Of a stretch of 64,000 bases of DNA, positions 1 through 64,000 are shown in pieces (the first letter of the stretch is position 1; each line of letters opens with the position of its first letter). The translations under genes and the position numbers were made by a program. Source of the DNA: Blasia pusilla (taxonomy: Eukaryota). Under the pieces are notes generated by a model that searched no databases, was not told the DNA's origin, and saw only the letters and a list, made by a program, of their open reading frames with translations. The stretch covers positions 24,428,001 through 24,492,000 of the forward strand of contig CM114271.1 in the NCBI GenBank assembly GCA_050084515.1, given 5' to 3'.

Positions 1-24
1 AATTCTCTGAGAAGACCTCCTTTT

Positions 25-225
25 TCAATATAAAATTATTATGTATACTCTCCATTCTCTCACGACAGGTATCACAAATGGAAGTGCCAAGGCGATCACT
101 TCTTCGTAACATTGAACCCCGAAATTCCTAACTATAAAATCCCTATAAACTATTTTACGCTTGTATACGAGGAAGATAGCACAACTAGTATTAAACCCTA
201 CTTGAGCAGGCCTATTGACGTCCAT
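25..225 (-). CDS. LTR-encoded 66-aa small protein (ORF-b), copy 1
   Basis: ATG-to-stop ORF of 201 bp, the same length as homologs at 33702-33902 and 40329-40529. Divergence between LTR families is biased to synonymous changes. Confidence 0.6.
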   Translation of the reverse strand: MDVNRPAQVGFNTSCAIFLVYKRKIVYRDFIVRNFGVQCYEEVIALALPFVIPVVREWRVYIIILY

Positions 226-231
226 GGATTG

Positions 232-450
232 TTATATAAGGACATACAAAGTACAATCCCATGTCCTTTCATATGTGACGATAGGAAGGATCACCGGAGT
301 TGGAGATTGAATGATCTGGTTCATGAACGCCTCCCCAAAGTGATAAACTACATAGCGAGTGAACCTGTGCCTATCTACAAAGAGTATCTTGACATGATAT
401 GGATTAAGGAAAGGAAAGTCGGACACAACTCGTGCTCCACCCCTATCCAT
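232..450 (-). CDS. LTR-encoded 72-aa small protein (ORF-a), possible tandem paralog of ORF-b
   Basis: Same frame as ORF-b and ends 6 bp before its ATG. FTRYVVYHFGEAFMNQII resembles YRDFIVRNFGVQCYEEVI of ORF-b. Confidence 0.4.
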   Translation of the reverse strand: MDRGGARVVSDFPFLNPYHVKILFVDRHRFTRYVVYHFGEAFMNQIIQSPTPVILPIVTYERTWDCTLYVLI

Positions 451-1205
451 GCTTGACAGACATTTTCTACTCTCCTCAACAATGGGTTTTGGCGGAGTTA
501 TTCTCCGAAGAGGGGTAATCCACTCTCATTGGGAAAGTAACAAGCCAAAACATTCACTATTTTAATATGACTAAACTCCTCTAAGGTGACAACCCTCTCA
601 TCTCCACACACACATCACACTCTAGAAACCTCTCGAATAATAGACCATGGTCAAGTTACTCTCCCAAGAGGGGCGATCCGTTCTCATTGGAAGAGCAAGC
701 AATCCCAAAGTCATACACTCAAGAGTGACACGAAAGACTCAAGATGTGGAATAGAAGGTGATGAACCCTTGAAGGTCCCTCCTCTTTATATACTCACAAG
801 AGATCCACAAGAGTACGAAATAGAGCTAATCGTATCTTGTGCCACATGGCTTCCTCTCAAGGCTTAGCCAATCGCATTTTGACACAAATAGATTTCCTCT
901 TATCTCTTCCAAAATATCCTCTTTTACCCACTTGATATTTTCCAAATTACCCCAACTAACCTAGCCACCAACCAAGCCTACTTTTGCTTTTCATTAAAGC
1001 ACCGACCTCACTACTTTACTTTTATAAAGTCATCTTTTATTTATTACCTCTTTTCTAAAGTTAGGCCCGCATAAAAGAGGCACCATAAAGAGGTTTAAAC
1101 ATGGGGATTTATTTTTCCTAAGCTAATTTACTTAATACTAATAAAACTCTATCTAACACTTAACGAGGAAGGAGTTTACACACTGGCTGATTTTACTATA
1201 CGACA

Positions 1206-4200
1206 AGGTCATAACATTGGAAGCAGAAAATAAAGGAGTGGGGCATACAACAGTGGTTGCCCCGAACAACGTGCTCGACACATGCTCCTCCTGAACATCA
1301 GCAATAGGAGTCATCGCACTTGCTTCTCCCATCGCCCTCCGTGCATGCACACCAACAATATCACCAACACTCCGGGAACTCTGATCAGGACCCATCGATG
1401 GGGTCCTCATCGCCTCGGACAATGTGAAAGACTGAGGAAGCCTTGTCTGTTTCCTAGCTTCCCCTCGCTGTGGATCCAACTATGCGGCTACTCCATACGT
1501 AACAACTGCGGTGGCCTCCATCTGGGCAACCCCGCACATCCAACCAGGATCCTCCATATCTCTAGCTGCTCCATAACACGTTGATGCCACGGATCCGACA
1601 TCGAGTAACCTAAATGCCATGTCGGAAATCTACTGTTGTAGTTGTTGTATCTGAGCAACTATCCCAACCTCACGCCCGACGTCTCTCTCAACGCGTCTAG
1701 GTGGTGGAACTCTACCTCCTCCACGGGCAACTCAAGTTCTTTGTTCCCCAACGGGACCACTGGGTGCACGACCTCTAGGCCCACCCAGACCGGCAACTTG
1801 CTCTAGTGTCCTCTTTGGCCCTCATTCTGGACATACCTCACGGTGCAAGCTGAAACACGTGTCACGTGTGTGACTGTACCTCTGAAAATAGTCACACTGA
1901 TAACCTCCTGGTGCAGCACCATCTCCTCCTTCATGTTAAGGCACGCGTCCATGACCCTCACAAGTGCAATGATGCTGGTGATAGGCTCCACCACATGCCC
2001 AACAAACAATCATGGGCGGATGCTGCTGATCCGCATATGAAGGCTCAGGTCTTTGTGGCACGGCCTTCTGGTATCCTACCTGAGCTCGTGGTGCCACAGA
2101 CCTATCTCAGAATCCACGTTGCAGCATTGGTGGTGCAGACAATTGTGACTGCTCTCGCCCAGAACCCATGGTGGCTACGCTCCCCTTCGCCATGTTGCGC
2201 TCAATATTCTCGGCGGTCCTGAAAACATCTCTCAATTTAGGTAAGGTGTTCATAAGAAGCACTCCCTCCCGCACCCGTGTTTGTAGGGTTCGGTCTAGCA
2301 TCGCGTACCATGATTGGATAGCCTAGGACTCTATCACCCCCTGAGTGATGTTAATCAACTGACGCAAGTGAGTGTAGGCCTCACGCAGACTCTCACCAGA
2401 GCGCCTCTAGAAGTCGTGGATGCTTCACAACTTTTCCGTCTGTACCCCCTGGTAGTTCGTCCGCAACTCAGTAGAGAACTCAACCACGGGGTTGAACTTG
2501 GGATGAACTCGACTGGACAATGTAGATGCTCCAATGTGAGTTACCCCTCCCAAAACATCACTAGTAGAAGAGGAAGTAGCCTCACCTCACTCTTCCTCCT
2601 CATCTGGGAAGAGCTCCGTCCATGACACATAGGGTGGATCATCGTAGAGTCGCCATGCCTCAATCTCTTGGGCATTTCTATAGGAGAACTCATGGTAATT
2701 GTCCATGGGTGCCTCCTCCAAATTTTGGAACATTCCGTTCCATGCTGTAAACGGGTTGAACTGTCTAGAGTTCCTAGTCCGCTATGAGTCACACCAACTC
2801 CTAAACTTTGCAATGAAGTCATGTAACTCTATAGTGCCGATAGCACTCGAAAACTTGCGCGGTCCTCTACTTTGGTTGTCCATCTCGTACGCCCAACTGG
2901 TAGGACCACTCAATGTGTGGAGTGATGCACTAACAAACCCCTCTACACTCTCCCTCTTGTTCGAAGACAACATAGAAGGAGATCGCAGTGATCTCTCACG
3001 TGGAGACCCTCGAAACCTCACGCCATGACGAAAACCCTCTAGAGCTACTCTCAGATCCACCACCTTGGGTCTCAAAGTCCCAAAAGGATGCCGTGATGAC
3101 CCTCATGCCCCTCTCACATGGTCACTCTCAACCTTGCGAGTAATCGCTCAATCACTTAAGCTAACCATGCGGCACTCAATCTACACTCTCTCACTGAGAC
3201 GTGTGCTGTGTGGCAACAAGCGGCGTGGTGCGGAAAATTGACTATTGTCTTATCATCTCATCCGAAAAACATAACGTCAACTCTGGACATCCCACACAGG
3301 TCTATGTCCCCTAAACCCACATATCAATGGTGCTCTCAACATCCGCACGAAACCCAATATCCCAAATAACTACCCAATACCCGTAAATCCCTAGCACGTG
3401 CAGGGAAAAGGACCAGAATGGATAACCTAATAATAATGTCGATTGCTCCTGAGCAACTGGAAACCTCGATCCCAACTAGATCATAAAGACAAAATCCTCC
3501 AAATAGCACGTCGTACTCCCCTAGCACAGACGATGCTCAAATCTCCTTGATGTGCGGTGCGGATCCAACGATACGGTGTGGCACTAGCGGCACGGAACGG
3601 CTACAAACGACATGGCACGGCACTCAGAAATAGGATGCGGCACTCAGAAAAATACCCTCCTCAATCAACAAAACACAATATGATCCACAAGGATGGTGCG
3701 GATTTGCGATGGAGATGGTGCGGTACGGCCACAAGCGGCACGGTGTGGCAATTGGCGGCACGTTGCAGCTACAAGCATCCCGGAACGGTAGTTGATCTTT
3801 ATCGAGCGGCTACCAATCACAAAATATCAAAGCATAAAAGAAATGGCGACCCCATGACTCCAAAAAGGTCATCTTCTAATCAACAACGATGAAGAACGTC
3901 GTCGAGGGCAACCAACGGACGGAGTAAGGACGGCCCGCATGGATGGTGAAAGTCAATAGTAATTACGATATCTTTCATATGGGTAAAAATGGTTCTATTT
4001 TGACCTTATTCAAAATATCAAGTTTTTTTTTCCCACTCCACTAACTCCTTAAACTAAGGGTCAACTCACTAAAATTACTCACATTTGGCTTATAGTCCAC
4101 TAAGCCCCATGATTATTAGGTCAACACCCACTAAATAAAGTTTCCACTCACTTTAACCTCAAGATCTTAAGTTTCACTTGTCCTTTCCCCAATAATAAAA

Positions 4201-4614
4201 AATTTTAAATTTTTTTCTACCTCTACTAAGAAGTTACCAAGAATTTTGAAATTTGTTCCTTTCTCACGCGGTGGCTATGGCAACTTCACAAAAATGATCA
4301 TAACTTCTTGGTCACATGTTCAAATTGGGCATCCTTTCTTCCACAACTTCCATAGCTTCTTGATCTACAACAACATGAAATTAGTTTATTCATTTGACCT
4401 TCCCATAAAAACAGAGTGGGATTGTCGTGCAACTCTTCAATTATACTCCTACAAAAAATTTGGTAGTACTCCGCTTTGATTTCTCCCAAAAAAACTTGCA
4501 AACATGTAAACACAACAACCAGTAAGCTATAAGGTACTCTCGAGAGCAGCAGCATAGAGCAACCTGCCCCCATACTCAATTTCTAACCAAATTTTGGCAG
4601 CGCTTGCTTGGCCA
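1206..4614 (-). mobile_element. Second, truncated copy of the methyltransferase-carrying gypsy-type element (5' non-coding region, gag, zinc knuckles)
   Basis: Collinear reverse-complement homology to about 41221-44600, except an unshared stretch at about 3800-4240. Shared translations: ELHDFIAKFRSWCD, MLDRTLQTRVREGVLLMNT, CWACGGAYHQHHC and DPQRGEARKQTRLPQSFTLSE. Confidence 0.88.
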
Positions 4615-5125
4615 CTCTTGTAGCACTTATATCCCAAAATTCCATAAGCATAACCAATGAAGATACATCTTTCAAATTTGGGGTCTAATTTCTATCGTCT
4701 TTCAGAAAGAACATAATCATAATAAACACAGCCAAATACTTCCAAGAAGGAAAAATACGGTTTCCTTCCTATGAAGAATTTGAATGGAGTCTTATCATGA
4801 ACTATTGTTGTTGGAGTTCGGTCGATTAAGAAAACTACGCACGCTATAGCCTCTGCCCAATACACCTTAGGCATGTTCTTTTCATTCAACATAACATGTG
4901 CCACCTCAACAATAAGTCGATTCTTCCTCTCAACCACGCTATTTTGTTGTGGAGTGTCATAGCAAGTCACTTGTCGTTGGATACTATTTTGATGTCAAAA
5001 GTCATCAAAATTTGTTGAAAGGTACTCTTCTCCTCCATCACAACGCAATTTGAGAAATTATTTTCTAGTCTGCTTCTCTACCAGTTTAAATGTCCGATGA
5101 GCTTGACTATAACTCAGTCTTCAAA
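4615..5125 (-). mobile_element. Ty1/copia remnant: integrase core fragment joined to a short LTR 5' tip
   Basis: ORF 4692-4970 reads TPQQNSVVERKNRLIVEVAHVML...YWAEAI...FGC (copia integrase). 5098-5122 (TGAGCTTGACTATAACTCAGTCTTC) matches the copia LTR at about 47367-47391. Confidence 0.85.
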
Positions 5126-8100
5126 AATTGTAAACATGACAAATATATAAGTATGTTTGATCTTTAACATGAAAAACATATGAGTATGTTTGGGTGCAAG
5201 TCAATGAGTGGTCTACTAGATGCTAGCTTTTGCAACACCAATTTTCAAGAGAGTAGATACACAATAATACCACATATAATTGAATTGTGATAGTAGCATA
5301 ATAACAATGGAAACGTACTTACGTGTCAACATAAGTCAATTCTTAGAAATTATTAAAGTGCACAACAATTTTTTTGCACGAGATTGATAATCATCTCTCT
5401 CAAAAAGGAAATTTTTTTCTCTCTTATTATGGATGTTATGGAAATATTTTATTGCTTTCCCATTGTTATATGTGAAGAAAGAGGTGTTTGAAAATTAAGA
5501 AACTATCCTCCCTTAGCTTCATAACAGAGATCAATTTGGTTTACTATTCAAAATTTCTTTTGAAATAATATCTAGTACATTACTTTTAGAGAAAATATTT
5601 ACAAATCAATTCTGATTTTGAGAGGAGTCTTTTCTTATGAAGTACATGGCCATTCCTACTAAGTTAGAATGAAACTTTTATTCGGGAAGTAAAATGATGA
5701 AGGGAGACTAAACTGAAGGATATGTAAACAAGAAAAAAGTGGTTGTTAAAAATCACACATAAGTGTTTGTCAAATTTCATTAGACTCTTCCCTAATCTCT
5801 TAAATAGCTTCATAAAGTAGTGTGTGGTCCATAGTTAAAGCTTGTAGAATCCTTTTGTACCTAGATAGATCAAATTTGTTATAATCAAGACATATAACAT
5901 ACTAGTATAATGCTTGTGCTATGCACGAGTGAAAATCATCTGTGAGAAAGACATCTTGATCGTTAATTTAAGTTCTGTTATGATAATTTAGTTCTTTGTT
6001 ACATGTGTCATCACGGGAGGAGGACACAATGTATATGTGTCATCATCAAAGGAAGGGTCCTCAAACCCCATCCTCTTTTAATTATATAGATAAAAGGTGG
6101 TGACCAAGTTCTATGAGGTATTGAAAACCTCAAAATGGACATCGCGCATAATAGGAGGAGCCATAGATTTTGAAACAAATCCTTTTTGTATTTTAATCCT
6201 TTCATAGCTATTGGCTTTCATTTGTATCAAGAAACCAATCATAGGAGTGATTGATGTGGAGCCTTAGGGACTTCATATCTAGTACAGAGTACTCATGTAG
6301 TAACAGCTCTTGAGCCAATGAAGCAAGCTCAAGTCACAAGAATATTTAAAAACAATATTTTATTTTGGATATGTCTAGTCATTTGTGTAGATATGTTACA
6401 CAATTCATACGATAAATAAATCTTAGACATGTGTTGATGATAGCCAATGGATGTTGATTAATGACGTATATTTATACAACATGATGAATACCATCATAAT
6501 GTCTAAGACTTCAACTCAAGATGAAAGAGAGATCTTTCTTAGTTCATGAATACTCTTATGGTTTGAATAGTATAGATGAGGGGTTTGAAAAATATTTGCA
6601 AATTTTCTCATGAATCCACATGTTGGATTCTCAACATCCACTTCTCTAAGCACCATTAATCTGATCGGCCCCCTTGTATGAGGAGAAGCCTAGATTGATG
6701 GTTCCGACTTAGACGTCGAAGGAGTCATAGTAATATGACGTAGGTGGTTTTAGGAGTAGCGTTACTAGGTTTATCTAACCCTATATTGCATCACGTGCGA
6801 GGCACCCTGATGCGTCGCGGGGGTTCGGGGGCAAAAATTTTATATTAATAGAAATGAATAAAAATAGGTTAAAAACCCTAGTTTTCCCGAGTAGTCAAAT
6901 AGTCGAGAGCCGCAACGGTAGTGCATTCTCGTATGTCGAGTTATCTCCATGTTCAAGTTCCATCGAAGCCCTTCTGTGAGCGCACGGACGGACTAGGCCA
7001 CTTTGTATCTCCAAGTTTTGTAAAGATTTCAGCGATTTCGTCACTTTCTGTTTTTCTCACACCACATACAGATTGTCCTTTTGGAAACGGTGATTTTTTT
7101 TGGGTTATAGAAGATGATTTATGAACTAGTGTGAGAGGATAGACTAATTTAACAAGAAGAGACAATGAAATAAAGAAATTTCTTTCCATGGAAATTGAAT
7201 CAAAATTTTCCAAGAGATAAGAAAATAATTAATCCTTTATATTCTTATTTCATCCCTTCAAGCCTAAGGCTTATAAAAATATAGAAGAAAATATTTTCCA
7301 ATTTTCAATATTGTATATTTTTTTAAACTCTTATATTTAATCATTCTTATTAATGACACGATGCTTTAGGAAATCCATCAAGAATAATTAAGTCTTGGAC
7401 GCACAAACTAGGAGGGACTTAACATATGAATCATAATCTTGGGTTAACAGAGCATACACTTTTGTGAGAAATTTTATGCTTCTCAATTCCTCTTGTGTCT
7501 CACAATTTGGACCTTTAGAACTTTCGTGGTTTCCTAGTCTCATAATGAGTTATGTTAAAGTTTTCAAATGATAGTTGGTACACATGTGGAGTTCTAACGC
7601 CTCAATGGTGTAGGGAATGAATTGGTTGTTTGGGCATAACTTTGTCTTGGGATCGGTGTTTCCAAGAATGCACTTTTTTCTAGTTATGATGTGATAACTT
7701 GTTGATTGAGTCAATGATCATTGAGTAACCTATGTGCAGGTGTTGCGATTTGTTTACTATATTTTGGAGGAGGGCTCTTTTGGCTCATCACAAGGGTATA
7801 AGAGATGAGGAGATGGATTTTAAGAGCCATCCTTCTCATGTTGAGCCTAGGAAGCTCTCTTTTTTCTAAGGTTTGGTAGGCACTTGGTGTTGGAGTAAAA
7901 ATTTCATTATTGTAGAGGGTGAATATAACTTAATGACAATCTATAAATTAAAGTTGGTCATATAGGCCATTTTTACTTTGATATTATTGTGAAGTCTTGG
8001 TATATATGTATGAGTATATTGTTTGTTTACTGATCTTCTTGTGTGTTGGAAAGTTCGATGATGTTTATTATCTGGATATAAACATCGATGTAGATTATGT

Positions 8101-8549
8101 AGTGATGTGTATGCACACGACAAGATTCCATTTTGGTTTTTCTCAACAAGGTCGATCCTCCTTTTTCCCACAAACATAACTCGCCTCTCGGGATGTCACT
8201 AGCAATTGCACAATATGAACTAACATCAACCAAACATATAGGAGAATCCTCGAGCTCTTTGTATTTCTTTCTCTTACTAGTGTTGTAGTACAAAACCTAT
8301 TTCACTCTTGTAAGTATATTCTTTGACAAGTGCAGATTGCTTACCAATTGACTTACAAGAATGTATTTTTATTATTAAGAGTCTTACCCTTACATCGCAC
8401 GGTTGGATCGACTATTTTATTTGAGAACCATACACATTAGTTAAATGTGACACCATAGATGTTAGAGTATGTTAGACTTCATGGCCTAAAGTTTTGAGCT
8501 TTGTAGATGTATCAATTTCAGAGTTCTCTACATCATCCATAATGCCTGC

Positions 8550-11500
8550 ATTTTGAATCACAACATCAACATTAGTGTCTTCCTTCATCACCCATTCATC
8601 TATACAATTTAGATCATCCTCTGGGTCTTCCCATACATAGAAGTCCCCTTCTAGGCATGGTCCAATTGTGGTTACATGCTATGTTTGCTCCTCATAATCA
8701 TCAACAATAGCAGCCTCAAGCATAATACTTGGATTAGGCCATGTCTTAGCTTCTACTTCTCAAGGAGAGATCCACTACCTCTTTCTCCCTATAGGCAATG
8801 AACTTCTTGGAGACATTTATAACCTACACAACAAAACTCTGGCTGCCTGCATCCAAACCATCCTTAAGAGCATTGAAAGCTAACTCATTGGAAGATACTA
8901 GAGAGTAATCTAATAGATTATGTGCACATTCACTTTCATCCAAAGGATACAACATGAGACACTTGGTCCATGTTTCCCCAGACATGGTCTTGCTTCTTGT
9001 GGGAGCGGCCAACCTTTACGCCCTTACTCCACAATCCAGACTTGTAAGAAAATTCATAACAAAAACACTATCCAAAATACTTCCAAAGTCATCGCTTCTC
9101 TTATGGCCACTAATGCCCCCTACCTTGCTGAAAAATATCTCACAATAGTCAAAACTCAAAAATCAAATGAAACTTGTACATATGGAAATTTGTCTCGAAA
9201 TGCATAAATCAACAACACAATAAAATGACAAGATATGTTAACATCATGGAAAGCTTGAGTAGATATCATGTTCTTCTTTGTGAGAGGTGCAACATCGCCA
9301 CCAACAGAGCGGTCACCATATGTCAACCAAAGCTTCCACAAACGAAAAAAAAAACCATGAATTTTTTGAGACTAGAACCACATGAGCCCTTTAGTCATGC
9401 CTTGGGGAAAAGAAAACATCAATTTAATCTGCAACAATCTCCAAGTACAAGTGAGTCCTTAAACTTCTTTCATGATATACGTCTACTCGTTCAAATATGA
9501 TCTACAAACGTGCTTGCACTTGCCTTGCAACAATCCGTTGGGGATAAGCCCAATTTTTTCTATCAGTCTTATTCATATCATCCTAGTTCAAGCCATGCTT
9601 ATAATTAGGATAATGGTTATAAACATTAGCCACATAAAATAATCCTATATGCTGAGCTCCCAAAACCAGTGGGGAAGAAACTCTATCCATGGGGTTTATC
9701 AATTTCTTTCCATTCTATAGTAGATCTTGATCTCCAAAGCCATACATATCACTATTTGGAAGAACTGAGATAGAGTATTGCCAACCTTCCCACCCAACTC
9801 CATACATAGGGTAAGAACCATGTTTTCCTCTATAATCCTCTAACATCGACTTTCTGCGACGAGCATCACCATCTTTTTCATGCCCCAAGACATGACCAAA
9901 AATTGCTCGACAATATTCATCTCACATAACTTTACACTCTTCCCAATGCTCTCAAACTCAGTCTGCAGTGAACTTATTACAAATTGCACTGACACATAGT
10001 GCCAATTTGGGCAGAAACACATGTAAAATATTCACAATGATTACTCTAGCATACTGCCCCTTTGAGTACTCCCCAAAAGTACTTACAATTGTTTCATATC
10101 CCTCGTAACCATCCCCAACAAGTACTTCAAGTCTAAATGGGCATTTGTGTTGTTTTCTGACCCACAAAAACCAATCAAAGTGTTATTTGGCCTCCCTTCT
10201 AATAAAAACAAAAAATGATATTTCCTCCCATGATTTCAAATATTTAGATTTTCAATTGAATATATAGTTCAATCATGCACATGCACAAAAAGAGTAGCAT
10301 TCCACATTTGCACTCACCGTGGGCTTGCTTTGATTCGAGTTCCATCTTAAGAAAATATAACTAGTACATCATCCTCAATACCAAGGACTCGCTTTGATGC
10401 ACCTAGTACTCTTGCCACTTCCTTGAATAATGCAGATCTTAGCCCAACACGAAAAGGAGGGAGTTTAGCCCTATCACGTTTAAGGGTCTTAAGGCCTGGC
10501 CTAGCTAAGTTCCTAGTAAAACAATGAGCCACTTTTCGATCATCAAATTGCAACGATGCTTGAGCTATAGCCTTTGTTTGCTTGTTGTAACGGGCACCCT
10601 TAGTAGATCTTTATAAGTTATGAGCTTTATCATGTAGAAAACCCCTCTTTCCCACCAAAAGCACCATTCTTATTGCCCATTCATTATATTCCTAAGAAAG
10701 AGTTTCAAATCCTTCCTATCTACAACTACTCCTAACAATTCTTCTAATTTTTTTGATACTCAAGACATACAATTTTTGAGGTTGTTGTGCAAGAAGCCAA
10801 CGCTTTTTTCTGCGTGTTCAGTTCAAATTGTAGACTTGTTTTGTGAGCTCATGTTTGGTCAAATTTTCCAATTTCAATCCACTTTATGTATCCCTCTCCC
10901 GTATGTGCACGAAAGCTTTCGCTTCCCCGTAGATTTGCTGCAAGTCAAATTTGTATATCCTCCTCCATTGAGCCATAATCTACAGCACAATTCATGTCTA
11001 AAACAACCTTGTATACTCACCACAATATCTATAGATGGATTGAAAACATGGACAATAATGATTAGCTTATAATCTCACATATTGCCTCCACGTTGATCAA
11101 CCAAAATTCCTTGAACGTTCATATCCACTCCTTTTTTCCGCCTAAACTTTTCTTCCCATAAGCCCCACCAAAGCAAACTATTTCCATGATCAATCTGTGC
11201 CAAGTTGCCAACCCATCTATGTACCTACAGCTCCGTGCTTGGGACCTATCCTCCTTGATGAATTTGAAAATTTAATTTTACAAGGAATATTCGTCATTAG
11301 GATCAAACTTCCTAGGTCTTCCTCTTTTACCAAACTTCACCACAATATCCTTAGATATCTCTTTGGTCTCTAATGCGTCCAAATGATCATGGCTAACTAG
11401 ATGTGTTCTCAAATAATGCTCCAAGTCAGCTTTCTGAGACACAACTCAATGTGCAAATTCCCACACATTGTGCATCTAACCCTAAGCAAGAATTACTTCT

Positions 11501-12300
11501 TTGCATACTCAAGAGTACTAGGAGATACTACCACAATAAATACTATGTTGTCACTCCCACCCTCCACATTCAACCGCTCGACCATCTCTAAACCAAATGC
11601 AATTGGTTCACCATGATTGAATGTTGTTCTTTACGCAAGAGACTCTACAATGACCAATCCAAGTGGCAAACACATTTTCCTATAATAATTCTCCATGTGT
11701 TTATTAGATGTAATATCCTTTTTCCTGAAATTTATAAATCAATTTGAAAGAAGTTTGGGATTCTGAAAAGCATTGGGTTTACCATATCTGGGCATACACT
11801 CTAAACAATCCAAATGTCCAAATATCTCAATCCCCTCATCTCATGTTATGAATTTCTAATTATGGTCGTTGTATTCCTCCTTGTCTACGTGCTTCTGAGA
11901 TCTTTTGTATTAATCTTTCCATTGTTTATCAGCGGCTTCATACATTAGTACTCACCTAAAAGAAGCACTCTCAAGGGAAGGGATTGGTTGTCCCTAAACA
12001 AGAGTAGATTTAGTGGAACTCACTCAATCCCTCGTAGTAGGCATAGATGTTTGGTATTAAATCACACAAACCTTTCTTTTCAGTTCAAAAAGCTCAATCA
12101 ACTTCTCCACACAAATTTTCACTCCTCTTGGCAACCTATCATCCCAAAGATCAAAATCAACGACCTCCCCATATTTAAGCCTTAAATCTGCAAGATTTTG
12201 TCCCTCTTTGATGGATAGAACACATATGGGTACGTCAGCCTTACCTTCCCCTTATGGAGTACTAGTCTAACATAGTTGGTCCTTGGAGTAGCCATTTCTT
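8550..12300 (-). pseudogene. Degenerate DNA transposase with a P-element-like DD/E motif order, preceded by zinc-finger-like and AT-hook motifs
   Basis: Minus-strand fragments in order: CLEC (about 11800), VRCTMCG...THLVSHDH (about 11390-11480), FGKRGRPRK (about 11308-11335), IFS*DGTRIK (about 10330-10360), LIGFCG (about 10160-10180), GHEKDGDARRRK (about 9850-9885), DQDLL*NGKKLINP (about 9690-9733), FDYCEIFFSKVGG (about 9115-9153). Many stops and frameshifts; boundaries approximate. Confidence 0.5.
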
Positions 12301-13549
12301 ATTTAGACTAGATGTTATAAATGCCTAAAATATGGTTCACTTCTCTGTAATGAGGGACGAACATTTATTTGTCAAGAATCACAACAACATACAATACATG
12401 GGGCTAGTTAGGTTTTTCCAAACAAACCTTATGCACATAATATTCATATAGTACACATGAAAAATTATACTTACAAAATAGGCACATTTGTTTTATCCTT
12501 TAGCAATAGCATTTTTTTGACAAACCCAAAAGTTAGAGTCCTCATCAACTCATGAGAAAATTATGAAGTCAACCTTACATTACTTTGTCTTTTAACTATG
12601 TACTTGTTAAAAAACACCATCTGCCTCTAGAATCCAATGGAAATTATGTATAGGTTTATTCCTATACCCCTAACAATATTTTCCTACCAATTTTAATTTC
12701 ATATGGTTTTCCAAGTCTCATTGTATGTCAAACCCACAAAATATGATCTCTGACTATAGTGCCTAGTGTAAGGTCAAGATCATAGTTAGGATGATAGATC
12801 ATCCAACGCGTCTGATCATGTGTTGTGTGATACCAAGCTACTCTATCACTAGCATACCCACATTTTAGGATCTCCTTCAGACAACCAATATGCCAAGTAG
12901 TTGGATATCTCAAACACCACATGGCATCATGTGCCAAATGCTCATCAACATGTTCCTATGTGACATGATAAGGCATGGTAAGGCAAGCATCTATAGTAGT
13001 AAAATCTCAAACAATACGGAAGAGGATATTTCTTGATGACACTCGAGCATATCGGAAAGACATAATGGAAGTTAAAACATATTGCTCTCTTAGTTTCACA
13101 CTAATGATAATACCAACGATTGTGCATTTTCTCTAGTGGAATGACTATAGTAAGGCAAGAACCAATTCTCTTTCCAACATAGTGAAAAAAATTGGAACTG
13201 GCAATGAAAGGGCCCATCACAGATCACCAAATCCCCATGAAAATCACATATGGCACAAATATGTGGATTGCATTATTTTAACTCCACGTCTGAAAACGCA
13301 TAAATGAGAGGAACTTCTTTAGATGAAAAGAACCCCTCCCATTTACAAAACTTCATTGAAGTGAGGGTTGTTCATGAATTTTTGCTTCTTCCTAGGTATT
13401 GTGTGTGTCAAACATAAAATAAACAACATGAAATAGTTATTGAGATAAATAGTTTGTCTAACGTATCTAGAAGCATGTAATTTTAACCACAAAACTCATG
13501 AATGTCCTATATCTGTAACACCGACCCACTATTCACTAATAAATTTTTG

Positions 13550-16480
<2,931 letters not shown>

Positions 16481-16779
16481 AAAGTTACAAACAACTTAGT
16501 CCAATTATGCTCTACTAAGAGATCTTACATCAAAGAAACATCAAAAACCACAAATAACTTAGAAAAACTGAAGACAACAAAGTGTAAATGGTTTACTTTT
16601 ACTAGAAGCTATATCCACAAGAAACCACTATAAAGTCTTTATAACAAGATAAAGACCACAAAAAATGAAGAGAGAGGCCTTCCAACACTTGAAAGTCCTA
16701 AAAGCAGGACCTAATGGAGCACACTCGAGTTAAGCCAACACTAAATCCTACAACTAAGATCCCCTTAAATACTCCAAAG

Positions 16780-16895
16780 TGTCGCGAATAGCTAAGTCTA
16801 TGATGCCCATGCAAGCATGGACCTAGGAATCGAATCATGATAACAGGTCCAAGGAGGAAAGACCTTGGTGTGACCCATCAAAGTGGCAACCTAGA
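16780..16895. repeat. Dispersed repeat, inverted homolog of 26520-26630
   Basis: GCTAAGTCTATG...AGACCTTGGTGTGACC here; the reverse complement occurs at about 26530-26617. Confidence 0.65.
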
Positions 16896-18232
16896 GTAGC
16901 TAGTCGCAAGGCTAGGAATGGCACTCGAACCGGGCGTGAGACTAACATTAGGCGAGATGCTTACATGTCTTGACTAGCCTTACGTGAGAAAAGGGCGTAG
17001 CTACTCGCGAGGACGAAGGCAAGGCAAGCGAAGTTTGAGACCTAGAGGCAAGCGCCCAGTCAACTAGAGATAAACACAAACTCTAGTTTCTCAATTGTAA
17101 GTGTTATAATAAACATTTCCGATGACTTCTTGGATTCTTTCATACATTTATGACACATGCCCAAGTTTTCTTACCTTTCCTTAAACACTTCTAATGTGAA
17201 ACAAATTTAAGAGTTGATTTACTGGGCTGAAACAATATATGCATCTTATGGCCAGGAGCCTAAACCTTTCCTTGGAAATTTAGGTGTTGTGGTTTTTCCT
17301 CTTCCAGTGATTGCATTGGATACATGAGACTTTCTTCCACATTCCAACATAGTAATGGATGATTACTTCTTTATTGTTTATTTGTTTCCTCTCCATACCC
17401 TTCCCAACCTGAAAATTTCCCACTCTATATCCTTTCTTAGGATTGAAAAAAGTCTCAAATTTCATATTTTTCAGTTTCTAACCATAGACTGTTTTTCCCT
17501 TTTCTCCTTATCATTTTTAAGTTCTTTGTTTTGAAAAAAAACCCCAATTTTCTTTACTAATAGATATATTTTCACTTTGTGTTTCATGATTTGTTAGTAA
17601 CAACTTAGACAAGAGAGCGTTCTCCTCCGCATCAAACTCAAGCATCTCTTCCCCATGTTCCCCTTTTATGCATTTCATGCATGCTTTCTCCGGCATACTA
17701 AGCTTGAAGATATGATTTTCAAAGTTCAAAATGTCATGAGACTTCCTTCCCATTCCATCCAAATACTTATCATTCTCAAAGTGTATTTATTGCATGATTA
17801 GATGAAACAACAATGGTGGAGGCCAAGTGTTTTTCCACATGGGTCACAAAGGTGATCGTGAAAAGAAGAAAAAAAAACTGGTACATGATAGTGACATTTG
17901 GAATGTTCCATGGGGGGTTAAATTTCACTTTATACCATATTGGAAATGAGAACCACCCCTCGTCGTGTAGCGAGGTTGGCATGCCCTAATGTTCCAAGAA
18001 TTGGATGGTGGTGATTTCAAAACCACCTCTCCATGTTTCACCTTATTTGTAAATACTTTTATTTTTCCTAAAAGTAGGAAACATATATATTCAACTCTAA
18101 AATTACATGGCAGAATATATTTGGTCCAAGATACCTTAATGTTCTTATAAAATCCAAGACCAATCATTCATCTAGTCACTCATCCAACAATCTCAAGTTT
18201 TTGGTCCACCTATCTCCACCAACGACTCTGAC

Positions 18233-18389
18233 CCAAGACCAACTGTTTGTTTGCTCATAAAATTGTCCCTCCACTTATGCACAGTCCCTCCTGCTTAAAT
18301 AACTCATTGAGTTATTGCTGACTGAGCCAAGACCAACTATTTGTTTGCTCATAGAATTGTCCCTCCACTTCATTGAGTTATTGCTGACT
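18233..18389. repeat. Local imperfect tandem duplication
   Basis: CCAAGACCAACT(G/A)TTTGTTTGCTCATA(A/G)AATTGTCCCTCCACTT at 18233 and 18327. CATTGAGTTATTGCTGACT at 18305 and 18371. Confidence 0.85.
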
Positions 18390-19970
18390 TACCGGATAGA
18401 CTCTCAACCAGCACTTGTGGCAAATGGCCAGTCTGGACTGACCTAACGATCTGTTCAATCTCAGAAATTAAAGATTCCGAATTTAGGGTGAACACAATTC
18501 CACTTCGGAATTCATTTTGGTATCCGTGTGCACTCACTTGTGTTGTGGACTAACCATCCTTAGCAGATCATGGCAACCCAACAGCCAGATCATTGTGATC
18601 CCTGCAGACTTACTGCCTTTTGGTAGTAACTCCCATATATAGAGATGGAAGAAGAAATTTCATGTTTGAAGCACATAGCTGAACATTCATATCTCACCTA
18701 CAAATTCCCCCTCGATACAATAAAAGTTCACTCAATTACAAACTGAACCGTTGAGGGCACTATTGTGATAAACGACAAAAAAGCTCGCACAGACAATCAA
18801 AAAAGTTTCCACTTACCATCCACACCACTTAATACTGACTCAGATTCCAATTTGCACTGATCTGAGGATCAGAAGTTTTCTCTTGGCTACTATATGGAGG
18901 TAGGAATAAGCAAATAGTGGATAAGGGAGCTAACAATCGCTCAATTTCAAGATGACTTCGTTTACATACGGGGACATGTGGTTTAGAAAGAAGTCCTCGA
19001 CTTGCATTTATTGCAAAAAAGCTCAGCAAGAAGAAAAAACGCCCCTCATATTCTTTACTGAACCCCTGCTGAAGACTACTGACTGAGAGGCCCATGTCCG
19101 CTGACTGAAAGATCACACATGGGTAAGTCCAATAACTGGCAGAATAGTTCTGTGAGTTGCCCTAACGTTCCTCAGAATCCTTATACACCCATGATCGGAG
19201 GTAGCATTCGCTAGCTTCAGGATGATATTGAGTTCGTCAGCAATAACCAAAACTGGCCTTCGTGAAAATTAAAAATTAAAAGGGATCAATCTTGGTTCTC
19301 CAATTTCCTTTCTATTTAATACCAATAAAAGGAGGACTACAATACATCATCGACATGTCAGTTGCTCAATCTGAGGTCTACTTCTGACTGGCATACTCGA
19401 TCAGCATGTCCTCATCTGTGAACCAAGAAGAATCTGACGATAACCACAAGCCGATGTACTTACATGTTGGATGTGAGTTCAAACCACATGATGCATTTTG
19501 TCCATCACTAATCCAATCTGGTCGGAAGTTTGACTCTTCATTTCACAGGAAGAAATTCCTGTCCAGTACTTCTCAAGCCCTCACAGTGCCACATCAATCT
19601 GTGGTACATGTGATTATGCCAACCCTGCCATATGTCGTGAATGTAACAGGCACCACAGTATGAAGTTGTAAATGAACATAGTGATGGCGAAGCGCCTGCA
19701 TCTGCGCTGATTCCGCTTGTTGGAAGGGAGTAGGTCTGTTCCTTTGGGAGGGAACTGAATGAAAAGTGTTCCTCATAGACTGAAGTGATGCATCATATAG
19801 GAGCACCATGTTTCATCTGTGAATCTTGTTCTCCCCCCACCCTGGATCCAAATATCACCCTTGAAGACCTCATCAGTGCAGTGGCAGTAATTTTGCAAGT
19901 TTGAGCAAAGTATATGTGGACTGGGCAGCAAAGAAATTACTCATCCCTGCAACCACTGTTGTTGATTTCC

Positions 19971-22866
19971 TTATGTTTCCAGCGGCAATGCTTCAATGTT
20001 CTTCAGATCAGTTGAATGCCTATAACCTTGCGGTACCTTTTGTGGATCCATTTTCCGGAAAGTGATAGATACCCTGCATACAACAAATGCCAAACTGTGA
20101 ATGCCGGTCATTTCTTAAAAAGGCTCTGACCTAAAAAAATCTCATCATACCAGAACTTAAGCACATTGATACTGTATTTCTTTATTTACATACCGCTTTG
20201 TTGGAACTGCTGGGACAGCATGCTTCGCTACATCCGCTCCATTGCCTTTCAGAACGAGTACTGAACTGTTATCTCCACCATAACAAAGATATACGTCAGT
20301 TACCCCACTCACAGAAGGTTCACATCAGCTTCCAGAACGTGTCAATGGGTATTCCTGGAGTACACAGGAGGACGGGTATCCAGTTCATGAAAGAGGGAGA
20401 AAGAACGATATTATGATTTACAATCCAATAGCTGCAGCATCGAAACAGAGAAAAAAATTGCAACTTCCAGAGCAAGAACTCACCCAACAGGCAGTGGAAT
20501 TGAAATTCGGCCGTCGAATTCTCCTGGTCCCACTATCTTCAACTCCGAGCCGAAAATTATATTACACTCACTGAGAAGTGATAAAGTGCAGAATGGTCTG
20601 ACAAAATCATGGTGATCAATGTGTGGTGGTATGCAGTCACCCTCATCATAGATATTAATGATGCAACTATCTGGTACACATGACTCTGGCAGTACATGCC
20701 AGCGGACCATGCGCCTTATAGTCGCCCTTAGGAGTGGTGGCAACGGATCAACCAATTCATTGTCCTGTATGATGCCTGGAGGGTTTCCATTTTTGTCCTG
20801 TAATTGAAAAGAGTTCAGTCCTGCCATCAGTTAACAGTTTATCTTCATCAACTTGTCACATCTGATGATTCCGAAGTCTTTCAGTGCATATTATCTGGTT
20901 TTCACCAGGATACAGAAGAGAACTAGAGAAGTCCTCACTGAATTTGTTCATGCCAATGTCACGTGTGCAGGGGTTTAAAGAGAATATTGCTAAACTCACC
21001 ACAGCATAATTATAGCAGCAACCAAATTGGATTGTCACCCGCCCTTTCCCCCTCATCCACTTCCGTGGTTCTGAATATGTTCGTTCTGTTTTCAACCAAA
21101 CCAGTGGACCCATGACCCGAACAACAATTGGACAATCTGAATCAAAGCTGGATGGCTTACAATTCAAAGAAAACCTTTCAAACGTAAGCGAATGCGGAAC
21201 AAAAGTATAGAAGCAAGATGACACAAGTGGAAAGTAAAAGATAAAAACCTAACAGGGGCAAATGCAACCGCAGATACATCAGCAACGTTAATATTCTCTG
21301 ATTCTGCCAACACAGAAGCAGCACGAAGGCAGGCATACCTCTCAGTCGTTTCTTACGACCTTTCTCCTGAAGTTCGTAGATAAGTTCAAGAAGTCGTGCT
21401 TGCTCTTTAGCACTGAATACGCCTTTATGAAGCTCAAGACCCTCAGTCACGTTGACACGTTTGCCGCGAATTCGTTCTATACATTCGAAGTCTTTCTTAC
21501 GTTCCACCGCCATAAAGCGCAAGCTCTCCCTCTGCTCTTTCGACAGAAAAGGAACACCTTTGATATGCCCAGGGGTTATGTCATCCTCCAACCCTGATGC
21601 GCTCTCGTTATCCCTGGATGGAGTTGGCAGCAAACCTGGGCGTCCCGGCTGCTGGATCCCTGAATTCCGGTCGTCACTTTTGAAGGGAGTTGGCAGTAAG
21701 CCTGGGCTTCCACTGTAAAGTACACGGTTATTAGGAGTTCGGACCACACTGCGATCGACAGTTGTTCCAGGACTGGGAAGAGCCACATTTGCCCAAGCGA
21801 ACTGAAATCTGTCATTCTGAAATGCCCGAGACGAGACACCAACAGCATTGTGATTAGTCTCTTCCCTGACTTCGCGCTCGCGAGATGCAGCTTTTGGAGA
21901 GTCGTAGTCATAGGCACGATCGTCCCGGACTTGTACTGAATCCTCCTCGGCCTCTGAACTTGATGACCGTTCTTCGCTCCAGAGCTTAGGTTTATCTACA
22001 TGCGGAGCGGTGTAAGAGCTGCTTCTCCCGTCGGTGGTTGTTTGAGATTCGCTGCAAACAGTGCTGACGAGATCTGTACTTGTTTCCTCAGCAGCTTTGA
22101 ATTTACCTGTATGACAAGAGAATACAAGCACCAGTTTCGATCACCAGCAAGAATTACGCTGACAACCAACAGAATTCTAGATAGAACAAATTAAAGTGAA
22201 CCGTTTTGAAAATAGTTTGGCGATACTCTACAAAAATCGGACTTAGGTTGCCCATGAGACAAGGAAACGTCGTGCGCACGACGAACAAGTCATCAGCAGC
22301 TCTATCGTCGATTGAAATCAACCTGGAGAGGAATTGCAGTGCTGGAAACCGTACAGTTACCGAGCTTGAAAGAGCGAATGCTAAATTTTCAATCCTGAAC
22401 CTAAGGACACATGTAGTTGGGAGATTGGAGCAACCAAGCGATACCTGATCAAAATCTCCAATTCCGCACCTCGAGGAACGGAAATATCAAAAGCTAGAGA
22501 CAATTTCAAACGCACATCCAACCCAGAGGGCAGTTGAAAAGCTGCAGCAGAAGTCAATGATTGTGTGGCAGACTGGATAAACAGAAATCTCGCTTGTCAA
22601 TTGACGCGTTCCGGTCTAGGAGTGCAATTTCCTATAGATCTACCACGGATCATTCAGGAAAATCCCGCACCTGAAACAGAAAGTTGCGAGAGCCGTTGCT
22701 CTACGACCGCCAGACAACGCTCGCACAAATCCTCGAAAAGGTGAGAAGCCGTTCGTGACAGCACGATCGCTGCATTGCGCACTTCTTCGTCGTTCTTATT
22801 ACTCTCTGCAGCATCAGCGGCTTTCTGTCCACTCTCTGCAATTTCACTGTGTTCCGTCTCCGCCAT
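19971..22866 (-). CDS. ALKBH9: AlkB-family 2OG-Fe(II) dioxygenase, RNA m6A demethylase of the ALKBH9/ALKBH5 type (6 exons, 512 aa)
   Basis: Exons 22671-22866, 21339-22106, 21000-21085, 20484-20797, 20194-20265 and 19971-20073. All introns are GT-AG, phases are consistent and the total is 1539 nt. Motifs: GLELHKGVFS, PRKWMRGKGRVTIQFGCCYNYAVD, PDSCIINIYDEGDCIPPHIDHHDF (HxD), KHAVP (distal His), RVSITFR (2OG-binding arginines). Confidence 0.93.
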
Positions 22867-25260
22867 CGTAACCCTGAAGTTCGTATTCCTTCCGACTCTT
22901 CCTCCTCCCGACTCATTGTTTGTTCGAACACCTTTCGTGGGGTCCGTAAGGTACCGAATTCCACCGCAGCCATTTCAGCGCCTCACGCGCCGGCTTCCGA
23001 CGCTCTTCCTCTCACGGGGAGGCACAGCGACGCACGCAGTCCCGTGGTACTTACAACGCAGTCGCCACTTCCGCGACGACGCCGGGGAGGGAACCGCCAT
23101 CCGCGTGTGAGGGATTTTCGTCGACGGTCCTCCACGGGACGACTGAGGAGTCAGGACGCTCCATGAGGACCGGCTCCCATGCGGCCCTGGGTCTCAAGTT
23201 CTCAACGACCGAGCGTGCTGGCAGTCGGGGATGGAGTTGGGAGGTCTCTTGATTGTAATCGGACCCTTTTTATTCAAGCTCTATGTTTCTTTTCTTTCCT
23301 TAAGGAAGTTCGTAGCCACGGACTTCGAGCCCAATTTTTTATTATGTCATATAGGGCAGGTCCCGATCGGGCAAGTTTTGGGTTGCGGACTCCATCATCA
23401 AGATGGCCTCTGCAAGGACTGAAATTTAACGGATCGAAAACTGGTTTTTGGTCCATCCTTGCCGCAAAAATCACGGCGTGGAAATTCCAAAGTCGATTTT
23501 TCTATTGCATACATGCTGTAGTTTGTTTCCGATAAATCTTGTGTGATTGCGGGTGCAATGGCCTGTAAATATCATCACACAAGGACATAGGACTTCCGTG
23601 ACCCATCGTCGCGGTTTGCATGGGGACAAGCCCTTAGATGCCATCCCCATGGAGACCGCTACGCAAGGTCCCATTGATTCTAGGCAGACGGTCATATATT
23701 TGGTCAAGCGAGAAATCCATCCATTGTCAAGCTTGCTCTACCAACGTTTGGCTATGATGGGGCTATGTAACCATATGCAGGAAATTCCTTCATTAGGTAG
23801 CAGCAATTCTTTTTAAAAAAAGAAGGTACAGGCTACAGTCGTTCTATCAAGGAGGGATCGTCCCTATTTTTTTTTGCGTCATAAATTTCTTGGCGTAGAA
23901 GGACCAAATACCGGCCTTTGATCCGTGGAGTGACAACCGTTGACCCTAGATCGGAAGGATCCTGCGACAATATATGGAAGTGATCCATTGGGACCTACTC
24001 TTAGAGTGCGGGCAAGAGAGGGAGGTAGATGCTCACCTCCTTCCGTTTGGATCTATTTTGGACATTCAGGTTAGATTCTTAACTACTTAGTTCTCACCTT
24101 ACATAAAATAAGGGATGTACTGCATAAATACATCAACTTGTAAAATGGAAGAGACCCTATGATGTAGAAACAAGCCATCCTCCTTTTGCAATCAAGGACC
24201 CAAAAGACACCTTGATGCTTACATTTTGTGAATGTGAAGCTCTACTTCTTGAAGTAGTTTGTTCTATTCTACCCTCGTTTCTCAACCCTTTAAACGATGA
24301 TAATTACTGATGTATTACCTGTGAAAGTATCCCAATGACAAGGTCGTTCAATTGTGGCCTACTTTTATTGGGCGCAAACATTTTCCAAAATCCAATTCTT
24401 CTCGGACATCGTGAGCCATTAGATCAAAGTGGATTGGGATAATCCAGCAAGTTGTCACGACTCTAGACCACATATATGGGACTAGGTACTAAGGTCCGTT
24501 TGGTCAAGAAAACCCTTGGGATTGTTGAATTTTGGGTTATTAGGCACAAAAATATTCTAGAAATGTCAATTTTCTTGTGTTGTTTGGAGGAAAAATGTTT
24601 GGTCACAATACACTCATTTTGACAAAATGTTCCCCATTGCCATTAGGACTTCCTTGGTTGAAAAAAGACTCTGTATGCTCCTTATGTCTTATGGCTTATT
24701 TCATGTTTCACGGACGGAACACCTAAAGGTTCTTTTTGTTGGTACTTATAATTTTTCTAGCGATCTTTGATATTTTTTGATGTTGGTGAAGTTAGACTTC
24801 AAGGGTTCTCCTTATTTCTTCGCCCTTGGTCTTTGAGTTCCTTGAGTCTCACTATCCCCCTTCCTTGTACTTTCTTTATGTTTCCCCATGTTCTTTTGTT
24901 CATGTCATGTATTTTCGTTTACTTTAGTACAGTCATGTCTCGTAATAAGATTTGCTTCAAGTAGATTTATGTGGATGTAAAATATTAGGGACCAATAAGA
25001 TTATGTGATCATTTCTTCATTGAACCTTACAAAGCCATCTCTCATTACTTTGGTGATATTATGAAGGGAACTCATTATAGAGATATTTTGTGTTGCAGGA
25101 TCAGAGTAATTAGTTGCAAGCCATCATATAATAGTAGCCTCCCTCTTAAAATGATATCCTCGCAAGTCTTGAGTGGTTTCCTATGTTAGGAGATGAGGGA
25201 TTATGTAAGGATTTGACCTTGTATAGATCTGTTGAGAGCATAGTAATTAGTACCTCAAGA

Positions 25261-25645
25261 CACGTCTTGAACGGTTCCTTAGCTTTGATCTTATGTTGCA
25301 CCAAGCGTATCATGACTTTTCGGTCTAGATCAATTGAGCTTAAAGTATAACTTGAGACCTGGACCAAGATCAAAGCTAAAGAACCGTTCAAGATGTATCA
25401 ACTTTGATACAAGCTTAAAGGGTAACCCGAAACATGGACTAAGATCAAAGCTAAGGAACCGTTCAAGACGCACTCGCTTTGATCTTATGTTGCATAGAAG
25501 CTTGCATTAAACTAATCACGTACAAGTTCTCCTTATTTCTTTGCATCCAAACACACCCATATTAGCCACGATTTGGGTCAACTAACCTTTCATCTCCCGA
25601 GTCCAGGTCTTGAGTTATCCTTAAAGCTTAATTGATCTAGACCAT
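25261..25645. repeat. Cluster of interleaved direct and inverted repeats
   Basis: GTCTTGAACGGTTCCTTAGCTTTGATCTT (from 25264) is inverted at about 25366 and 25441. GGTCTAGATCAATT...AGACCTGGAC (from 25322) is inverted at about 25601-25643. Confidence 0.85.
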
Positions 25646-27899
25646 AGGAAAATACCAACCTAAACCTCACTCCCCAATATGAGCAAATCATTTAAGACTT
25701 AGGATAGATTTCCTTAATAGTCTACGGAACTGAAATGGCGCTAGCACTCTAGACAATCCCAACTACTTAATAGACCTCGATCAAGTCTCTAACTAGGACT
25801 TAATATTTGAGTCATGGGTGAAGGTCTAAGGTTGGTATCCATAAGTGATCCACCTGGACTTGCCTTGGAATCAAAATCCCAATGCTCATCTCTCAATCCA
25901 TCCCATGTCCTTGATTTACCTCCATGATTTATAAGGTTGGATTCAGATTTCAAACACCCTTAGAGACCCTCCCCTTTATATGTAGTTTTAAAGATCTATA
26001 CCCCTTCCTACATCTAAGGAAGTCCTCTTGGGCCGCTCCTAATTGCCTCAACCCACCTATCATTTTGATAATTTGGAAATGGTTTCCATACCTTTGCTCT
26101 TCTATTTTTTCGGATTTTTAGTGCATTAGAATTAGATTCTTATAAGCTTTCTAACACCACCTTATTCATTCCAAATATATCTTAGGTCTAGCCGTTATGA
26201 CCTCAAACATAAAGAATCCCTAGGTTTTTGTCTCCTTGACGTCCAACTCTTATGGGACTTGAGGTCTTCCCAAGTTATGCGCGAGGTTGGGTCTCACTAT
26301 GCATGTGCTAGGTCACATCCCAATCATCTGAGATGCCCATCAAGGCTTGTGTCTCGCTTGTGCAACTCATGTCTCACTCGTGAGAATCAAATGCGCTTTC
26401 ATCCTAGTATGAGCCCACTAGAGTTTTGATGTTCTATGTTGGTGCTCATTTGGTTGTGAGGCGCACGACAAGCATGTTCCGTCATCCACTTTAGTCTTGC
26501 GACTAATCAGTCTAGGTTTTGGATTTGGTAGGTCACACCAAGGTCTCCCTTCCTCTTACCCACACTCGTGACTTGCTTCCCAGGCCCTTGCTAACGTGAA
26601 CGCCATAGACTTAGCTATTTGCAACGACTAGGGCTCTTAATAAGGCAATTCAAATTCCCCCCTCCTTGAAAGGAATTTACTCTTGTCCCAGTCATACTTT
26701 TTCATTTAAAATCAAAGTAAAACTTTCTCATTTCGCCAACTCCACTCAAGATGATACCTAATGTCATTAAGCCATATCCACTCTCCACCATGAAGGAATT
26801 TGGACTCTTATACCCTAGATTCTACCAATTCTTAGAGGAAGGAGTGGTTCCAAGCCTCAACATGAAAAGGAAAAAAGAGCCATCTCCTCATCTTATATAC
26901 CCTTGGGGAGAGCAAAAATTAACACCCCTACTAGCGTAATTCAAATGTTCCTTTGCGTGGTGCACACATCAGTCCTCACTAGATATGAGTCATTTTAAAT
27001 TCTCTCCAACATGGGTGACAATAAAGGTAGTGTAAGGTCTGACTAATGCATCATCGTGTTATACATATCCAACACGTATTTTTTTTTAAATAGGCGTTGT
27101 ACTCAATGTAGCAAAATTGTAGAGTTGCAAAGAGACAATAGAAGAAGCACCAATTGCTTTAGTGACTAACATAGATTTCATCAAATTTTGATGGAGGTGG
27201 ATGGTGTGGATATTATGGCCCATAATTTTCCCAAGTATATTTATGACAAGGTGTGATGTACTTATGGACACAATCAACTGGTGCATGGATGTTTCTTTTG
27301 GGGGACAAAGATCAATGCTCTAGAAAGTGTTTTTCATGGAGCAAGAAGGCATGTCCTCTCACCCTTAACATCCCTTCCATGTATTTTAAATGTTGGTGGT
27401 ACTTCATAGATGCCAAAAAAATTGTGTTTTTTGACGAATCATATGAGAGAAAATAGATCATATAAGCACACTAGCAAAGAACATGACCTTCATGCAATTA
27501 TTGTTGATTTTCTAAAAGAAGTAAAAGAAGTAAAAGATGTGAGAGAAGCTTGTATGAAGCAGGGGCCACAGTGAAAGTGGTGGTGGCCCAAACGGAGAAA
27601 TTTTATCAACTTATCTCAGAAGGTTATTAGGGTACTCATAATATTGTTGAATAATGTTATGTTTGCAAATAGTTAATCGGATCAGTTTTATGACATTGCC
27701 ATCCCCAAGACTGGTTTTAGGGATTCTCAACTTTGAAGGTTTGTAAATGAAGGATTTTGTTAGAGTCGACACCTATCTTCTAGGATATATTTGGCATCCG
27801 ATGCTATATTCAATAGGAATGACGCTAAACATACTTGTAGAGACCACTTATCGTGTGCATACACATTTTTAATCACATCTACACAACAAACATCATCGA

Positions 27900-30800
27900 T
27901 CTTCCCAAAACACATATACATACAAAAAACTACTCATGCATGTACATCAAGACCACATTGTCACCCCCCTAAGTGACCCTTGGGTCTCCTTAATCTAAGT
28001 TGCACACATCATATCAACATGACACGCTCTACTTCTCTATACACATTTGGAATATAACCATCATCCTTGAGGATTCACATCAGGAGGAGGGGTTGAGAAA
28101 TAATATGTGATATCTTTTAGAACAACCATCACACACCAACATGGTGGATGTACTCCTTGCATATCCTCACAACATACATATCAAGCCCATATGTACCTTT
28201 ACCTCGAATCCACCTCGTCATATGGCATGATAAGACTCATGGTGCGATCTCATCTCTCTTAACATAGAGGTAGTGATGCATATGTATGTCAACCTACAAC
28301 ACCACACCTAACCAAATCAAAGTAAAAATGGCTCATACGGCTAACTCTGCTCGTGAATCAACATACACATATCAAGCCATATCTACCCTATACCAAGAGG
28401 AAACCTGGAATTTGGCACTTCAACTCCTAGCAAACCCTAAAACATAAAAATTATCCAAAGGCTTGGCACAAAAAATATTTCCTCTACAAGCTATTTCTCT
28501 CGCCTATATGCCCATGGGAAGAGCCAAAATATCTTACCCCAAAAATAGCCAAAAATCAATAACATGCGTGCAAGGGTTATTGGGTGATCGTTGACTCAAT
28601 CAATGCATCACTTGATCCAAAATGGCAAAAGAGAGGGATTTTCCTAAATGAAAATCTTGATGCAACGGAGGTGTTTCCAACCTCATCCGACACCTCAAGA
28701 ATAATTTATGCATGGAAAATGTGTAGACTCTCTTTATCGTTGACACGGTAGAATTCTACCTATTGACTAACTAAGATATGACACGCTATTGCATCTTGCT
28801 TGCCCAGATGATAGTTGTCATTCAAAAGTGGCCATGAGAACTAGAGAGTATCAAAATTTGTGGAAGTAGCTAAAAGATAGTGAGAGCCAATTTATTAAAA
28901 CTCAAGGTATCTATGTAGAATATGTGCCCAAAACTAGGAACATTTCATAAATTTCCCATACTTTAGGACCTATACAATCTAGCATTTACAAGTTAAGAAT
29001 TCCCACCAGAGATTTAGTTGTACATCAACTTTCATCTTTGCCTTCCGAGGACACTCTAAGCCCACTCAATGCATCCTTAAAGAACCTCTCATTTCCTTGA
29101 GGTTGATTTTAGCATGGCCAATATATATTCTACCCAATGCCTATGCCCACACTATGCTAAAATCATGCCTTGAAAATCCCAATTTGATCAAGCGATCTTC
29201 TCTTTTAGAGTTGACATTGATGTTTCTTTGTTCAAGAACATCTACATACTTGATATTCTAGCCACGGTATTTTCCTTGAGTTGAATCTTGTCTTCCCCAC
29301 ACATTTAATGCAAAACATCCTCTAGTCTCACCTCCAAATGATTCATTCACAATTGGATGATTCTCTCATCAAGCAGACATTCCTCTTCTATGATTGTCAT
29401 GTCCTCCTCCTCAGGAAATTTTTTTCATTTTGAGTCCCATCCTGAAATTACTAAGTGACAAAGTCACAAGCATTTTACTACTCACCCAATTACCATAAGG
29501 AAAAATGCCATTATACTTGATAATTTTCCAATATCTTGCTTAATGCAATAATATTATCTAAGAATCCAACCATAATGATTATCCATCGATTATTATTATA
29601 GTTTGAGGGCCTATTCGTAGGCACCATATGCAATAAGCCACCAACCTATCATTTTTTTCGATCATAAAAATATCTTCCTCAAATTGAAGAGTAGTCGTTT
29701 AGGGCACTTCCTGTTCTCTAAATGGCACGCATGGACACCAACTACCTTTAGCACAAAGGGAATAATGGATTTGACATAGAATTGCTGGAAATATAAATAG
29801 TCTCTTAAAAATGGTAGAGTCTAGGTCCCAAATATCCCAAGGAGTGATGGTAGGGTCCTCCTTCACCACCTGAATGAATGTTGGAATCACGTAGAAGACA
29901 ACTCGTACGCCCCCATTTATCCAATCCGGACATATTTTCTTGGATCTCCAAGCAAGAAAGTAGGTTGTTTGCTTTATGTAATTTTTTGGAAGAACATTTA
30001 CAAGCCTAACCACGTAGATGTTGGTCAACATTGATTTACATCCTTGTCTCCTAAAGTCATAGGAATCCTCTTGGATTTTTGGGTACGTAGGACCCCTTAA
30101 TGTATGAATGTGACACAAACATGTGTGCTTCAAGTTGGACACAATTATCTCCCATCATCACAGTTCTTTTGGTGCTAGCAATGTACAATTCACAACTATG
30201 CTCTATATTGGGCCCTTCTTGGCCCGACCTTTTCTAGATACATGTACATAGCAAACTAACAACTTGCTCCATTTTTTGGAGTAAAGAATTTCCTTCTTTC
30301 AATCGGTGCTTGCCCAAGCTTCTCTACATAGAAATGTCCCAATGTACCAATGGTTATATGAATATATTGAATATTGGTTGGTTAATCCTCTTATGATGTT
30401 ATGGATCCCATGGTGCCTCTATTTCAAAAGGAACCAGTGGTGTTCTAGGGTCCGGAACATGTTGAATTTTACCCCAAAAAATCTCCCATCTGAATGTGTA
30501 CGACTTCTTGGCAAAAGCTCTTGTCTCTTTCTTCCCTAAAAAAAATTTTAAATAGTTTCCAATGGATACCCATTGGGTTTAGGCATAGGTGCATATTCAT
30601 TGAAATGAGTTCTTGTTCATGGCTCCACGTGATTAAGCACACATGCATATTCATTAAGATTAGCCACCATTCAATGGTCATAGTGTTTAGGTGTTAATGA
30701 TTATTGAGAGTCACAAATCTCCCTTGAATGCTCTCTCCTTATTAAGGCGTTGCAAAAATATGTATATTCACTATGATTGGCCGTTGCTATGGAATCTTTA

Positions 30801-32200
30801 TTAACATTGGCTGCCATTTCTTGTTATTTTTGTTTATTACTCACTTCCTTTGTTTGCCGCTACTATATTGTCACTACCTACAGTTGCTCTTGGATGTTTG
30901 CAACATCTACCCAAAATGGAATACTTAATGTTGAAATGACCATCTAGGATGGTGGTTATGTCTTCTAAGGGTGATGAGTGTGCTACATCTGGTTGTATCC
31001 ACCATTGATACTTGAGATAACGACAAGCAAGATCCACTCTCGTATTTCCATTTTTTCTAATATCTTGTCACCACTACACAACTTCTCCTCAAATTTTTGG
31101 GGAGCTTCTCTCCCTTGAATCTCAGCATCATGTCTGTAGATCCAAAGTTGATACCATTACTTGGTCCGTGTACAATGCTTTGCTCTAGAATCAATGAGCA
31201 CCAAAAATCTAGTGCAAAATTAAAGTCATAAAAGTTCTTGAAGACTTGGTTCAATTTTATCTGATCAACTTGTCTCCTTATTGCAATACATATCCATAAT
31301 GTTCCTAATTTGTGATCTACCCAATAGAGCATACATCCTACAATATTAGACTCATTTAACTCCTAACTTCAAGTACTATGAGTACCTTCCACAATATTCA
31401 TATAATATCCACCATGGTGGCTATTTTCTAGTTGTGTTTTTAAGTGACTTGAAATTAGCCATAGTCTATGTATAATATGAAATCAACTACTGTCTGAAAT
31501 AAAAAGTGATTATCTTTTTCCAGACTAAAATCTTGAAGATGGGATGCTCATTGCCATTGGATGTTTTCTACAACTTTAACTTAGTTATGGACTCTCTTGC
31601 TGATCATGGTTGCAAAAAAATGGACAAGTCTGTCCCTAGGATGGACATGTATGGATATGTCCAAGGACATGGATTGTAAGAGGTGGGACCCACACTTTAT
31701 AGTTCTTGATGGAAGGTAGGGCAAGGGCGATTGGGGCAATAAGGGGGGAGGAAGTGGGGGTGGAGGGAGGTAGAAACGGGAAAATATGAAATACATAAGC
31801 AAGTGGGGGGAATGAGAAAGAAGAGGAAGGTGCGGCGCACATGGACAAGTCCTTCAATAGGACGAACGTAAGTACAAGGACATGGAATTTGTCCATATGC
31901 AACCTTGTTGCTAATGAAGGCAACCCATAAGCCCCACACCTCTCTTCTTCTCATTGACTACTGAATATACCCTTCTCATCCACAAGAAAATTATGTCTAT
32001 TTAGGTAAGGACAATCTTCGACCATAAATGAGACCATTGAAACTTTGGGTTATCCATTGCTATCCATTTGGCATCATGGGAGGTAAACACTAAGACAATG
32101 AACAACATAATGACAGTTTCGCAAAATATTTGACTTGACTCTCATGTATGAGGTAGCGGGAGGTAGACTTGCCTCTTGCATGCCACCTTGGTCGTGGTAA
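27900..32200 (-). mobile_element. Heavily decayed L1-like LINE remnant
   Basis: ORF 29699-30142 contains VVRLVNVLPKNYIKQTTYFLAWRS, resembling the non-LTR RT motif (A)xRLxxVLPxxIxxxQxxFxxGR. Endonuclease-like and ORF1-like traces upstream are weak. Boundaries approximate. Confidence 0.45.
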
Positions 32201-32665
32201 GGAGAAACTTTGTTTTATACTACCATCATAAATCTTCTTAATACAATAGATATCTATGAGAACATTTGTTGTTATGTGTAATAGATCCTATGTAACATGA
32301 TAAGCATTAAGCTTTCCAAAGGGCGATCATAAGGTTGAAGGTTCCTAAGGGGGTCTACTTAAACAAATGTCTCAAGTTTCATACGGAGAAGGAAGAAAGA
32401 ACCATTTATACTATAACTAGAGTATATCCTAATGCCCTATGCCTTTCCCAAGATTAATCACAATTTTCAAAGAACGTTTTCTTGATGTCCATAGTAAGAA
32501 AAATGTGTTCTTGCTGCTCAAGTATCATGTTTCAATCATACTAGAATTTGAAATTTAAGAAAGGGTTCTTCCATAATATTTTCTAATGTAGAGCATGTGC
32601 CTTACATGAGATTGATCATGCTTCATATAAATTATTTAAAAATAAATAAATTTATTGTTACCCGT

Positions 32666-33998
32666 TGTCGTATAGTAAAATCAACCAGTGTGTAAACTCC
32701 TTCCTCATTAAGTGTTAGATAGAGTTTTATTAGTATTAAGTAAATTGGCTTAGAAAAAGAAAATTCTTGTGTTTAAACCTCTTTATGGTGCCTCTTTTAT
32801 GCGGGCCCAACTTTAGGAAAATAGGTAATAAATAAAAGATGACTTTATAAAAGTAAAATAGTGAGGTTGCGGGCCCAACTTTAGAAAAAAGAGATAATAA
32901 ATAAAATATGACTTTATAAAAGTAAAGTAGTTGCTTTAATGAAAAGCAAAAGTAATTTTGGTTGGTGGCTAGGGTAGTTGGGGTAATTTGGAAAATATCG
33001 AGTGGGTAAAAGAGGATATTTTGGAAGAGATAAGAGGAAATCTACTTGTGTCAAAATATGATTGGCTAAGCCTTGAGAGGAAGCCATGTGGCACAAGATA
33101 AGATTAGCTCTATTTCGTACTCTTGTGGATCCCTTGTAAGTATATAAAGAGGAGGGACCTTAAAGGGTTCATCACCTTCTATTCCACATCTTGAGTCTTT
33201 CATGTCACTCTTGAGTGTATGACTTTGGGATTTCTTGCTCTTTCAATGTGAGTGGATCACCCCTCTTGGGTGAGTAACTTGACCATGATCTATTCTTCGA
33301 GAGGTTTCTAGAGTGTGGTGTGTGTGTGTGGAGATGAGAGGTTTTTCACCTTAGAGGAGTTTAGTAATACTAAAATAGTGAATTTTTTGGCTTGTTACTT
33401 TCCCAATGAGAGTGGATTACCCCTCTTCGGAGAATAACTCCGCCAAAACCCATTGTTGAGGAGAGTAGAGAATGTCTGTCAAGCATGGATAGGGATGGAG
33501 CACGAGTTGTGCTCGACTTTCCTTTCCTTAATCCATACCTTACTCTTTGTAGATAGGCACTGGTTCACTCGCTATTTAGTTTATCACTTTGGGGAGGCGT
33601 TCATGAACCAGGTTATTCAATCTCCAACTCCGGTGATCCTTCTTATGGTCACATATGGAAGGACATGGGATTGTACTTTGTATGTCCTTATATAGCAATC
33701 CATGGACGTCAATAGGCCTGCTCAAGTAGGGTTTAATACTAATTGTGCTATCTTCCTCGTTTACAAGCGTAAAATAGTTTATAGGGATTTTATAGTTAGG
33801 AATTTTGGGGTCCGATGTTACGAAGAAGTGATCGCCTCGGCACTTCCATTTGTGATACCTGTCATGAGAGAATGGAGAGTATACATAATAATTTTATATT
33901 GAAAAAGAAGATCTTCTCAGAGAATTCATCTTGCATCGACCACGTCTGCCGCAGCTAGAAGGCCTGCCCTTACTCGAAGAAAGGTTCTCGACACGACA
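32666..33998 (+). repeat. 5' LTR of gypsy family A
   Basis: TGTCGT...ACGACA terminal inverted ends. TATA-like TATATAAA at 33141. Matches 39935-40273 and the reverse complement of 1-1205. Confidence 0.93.
33702..33902 (+). CDS. LTR-encoded 66-aa small protein (ORF-b), copy 2
   Basis: Intact ATG-to-TGA ORF. 37 of 66 residues identical to the family B LTR homolog, and 18 of those 37 use different synonymous codons (manual count). Confidence 0.62.
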   Translation: MDVNRPAQVGFNTNCAIFLVYKRKIVYRDFIVRNFGVRCYEEVIASALPFVIPVMREWRVYIIILY

Positions 33999-34000
33999 AA

Positions 34001-34018
34001 TGATGCTTCCACTGAGAG
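34001..34018 (+). promoter_or_regulatory. Primer binding site, tRNA-Thr-like (degenerate)
   Basis: TGATGCTTCCACTGAGAG lies 2 bp after the LTR end. It resembles TGGTGCTTTCATTGAGAG, the complement of a plant tRNA-Thr 3' end. Confidence 0.65.
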
Positions 34019-34064
34019 ATCTTTGAGGCGGTAGATTGTGTTTGCAAGTTGGATTCTTATCAAG

Positions 34065-36355
34065 ATGACTACTTTTGGTAGTACTTCATCAATGGGAACT
34101 GAGGGAGTTGAGGATCTTCTCCGAACTTTGACAACATTGTTGAGCCAACAAGGAGGAGTTCACATAGGAGAGCAAAGATCAACAAGGGCTCTTCAAGCGA
34201 TTGTAAAGAAGTTGGGGAGATTTAATGGGAGGAACATCACCAAGTATGTTCGAGAATACGTCTATGAGATGGAGGTAAATCATGTACCCGAAGGTGATAT
34301 GGTGTCAAGTTTTGAGTTAGTTGTAATACCAGAGATGCGTAGTCAAGTGAAGAAGTTGAGAGCAGAAAATTCGACCTCGTGGGAGGAGTATGAGCAGTTG
34401 CTGAAAGGAGAATTCTTCGATGATGATGTGGATCGAGTGACTAAGAGGAGTTTTTTAGAATGGATAGAGCAACGTCCAGGGAAGGGAATGACTCCAAATT
34501 AATTATTGCGTGAGTTTGAGAAGCGGTTTTTTCAGCTTTCTTCTTCTGGAAGAGCAACTCTAGACTTGAGGAAAACCGAGTTATTCCTTGAGACGGCTGA
34601 CGAGAATTTGGAGGACAAGCTTTTCATAATGTTGGCGGACAAGACCGAAGAAGGAGGTGTCAGCACTAATTGGAAGAAAGTGGAAGAAGCTGTTTCTATC
34701 CTTACAAAGCAAAATCGAAGTAGAGGTAGAACCGCACTATTTAAGTCGGAGGTATTAATTTCAAATCCATTGCCTAAGCCTGTTTCAACAAAACTTGAAG
34801 ATTCTGCTATAGATGAGTTGGTGAAAGGTTTGAGAGAATTGAGAGTATAAATAGAAAAGTTTAAACTTGATAGGAATCCTAGTGTTGGTGCTCCTTTGAT
34901 AAGTAGGAACTTTGTGAGAAGATGTATATGGTGTGATAGTGTTGAGCATCAACCTCAAGAATGTGAAGAGTTTTCAGAAGCTCTTAGGAATGGAATAGTA
35001 AACTTCAAAGATGAGAAGATTCATTCAACGTAGAATGATATGGCGTTGAATACCAACTTTGGTAGAGGAGGAATTAAAGGCTTAGTGAGAAGTCAAGTAG
35101 GAGTTGCCACTACGACATTAGATTCTGATACCTTTGTAGTAAAAATAGAAGCGCCTATTGTATCTGTAGCTAAAAGTGAATCATTACAATTTCCTCGAGA
35201 AGTGATGATACGAGGAGCAGAGACTATCCGTCATCTGACTGGATCCAATGGAAGTTGGGTGTGTTAAAGCATACCTACCACAAGAGAAACATGTGAGTTG
35301 GCAAGATGCTAGTGTGGAGGAGAAGAGGAGACGCGACAATGGTGGTGCTAATCTCGAGGAAGCTGCAAGAAGAGCAAGGACCGCAAGAAGGAAAGGGCAA
35401 CCAGAGGCGCAACCATCAAGAGAAGAAGGGCCTTCTACATCTGAATCTATGATGGATTCTCAAATGAAAGAAGGTGGAATGAAGGAGAAAGAATTGAGGT
35501 CTTCCCAGAAGACCAAGGGTAAGACTCCTACATACAAGTTGCAGTCTGATATAGAGACAAGCACGAATTTAAAGGAGATTCTTGAGGAGAGGATTAATAT
35601 TTTGGATGCAAAAATAGAGTTTTCTTTGAGGGAAGTCTTGGGCATAGCCAAACGTGACTTTCATGAGTTGATCATAGATATGATCAAAAGAAAAAGGCAG
35701 ATGACTTCAGATATGGTGATGGTGAGGGCATTGGATACTGACATCAAAGAAGAAGAAGATGAAGAGCTTTACCAAGTTTTTGGATAAAAGCTTGACTTAC
35801 AAGGAGAAGAGGCGAGAGTATGAGAAGCCTTGATAAAACAAGGTGAAGAAAGACACAATGGTGAACACTATTCTCAGTCATATTGGGCGCGTGCAACGAC
35901 GGAGGCTAGAGTTCGACTCGGCTCTCTCCAAGAGTCAGTTATGGCTCTCGTTGATCATGGTTCGGAGATCAACATCATGTTGCAAAGTATATACGACAAA
36001 GGGATGTGGCCAATTGATACAGGGCATGGATGGGTAGTACGAGCGGCTAACAACCAAAAAGGTGAACCCTACGGTGCTTGTCCATCCGTCAAAACCCGTA
36101 TCGGAGATGTGTTAATTGAGCAAAATTTCTTTGTTCAGAATGGAGCTGCTTATCCTGTGATTCTTGGGCAACCTTACATCACAACATCTAGTGGAGACCA
36201 AAGTCATGGATGATGGGTCTCATTATGCCCGTATTAGAAGTCAAGATGGAACAAGATCAGTTCAATTCCTTCTTGTACGAGTAGGTCATGAAAGGAATAG
36301 AGAGAAGTTGAGAGATGGTCCTATGAAGGTAGAGAAAGAGTTTTCGGATTTTTAG
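34065..36355 (+). pseudogene. gag-protease ORF of gypsy family A (stops and frameshifts)
   Basis: ORF fragments 34038-34850, 35248-35787, 35830-36213 and 36164-36355. Motifs RFNGRNITKY, zinc knuckle, VDHGSEIN and YPVILGQPY. Confidence 0.88.
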
Positions 36356-39300
36356 TTAGCACTCCTGTAGAGCGGGAATATGGGGATGCAGAGAAAAGAA
36401 AGAGTCTTCCGCTAGGAGAAAGGGAAGAATCATATATGTTTAGGTGTGGGTTTTCTCAATGTTTTTCTCCGTGGTCTAGTAGATTCCAAATGATGAAAGA
36501 AATGAATGAAAAGAAAAAATGTTTTATTAAAAAAAAGGGTTTGTTAAAATGTGAGGGTGTTCTATTAGATGAAGAGTTCATTAGTGGGATGTATGAAGAA
36601 GAGGGTTTTGGAGATATTCTTGAAGAGATGTTTACCCAGATGAGCACCGATTCGCTGGATATAAGTGTGATTACAATTCACTCGCGTGAGTTGCATGAAG
36701 AGATATCAAGGTTCATGGAAGGAGAAAATGAATATGAATCTACGGAGAAGGAAGCGGATGGGCACGGGTTTGAGTCTGACGAACATCCCATGGAAGCACA
36801 AGTGCACACAAAATACAAGAAAGTGGCCTAGAAGGTGAAACCAATGGCTACTCAACTACCACAGGGTTGTGGGAGACAAGTACAACGTGCATCAATGGAG
36901 CCAAGTCTGCGGGATGTCAAGAAGATAGGATACAAGTTCACAGAAGAGACGCTAGATCGTCTGCAAATCGGAGGGGGTGAGTTTCTCACAGAAATTGAAA
37001 GAAAAAGCTTTCGGGAGATGTTAAGGAGACATGGTAAGGCTTTCTCTTTTATTACACAAGAAATTGGTTATGTAGACACGAGTGTGGTGACACCGATGGT
37101 AATTTTCACAGTTCCACATGTGCCTTGGGATTTGAAACCCATACGAGTACCACGAGCTATGATTCCCAAGCTGATTGAGTTATTGAAGGAGAAGATGCAG
37201 ATGGGTATCTTAGAGCCATCTATGGGACCTTACTCGAGTTGATGGTTCACTATGCCGAAGAAATCAAGAGCTCTCCGATTCATTCAAGATATACAACCGA
37301 TAAATAAGGTAACCATTCAAAATATGGGAGCGGGGCCTAGAATAGATGAAGTCGCAGAAGCTTTTGCAGCCCGTGCTATCTATTCTATACGAGATTTGCA
37401 CTCAAGATATGATCAATTCCAATTAGCTAGAGAGAGTAGAGATATTACCACTATGCGCACTCCACTTGGGCTTGTAAGAATGTGCACATTACCTCAAGGA
37501 GCAACAAATTCTGTCGCTCACATGCAGTGTGCAATGAATAAGATCTTGAGAGAGTTCATTCCTGAGAAAACCATTCCTTTTGTAGATGATATCCCTATAA
37601 AGGGATGTGCAATAGAAGATAGGATTGAGAGGGTTGTGAAAGATGGGTGTAGAAAGTTTGTGTCTGATCATATTCGTGATGTGGATGTGATCCTAACAAG
37701 ACTAGAAGAGGTCAATCTTACTCTTTCTGGAGAAAAGTGTAGCTTTGGGGTTCCTCAGATTGTGGTAGTGGGTCATCTTTGTGGAGAGTTTGGCCGAAAA
37801 CCAAATCCAGAAAAAGTAGATGTCATCGAGAGGATACGAGAATGCAAAAACGTCACCAAAGTGAGAAGGTTTTTAGGAGCTTGTGTGTTCTATCAGGTGT
37901 GGATTCCTCATTTTAGTTACATACGTGATCCTTTGTATGAGTTGTTGAGAAAGAAGAAGAAGTTCACTTGGGAGAAGAAGCAAAGAGTGACAATGATGCA
38001 GTTGAAGGAGGCATCGAAGTCGCCACCAGTTCTACGATAAATGAGTTACGAATGCGGAAGACCTATTATCATCATAGTGGACACTAGCCCTATTGCTATC
38101 GGGTGGGAAGTTGGGCAGGATGACGCGGAAGGAAGAAGATTTGCGACAAGGTTTGGAGCTCGTACACTCACGGAACGACAGAGGAGGTACCCTCAGGTAA
38201 AGAGGGAGCTTTGGGGAGTTGTAACTGCAATGAAAGTTGAGAAGGAGTATCTTATGGGAGCCTATGTATTGCTTGAGATTGATTGTCTACCTTGGTTAGA
38301 TATGATTGTGAATTGTACAACTCCAGATATAGCCATGCTACGTTGGATAGCCTACATTAGGTCCTTGAATCCACATTGAAGCATATAGCTGGGAAAGAGA
38401 ACTCAGTAGCTGACATGTTGTCTAGAGTTAGATTTAGTCAAGAAGAAGATATGGAGGCAACTGAGATAGATGAGGATGATGCTCATGTGTGGCAAGTGTT
38501 ATCTCAAGAATGAGGTGGCATAGAGGATGTTCTAGTCTTCAAAGAGAATTTGTATGAGGGCAGGTTAAAAGAAATTGGGTGTTATTTAAGCACTCTGCAA
38601 AGAGACGGAGGGTGGACAGACAAGTTCTTCAAGGAGATCCGGCGCAAGGCGTATGGCTATCTACTACAAGATGGATATCTTTGGAAAAGGCCAAAGAGGA
38701 AAGATGGAATGCCCTTGAAGGTGGTGGATGACAATGGGACAAAAATGCAAGTGCTCAAAGAATTCCACAATTCTTTATGGGCGAGTCTGAGGTACTTGGG
38801 CAACTTTCACCAAGATAAAAGAGAGGTATTGGTGGAAAGGCCTATATAAGGATGTTGAGAGATATGTTGGGTCGTGTGTTGAATGTCAGTTTCAATCAAA
38901 AATCAGGGTGAGAGATGGACTTAAACCCACGTATCCTTTGTCTATTCATCATCAATGGGTTATAGATCTAGTTGTTATGCCACTAGGTCTTTGGGGAATG
39001 CGTTACCTGGTCCTAGCACGAGAAGAGTTGTCCAACTTTGTAGAAGGGAGGGCTTTGCGGGCTAAAACAACAAAGCCTATATGTCGTTTTATTCTAGAGG
39101 ATATTATTACTCGATATGGGAGTGTCGGGAGAATCCATGCAGATAGAGGTGAGTTGAATGCGGAGGAAGCACGAGAGTTCTTCAAGAGATATGGAGTCCA
39201 GTTGAGATTAACAACCTCCATGAATCCTGAGGCAAACGGCAAGAGTGAAAGGGGACATCCGCCAATCATTCAAGCATTGGTAAAGCCGTGTGGAGATCGT

Positions 39301-39840
39301 TATGCTGATTGGCCTAGATTACTTCCATTTGCTTTATGGGCAGATAGAACCACTCATAGCACCCTTACAGGGTCCATGCCTACAGAGTTTATGACAGGTC
39401 AAAAGCCGATAATGCCAGTAGAAGGAGATATATCCACTTGGATGGGTTTGTCGTGGAAAGACGGGCTCGATAGGGAAGAGCTCCTAGCACTTCGAATGCA
39501 GCAGCTAGAGCGGCGAGAAGAAGATATTACATAAGCATTAGTCAAAATGAAGGAAGCAAGGTTGAAAAATAAGGAGCGCTTCGGCAAAACTCATCGACTT
39601 CGGAAGGAGCCGATAAGAGAAGGAGATTGGGTCTTGATGCATGACAACAGCCTCGACAACCAGCATAGTACAATTAAGAAGTTTGCACGTCGTTGGTTTG
39701 GTCCATACGTTGTAGTCTTTGCTTTTGACAATGCCACTTACAAACTACGTGAACTAGATGGCACAATTCTTAAGCTGCCCATTGCAGGAAAAAGGGTCAA
39801 GATTTTCCGTAGACGTGAAGGATTTCTTGATTTTGATTGA
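36346..39840 (+). pseudogene. pol (RT, RNase H, integrase) of gypsy family A
   Basis: VHTKYKKVA, LPQGATNS, FVDD, VDTSPIAIG (RNase H), WVIDLV...ADRGE...NGKSERGH (DDE). In-frame stops at 36829, 37240, 38038 and 39532, plus frameshifts. Confidence 0.93.
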
Positions 39841-39934
39841 ATGTGTCTAGAGGCACAACATAAATAAGTCTATAGCAAGAAGTCTCAATATTTTCGGCAC
39901 ATACCGGAGGATGTGCAGGTTTTGAGGGGGTGAA

Positions 39935-40273
39935 TGTTGTATAGTAAAATCAACCAGTGTGTAAACTCCTTCCTCATTAAATGTTAGATAGAGTTTTATT
40001 AATATTAAATAAATTGGTTTAGAAAAAGAAAATTCTTATGTTTAAACCTCTTTATGGTGCCTCTTTTATGCGCGCCCAACTTTAGGAAAAAAGGTAATAA
40101 ATAAAAGATGACTTTATAAAAGTAAAGTAGTGAGGTTGCGGGCCCAACTTTAGAAAAAGGAGGTAATAAATAAAAGATGACTTTATAAAAGTAAAGTAGT
40201 TGCTTTAATGAAAAGCAAAAGAAATTTGGGCTGGTGGCTAGGATAGTTGGGATAATTTGGAAAATATTGAGTG
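39935..40273 (+). repeat. 3' LTR of gypsy family A (5' part only)
   Basis: Follows the PPT GAGGGGGTGAA. Matches 32666-33004, including the internal duplication, then breaks off. Confidence 0.92.
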
Positions 40274-40980
40274 TGTCAAAGTTTCTTCCATGGTCACTTC
40301 GACTTTCCGCTAGCCCTATACTACCACTTTAATATAAGGTTAAGATATACACCTGCCAATTTTGCACAAGAGAGACTACAAAAGGCAATGTTCACGCAAT
40401 GACTTCATCATAAAACTCTTGGCCAAACTTCCTCACCATAAAATCTCTATATGCTATCTTAGATCGACAAACCACATGGACTATACACTGAGTGTTAAAA
40501 AACACTTGTGGGGGCCTATTCAAATCCATTCCCCATGTTACGTCTTTTAGGATAGATCGATAAGATCTAGTAGAGCGCCTTCGCGAGTAGTGCAAGACAT
40601 GCTCACGAGGTCGAGGACGACATGCTGAGGCCCCGGGAAACCTGAGAGAGCAGGTTTCTCCTTCGTTTCGGCTCATTTGGAGCCATATTGAGTAAATTAC
40701 TATTTTAGGTAAGTACCATTTTGAATACATGATTAACTTTCTATTTTGGGAAGTGGCCCTTGACCTCTTACATTAGGTCAAGATCCAAAGAGATGACTTG
40801 GGATATAGGTTACCATGGAGAGAGCTTGGTAGAAGGGAGGGATATACCTCAAGGAGAGAGAGCTTGAGAGCTCACTCTCTCTTTGTTGAACCTCTTGGCA
40901 TGAGGCGGCGGAACTATGATCCTCCTTGCCTTGTGTGTGTAACCCATGCCTCTCATTAGGAGAGTGGGTTTGGTTTGACA
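40274..40980 (-). mobile_element. Solo-like LTR of a related gypsy family B
   Basis: TGTCAAA...TTTGACA inverted termini. Starts exactly where the family A LTR breaks off. Contains an ORF-b homolog near its 3' end. Confidence 0.75.
40329..40529 (-). pseudogene. ORF-b homolog in the family B LTR (one premature TGA)
   Basis: MDLNRPPQVFFNTQCIVHVVCRSKIAYRDFMVRKFGQEFYDEVIA*TLPFVVSLVQNWQVYILTLY*. Gap-free alignment to 33702-33902. Confidence 0.65.
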
Positions 40981-41895
40981 TGAGAGAAAGTGCGCATCAT
41001 GGAGAGCTTGGTGTGAGATGTGATGTGAGATCTACTTATTTTTACAAAGAGAGAATGAGAGAATGAAGATTTGAGAGCTACGATGGAGGAGCTTGTTGGT
41101 GTTTGTTGTTTGTTGCAGGTTGGAGGACCGTGTTCCGTGCTTCATGGCTCACAAGAGTTCTCATGGGAGTAGGAGCCATTCGTTTCATGTTATTTCTTGT
41201 TGATTGTTCGTTTAGAAGATTGGCGCGCGGAAGCCCTGCCCAAATTTCGGCAGAGATTGAGTATGGGGGCAGGTTGCTCCATGTCGGTGCTCTCGGGAGT
41301 ACCATGTAGCTCTCTAATTTGTTTTTTTAATAGGTTTTAAATTTTTTTTGGAAGAAATTAGCGCAAAAGCGTTGCCAAAATTTATGTAGGAGAAGAGACG
41401 TTGGGATTTACGAGAGTCCCCGTCAGTCTTTATTGGAAGGTCCAATTCAAAATATCTTTTGACGCCGGCATAAATCGTGAAGTTTTGCACGTTGTGCAAA
41501 AAAAAGTGCACAATTTGAAGTTGCGAGCAAGTGATCGAGACAGTGCGATCCAGCCACGAGCCGCACGACACAACAATCGGCGGCGCGTTGCAACTACGGG
41601 TGTCACGACACAGTACTCGATCGTCGTCGAGCGGCTACCAATCACAACATAGCAAAATGAAATAAAATCTCAAACACCATAACTCGAGGTCACTGGCCAT
41701 CACTGGTTGATGATGAAACTGCGATAATGGTGGCGGCCACAACAAAGTACGTGGTGGCGGCGCAGTCAAAGAATCAATGGTCGTTGTGGAAGACCGTCCT
41801 CTCCGTAATGACGGCAATGGCAACAAACGGCGGACAACGGCCGAAAGCAGCTATGAGCAGCGATAGGCGGTGGCGGCGGTCAACAGTCGACAGTG

Positions 41896-42030
41896 GACCG
41901 TTGATGATGTAATGATGACGGTGACGGTTGATCGTTGACAATGACGGTGGACCGTTGATGACGTATCGTTGACGGTGATGGTTGATCGTTGATGGTGATG
42001 GTTGACCGTTGATGACGACTATGACGGTGA
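41896..42030. repeat. Imperfect 54-bp tandem repeat (about 2.5 units)
   Basis: GACCGTTGATGA recurs at 41896, 41950 and 42004. Confidence 0.8.
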
Positions 42031-45000
42031 CGGCCGCCAATGGCACGGCGGCTGGTTTAGGGTTTGAACAATTTTACCCAAAAATTACCTAGCAATGGCA
42101 ATTTTGCAAGATTGACCATAACTTCACTATGGAGCAAAGCGTGTGTATTGCTGATTGTGGAGGGTATGCCGCGGAGTGCCGCATCCCATTATCGAGTGTC
42201 GTGCCGTTCTATAGCCGTTCCATGCCGCACCGTATCGCTGGATCCGCACCGCATATTGAGGAGGCTTGAGCAGCGTCAATATGAGAGGAGTACGACTTTC
42301 TGATTGGAGGGGTTGTCTTCACGACCGAGTTGGGGTAAAGATTTGCAATTGCAAAGGAGCGATATCAAATTTTGTTTAGGTTACCCATTCTGTTCCGTTT
42401 ACCTTGCAAGTGTGAGGGAATTCTTGGTATTGCGCTGTTATTTGGGGATATTGGGTTTTGTGCAGATGTTGAGAGCATCATTGATGTATGGGTTTAGGGG
42501 ACATAGACCTATGTGTGATATCCAGAGTTGAGGGTATGTCCTGTCGATGAGATGATAGGATAGTAGCCGATTGCCGCACCATGCCGCTTGTTGCCGCACA
42601 ACACACGTCTTAGTGAGAGAGTGTAGATTGAGTGCCGCATGTTAGATTGAATGATTGAGTGATTACACGCGAGGTTGAGAGTGATCGTGAGAGAGGGGCA
42701 TGAGGGTCATCACGGCGTCCTTTTAGGACTTTGAGAGGTGAGGTGGTGGACCTGAGAGTAGCTCTAGAGGGTTTACCCAGAGTGGTGCAAGGTTTTGAGG
42801 GTCTCCATGTGAGAGACCACCTCAATCTCTTTTTGTGTCGTCTTCAAACGAGGGGGAGAGTGTAGAGGATTTTGTTAGTGATTCGTAACACACACTAAGT
42901 GGTCCTACCAGTTGGGCGTACGAGATGGATGACCGGGATAGAGGATCACGTAGGTTTTTGGGTGATGGAGGCACGATAGAGTTGCACAACTTCATTGCGG
43001 AGTTTAGGAGTTGGTGTGACTCACAACGGGCTAGGAACTCCAGATAGTTCCACCCGTTTACAGCATGGAATAGAATGGAATGTTCCAGCATCTAGAGGGG
43101 CATTCATGGACGATAACCATGAGTTCTCCCATAGATATGCTCAAGAGATTGAGGCATGGCGACTCTACTATGACCCACACTATGTGTCATGGACGGAGCC
43201 GTTCCCAGATGAGGAGGAGGAGTTAGGAGAAGTTACTTCCTCTTCCACTAGTGATGTTTTAGGAGGGATCACTTGCACTAGAGCAGTTGCACCATCCAGT
43301 CGGGTGCGTCCCATGTTCAACTTTGTGGTTGAGTTCTTTGCTGAGTTGCAAGCGAGCTACCAAGGGGTACGGACGGAGAGGTTGTGGAGCATCCACGACT
43401 TCCAGAGGCACCCGGTGAGAGTTTGCGTGAGGCTTACAGTCGCTTGCATCGGTTGATCAACGTTACTCATGGGGTGACAGAGGCTTAGGCTACCCAGTCA
43501 TTGTACGCGATGTTGGATCGAACCTTGAGGACACGTGTGCGAGAGGGGGTGCTTCTTATGAACACCTCCCCTACGTTGAGAGATGTTCTTAGGACCGTCG
43601 AGAATATAGAGCGCAACATGGCAGAGGAGAGCGTAGCCACCATGGGTTCTGGGCGAGAGCAATCACGATTTCCTGCACCACCAGTGCATCAATGTGGATT
43701 TTGAGATAGGTTTATGGCACCACGAGCTCAAGGAGGATACCGGGAGGCCGTGCCACAGAGACCTCCGCCTTCATATGCCGCTCAACACCAACGGCCTAAG
43801 ATTATTTGTTGGGCATGTGATGGAGCCCATCACAAGCGCGATTTCACTCATCACGGTCATGGATGCGTGCCTCAGCATGGAGGAGGAGTTGGTGCTGCAC
43901 CAGGAGGTTATCAATGTGACTATTGTCACAAGTACGGTCATACACGCACCAAGTATTTCAATTTACACCTTGAGTTACGTCCGGACCGAGGGCCAGAGAG
44001 GGCACTAGAGCGAGTTGTTGGTCCGGGTGAGCCTAGAGGTCGTGCACCAGGTGGTCCCATTGGGGGACGAGGAGGTGGAGTTTCCCGTGGAGGAGGTAGT
44101 GTTGCACCACCTAGATGCGTCGAGGGAGACATTGGGTGTGAGGTTGGGATGGCTGCTTAGATACAACAGCTACAACAGTAGATTACCATTGTGGCACTAA
44201 GGTTATCTAATGTCGGATCGGTGGCATCGACGTCTTAAGGAGTAGCCAGAGATATGGCGGATCCTGGCTGGATGTGCGGGGTTGCCCAGATGGAGGCTGC
44301 CGCAAGTGTTATGTGTGGAGCAGCTGCAGAGTTGGATCCTCAACGAGGGGAAGCCAGGAAACAGACCAGGCTTCCTCAGTCTTTCACGTTATCCGAGGTG
44401 ATGAGGATCCCATCGATGGGTCCTCATCCCCGGAGAGTTCATGATGTTGTTGGTGTGCAGGCACAGAGGGCGATGGGAGAAGCAAGTGTGATGACTCCTA
44501 TTGCTGATGCTCAAGAGGACCATGTGTCGAGCACATTGTTGGGGGCGGCCACAATTGTGTACCGCGCTCCTTTATTTTCTGCTTCCGATGTTATGACGTT
44601 GGAAGGTACGCCCACCAAGGTTTTCCGGTTGGCCGCTACGCTATGTGAGCGTGGAGTTGGAGTTCCTACATCACCTTCAGAGGTGATTGCAAAGGAGGTG
44701 ATGGACCTGCCCTTGGAGCCAATGCTCGAGCCGTCCACATCAGATTCATGGCAAGCTGCAACTGCTAGGATGACGAAGATGCCCACTAGACTCACGATAG
44801 AGTGTGCCATGGTTTCTCCTTGTGTTGTGTTGTTGGATAACTAGGGAGAGGTCTTCAAGTTGGTGAGTCCATGAGGTAGAGCTTTTAGTCCGCAGTCCGT
44901 CTTGTTGGATTTAGGAGCGCAACCCCTTATGTTGGGGAAAGCGGCATTAAGAGGTTTGGGCTTGACAAGGGCCGGAGCATTGTCCATTCAGGATACATAC

Positions 45001-45613
45001 ATCCTTGGGTGGAGTGAGTACCACACAGTATATCACCGGATAAGAGGTCGTGGTGAGGATTCACCTGGGATATCCTATAGATGAGTCAGTGGTGTGAGCC
45101 AAGGCGATAGTGATCGATGCATAGTCCTACGACGTCTTGGTTAGTGGAGCAGTATTGTACCCGATGGGGTTTTTCCTCGATTACAGGGAGGAGTCAGTGT
45201 CCTACACACCAAGATGGCAGTTCGATGATGGACCACTTTGTTCATTACCCGTTCGATTCATGGGTGGAGTGATCGAGTGACGGCCATGAGAGATGGCGAC
45301 CTTAGTAGCATTTAGCAGTGCCATCACTTGGCCTAGTGATTTGATTGAGGGACATGTCCATGCGGAGGACACTCCCAGTCCTGACATTTATATGGAGAGG
45401 AGTGTCATGGTACCCGCATCATTCCGTGGAGGAAAGTTGCCACTTTGGGGCTCGACTAAGGAGCTTTGACGCTTAGCCGCTGAGCATGTGCAGACTGTGT
45501 GGAGCAAGACGTTTGCACAAGAGCGTGATGGGTCAAAGGAACCCGAGGTAGCTAAGAGTGCTACTATGATCCCTTTGGACACCACCCTGATTGTGTGGTG
45601 CATTCTAGAGGAG

Positions 45614-46565
45614 GGTATTTGCGTGATAGATCTCTTTGGCAGGATTAGCACTAGTTTAGCTGCTATTTTACAGGCTAAAGTACTCGTGCAGCAATACTTG
45701 TATGTAGAGATTGATGATGTTGCAAGGTGCGCTTCACTTCACCATGTGGCGTAGTTACGCCTCCATTTTCCCAACTTGTTGTCTGCGTCCGTTGTCCAGG
45801 GATACCAGAGTTCCCTACCAAGGGATATTTCATTGTTGGGGGCGTAGGACTTGGAGCGGGTAGGGACCATCAACTTGGTCATTGCTGGTTGGCCGTGTCA
45901 GGGCCAATCAAGTGTTGGACGAGAAAGCGGATTAGCTGACTCTCAATCCAGGTTGTTTTGGGAGATGATGCGGATCTTGGGACATTTACAAGAGCATCAG
46001 TCTCGTTCTTCATCATACATTTTGGACAATATGCCAATTTTGGGCGATTCGAGGTCCCGCGTGGTGACGAGTGTACATCAGGTTCGCGCATGGATCGGCC
46101 CAACAATATTTTTGGATGCGGCAAGTGTAGGTTCACGAGCACATTGCTGGCGTCTTTGGCGGACCAACTTGGTGCCACATGAGGTTTTGCGTAGGGTGTA
46201 TGCAAGAGTGGGGCGTCCCTCCGATTTGTTGGTGTATTCTATTATGGATCCAGGTCGTCAATCACAGGCAGCGAGGCACGATGATCGACCGTCGTTGACT
46301 GTGGTCAACAAGATTGGTATGCCGCAAGCAACCTTTCCCACATTTGTGAGTTTTCCCGCTCCCTATGCATTCAAGGAGGTCGGGCCTGACTTGGTTTGGG
46401 ATGACCAAGTACAACGGTTAGTGGAGCCCAACGCCAATGAGCGAGAGTGAGCGATGGGATTCCCCACAGGAATGAAGGTAGTACCGTCACTATTAAAGTC
46501 ATCACAATGTCATGCTTTGGGTCAGGAAATGGACATGAACTGCTTGACATGGATTTTGAGCTTAG
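45614..46565 (+). pseudogene. DNMT3-like cytosine-5 DNA methyltransferase domain within a retrotransposon polyprotein
   Basis: Single frame with motifs in canonical order: I VIDLFGRISTSL, II YVEID, III RDI, IV NLVIAGWPCQG (Cys at 45896), V GLADSQSRLFWE, VI YILDNM, VIII AHCWRLWRTNL, IX ERE*AMGFP, X ALGQEMDMNCLTWIL. Three in-frame stops (45752, 45845, 46448). Confidence 0.9.
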
Positions 46566-47083
46566 GAGTAGCTGAGCAACGTCGTTTGAGGTTCCGATAG
46601 ATTACAGATGTTGCGTTGGTGAGCCCCATGCCTATTGAGACGGTTGAGGCAGTGGCTGGGGGCGAGACTCGAGGAGATCAACATACCAAGGGTGATCGAG
46701 AGAGACACCCTTGGACTTCTTGGGATGTGTTGGAGGTACGCATGGAGATGATAGCCACATCATCAAGCGTGGTTCCAGATACTGCACGTGGAGGAGATCC
46801 GATTTTACAATTGGCTGGAGGAGAGCAATCGAGTTCTGTTGTTTGAGATAGGGTTGGACCATAGCAACCACCAACATCCGCGCCAGAGAGTCCTATGATG
46901 GAGACTTGGGAGCCAGATATGGGCCCTAAGTTGACAGGAGGAGAGCGGCGCTAGATACATCCGTTCCTTAGGAGTTATAGGAGTTTTTTTGCATTTAGTA
47001 TGCATGATTTGGGTACACTGAAGGGTCCAAACATCTGCATTGAGTTGTCGAGTGACACGTCGATCTTCTACCGATCTTGTATG

Positions 47084-48890
47084 TGTGGAAAATTTCTAAA
47101 CAAACATAACTGGTGGAAAACGGCTCTCACACACACACACCACCACGGAGAACGAAATTTGCAATGAGAGAATGAGTGGAGGCAGGTCCTCTTCTCAATT
47201 ATATAGGGTATGTACAAGAAATCCTAACCCTAACCTTAACCATAGTCTTGAGTTACACTTATTGTGATTAACTAACCCTAATTAAGATAATCGTGCTTAA
47301 GTGACTAACCAAGATTAAGATTCCCTACTTCGTGTGAGTACCAAATATAGTAGTTCAGGTGTCTCATGAGCTTGACTATAACTCAATCTTCAATACTCCC
47401 CCTCAAGCTCATATCGATATTTCTAACGCCTAAATCCTTTCTAAACATCTCAAACTTATCTCTAGACAATGCTTTTGTAAAGATGTCAATAATTTGCTGA
47501 TCTGTATCTATATATACAAGATCAATTTCTAGTACAAGCACTTTCTCTCTGATAAAATGATAGTGCACTTCAACATGCTTTGTACGAGCATGAAACACAG
47601 GGTTATTAGCAAGCTTGATGCTACTAATATTGTCTGCATATATTACATTAGGTCCTAAATTACTAACACCAATCTCAACAAGTAATCGATGAAGCCACAC
47701 CGCCTCACATGCAGCATTGGTTGCTCTTATGTACTAAGCCTCTATTGAAGATAAAGCAACTGTAGGTTGCTTCTTTGAAGCCCAACTTATAGTTGCGCTT
47801 CCCAAAGAAAATGAATAACCATATGTGGTGTGTCGATCAAACACGCTTCCAACCCAATCAACATCTGTGAATTTCTCTAATTGAAAACTCGGAGAAGGTT
47901 CAAATTGAAGCCCGAATTGAATAAAAAATTTCACATACCGCATAATCCTCCTCACAACATCAAGGTGAGGTTTTCGAGGTGCTTGCATAAATTGGCTCAC
48001 TAGGCCAACAACATAGCTCAAATCTAGTCTGGTTATAGTTAGATAGATCAAACTTCCAACCATGCGCATGTACATATTAGAATCTGCAAGCAGCTCTCCT
48101 TCATCCACTCTTAGCTTCACGCTCTGGTCCAACGGTGTAGAGATTGGCTTACAAGCCGTCATACCATATTTTGAAAGCTTATGAAGAGCATATTGTCGTT
48201 GTAGTAACCACATGCTCTCTCTAACCTTGATAAACTCAATACCAAGGAAGAACTTGAGTTCTCCCAAGTCCTTCACATCAAATTCTGCTTGTAACTTAAG
48301 CTTGACTTGTTGTACCATTTCTTCAGTACTTCCAGTAATCAAGAGATCGTCAATATACAACACAATGAAACTATATGATCTCGTCCTCTCAAGACCTATA
48401 ACGAGGAGTCAAAATCACATACCCTAAAACCCAACTCTTGAAGGACGTATGTAATCTTGCCATACCAAACTCTTGGAGCTTGTTTGAGCCCGTATAGAGC
48501 TTTCTTCAACCTGGATACACGAAATGGAAACTTGGGATGCTTGTATCCAGGTGGTTAAGTCATATCCATTCAAGAAGGCATTCTTGACGTCCATGTGATA
48601 TAATCTCTACTTCTTACTTATTGCAATTGCAACCACTGTTCTCATAGTCTCCATCTTTGCAACAGGGCTAAACATTTCCTCATAATCAAAACCATATTAT
48701 TGTGCATAGTCCTTAGCCACCAATCTCGCTTTGTATCTGTTAATTGTACCATCTTGATTGCGCTTGATTTTGTAAACCCATTTGTAACCAATAGCTTTTT
48801 TTACCGGAGGGTATATCAACCAGCTCCCATGTTTGTTGATGTCTTAATACAACAAGCTCGTCCTCCATAGCTTCAATCCATTCGGCTTTA
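47084..48890 (-). mobile_element. Ty1/copia 3' part: RT, RNase H, PPT and 3' LTR (47084-47395)
   Basis: LYIDDLLITG, SKKQPTVALSSIEA, NPVFHARTKHVEVHYHFIRE and SLRGS. PPT GAGGGGGAG followed by an LTR ending TTTCCACA. Confidence 0.95.
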
Positions 48891-51326
48891 TGTAATATCT
48901 TAGTGTTTCTTATTAACAGTCAATTGTAGAGTTCAATCCCCAAGAGGATCATTGTTGGATGAAAAGAGAGTATAAAGTGATGATTATGTTGTAAAAGTGT
49001 AATTGATTATGTAATTCAAATGTAGTATTCCAGTATCAGCTTCCGATCCTTCTTAGTACCTAGGTTTTCTTCTTCAATTCTCTCAAGTGGAGTTTAAAGG
49101 ACGCTCAAGCAATTTGTTCTCTCATCATCTCGGAACCTCACAGAGACCTCAAGAATAAAGCTGGCTTCTCCTACTTTCGGAACTCAATCCGTCGGGGTAG
49201 GTTACTCTCTGTCAAACAGATTTTATACAACTTTATATTGATTATTCCATTGATGAGAAAGGTTTTGATTCACTCTTCACTCGGCAGACCCAAAAAGAAT
49301 ATTCAGACATAAGCATCGCACATCAGAATGAATGAATGAATGCCTTACAACTCCATCAAGAATTGGAAGACTTCAAAGTATCTACAAGCTCGAGAGGGTA
49401 CAACTCTCTTGCTCGGACCATTCCTACAGCATAAGGACTTCATGAGCGAATGATGCTAATAGCTTCATCTGTTTCTTAAATATTCTCGAGAGTAGGATGG
49501 TTTCTATGATCCGAAGCGTTCTTGATGAAGTTGGTGTCTTTTCAATATCTGTAACTACCTAGATCTATGGTTCTCTTAGCTTTTCCTACGATCCCTATGA
49601 ATCCGCGGTACAAAACTGTCCTAACTACAATTTGATACAAAGGGTCGCGCCTTTCCTAGTCTAATTGTTTAAAGTATGTGTCGTTTGAATCTCAATCATC
49701 TTTGAGCACTGCGCTAATTTTCCGGAGGACGAAGTGCTTCTTTCTTCTTAGGTGCCGTGCTTTGCGTTCTTCGTTCAAGAGCGAAGTACTTCGTATATAG
49801 AGCCGTTGAGCTTCGTTAAACTTTGTTAAGCTTTCGCTAAGCTTTGGCTTTGAGCTTTTTGCAGCGTTGATCCTTTATACTTCTTTCTGACTTTTGATTC
49901 TCCTCTAAGGCAAATCCTTGATCTTCATCTCTCGCCTTGTCTTGGAGCTTGGTGATTCACTTATTCTTCTTCATAATAATAGATAATCATAATCAAAATC
50001 ATAATATACAAGAGTCTTCGTTGAATAAAAAGATATATTCTTCAAGATTACAAAATTGTGGGTATCACATACCCCCTCCCTAAAATGTGAGCCGCCCCGG
50101 CGAACACTTCATGATGTATCTGCTATCTCCATAAATGTGTCGTCTAAACTATCAAATTCAGGGGTAGGCACCAAACGGCCATGAATCGTAGAAGGTTTGT
50201 TGATAATGTTAGGGGTATGATTGCGCATTCTTTCTCGCGACTTGTTAACAACTAAGTGACTCCCGAGGACTTCATTCTGGACTAAGACATCAGATGGAGT
50301 GAATGCTGGTAATTCTTCAAGAGTAATGGAAAGAGTGGGTACTACTTCTGGAAGAGATTTAGTATGATTGTCGAATTGGCACTTCCAATGTTTGTTGATG
50401 TAGTCGATTTCCTCGTTCATCTGCTCTTCGAAGTTCTTGCTTGCTTCGTCGACTTGTTCTTTGACATCGTCCGGGTCCATCTGGGCTTCGTTAAGTAGCT
50501 TTTGCTTTGCCTCCAAGACTGCGATCCTCCCGGTAGCCTCTGCCCACTGTGCCAGTAAGTCTTTGTTCGCTTCTTGATGTTCTTGAAGCAGCTTCGAAGA
50601 CTCGGCATGTTGGATCGACAACTTCTTGAATTCGTGTGAACCTCTTTGATTCGATGTCGATACTTGTCAATGAGGTGCGAAGCCTCCTTGATCTGCGAAA
50701 CTAACTGATCCGCCCCACATTCGAGGTTAAGCGCCAAACTTTCCCATTGGCGTGCGTTCCGTGCTTCGTACTGACACTGGACCAAGTCGCTCTAAGATTT
50801 GCAAAGCGTGGTCTGCGTTTCTTCGAGTTCCTGATTCCGTATTTGCAGATTCGTTTCTGCTACTCGACGCTGTACTTTCGTGGTCTGACGAAGCTTGGGC
50901 TCTGCATTTGAAGTCGTGCAAGCCTTCTAAATAATCGTCCACGGACGCCGTATCCTCGAGGTGAAGAACCCGTTGGAGTTGGTTCATGACGGGAACTGCC
51001 AATTGCAAGAACCACATCATGTCGTCTGCCGTCTGCGACATGAGACGAAGGGTAGGTTGATGATCCCTTGCCCGCGGGGTCTCAGAATCCTCCTGCATGA
51101 CAGGTTCTGGGCCCGGGGGTGATTCAAAATTGACCCGGCCTCGCTTTGGCCGAGGCATTTCGTTGATAGCTTCGTCTTTCTTCAAAGCCGAAGTGTGCGG
51201 ATGTTGCTGAGGTGCTTCGGAGGGCGGGGTGACTTCGCGGCTACCCCTGGTACTAGTTGCGCCTTTCCGTGGTAGTCGGACGGGGGTCACTTGCGACCAA
51301 TCTAACGCCTCCTCTGCGGTCAATTC
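48891..51326 (-). mobile_element. 3' end of a third LTR retrotransposon (probably gypsy): extra ORF, PPT and 3' LTR (48891-50069)
   Basis: Minus-strand PPT AGGGAGGGGGTA, then TGTGATA...TATTACA termini. Interrupts the copia RT at KAEWIEAM. Confidence 0.8.
50109..51326 (-). pseudogene. Frameshifted accessory ORF (charged, coiled-coil-like) just upstream of the PPT
   Basis: Overlapping ORFs 50727-51329, 50417-50785 and 50109-50621 tile the region. No pol motifs. Stop lies about 40 bp from the LTR. Confidence 0.6.
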
Positions 51327-51348
51327 CACTAGTAGAAATCCCTGGTTT

Positions 51349-52045
51349 TATGACTAGGTTATATGACTCATATGAGTCATATTTTACATACCACGACTAA
51401 CAATGACTAACGACTACTTTAGACACAAAAGCCAAGTCATATTTGTTTGGTGACTAGGCTAACTAGGATGGTCAGCTTAGGTGGAGGTTGGTATATGACT
51501 AGAGGGTGTAGTCATGAGGCCATGACTAACACGTCACTCAGATGACGTGGAATAATGACACATCATCAATGACATGGACTATTTAGTGTGATGTGTCACG
51601 ATGACATGGACTATTCTTTGTGACATGTCGCGATGATGTGGACTTGAGTACGACTCGTTTAGTCATATGTGTATATTTTTCTAGTTACCACGAACGACTC
51701 CTTTAGTCATGGTTGGTGTGCAAAATTTCAGGATATCCTATCAAAATGCACCAAGTATACTCCATTGAGTTATAGTTGGCAACTCATGTAGTCATTTTAT
51801 TTTATTGAAATGTTGGTATGGACTCATGTAGTCATGTACTATGACTAGAAGAGTAGAGTTACATGACTACTATAAAAGAGGACACAACTGGTTTAGTCGT
51901 GAAGATATGACTATATGAGTAGCGGAAATTATATAGCCATTGCAACAGAACTGCATGAGTCATATAATTATGACTAGAGAGAACTTGAAGCTTACTACTT
52001 TAGTTTTTGAAGAGTCTTTGTGCAAGTTATATTGATATGACTAGT
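51349..52045. repeat. CACTA subterminal repeat array
   Basis: Many copies of (A)TGACT(A) and (T)AGTCAT in both orientations next to the terminal CACTA. Confidence 0.85.
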
Positions 52046-52339
52046 GGGAATATAAATTTTTGATATTTTGGAATATTTATTATGCCTTTTGAACGGTGCA
52101 AGAATGAATGGATCTGAATTATTGAAATCCTCTTTTGAAAACAGATTTTGAGGGGTGGAATGTCACTTAAGAATAGCTTCCATACACCAAATTACAAAAT
52201 TAATCATTATTACATGGGGTTATCATTCAAAAATAGATAAAAATACAAATATCAAATATAATAGGGTTTATGATCTCATCTTGAAAGAGCAAGAGAGATT
52301 ATGTCATCCATGAAAACAAAGTTATTGCACCTTAGATAG

Positions 52340-55300
52340 TTGGGTGCCAAAAGAAAAGACTATTCTATTGATTCATCTTTCTCATATGCATCTCTCTGGC
52401 CGAGCATGCTTGAACCAAGAGCATCACCAAATGTTTCTGTGAGGTTCGTCTATCAAATTCGGCATCCACAAAGCATGTTCTGGTTCGAACACCTCGTTTA
52501 GATCAACCTCACCACGCCTAAGGGGATGTCTTTGGCATGGAACTTGTCTCTCCCACCAAAACCTGATATAACTCCTGACCCAAGCACCATCCTTCTCAAC
52601 TTTGGCTTGGTGAGTAATACGTGATCATCAATTCGTAGCTAAAAAAATACACAGGCATTTAGTTAGTACCAATTCAAATTCTTTCCACATGCATTTGCAC
52701 CATTAATCTGAAAATAAAAACTGCTATGATATACCTATTTGAAAGACCATCCCCATTTCGGAAGATGACGTGAAAAGTTCACAAGTCCTAGACGACCATT
52801 TGATTTATCCACAACAAGAATTATCGGTGTCGTCATATAAACCTTGAATAGAAGAGGCCATTATAGATGAGATAAATTACCTTAGTTATTTTTTCTTAGA
52901 CGGGCCTGATCTGATTTCACTTTCTGCTCATTCAAACCATCGATTGTAGCCTAGACTTGTCTTTTGGATGGTGATGATTTGGCTTGGCTATCCATACTCA
53001 CGTTTTCTGCACATTATGCACGACAAAGTCCATTGAAGGTTGTAGGAAGAAATGAGTTTTGTTTCGTGGATAGTTTGAAAACTATGCCCTGAGATAAATT
53101 CATTATGCCAAGGATGACATACTTACAGTGATTCGAGTATCACCGTCTGCACTTTCTCGTGGAACTTCTCCTTTTGTTGCTCCGTTCGGCACTTCAACAA
53201 ACAACCCAAGTATTGAGAAATGAATTGTAAAACCAGATTCTTCACTTCAACAAGTAATTATATTATACGACCCTACATGTAGTGAAGCTAAACTCTCTAC
53301 TTACCACCAGTTGTGTAGTTGGCATTGCCTCTTTTGTGTGGAGATCTTCCTCTTCCCTAATTTTCCGGTGAGCGTTGGTATAGGTTCAACATCGACCGTA
53401 AGTTACTCAAAACAAAGAAAGTCAGTTGTGAAATGCTCATCTTTGGAAAGGACAAGTAGTTAAAACCATTGAAAACCAAGGCGGAAGAATGAGAATGGGC
53501 TACGATGTGAGTTTCTCATCTGTTGTTGCATATGGTTGAGAATTGGATGGCGGGGAACTAGAAATCTGGTGTGGTGTTGAAGACACATCCTTTGAAGTAA
53601 GTTTGGACACCATTTCCATGAGTACACTTAATGCCTTGTTTCGCGTTCCATACGCAACTTCACATCATCCAAATCGCTCCACTTCTTTTCCACTTCTTCC
53701 AATTGAATAGTGACTCTAGATTCCACACTCTGCATATATAATCCAACGATCAATTAGGTATCAAAAAATATGGTTTTGCAATTACACACTTAGATACAAT
53801 CATGATACTAACACCATAATTCAACATGATTAAGGATATGATATTAACTCCATGACCCAATCAGATGAAGGTCATAATACTAGCCATGTCAAGCCAACGG
53901 GTAAGAAAAGAGTTAAGCATTTACATTTACCGATGAACTCAATTGTGTGAAACCAGGTTGCTTAGGCAACTCGCTTCTCTCCGTATATTCTAGCCCGTGC
54001 CCAAGGACTCCTTTGAGGTGCGTTGTTGCACTGCACATGCTCCTTAAATACATAAATTATGAAATTCATGCATGTGAAAGGATTCATTGCAAATATGGAA
54101 ATGAAGCAATAATGGAAGTTTTCTACCATTATATAACTTTAGCAAGAAAACTAGGGAATGCCAAGATGACTTACATCAAGTCCATCTAAACTTGCACGGC
54201 CGGAGAAATTTAAAGTCTGGACCTTGGCCCTTGCTCGAGCCATCTTTTCTGCCTTCATTTTTCCTTCCTCGGAGAGCCAATAATCTACTAATCGATTCCA
54301 TGACTCCTCATTGGTATCAGGGTGACATGGGACGCTCGATGAGCCCCATGTAATGTCCAATAGTTCTTGACATTGGATCGCTCGGTTTTCAATAGTTGTG
54401 CTATTTTTTTCTTCATAAAATCAAGCTAAAGAGATGATGCACCCACATATGTGTATGCCTCAAGGATATGATTCTCAAGCAGCTGACCATCTTTGATAGA
54501 ATTCTGTTTACCAATCTCAATACATGATAAGTCCAAGTACCTCATCACCCATACCTTCAATTCATTTAGCCAAGGCTCATAACCTGGGGAACTTTAGGCG
54601 ACGGAATACCATTTGGCATGAGCTCACATCTAGGTTTTAAGTTTTGCTCCTTCCTAATGGAGACATCACGAGTCCACAAATCACGCTTTGTGCTACTCTG
54701 CGCTCTCCTACAAATATACCACCATCCCAATTCTCGGATATAAAAATATAGGGCGAACAATTATAAACTCACCAAATCATAATTATGTTGAACTATATTA
54801 ACTATAAGACCAACTTATACTAGTAACAATTTCACACCTTTCATAATACAACAACCTATTTTAGTATAAATTTGCAAACTTGGAACCAAGTGAGAAGTCA
54901 CCTTTAGATGCACCTGCTTGCGGGGTCAAATTTTCTGATGGGCTTGGTGTTGTGCAAGATTGAGACCTACTACGGTATAATTCATCATCCGTATTCCCGT
55001 TGGCCAATGGAGGTACCAATGGTGTTGGGGCAGCGGTTGGGATGGCCCATGTCCCTTGTGTCCACAAAAAAATACAATTAACTAGTTAGACTTCCAATTA
55101 ATTGAATTCCGTGTGCAAAACAAGAAAGAACAGAATAGTAAGCCTGCTTACCCATGGGGGTGGGATGTTCATGGATGATTGAGCTCCATTGGTCCATGGT
55201 GGCTGAAATTGACTTCCATAACCCATCGGTGATTGCATCATCATTGGTACCCACCACGGCATTTGGCTTTGTGCCCATGGGGGTGGATGAGGGGGATATG

Positions 55301-56250
55301 CTTGCGAAGGCATTATGGGTTGTGATGGAGTTCCATCCATGGGCTGCACATGCAAGTAAATGGATGAATAAACTAAACTAGAGACCATTTGATGAGCAAA
55401 GATTAGTGAAGTCATAATGACAGGCTTCTACCACTCAATTTATTACATACCAATCATACATATAGAGATAGTTGAATATTCCTCCATGTGTACAATTACA
55501 TTACCGCATCGTTTGTATTGGTGGAATTTCGTACACTTCCTTGTTTGGATGGTTCGATTGGACGCTCCTTCAAAACAGACATTTCGTTGTGAGTTAATTC
55601 TGAAATCTGAAGAGAGTAGCAAAACAACAAGATGTGAAGAGAAAGTACCCTCCCATCCTCCAGCCACAAGTCGTCATCGTCTTCAGTCCCCAAGAAGTCC
55701 ATCTCTAGGAGTGGATTATAATAGGGGTCTTTGGAATCACTATCTGAACAATCTTTTCGAATCTCCTCGGGGATTACACTTTGGTTAGTGGCCTTCTCCT
55801 CCAACCGTAAGCTGCGTCTTTGTGGAAGGGAAGGATTCCAAAATGGCAAAGGCTTGCGCTCCTTCACAACCCTTGGAGCAACAAACCTTCAAAATATGAT
55901 CACACAAATTTTGTCATATTTTCTAATGTACAACCACTATATGAACATGATACACTTGACCAAATAAAGCAAAAGAAAAAGATTATCCAAGATCATACTT
56001 ACCAATCCTTCAACCCACCAAACAACTCCGCCTCTTTGGCCTTTCTCTCTTTCACTCTCTGATTCCTTTCTTCTTCGTATGGATTAGGACTTTGTTGAAC
56101 ATTATCTATACCATCCCAAGATGAACTCTGATTGATTCCACGTTCTCTTCAGTCATATCAGGTACACCGTTCCAAGCGCCTCCCTCCCTCTGTAGACGAC
56201 AAGTTAGCAAGAATAACACCTAACTTGACGGCAATTCGAGAGTTCTACTT
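52340..56250 (-). pseudogene. CACTA ORF2 (TnpA-like), intron-containing, decayed
   Basis: PCHPDTNEESWNRLVDYWLSEEGKMKAEKMARARAKV (54151-54360) resembles the En/Spm Ptta/Transposase_24 region. Extent approximate. Confidence 0.6.
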
Positions 56251-56559
56251 GTTGCCGTAGAGTTTCATTCCATTATGCCCAACAACACCAGAATTCACTT
56301 ACATCCTCGTAACAAAAGTCAATTATTTGAATCATACAAAAGAAAACACAATGATGAGTACCAAAGAAACAACTATGAATTAATCTAATCTGATTCGAGT
56401 TATTAGAGTCCGAATCAATATCTTCTATCATATCGCATACATGGATTATTGGCACATGTTGCACATCCACTCTAGCACTTTCCATCTCTGCATCACTTAG
56501 GACTCTAGCTCCTAAGGTACTTGCATCTCAGTAGATTCCTGGTTCCATGCATGTGGCAT

Positions 56560-59500
56560 GGAAGGTGGGCAAAACATTACAAGCTCCATCTAGCGACTCT
56601 AAGTCATCAAAATAAACTCTCCGAGCTCTAGCTTCCTTCCTCATTACCACTTTTCATCCTCCACCCTCATCGGCATCTCCATAAAACACTTGTTGCACTT
56701 GTGATGGGAAAACAAATGGCTGGTGATCTAATGGCTCGCATGACCTCAAGTTGGCCAACAGAAAACCCTCCTTATCTAATTTCATGGATCCTACTCTTGA
56801 ATCCCAATTTGCTTTAACCCACCGCCCTCGCATTAGTATTATGGGTTGTTCTACAACCCCATAATCAAGTAAGAGAATATCAACCAACACCCCAACGTAT
56901 GAGTATAGACAATTCTGGTTGGAACTTTTTTCATCAACAAACACTACACCTATTCCACTATCATAAGTGGAGAAGGGTGTCGCACCACTTGGCCCTTCTA
57001 CCCTGAAGTGGTTTCCGTAGGCTTTCATACTCTTGAATAACAATGCCCTACTATTAGGAGGTATAGCTAACGATAGTAGGTGAGCATCGGGATCTTTTGA
57101 GTTGTCAATTGCATCTTGTGTAATGGCAAGCTTAATCCACTTTTCAAAAGGAATGTCTCTCGAACATGACTGATATTTCTGTTCAATAACAATGTTAATG
57201 GTATTAGTACATTCTTTTGTATTTAATGTGTCAATACCAAAATAATATACACTTTGAGAGTCCGAACTGTAATTCACATAACTATAACCTTGAAAAGCAT
57301 ATATTGGAGAGTTTTACCTTTGCCAATCAACCATGACCTCTGTATTATGCAACACATAATGATGTGCTAAGTTGATCATTTCTCGAAAGTCGAACGGAGT
57401 GCTGCACCTTCTAGCTCCTCACCAACGACCCCCTCTTCCTCCCCATCATCCCACACTCGCGTCCATACGTCTTCAAACCTTTTCATATACTCGGTCACAA
57501 ACCCTAATGCCTCGTCCTTCACATACCCATCGCCATACACCCCTCGGTCTAGCTTTAGACCGTACATATTTCTTCATGTACCCCATATATCGCTCCATTG
57601 GATACATCCATCGACATGCCTCTTGGCCCACACATGTCCAACTCTTCTCGACATGAATCAACAAATGTGTCATCACGTCGAAGAAAGATGGAGGGAAGTG
57701 CATTTCAAACAGACAAAGGGTTATGGCAGTCTCTTCCAAGGGTTTGTCAAATAAAGCTGGATCATACACCTTTGTACACACCATTCTAAAAATGCCGGAT
57801 AATCTAATAACCACCATTCTCACGTGGTCTTTCAAAGACCACGGATGCAATAAGGAAGGACTTGCTTTGAATGAAGACATGGTAATCATGTGATTTCATA
57901 TTGCCCAATTTTCGATTAACCACATGCTTTGAGAGTTCTCCACAATATCCAGATGGCACTTTCAAGTTTTGAATCCTCGAAAGGAAAGTGTTCAAGTCAT
58001 GGGGAGATGGACAATAATCGGAAACTGGTTTAAGCAAAACTTGGGGTTTACTAGGATGGGGTTGCAACCACAAATGGGATCGAATCCCACGGGCCTCCAG
58101 ATCTCTCCTTACTTTCACAGTATCTTTCACTCCAAATAAGGTCTTGACTAGATTCTCAACGATATTCTTCTCAACGTGCATTACATCTAACGTATGGCGT
58201 ATAAGCAAATTCTGATTGTATCGTCAAGGAAGCATGGACATCTCACAACTTCAACATGATAGCTAATATTCACAATCAAATCAAACAAAAGCTATCCTCC
58301 TCTATAGCCACTATTTCATAACATAAAGAATGGATAATCTGAGAGAAGGAGCGGGATACTCGCCAATATGGCAACGAATATAGTATACTCAGCCTTTTCA
58401 CCCGAGTTCTCTTGTAGGGATTAGTAGGGCCGTCTTCTCGACCCCCACTCTCATCATATGCATGTTTTTCATTTGCCCATCCAATAATCTCTCTGGAAAG
58501 TAGTCTAGGCACGCGTGGTCTAAGTTCGCACTCCCGTTGAAGTGAGATCCATACCTGCGGGTCCTCCATGGATGGCTCAATGGGAGATATCGACGATGAC
58601 AACCGTATATGGGCTTGCCACAAGACTTTGAAAAATCAGAATCCACTCGAGGCCCGCATATAGTACATCCTAATTTTCCACCATGGCTCGCTTGACTATA
58701 GTTCCGTATGCCGGGTAATCATTTATGGTCCATAGTAAGGTAGCCCGAACATGAAGTTCCAACTTCCGCCTACCTTCCGGACGTCATGAAATTGAACCCC
58801 TTTCCACAATTCTTGGAACTCTTCCACTAGAGGAAGCAAGTATATGTCTATGTTTTTCCCATTTACACTTTCCTTTCTGGTATGATCAAAGAGAGCATCA
58901 CAAAGAATTTTTTTATCCGGAGCCAGGAGGCAAGTTATAATTAACAAGAAGCACGGGCCATGTTGACCACAAACTCGACTTGTCTGAAAATGGATTCACT
59001 CCGTCCAAAGCTAGCCCAAACGCAATTCCTCTTCTCCTCGGGAAAGTCCGGATATAAGTTGTCCATGTGGCGCCATGACTTGCAATCACTGTATGTCTTA
59101 CTAAGCTATCCTTGCTCGATTCAAGGGGCCCATGTTAACAATTCAGACAACGTCTTGCATCTAAACATACGTCTTATCCGAGGTATGACAGAAAATGCCT
59201 TAATACCTTACATGGTACCAACGTTCTACCCACGTCCGAACCTTGGTTTCCCACATAATGGACAGATCTGAAGCTTGCCACCAAATCACCCCGGAATAAA
59301 ACACATCCAGTGGACACGCATGGATCTTTGTTGTAACCTAAGCCTAGTTTACCAATGAGTTTTTTGCTACATAATAACTCGGTGGCACCAAGTTCCTGCT
59401 GGTAGGACCAACTTACAAAGGAGTTTCGAAATTCGTCAATAGCTACATTTGGGACGCCATGGGTGGTTTGAATGTTAAATAGTAACATGACAAAAGCCAA

Positions 59501-59999
59501 AACAGATGTTTTTTTGAGGGGAACAAGGGTTTGCAAGCTTCAAGACCAAGCTCCTCATATTCATCTCCATGATTGAATGGTGGTTCTTCGTTTGATATTC
59601 CGGTTCTGGTAATTCATCAGATGAGAGAGATGTCTCTTGTTTCATCCTCGTGTATATGGTCGTATTTCTGGAAAATATCATTGAGCATTTTATGAACGTC
59701 AATGTGCTCGTCTATATCCGCCATGGAAGATCTCTCCCTTCCATCCACATGGAAGGTGGGGTGACTCCATTGTCTTATCCTCTTGGCTTCTTTTTTTCAG
59801 CAAGATCATGCATAAGCCACTCCTCATCTGAAGAGTCCCATCCATCCCTAGATTTTGGCACTCGACTAAGCGCCGAAGCGTCCATTTTTTCTCAAATGTG
59901 CTTCCACCTTGCCGATGGACAACGTAGACCCACCCTTATGGTCATTGCACGGACACGCAATCTTTTACAACCAAGACACTAGCACGTGTGCTTTCCCAT
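56560..59999 (-). pseudogene. CACTA transposase (Tnp2/TnpD family)
   Basis: IDIYLLPLVEEFQELWKGV, LYSLPYW, IRHTLDVMHVEKNI, MKSHDYHVF, FPPSFFDVMTHLLIH, RWMYPMERYM and PFVFPSQVQQVFY. Confidence 0.93.
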
Positions 60000-61729
60000 T
60001 GCCACAACTTGGAATCATGTGCCTTTACTCTAATGGGTGGTTCAAATCCATTCTAAGGGATTGAAGTAGATTCCCAAAGCGTGAATGAAACATTCCAAAC
60101 ACATCCAAAACCATGACATCTTGCCTCAATAACGAATTCCATAAACCATGGTGGTGAGCTATCATCTGAATGCATACTCACGTGAAGTCAAGACAAGTAT
60201 GATAAGGCACGTTTACCTAACCTGGTTCTTATCTCGATGGAGATCTCAATCATCACTAACAATCCTCACCGATGCGGTCCAATGCTTCCAACGACATTCT
60301 GAATGACAATTGTAACACACCCAAATTCAGATAATGACTAGTCCTTTGATATGTACACTTCATCATGGCCCTCGTCTAATAAATGTTTCCAGCGAATCAG
60401 TCTTGATGAATGCACAAGAGAATGAATCTGGAGACATAATCTATGTGCCCCTTTCCTTAGTTGGGATCTTTTGTCCGATTGGAAATTGGTAAAACATAAC
60501 TCGAACTGATTATTCATGTTTATCTATTGAGCTTTCGCTTCAAAGAATGAGTTGGTTTCATCATTACCTAGTTTAATGCTCTACATTTAATCATCGACTC
60601 GGTTGGAAACTTTAACTTTTGTTTCATGAGAAATTGGTGGAAATCTTGAGTAATACCTGTAATAGAGTGAAGGGCCATGAAGACGAGGTGAGTAGACTAC
60701 TTTTGAGGACACAAATCCCAATCAATCTTTCGGCATGAAGTAGTTCTACTTGGACGCTTAAGATGAAGTATTTCCCAAGAATTGACGCTTAATATTTCTC
60801 TGAATAGACAAGAATTAGGCGCAAAGATTTTTCAATCTATCACTCGGACCAGCGCTCCCGTTCGGACTTTACAGGGGACATAGCTCGAAAGGGTAAAATG
60901 ATTTACATGATTCTATAGCGCTGATGTCATGTGTTTTGGGCGGAGAGCGCAAATGCAGTGCCATTCTTTGAGAAGGAAAGAGAGAGTGAGGTAGTAGAAT
61001 CGAGGCTCAAGAGAGTTAATGCACACTCAAGAGCGACTCCGTGTAGCTCAAAGAAGACGCAGACTCACGATAAAGGGCGAGGATGGTCCGAGTGCACATG
61101 ACTCTGGTGTGACTTCTGGTCCTCGGCGTGGGCATGCGGATGATGGGCAAGGTGAAACAAGACGTAACACCCTTGAAGTGGAGAATGAAGAATTATGCAA
61201 AGAATCTGTTTCATACCTAAAACACCTTCACCTGGTCTACCATCGTAACGAGCTTCTCAAGCGGGAGAGCGGGTCCAAAGTAGACTCATATCATCAAGAA
61301 AATTCTCGAAAGCACAACCGGACTTTAATTGTTGGCATCAACAAACAATTGGTAGCAGATCTTAGAAGCACAATCAAAGAGACTCAGAACGTCGTTAGAA
61401 TTGGAACAGAGACATTCCAAACATGAGTCGAGTTACAAAATAAATTAGCAAACATTCAGGGCCGTGAGTTTGAACTTCAAAAGCGAGATAGTACTCTGCA
61501 AGAGCGCTACAAGAGCAAGTCCGTCAGTCTAATGAGCAAACAACTTGTCGCCCAAATGTAAAACAGAGGGCTTCTTTGAAAGTCTTTGAACGACTCTCCA
61601 AATGAACTTGAGTGAGCCAAGCGTGCCAATGAACAAGTTGAAAGCGTTGAAGGAGCAAAATCACTCGTTGTGCGAGATCCACAGAGCGAATCTTTGAAAT
61701 TAAAGCGATGCTAGCACATCGCGAGAGCG

Positions 61730-63110
61730 GTGTACTATAATGCAAGCTAAAGACGATTCTATTATCCTGATTGCAATGGTTGATTGCCTTGGCAAGGTGG
61801 GCAATTTTAGTGCCGCATGAAATCTATTTTTAGAGATGAAAGAGAAGGGCTGTTCGTTGGACGTGGTTTTCTACACAAGAATGATTGATATTTGTGGGAA
61901 GTGTGGTTACTATGAAAAAGCCGTTGAGTTCTATGATGAAATGCGAAGGTTGAGTGGAGCCAAATATATTTACTTATAACATTCTCATCAATTGCTTGGG
62001 AAAATATGGCAATCATACTGCTGCTCACCAGCGTGGTTGTGAGCCTAATGTAGTCACTTACAACACCCTCATAGATCTTTACTCTAAAGCGAGCAAACCG
62101 AGGAACTTAGCATGGAAATCTTGATGGCTTACAAGCTAGCGCTTACGGTATCCCGGACTCGGATACTTTCATCACAATGATGGAAACTCTCAGTGAAAAG
62201 CCGGGCAAGTACAAGAAGTTGAGAATATGTTCGGAAGATGAAGGAAGTGGGCATGATGTCGAGGGCTTCCAAAGATACAATATCTTGATTGATATGTGGG
62301 GCAAAGCGAGGTAACATTGAGAAGCTAAGTTTACGGCACAAGGACTTATTAGATTAGGTTAACCCTGGATCACGTCACTCTTAGAAGCATGATATCTACT
62401 TATTTAAGAGTGCATATGTATGATGTTGTGAAAAAAGCTTGATCATTGATACTATGTCCACATTGGGCATCATGATTGACTCTAGCATGAGTGCAATACT
62501 CCTTCAACATTGCTCGGGGCTAGAACACCAGGAACATGTGGATGGTCTGCTGAGTGTGCTAGCAAACACGAGACACCCGCTTATGCCTTTGTAATCATCG
62601 ATTGGATCTCAAGTGAGGACATCACAACATATTATGAACGCTTCTTTGATTCTTTGCCATCGAAGAGAAGGATGGTAAATTAATTTTCCTTGATGCTTTG
62701 ATCATGTTCCTCCACAATCTCGGCCGCAAAGTGGAAGCAGGGTGTGTGTCTGGGACTATCTTTGTTAGCCATGACTTCTTTCCTCAAGTCGTTACCATAC
62801 AAACTACACCTAGTCATTGGTTTATGGACTTTCATACCATGTTAGTTGGGAGAGCATTAGTTGCCCTCACAAGGACGTTAGCCACATTTAGGGATGCTAT
62901 GATTACGAACTAACTCGGATCAGGTCTTTATTATTCTTGTTTGGGGGGCAAAGGAAGTGGTGCTGGATGTTCAGATCAAACAAGTGTCAAGAGAAGTTGT
63001 ATGCCCTCCGATCTCCTTTCTATGTGAGTGGGATGAACTTGGGTTGCTTTTTTTTTTGCGAAGGGGAACCTTTTCTTGATTGGGTGCAGCGACTTACTCT
63101 GGACTAAGCT
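61730..63110 (+). pseudogene. PPR-SMR protein pseudogene or gene fragment
   Basis: PPR motifs MVDCLGKVG, MKEKGCSLDVVFYTRMIDICGKCG, GCEPNVVTYNTLIDLYSKA and YNILIDMWGKA. SMR-like HWFMDFHTMLVGRALVAL. Many frameshifts and stops. Confidence 0.8.
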
Positions 63111-64000
63111 ACCACTATGGATACAAGTTAATGCTACTCCTTGGGTCATCAAGTGACGCTTGAAAAATCATCTTATTTACGTGCTACAAAGTTCACTTTC
63201 CAGACTTGTGAGTGTATCTTCGATCATCTCTCGGTTTGGATTTCCTCATCTCTGTATATATTTTTGAGGGACCAAGTTTTGTCTACCTTTGATTGTGTCC
63301 ACTTCTTTCATGTCCGGTGTGCAAAATAAATTCCCTAGAGTTTATCGATACTACCTTGGAGTGATATTTTCTTATGGAAGATAGACCATCCGTTAAAATA
63401 GTTGTCCTCCTTTCTTAACTGGATGATCTACCTTCCATAAGCAAAGTACTCATGCTACTCGGCGTTTTGGTTTCAAAGCACATATGCTAAATTTCGAGAG
63501 AAGGATATATGGGCAAGTATTCAAGAGAATATTTCTCACCCTCGAAGCTTCAAATTATCTCAGTATATCCTCTTTTAGAGCCTTTTGAAAAGTTCTGCAG
63601 TGAAAGAAGCTTTACATGTTCTTTGACACTCACCAACCATAAAAGGTAGAATCGAGTTTGACTTGAACAACTCGTGTTAGCCAGATTTTTACCTAGCCTA
63701 ATTAGATACTTTCCATACAGCGTAAAAGAAAGAAACTTTCAATTTTAATGAATTTCGTGTCCTTGTTCAGAATTAGAAATGCAATGGACATCCGATTCAA
63801 GATCGTATTCTTCTGAATCGATGCTTATCATAGTTGTCTTTGCACCAACATTGTTGGTGTATGCACACCTTTGGATGTGGAAAGATGTTGGGGTATCTAT
63901 TTGGAAGCTCAAATATGTTGGAGGTTTGTTGAAAAGCAAGCACATGATGGCATGTTAGGAGACGGATCTCGAAGGAAAATTCATTACCAATCAAGTCTAA

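Follow-up and report, generated by a model that had tools for sequence, protein, structure and literature searches.

In a window of 64,000 nt (the whole stretch of DNA that was analysed), an ORF of 66 codons, here called the main ORF, lies inside the 5′-LTR of a Ty3/gypsy element (element A of family A), upstream of gag. Judged from its sequence and that of its relatives, this frame is a real protein-coding gene, the translation of which we infer. The explanation that we favour, with a probability of roughly 0.45, is that it represents an accessory microprotein gene that is borne by the element and housed in the U5 part of its LTR. The features on which the argument depends are the following:

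1..1206, minus strand: third copy of LTR A, 93.1% identical to 32868-33926; the window edge cuts it at the equivalent of 33926
25..225, minus strand: main ORF in the third LTR A copy, intact, 66 codons, 194 of 201 nt identical to 33702-33902 (profile E 2e-25)
232..450, minus strand: upstream paralogous ORF in the third LTR A copy, 72 codons, intact, family-like, starting with MD and with LY near the end
32666..33998, plus strand: 5′-LTR of the Ty3/gypsy element A, ~1333 nt; the start TGTCG is firm and common to three copies, the end is the probable one
33142..33149, plus strand: TATA-like box TATATAAA in LTR A, read from the sequence
33495..33695, plus strand: upstream paralogous ORF in the 5′-LTR, with an outside-only profile match at 33438-33692(+) (E 3.5e-5)
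33702..33902, plus strand: main ORF, 66 codons, open from ATG to stop over 201 nt, in the probable U5 part of the 5′-LTR of element A (profile E 3.2e-25)
34065..39837, plus strand: gag-pol of element A, with many stops, recognised in ORF pieces by the Pfam domains DUF4100 (gag region), RVT_1, RT_RNaseH, Integrase_H2C2 and rve
39935..40281, plus strand: 3′-LTR of element A, ending after 347 nt, 94.2% identical to 32666-33012 and preceded by a purine-rich tract
40276..40536, minus strand: orphan block of ~260 nt with copy B, with loose ends of RNA reads at both edges
40329..40529, minus strand: copy B of the ORF, with a TGA at codon 46 and a serine at codon 53, where the family has an invariant proline (profile E 2.9e-18 for the first 45 residues)

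A preliminary description of this DNA had claimed a 201-nt frame at three places, and the frame is present at all of them, the third (40329-40529, minus strand) containing one TGA. The alignment of the family A frame with copy B is free of gaps, as had been stated, the start and stop columns are shared, and 125 of the 201 nucleotides are identical. The counts that had been made by hand turned out to be exact, i.e. 37 of the 66 residues are identical, and different codons are used for 18 of these 37. Many replacements had been called conservative, and 12 of the 28 have BLOSUM62 values above 0. The surrounding sequences, which had been said not to align, have ungapped identities at the level of chance (59/200 upstream and 7/47 downstream), so that the similarity between A and B is bounded by the ATG and the stop codon.

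The differences between A and B are distributed as 22, 15, and 39 over the codon positions 1, 2, and 3, respectively (chi-square p=0.0024). The Nei-Gojobori proportions are 0.26 for pN and 0.81 for pS, the latter value indicating that the synonymous sites are saturated. The remaining five frames have pN values of 0.33-0.42 and pS values of 0.25-0.60, and none of them has such a gap between the two. When the same number of differences was placed at random, the mean number of identical residues was 22.2 and the maximum was 32, and the value of 37 was reached in 0 of 10000 placements. The similarity of A and B is far beyond chance, and chance is excluded as its cause. An antisense frame that extends over both ORFs (34-453 on the plus strand, 140 codons; 33579-33893 on the minus strand, 105 codons) was also considered as a coding candidate; it was rejected, with a pN of 0.39 that is about equal to the pS of 0.38 and with two stops in B.

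Relatives of the encoded protein were found outside the window. A phmmer search of 1.84 billion cluster representatives retrieved seven proteins at E≤0.001, among them P0009, which is a low-complexity repeat and was rejected as a relative. Five of the matches have lengths of 66-110 aa and identities of 39-48% and cover the whole query, and P0008 (138 aa; its cluster mate P0010 has 144 aa) consists of two domains fused in tandem. Four further relatives were obtained when 5.8 billion clusters were searched with a profile, and a wider profile retrieved no further members. The outside relatives, ~10 in number and 57-144 aa long, stem from Logan or ENA assemblies, are unnamed, and are present on 1-9 contigs each; most of them keep the start and the stop, at 38-48% protein identity. 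Of the 9 single-domain outside relatives, 8 have a methionine at the family start, including those with a called frame that begins further upstream, and 7 share the LY/YF/YI position as the end of the frame. F11, K24, and P53 are invariant in an alignment of 11 sequences. The outside-only profile that was used for the window comprises the 9 outside relatives. By its similarity to these proteins, the frame is assigned to a small unnamed family of proteins of ~66 residues.

Known families and other collections yielded little in addition. Pfam contains no family for the copies in the window (best E 0.1 among 14 members), and the PDB sequences contain no match at E≤10. A search for longer, fused forms found none among 4250 candidate proteins, which carries little weight, and no DNA loci of the family were found in two scans of the JGI metagenome contigs or in IMG/VR. 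One GTDB genome locus, L001, has a match that is confined to a motif (YRDFLVRNFG) in a long bacterial ORF; with a profile E of 0.046 within the locus, it was rejected as a chance match. The best scores in the ESM Atlas are 0.77 for P0001 and 0.79 for P0004 (a Streptophyta cluster), and both are below the level of a trustworthy lead.

The structure prediction that had been proposed in the preliminary description, calculated with AlphaFold2 from the 11-sequence alignment, resulted in a confident fold with a mean pLDDT of 87. The predicted order is a strand (16-22), two helices (24-35 and 37-45), and two further strands (50-56 and 59-65), i.e. beta-alpha-alpha-beta-beta. Foldseek found no match at E≤0.001 in the PDB and BFVD, and a wide search with VIA-align found no known fold, with a best Z of 3.5. 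Taken at the level of the model, the gene product is a small protein with a confidently predicted, novel-looking fold. P0008 was folded alone, and the result was unusable (pLDDT 40). The predicted order resembles that of POTRA domains; this likeness was rejected, with a probability of only 0.12-0.14 for the POTRA rows of Foldseek. Selection on a protein, which had been suggested from the alignment, is borne out by the codon-phase pattern, by outside relatives that begin and end at the same positions, by the confident predicted fold, and by the absence of an RNA-structure signal (see below).

The main ORF is preceded in the same frame by a second ORF, and only a TAG and two codons lie between the two. 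In the third LTR copy, this upstream ORF is intact and is contained in a stop-to-stop frame at 235-525(-), which the outside-only profile matches with an E of 4.9e-8. Comparison of the upstream ORF with the family by hhalign gave a probability of 94.4% and an E of 9.4e-8. The 5′-LTR lacks, at 33539, 8 nt that the other copy has, which puts the N-terminal part of the upstream ORF out of register. LTR A carries a tandem pair of diverged paralogous in-frame ORFs, with the main ORF as the second. The upstream ORF is 21-28% identical to the single-domain members of the family and 14-15% to the halves of P0008, and these halves are 44% identical to each other. The P0008 halves are thus closer to each other than the upstream ORF is to either of them, so that tandem duplication has occurred more than once in the family.

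The carrier was identified as a Ty3/gypsy element from the domain order gag, RT, RNase H, integrase (DUF4100 at 35239-35784, RVT_1 at 37243-38037, RT_RNaseH at 38041-38376, and Integrase_H2C2 plus rve at 38791-39531). A protease domain was not detected in element A by the Pfam scan. Its flanking sequences are direct repeats that start with TGTCG or TGTTG, and a CA end is probable for them, the 3′-LTR stopping at 347 nt. The end of the 5′-LTR was placed at 33998 on the basis of the CGACA at 33994-33998, which is the inverted complement of the first five bases of the LTR, and of a drop in sequencing depth near 34000. A primer binding site was searched for; neither a complement of at least 10 nt to the LTR, as in self-priming, nor a TGG directly after the probable LTR end was found, and the 64-kb window contains no tRNA gene for comparison. 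The third LTR copy is inserted in a repeat, C (1204-4622), of which another copy (41213-44601, 82% identical) is uninterrupted at the insertion point. Repeat C was also considered as the internal region of an A-type element; this was dismissed, because its other copy continues past the LTR insertion point and the LTR is not preceded by a purine tract.

With a truncated 3′-LTR and a third copy that runs off the window edge, the sequence of the window alone is insufficient to place the ORF inside the LTR. Public sequencing runs were mapped on 32500-41300. In the DNA run X3, the summed contig depth is 4402-6424 over 32794-33969, 701 in the bin 33970-34263, and 165-356 in the internal region. The bin that holds the ORF (33676-33969) has the value of 4402, i.e. 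the level of the LTR, and the calculated border at the fall from 4402 to 701 places the LTR end near 34000. The DNA run X1 has the same drop at the border (from 102097 to 16139), and its internal bins are too uneven for use alone. The position inside the LTR that had been claimed for family A is therefore settled by the X3 depth, which stays at the LTR level across the ORF and then falls. Both family A LTR copies that reach the region have the ORF open, and in X3 the region is at LTR-level depth.

The main ORF had also been proposed to lie downstream of the TATA-like box and upstream of gag, so that it would be part of the genomic transcript. It follows the TATA-like box at a distance of more than 500 nt and ends 96 nt before the probable LTR end and 162 nt before the gag ATG at 34065, and sense RNA covers the ORF and gag at similar depth, in line with the proposal. 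Two stranded RNA runs with the same species label were analysed, the counts of which include the reads from all copies that are at least 90% alike. Over gag-pol, nearly all first mates are on the minus strand, which by the usual library convention corresponds to plus strand RNA, the element itself serving as a control. For the bin with the ORF, the sense values are 44.5 and 69.2, compared to 7.1 and 4.1 for the other strand, and the first gag bins have values of 34-48. The sense reads over the ORF bin indicate that the frame is part of sense transcripts of family A.

The RNA depth has its minimum in the bin 33088-33381, and the run X24 has fragment ends at 33261, which together suggest, and do not prove, that polyadenylation occurs upstream of the ORF. 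Provided that this is the case, the data suggest that the main ORF is located in U5. RNA fragments start at 33185 in X24 (9 of a depth of 16) and at 32983 in X23 (34 of 111), and with starts at both positions the transcription start is not fixed. Between the possible start at 33185 and the ATG of the main ORF there are 14 ATGs, so that the main ORF would rarely be reached by plain scanning, which is the most serious objection to any model of its translation.

One part of the preliminary description has to be revised. The three frames had been attributed to two diverged gypsy families, with copy B inside a different LTR. Copy B instead lies in an orphan block of ~260 nt, and the window contains no second copy of the block, no LTR pair, and no gag-pol that is tied to it. 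The downstream side of the block adjoins the truncated 3′-LTR of element A at ~40281. Its upstream side adjoins a different, far more abundant repeat, the X3 depth rising from 372 (40144-40437) to 13640-29647 (40438-41025), and the RNA at this repeat is mostly from the other strand. RNA reads that match the sense strand of B depart from the window sequence at both edges of the block, with 119 and 45 reads at 40536 and 44 reads at 40276, indicating that an expressed relative, at least 90% alike, exists elsewhere in the genome and shares only the block, with other flanks. At 40373, all RNA reads (42/42 and 27/27) have the other letter, which corresponds to the invariant proline 53, where the window copy encodes serine. 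Splicing at the block edges was rejected, since an AG is absent on the RNA strand at 40537-40538. Copy B represents the decayed remnant of a diverged member of the family, the home of which may or may not be an LTR.

For comparison, the two A copies were aligned with each other. The main ORF has 7 mismatches in 201 positions, three of them synonymous and four non-synonymous, and 45 mismatches occur in the remaining aligned columns of the LTR before 33495. The ORF does not clearly stand out from the remainder of the LTR by its conservation; this fits neutral decay after insertion and is no positive evidence of selection within the LTR, and as a comparison of two inserted copies it would be silent on selection in the replicating lineage.

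The accessory gene that we favour would operate as follows. The gene would be carried inside the LTR of a Ty3/gypsy family as the second of two tandem in-frame paralogous ORFs, and its 5′-LTR copy would be transcribed in sense within the long leader that precedes gag. It would be kept by selection in the replicating lineages, and after insertion each copy would decay neutrally. The protein would be made from the genomic RNA leader or from a transcript started in the LTR, and it would act in trans as a small folded module; the tandem and fused-tandem forms hint that two modules may work together. Roles in packaging, translation control, or counter-silencing are conceivable, and a role in anti-silencing is speculation. 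The probability that we assign is based on the fixed place in a high-copy LTR, on the integrity of both tandem ORFs in one old copy, on the sense transcription, and on the fact that gypsy elements of plants tend to contain extra ORFs (PMC7264820, PMC6317226). Against the explanation stand the upstream paralogue, which has lost its register in one A copy of two, the stop in copy B, and the number of relatives, only ~10 and none of them named among 5.8 billion clusters. The link of the family with LTRs is seen for family A only. The wider claim that this undescribed family of folded proteins of ~66 residues truly serves certain plant Ty3/gypsy elements as an accessory gene, located in U5 of the LTR, often in tandem, and kept by purifying selection for an action in trans (e.g. 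on element RNA, particles, or host silencing), has to be regarded as doubtful at present.

The main rival explanation, which we regard as possible and yet rather unlikely, is the capture of a small host gene, or of a gene of another mobile element, that was perhaps already a tandem pair and is now a decaying passenger in LTR A, of no use to the element. The conservation between A and B would then have been earned in a free-living lineage. This would fit the presence of copy B outside any demonstrable LTR and the existence of an expressed relative of B, the flanks of which differ on either side, and all RNA reads at 40373 restore the invariant proline that is a serine in the window copy. The lack of excess ORF conservation between the two A copies and the disrupted upstream paralogue in one of them point in the same direction. 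Against a decaying passenger stand the two intact tandem ORFs at 25-450(-), the main ORF that is intact in 2 of 2 A copies, and the fact that the ORF shares the high copy number of the LTR. Transduced genes are usually present in one or few copies (PMC7264820). The outside relatives, on 1-9 contigs each, are not found on the hundreds that a high-copy LTR might give, which would again speak for capture; however, the protein collection plainly does not contain the organism's own copies (no match exceeds 48% identity), so that the low contig counts say little.

Two further explanations concern the way in which the block could act without a free protein. The main ORF might be a conserved-peptide uORF that is translated only to control, in cis, the ribosomes that reach gag, its peptide mattering inside the ribosome. 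The main ORF shares two characteristics with this class, the location upstream on the same sense transcript, 162 nt before the gag ATG, and the conservation at the amino acid level. We nevertheless consider it improbable, because the protein is conserved from end to end and is confidently predicted to be globular, whereas the known peptide uORFs are conserved mainly near the C-terminus and need no fold; moreover, a fused form with two domains (138-144 aa) exists in the family, and the 14 earlier ATGs would already block scanning. Still far less probable, and disfavoured by us, is the retention of the block as an RNA structure of U5 or as a DNA signal (packaging, dimerisation, integrase attachment), with an open frame that is incidental. 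Signals of this kind do exist in the U5 and leader regions of retroelements, and RNAalifold draws 55 pairs, 7 of them with double changes. The covariation term is, however, only -2.3, and the folding energy is no better than that of shuffled sequences (z-score 0.44; 134 of 200 shuffles fold at least as well). RNA-structure covariation had been named beforehand as an alternative cause of the conservation, and with these values the codon-phase interpretation stands: the differences concentrate at third codon positions, pN is far below pS in only one of the six frames, and relatives at 38-48% protein identity keep start and stop.

LTRs are treated as purely regulatory DNA, and an LTR is an unusual home for a gene. 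If an LTR can house a selected gene for a folded microprotein, a class of genes borne by elements escapes the annotation pipelines. An ORF inside U5 is carried by every LTR and every solo LTR; if the accessory gene is real, every full element and every solo LTR would be a potential expression unit, thousands of solo LTRs would be possible sources of a small protein, and the element would gain a product that possibly acts on its own replication or on host defence. In addition, the family has a compact, confidently predicted fold without a known relative, and it is tractable for structure and binding studies.

Extra ORFs are familiar from other plant elements, and the one of Ogre has been named ORF1. 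According to the descriptions in PMC7264820 and PMC6317226, plant LTR retrotransposons of the Ty3/gypsy type can contain extra ORFs upstream of gag. Examples are the eORFs of Ogre elements (PMC6317226) and ORF0 upstream of gag in rice Retrosat2, RIRE3, and RIRE8, with a Ka of 0.26 and a Ks of 1.65 for ORF0 of Retrosat2 (PMC3485330). The main ORF resembles the eORFs and ORF0 of these four elements as an additional sense ORF 5′ of gag with unknown function and a lineage-restricted distribution. In contrast, the latter are internal and long, whereas the main ORF has 66 codons (72 for the upstream paralogue), is probably located inside U5, and is part of a tandem pair. As the term is used in PMC6317226, the main ORF is not an eORF, being inside the LTR and having 66 instead of at least 250 codons. 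The extra-ORF survey, as described there, applied this cut-off of 250 codons, and surveys of extra genes in plant retrotransposons pass over LTRs and short frames (PMC6317226), so that the survey could not have seen the main ORF. The literature search, with subscription journals and supplements outside its scope, retrieved no description of a small conserved ORF within plant LTRs, and no mention of 'DUF4100' was found in the literature searched.

Three other systems have partial similarities. The sag gene of mouse mammary tumour virus (MMTV) is located in U3, has ~320 codons, and is expressed from the 3′-LTR. It encodes a superantigen and is a described example of an LTR-encoded gene (PMC12548423). 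In contrast, the main ORF has 66 codons, is placed in U5 downstream of the TATA-like box, would be expected to be expressed from the 5′-LTR, and has no homology to sag; at more than 500 nt past the TATA-like box it is not a frame in U3 with 3′-LTR expression. ORF0 of primate LINE-1 elements encodes ~70 residues in the 5′ untranslated or promoter region of a retrotransposon and is thus present in thousands of copies; it is an antisense frame of a non-LTR element and restricted to primates, whereas the main ORF is sense, belongs to an LTR element in a plant-type genome, and has relatives that have diverged to 38-48% identity. Peptide uORFs occur in plant mRNAs, and the 35S RNA of caulimoviruses, which are relatives of the Ty3/gypsy elements, has a long leader with short ORFs plus ORF VII and many AUGs before the main coding region. 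Such frames act in cis or are without a known product; the confident predicted fold, the whole-length conservation, and the fused tandem forms of the main ORF family point to a free protein instead.

With respect to the layout of the carrier, the internal region of element A is short and nearly filled by the polyprotein, which appears to recall the clades Phygy and Selgy. These are clades of mosses and lycophytes, as given in PMC6317226, and the likeness is one of layout.

Both microprotein ORFs, i.e. the main 66-codon ORF and its upstream paralogue within LTR A, the long terminal repeat of the Ty3/gypsy element A, are faced by a long open frame on the opposite strand:

34-453, + strand: long open frame antisense to both microprotein ORFs, 140 codons, stop to stop
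33579-33893, - strand: long open frame antisense to both microprotein ORFs, 105 codons, stop to stop

The antisense frame is not kept in copy B, the diverged copy of the main ORF, where it contains two stops, and its pN value of 0.39 is roughly equal to its pS value of 0.38 (Nei-Gojobori proportions). Because of these two observations, the antisense frame most likely arises as a side effect of the microprotein frame on the sense strand.

A further open frame adjoins copy B itself:

40530-40772, - strand: open extension of the copy B frame upstream of the ATG, 81 codons

Together with this extension, the copy B frame spans 126 codons from stop to stop. The extension has no similarity to the microprotein family or to Pfam profiles, and, because the copy B block breaks at 40536, its openness is probably due to chance. 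A very high-copy repeat is located directly upstream of copy B, at 40537-41025. The depth of the DNA sequencing run X3 is 13640-29647 over this repeat, compared to 165-356 in the gypsy internal region. The + strand is its main transcribed strand, and many DNA and RNA loose ends are found at 40747, 40805, 40842, 40922-40924, and 40981.

The U3 region of LTR A contains a tandem duplication with a unit of about 67-68 nt (32800-32931 and 40069-40200), and the TATAAAAG motif is present in every unit. The duplication differs among the LTR A copies. One unit is missing from the third copy, at the start of the window (61 gap columns in the alignment), and joints that skip 68 nt occur in both RNA and DNA reads.

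The 5′ LTR of element A is preceded by the four bases CCGT (32662-32665). The opposite end of element A has been lost, and with it the second flank that a target duplication would need. For the moss Phygy clade, an NCGN target preference has been reported (PMC6317226). CCGT fits this preference, whereas ACCT, which precedes the third LTR A copy, does not.

The repeat family C is represented by two inverted copies, 1204-4622 and 41213-44601, the latter going on to about 46450. The window self-comparison revealed 82% identity between them over about 2.5 kb, and one of the two is interrupted by an LTR A insertion. The copy from 41213 onwards runs on into + strand ORFs, among them the following frame:

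45848-46447, + strand: 200-codon frame, partial match to C-5 cytosine DNA methylase (PF00145, E 5e-7)

The match is limited to profile positions 61-101. This repeat C copy may be a mobile element that carries part of a methyltransferase; alternatively, it may be what is left of a gene.

Three additional features were identified:

21181-22140, - strand: open frame of 320 codons, longer than any other in the window
47737-48408, - strand: fragment of a Ty1/copia reverse transcriptase (RVT_2, E 2.4e-18)
56657-57895, - strand: DUF4218 remnant (E 1.4e-21), accompanied by weak similarity to DUF4216

The 320-codon frame is situated in a G+C-richer stretch (0.45-0.49), and no Pfam family matches it at E<=1. 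The other two are mobile-element remains, and the pair of DUF4218 and DUF4216 is typical of CACTA-type transposases.

Follow-up and report, generated by a model that had tools for sequence, protein, structure and literature searches.

A decayed Ty3/gypsy retrotransposon copy in Blasia pusilla, probably of the Gypsy-DNMT3 lineage, and its relatives in liverworts and mosses

Cytosine methylation is the main weapon of the host against transposons, and a transposon equipped with a de novo methyltransferase of its own is therefore a paradox. To our knowledge, DNMT-bearing transposons are in print only from dinoflagellates and a single charophyte alga. In 2018, Gypsy-DNMT3 was reported from the alga Klebsormidium nitens (de Mendoza et al., PMC5890265), where, according to the available text, an intronless DNMT3-type domain with non-rearranged motifs is embedded in the polyprotein of a gypsy-type LTR retrotransposon (KnitGypsy-Dnmt3). 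The locus analyzed here, within a window of 64,000 nucleotides of the Blasia pusilla assembly GCA_050084515.1 (contig CM114271.1, positions 24,428,001 to 24,492,000), likewise has an intronless methyltransferase domain in a gypsy polyprotein, homologous to the DNMT of the K. nitens element. The domain order was compared through the K. nitens protein GAQ93235.1 (P0133), which, like P0061 of Closterium, reads CCHC-PR-DNMT. Both proteins are members of the PR-DNMT clade (support 99) to which the window copy belongs, and Marchantia P0007 is collinear with P0133 from PR to DNMT (E 2e-54). Since GAQ93235.1 has the same order and belongs to the same DNMT clade, the lineage is the one already published as Gypsy-DNMT3, as far as the available part of PMC5890265 allows the comparison. 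We consider it very probable that the plus-strand sequence at 42925-47068 is a decayed, 3'-truncated Ty3/gypsy LTR retrotransposon copy of this streptophyte lineage, belonging to its land-plant (liverwort and moss) branch, with a 5' LTR possibly starting at 40536 (Table 1).

Table 1. Features of the Blasia pusilla element and of a second copy in the window (window coordinates)
Feature	Coordinates	Strand	Evidence
Partial second copy of this family, restricted to leader and gag	1204..4622	-	83% nucleotide identity to 42142-44601
Candidate 5' LTR (uncertain)	40536..41170	+	Raised DNA depth, varied read flanks, TG start
Upstream leader segment	41231..41545	+	About 70% identical to 4622-4307 of the minus strand (second copy)
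gag, degenerate	42925..44973	+	tblastn, P0007 residues 9-659 to 42940-44973, 38-55% identity, 8 stops
Aspartic protease region	44860..45330	+	Aligns to PR part of P0007 and P0009; Asp_protease_2 (Pfam) in relatives P0028, P0030, P0133, P0061
DNMT3-like C5 cytosine methyltransferase domain, inactivated	45614..46565	+	PF00145, PCQ, three stops
Family-conserved in-frame stop and context TAG CAA CCA, between DNMT and RT	46862..46870	+	Same site in moss loci
RT segment, first ~55 codons, then breakpoint	46907..47068	+	tblastn, P0009

The coding order of this type of element is Gag (with two CCHC knuckles)-protease-DNMT3-like methyltransferase, an in-frame stop, and RT-RNase H-integrase. A preliminary description, made from the letters of the window, had claimed a gypsy-type element with a methyltransferase between protease and RT, and collinear tblastn matches to Marchantia relatives, which span gag, PR, DNMT and the start of RT, bear this out; residues 662-1243 of P0007 align with 44975-46729 at 49% identity. 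Protease, C5 cytosine methyltransferase and RT start share a single plus-strand frame (44975-47068), while the remaining two frames over 44876-47083 contain many stops throughout. When 44876-47083 is translated with X at stops, the resulting 736 codons include 16 in-frame stops, 11 of them at or after 45120 (45122, 45278, 45287, 45467, 45752, 45845, 46448, 46598, 46844, 46862 and 46952). The single frame from about 45120 to 47080, interrupted by point stops only, that had been claimed at the outset is hence retained with these eleven stops, except for its end: the element sequence stops at 47068 and not at 47083.

The gag gene with two zinc knuckles that had been placed upstream was also located. 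It begins with an ATG (42925), and its CCHC knuckles lie at 43807-43845 and 43915-43956, each having lost its last Cys when the window translation is set against those of relatives. At the protease active site (44908-44916) the window copy has DLG instead of the DSG found in all three printed relatives that cover it (P0007, P0009 and P0015). The window copy therefore possesses the CCHC knuckles and the aspartic protease, both in degenerate form; the Pfam zf-CCHC and PR models give no score on it and score on relatives. The DLG site lies in the gag frame, which is parted from the frame holding the DNMT by a frameshift at 44973/44974. Five extra letters behind 44973 are present in 500 of 1,431 DNA reads and absent from the other 931, and the frameshift may be common in Blasia pusilla or may be under-reported by short reads. 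Upstream, a stretch of about 600 bases (41546-42141) that the two copies in the window do not have in common comes after the leader; the second copy matches residues 4-490 of P0007 at 39% identity with 11 stops. DNA depth (two orientation columns summed) is about 4,070 in 40591-40881 and about 2,150 in 40882-41172, versus about 1,900 in the element body, and the loose ends that 1,500 DNA reads show before 40536 agree poorly (0.56), which denotes varied flanks. A second LTR copy was not found within the window, so that 40536-41170 is kept as a candidate part of the element, and the window copy, cut at 47068, does not display paired long terminal repeats.

Its 16 stops, the frameshift at 44973, the break at 47068 and the damage to its catalytic motifs show that the Blasia pusilla window copy is dead, in agreement with the initial reading of an intronless, inactive Ty3/gypsy-type element, and it is presumably inert at present. 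Missing from it are RT beyond its start, RNase H, integrase and the 3' LTR. Compared with the second copy in the window it shows 287 transitions and 128 transversions, with a CpG observed/expected ratio of 0.67. In comparison with Blasia pusilla DNA reads, the window has A or T against G or C at 575 places and the reverse at 265.

The methyltransferase domain presents its motifs in the order I (45617), IV (PCQ, 45893-45901), VI, VIII, IX and X, which confirms the order and the catalytic PCQ initially reported, and the HMM search that had been proposed for this domain returned Pfam PF00145 (DNA_methylase) at 28.8 bits, above the cut-off of 22. Three stops (45752, 45845 and 46448) interrupt it. 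The motif IV Cys is present, and motifs I, VI and VIII carry non-consensus residues at positions kept in 89-100% of relatives; the catalytic residue set (motif IV Cys, VI Glu and VIII Arg) is accordingly not intact in the window, and is intact in relatives. Across 64 type A and 120 type B rows, conservation of the motif IV Cys amounts to 98% and 100%, respectively, and that of the ENV Glu to 100% in both. The nearest relative given for the domain, Calypogeia P0003, is 58% identical to it (E 1.6e-119), and its closest solved structures are DNMT3A catalytic domains. The profile of the element family, for which the best 150 of 7,060 matches were considered (all with E 4.8e-61 or better), finds DNMT3A (2.6e-17) ahead of DNMT3B and DNMT3C among solved structures, with weaker matches to 4onj ('DNA methyltransferase'; 2.8e-9), DRM2 (2e-6) and M.HhaI (3e-5). 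An AlphaFold2 model (pLDDT 81.9, pTM 0.82) led in Foldseek to DNMT3A, DNMT3B or DNMT3C in all 32 of the matches listed (ranks 1-47), at TM 0.78-0.83 on catalytic-domain chains, and an atlas structure search yielded a chordate DNMT3A at TM 0.71. The domain is thus classed as DNMT3 type, in accordance with the preliminary description, by its best profile matches and predicted fold. Pfam detected neither PWWP nor ADD domains in P0001, P0007, P0030, P0133 and P0061.

The methyltransferase is located upstream of a conserved stop, in the Gag-PR reading frame and not in the RT-IN part. At this site, all 33 moss loci present TAG (21) or TAA (12) followed by CAACC, the context reading CAA-CCC there and CAA-CCA in the window, and RT is in frame with the upstream ORF in 28 of 37 moss loci, as it is in the window. 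A further stop of the window copy, at 46844, matches the end of the Calypogeia model, and the native stop in Blasia pusilla may be either 46844 or 46862, six codons apart. Consistently, gag-PR-DNMT proteins with lengths of 1,275-1,451 aa and no listed RT family make up 16 of the 25 long homologs. Where RT is absent, proteins of the PR-DNMT clade mostly terminate at most about 180 residues past the DNMT, with C-termini common within subfamilies. The subclades of P0030 and P0056 have no stop between DNMT and RT, and no RNA structure stands out 3' of the stop (z -0.35 to -2.05). Beyond it, the N-terminal part of RT in Marchantia P0009 (residues 696-751) matches 46907-47074 at 61% identity. Past 47068, 733 DNA reads and 53-54 RNA reads continue with agreement of 0.90-0.96 into sequence that is not that of the window, within which tblastn reveals no RT, RH or IN of the family to the right of this position.

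The search for relatives yielded 24 homologs (E down to 1.6e-119), of which 15 bear an organism name: 11 from Marchantia, two from Calypogeia and two from Sphagnum. Collinear gag-PR-DNMT(-RT-RH-IN) proteins occur in these three genera as well as in two algae, Closterium and Klebsormidium nitens, and the window copy groups in a 17-row clade (support 100) with seven Marchantia rows and Calypogeia. By Pfam, P0030 (2,318 aa, one ORF) is CCHC-PR-DNMT-RT-RH-IN, and P0056 and P0260 are CCHC-DNMT-RT-RH-IN with no protease family listed. Among the 28 moss-metagenome loci of at least 9 kb, RT follows DNMT on the same strand in 21, whereas three have only the integrase end and four end at the DNMT; the RT-RH-IN order is seen in P0030, P0056, P0260 and those 21 loci. 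Paired LTRs, 88-94% identical, surround the full domain set in five of these loci (L009, L043, L045, L046 and L056). Decay is seen in the moss copies as well: only 4 of 34 loci have a reading frame that stays open across more than 80% of the DNMT match, and the DNMT of every one of the 28 aligned copies contains stops, 1-11 per copy. Pairwise dN/dS among these copies lies below 1 by a moderate margin only, with a median of 0.61, 0.85 at dS below 0.1 and 0.54 at dS 0.2-0.3. Three outcomes adverse to an element-borne methyltransferase had been specified beforehand, namely its absence from other family members, homologs that are intron-bearing host genes and complete copies devoid of RT and integrase. 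None of them was encountered, for all named relatives carry the DNMT, the homologs are element copies and RT-RH-IN follows.

In Blasia pusilla, the family accounts for about 0.4% of DNA letters read and is high-copy and sense-transcribed. Read depth is 1,436-2,124 over DNMT bins and 1,277-2,051 over gag bins, and stranded RNA from three runs gives 17-82 in one orientation and 0-10 in the other, or roughly 10:1 in favor of sense, although dead copies may be the source of these RNA reads.

Only one copy in the window has a DNMT, the other ending within gag, and this could be read as a one-off chimera in which a fragment of a host DNMT3, or a processed pseudogene, came to lie inside one gypsy copy. 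The chance of this is negligible, because DNA depth over the DNMT matches that over gag in Blasia pusilla and because the PR-DNMT and DNMT-RT junctions are kept in 74 moss-metagenome loci, besides recurring in Marchantia, Calypogeia, Sphagnum, Closterium and K. nitens. A bacterial or phage source of the methyltransferase, instead of a DNMT3 source, is brought to mind by a protein-atlas feature search that places phage DNA-methylase clusters (0.95) beside the streptophyte cluster (0.96), but the profile prefers DNMT3A to M.HhaI by the wide difference given above and both structure searches retrieved DNMT3 enzymes, making such an origin highly improbable. It is improbable too, if less so, that the domain has ceased to methylate DNA and acts on RNA or, as a spacer in Gag-PR, has only a structural or nucleic-acid-binding role. 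Its position in the Gag-side ORF would suit such a role, and the available part of PMC5890265 considers methylation of RNA in the case of an element type that did not methylate DNA when expressed in yeast; however, 89-100% of relatives in both row types preserve the catalytic Cys, the ENV Glu and the Arg residues of motif VIII, and the fold matches DNA-bound DNMT3A, DNMT3B and DNMT3C structures.

What a DNA-methylating enzyme might do for the element is a matter for more tentative statements. In working copies the main translation product would be Gag-PR-DNMT, and the methyltransferase, being upstream of the stop, would be made at Gag levels, with occasional readthrough of the TAG/TAA-CAA-CC stop adding RT-RH-IN. 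The enzyme would then travel with the particle and methylate new element cDNA or the integration site, as is proposed for pol-embedded DNMTs in the available text of PMC5890265, and we infer that it may be a subunit released by processing, with the cDNA of the element as its substrate. The complete scenario, in which an old streptophyte Gypsy-DNMT3 crossed onto land, became high-copy and transcribed in some bryophytes, has Gag-protease-DNMT3 as main product at Gag levels via a leaky stop and, if active, adds measurable 5mC to its own cDNA, its insertion sites or host DNA, is rather doubtful as a whole. Somewhat less doubtful, and still on the unlikely side, is that the DNMT is kept for self-restraint or camouflage, methylating the element's own new insertions or cDNA, which would thereby become part of the methylated heterochromatin of the host, such that the element stays quiet and harms its host less. 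This option is listed by the authors of PMC5890265 in the part available, and the transition-rich decay of the window copies is as expected of methylated DNA. None of this, however, discriminates self-methylation by the element from routine silencing by the host. The neighboring copia shows an even lower CpG observed/expected ratio (0.55), and the family reached high copy number.

The presence of the same gag-PR-DNMT lineage in liverworts and mosses, the model plant Marchantia included, makes the question testable in tractable land plants with published methylomes and DNMT mutants, and the conserved stop provides a dosage prediction, namely that the enzyme is made with Gag and not with RT-IN. 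Moreover, counts of 'DNMT3' genes in bryophyte genomes can be inflated by element copies and, should the enzyme be active, the element methyltransferase would count beside host DNMT3, DRM and CMT in bryophyte methylomes. The literature searched, supplements aside, contained no paper naming a land-plant case, in agreement with the initial statement that no described case was known, but the novelty is weaker than it implied because the lineage is already published from K. nitens. Public protein sets of Marchantia, Calypogeia and Sphagnum already contain unrecognized copies under the label 'hypothetical protein'. What is new here is the Gypsy-DNMT3 lineage in liverworts and mosses, the kind of element being already known.

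Relative to KnitGypsy-Dnmt3, the hosts are of the liverwort and moss branch rather than an alga, and copies are abundant in Blasia pusilla but few in K. nitens, for which the available text of PMC5890265 gives Ka/Ks below 0.2 (0.54-0.85 in moss copies here) and makes no mention of an in-frame stop after the DNMT. Plant DRM enzymes, distant homologs of the catalytic domain by the profile matches above, have rearranged motifs according to the same available text, in contrast to the standard motif order of the family. Metagenomic gypsy elements (P0068, P0074, P0224 and others) harbor a DNMT3-like domain that is homologous, matching the family profile with E <1e-61, but there it lies between RNase H and integrase, as RT-RH-DNMT-IN(-PHD), often with a C-terminal PHD finger, and its motif IV reads WECQD versus WPCQG. 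One branch parts the two domain orders (one change over 143 typed rows, support 98), and the window copy, whose DNMT is between PR and RT, was rejected as a member of the RT-RH-DNMT-IN type. The catalytic domains of vertebrate DNMT3A, DNMT3B and DNMT3C have the same motif order, yet they are only about 20% identical to the family domain, which is retroelement-embedded and lacks PWWP and ADD in the proteins scanned. Retroviral gag-pol of the murine leukaemia virus type is expressed by readthrough of an in-frame stop, and retroviruses of the avian type have the protease in the gag frame. As in retroviral readthrough, an in-frame stop of the family element sets RT-IN apart from an abundant product encoded upstream of it, though this product would include protease and methyltransferase and no downstream structure is supported. 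The leaky stop context of tobacco mosaic virus is UAG-CAR-YYA; the moss context differs from it in ending in C and not A, whereas the TAG-CAA-CCA of the window fits it.

The identification of the window element as a gypsy-type retrotransposon with its own DNMT3-like cytosine methyltransferase, made in the preliminary description, was correct and is here confirmed. The plus-strand frame running from 44876 to 47083 contains 16 stops (translated with an X at each stop), the remaining two frames being closed throughout this region, and on that frame the Pfam family PF00145 (DNA_methylase) scores 28.8 bits (curated cut-off, 22). DNMT3A catalytic domains hold the top rank among solved structures in a sequence search with the window DNMT, and the PCQ is followed, in standard order, by ENV-like, AHR..R..W.NL-like and E.ERE.MGF-like motifs. 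Marchantia proteins map collinearly onto the window by tblastn, beginning with gag and continuing with protease plus DNMT and the start of RT. The gag gene opens at the ATG at 42925, with first residues similar to the Marchantia N-terminus, and two CCHC knuckles are discernible in it, each missing the last Cys found in its relatives. Pfam assignment, motif order and collinearity thus agree with the coordinates and the gag-PR-DNMT-RT order (PR, protease) first reported. The proposed reading of protease and methyltransferase in one frame holds as regards the frame, but the DLG active site of the protease lies instead in the gag frame, on the other side of a frameshift.

Features of the window bearing on the DNMT element and its surroundings
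Feature	Position	Strand	Basis or remarks
Second partial copy, leader and gag only	1204-4622	-	83% identical to 42142-44601; 11 stops
Different gypsy element	32666-40281	+	LTRs of ~350 bases, RVT_1, integrase
Very high-copy repeat	40536-41170	+	DNA depth up to ~4,000; same-sense RNA 160-313
gag	42940-44973	+	tblastn with Marchantia protein
Protease active site, reads DLG	44908-44916	+	in gag frame
Frameshift	44973/44974	+	parts protease active site from rest of coding frame
Protease and DNMT	44975-46729	+	tblastn with Marchantia protein, 49% identity
DNMT motif I	starts 45617	+	motif reading
DNMT PCQ	45893-45901	+	motif reading; agrees with position in preliminary description
Stop TAG-CAA-CCA	46862-46870	+	RT in frame
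RT segment, first 56 residues	46907-47074	+	tblastn with Marchantia protein, 61% identity
Copia-type RT fragment (RVT_2)	47383-48408	-	E 2.4e-18; directly past breakpoint of DNMT element
Two adjoining open frames, 185 and 206 aa	50109-51347	-	without Pfam match
ORF with DUF4218	57473-57895	-	Pfam, E 1.4e-21

The window copy is dead several times over, as had been claimed, because of its stops and frameshift, its deviant motif residues and the loss of everything downstream of the first ~55 RT codons. Three in-frame stops fall within the methyltransferase, and motifs I, VI and VIII are non-consensus at positions that 89-100% of the compared relatives (64 type A and 120 type B rows) conserve. To the right of the break at 47068 lie unrelated sequence and, on the opposite strand, a copia RVT_2 fragment (47734-48408), and tblastn located no RT, RNase H or integrase of the DNMT family anywhere right of the break in the window. 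The breakpoint is marked by 733 DNA reads that run beyond 47068 into sequence differing from the window, and the end of the element, formerly placed at 47083, is therefore moved to 47068. The two window copies are separated by 287 transitions and 128 transversions, with a CpG observed/expected ratio of 0.67, and the window carries A/T at 575 places where reads of its own species have G/C, the converse being true of 265. A transition-rich pattern directed from G/C to A/T is the expected outcome of methylated-cytosine deamination. No direct-repeat partner for an LTR of the window copy was found within the window, and a stretch starting with TGG at 41221 was dropped as a primer-binding site (PBS), not being conserved in the second copy.

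Several other repeats surround the element. The second copy terminates near 1204, adjoining a 47-base LTR piece (921-967) of the neighbouring gypsy. In the different gypsy element at 32666-40281, the LTRs at 32666-33012 and 39935-40281 share 95% identity over 300 bases, RVT_1 occupies 37243-38040 and integrase 38791-39534; the element carries no DNMT and its RT is just ~25% identical to that of the DNMT family. The very high-copy repeat, the upstream flanks of which vary at 40536 in own-species DNA reads, may be the LTR of the DNMT family or a separate solo LTR, and 47776 is joined back to 40536 in RNA reads. At 41527-42124 (plus strand), ~600 bases containing short GTTGA-type units in tandem are absent from the shared part of the two window copies. 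DNA reads join ~41527 and 42124 on opposite strands, so that other copies have the segment in inverted or palindromic form. The copia fragment at 47383-48408 shows a DNA depth of ~470-630 and almost no RNA. Among ten further long ORFs of the window, the sole Pfam match was DUF4218, a domain typical of plant CACTA-type transposases, and Rfam returned no match over the entire window.

With regard to the type of methyltransferase, a family profile built from 12 members matches DNMT3A best among solved structures (2.6e-17), followed by DNMT3B/C, the 4onj chain (2.8e-9; titled only 'DNA methyltransferase'), DRM2 (2e-6) and M.HhaI (3e-5). A moss member modelled with AlphaFold2 (57-row alignment) reached a pLDDT of 81.9 and a pTM of 0.82, and the 32 Foldseek matches listed for it (ranks 1-47) are all DNMT3A/B/C, with TM scores of 0.78-0.83 on catalytic-domain chains. 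Judged by match ranking and predicted fold, the element enzyme would be DNMT3-like; its motifs stand in standard order, whereas those of DRM are rearranged, and Pfam detected no PWWP or ADD domain in the element proteins scanned. At E <=0.001 the profile matches 7,060 cluster representatives, of which 461 reach E <=1e-30; the best 150 of the 7,060 all have E values of 4.8e-61 or better. Two main domain orders occur in 231 fetched proteins, PR-DNMT(-RT-RH-IN), under which the window DNMT falls, and RT-RH-DNMT-IN (RH, RNase H; IN, integrase), which is often accompanied by a PHD finger. A single branch divides them in a tree of 185 DNMT domains (1 change over 143 typed rows, support 98), and the catalytic residues are nearly invariant in both. 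The metagenomic proteins P0068, P0074 and P0224-P0228 represent a second, larger gypsy group in which the DNMT3-like domain comes after RNase H and before integrase, with a PHD finger C-terminal to the latter; no name for this group was found in the literature examined.

Carriage of the methyltransferase characterizes the family and is no accident. Searching with the DNMT region retrieved 24 proteins (E down to 1.6e-119), of which 15 are organism-named (11 from Marchantia polymorpha, two from Calypogeia fissa and two from Sphagnum); all are annotated as hypothetical or unnamed, and in several Pfam recognizes RT, RNase H or integrase. The longer homologs include 16 gag-PR-DNMT proteins of 1,275-1,451 aa, and the relative P0030 encodes CCHC-PR-DNMT-RT-RH-IN in a single ORF of 2,318 aa. 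A scan of moss-metagenome contigs yielded 74 loci, and the 28 of at least 9 kb were used for architecture counts. In 21 of these, DNMT is followed by RT in the same orientation; an integrase end alone follows in three, DNMT is the end of the locus in four, and paired LTRs, 88-94% identical and ~8.5-9.7 kb apart, enclose the whole coding set in five (L009, L043, L045, L046 and L056). Most moss-metagenome copies are themselves decayed, more than 80% of the DNMT being open in only 4 of 34 loci. Loci L072 and L073 (37% matches), considered as host DNMT3 comparators, proved instead to be strongly degenerate members of the element family. In locus L036 the DNMT domain is interrupted by a nested, oppositely oriented LTR element (1398-9228; LTRs at 1398-2183 and 8444-9228, 94% identical).

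Reads of the window's own species lead to the same conclusion. Raw-read sets bearing the species label (one DNA run, three of RNA) were mapped to 40300-49000 at 80% likeness. DNA depth over the DNMT bins (1,436-2,124) is comparable to that over the gag bins (1,277-2,051; two orientation columns summed), so that essentially all copies with this gag carry the DNMT. Mean depth over 42919-46992 (4.07 kb) is ~1,910, which, computed from the depth table, amounts to ~0.4% of a total of 1,966 million sequenced letters, and the family is a major repeat in this species. The majority of mapped reads are less than 90% alike to the window copy, which is thus an old outlier. In all three stranded RNA runs, values across gag-PR-DNMT are 17-82 in one orientation, which is sense by stranded-library convention, and 0-10 in the other. 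Transcription is therefore observed at the family level; the transcribed copies may be defective.

An in-frame stop between DNMT and RT, missed in the preliminary description, is common to the moss copies, the window and gene models. In all 33 moss loci with a recognizable site the codon is TAG (21) or TAA (12), followed by CAACCC in 32 and CAACCT in one, and in 28 of 37 loci RT shares the DNMT frame, with indels of 1-2 bases in the remaining nine. Gene models from Marchantia and Calypogeia, like many metagenomic ORF1 proteins, terminate 60-180 residues past DNMT, with subfamily-specific C-termini. A leaky stop context of plant viruses is UAG-CAR-YYA, to which the window site conforms. Since the high copy number of the family requires RT and integrase, readthrough of a leaky stop during translation would be the simplest reading, and Gag-PR-DNMT would then be the main product, with the methyltransferase made in Gag-like amounts. 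Against general readthrough count two subclades with one continuous ORF, and an RNA structure after the stop was not supported in the window (z -2.05) or in three moss copies (-1.00, -0.35 and -0.71). In eight moss loci (L014, L018, L022, L036, L040, L048, L053 and L060) RT lies two frames off DNMT, and six of them have a DNMT-RT spacer one base short (272 instead of the usual 273), which may denote a subfamily that expanded once the frame had shifted.

Conservation of its catalytic residues speaks for a catalytic function of the enzyme. The authors who described the Klebsormidium nitens element proposed that new cDNA is methylated, as self-marking or as protection against deamination, and also considered chromatin effects at the insertion site and self-limitation (PMC5890265). 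As a possible function of the predicted enzyme we tentatively prefer methylation directed at the cDNA or the insertion site of the element itself, because the enzyme would be packaged with Gag.

That K. nitens gypsy element carries intronless DNMT3-type domains in its pol polyprotein, with Ka/Ks <0.2 (de Mendoza et al. 2018, PMC5890265), and subsequent papers of the field use the term 'streptophytes (Gypsy-DNMT3)'. The preliminary description knew of no described land-plant case, and a full-text literature search, with subscription journals and supplements outside its scope, found no Gypsy-DNMT element named in a land plant and no match to the Marchantia locus names; the kind itself, however, was published in 2018, and bryophyte element DNMTs may already be present in the trees supplementing PMC12344493 and PMC5890265. 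The PR-DNMT clade contains GAQ93235.1 (K. nitens) and GJP34393.1 (Closterium sp.), both with the Pfam order CCHC-PR-DNMT, and the former aligns collinearly with the Marchantia protein P0007 across protease and DNMT (569 residues, 29% identity, E 2e-54). In an IQ-TREE tree rooted with the other architecture, the K. nitens group lies near the base and the Closterium group is intermediate, while liverwort and moss sequences fall inside a 22-row clade (support 95) whose 17-row core (support 100) includes the window; support drops to just 82-89 at the deeper nodes. This branching order resembles the streptophyte phylogeny, short of proof for vertical descent. The window element is a land-plant branch of an already published kind, and its novelty, which lies in that land-plant membership and in the expression feature, is moderate.
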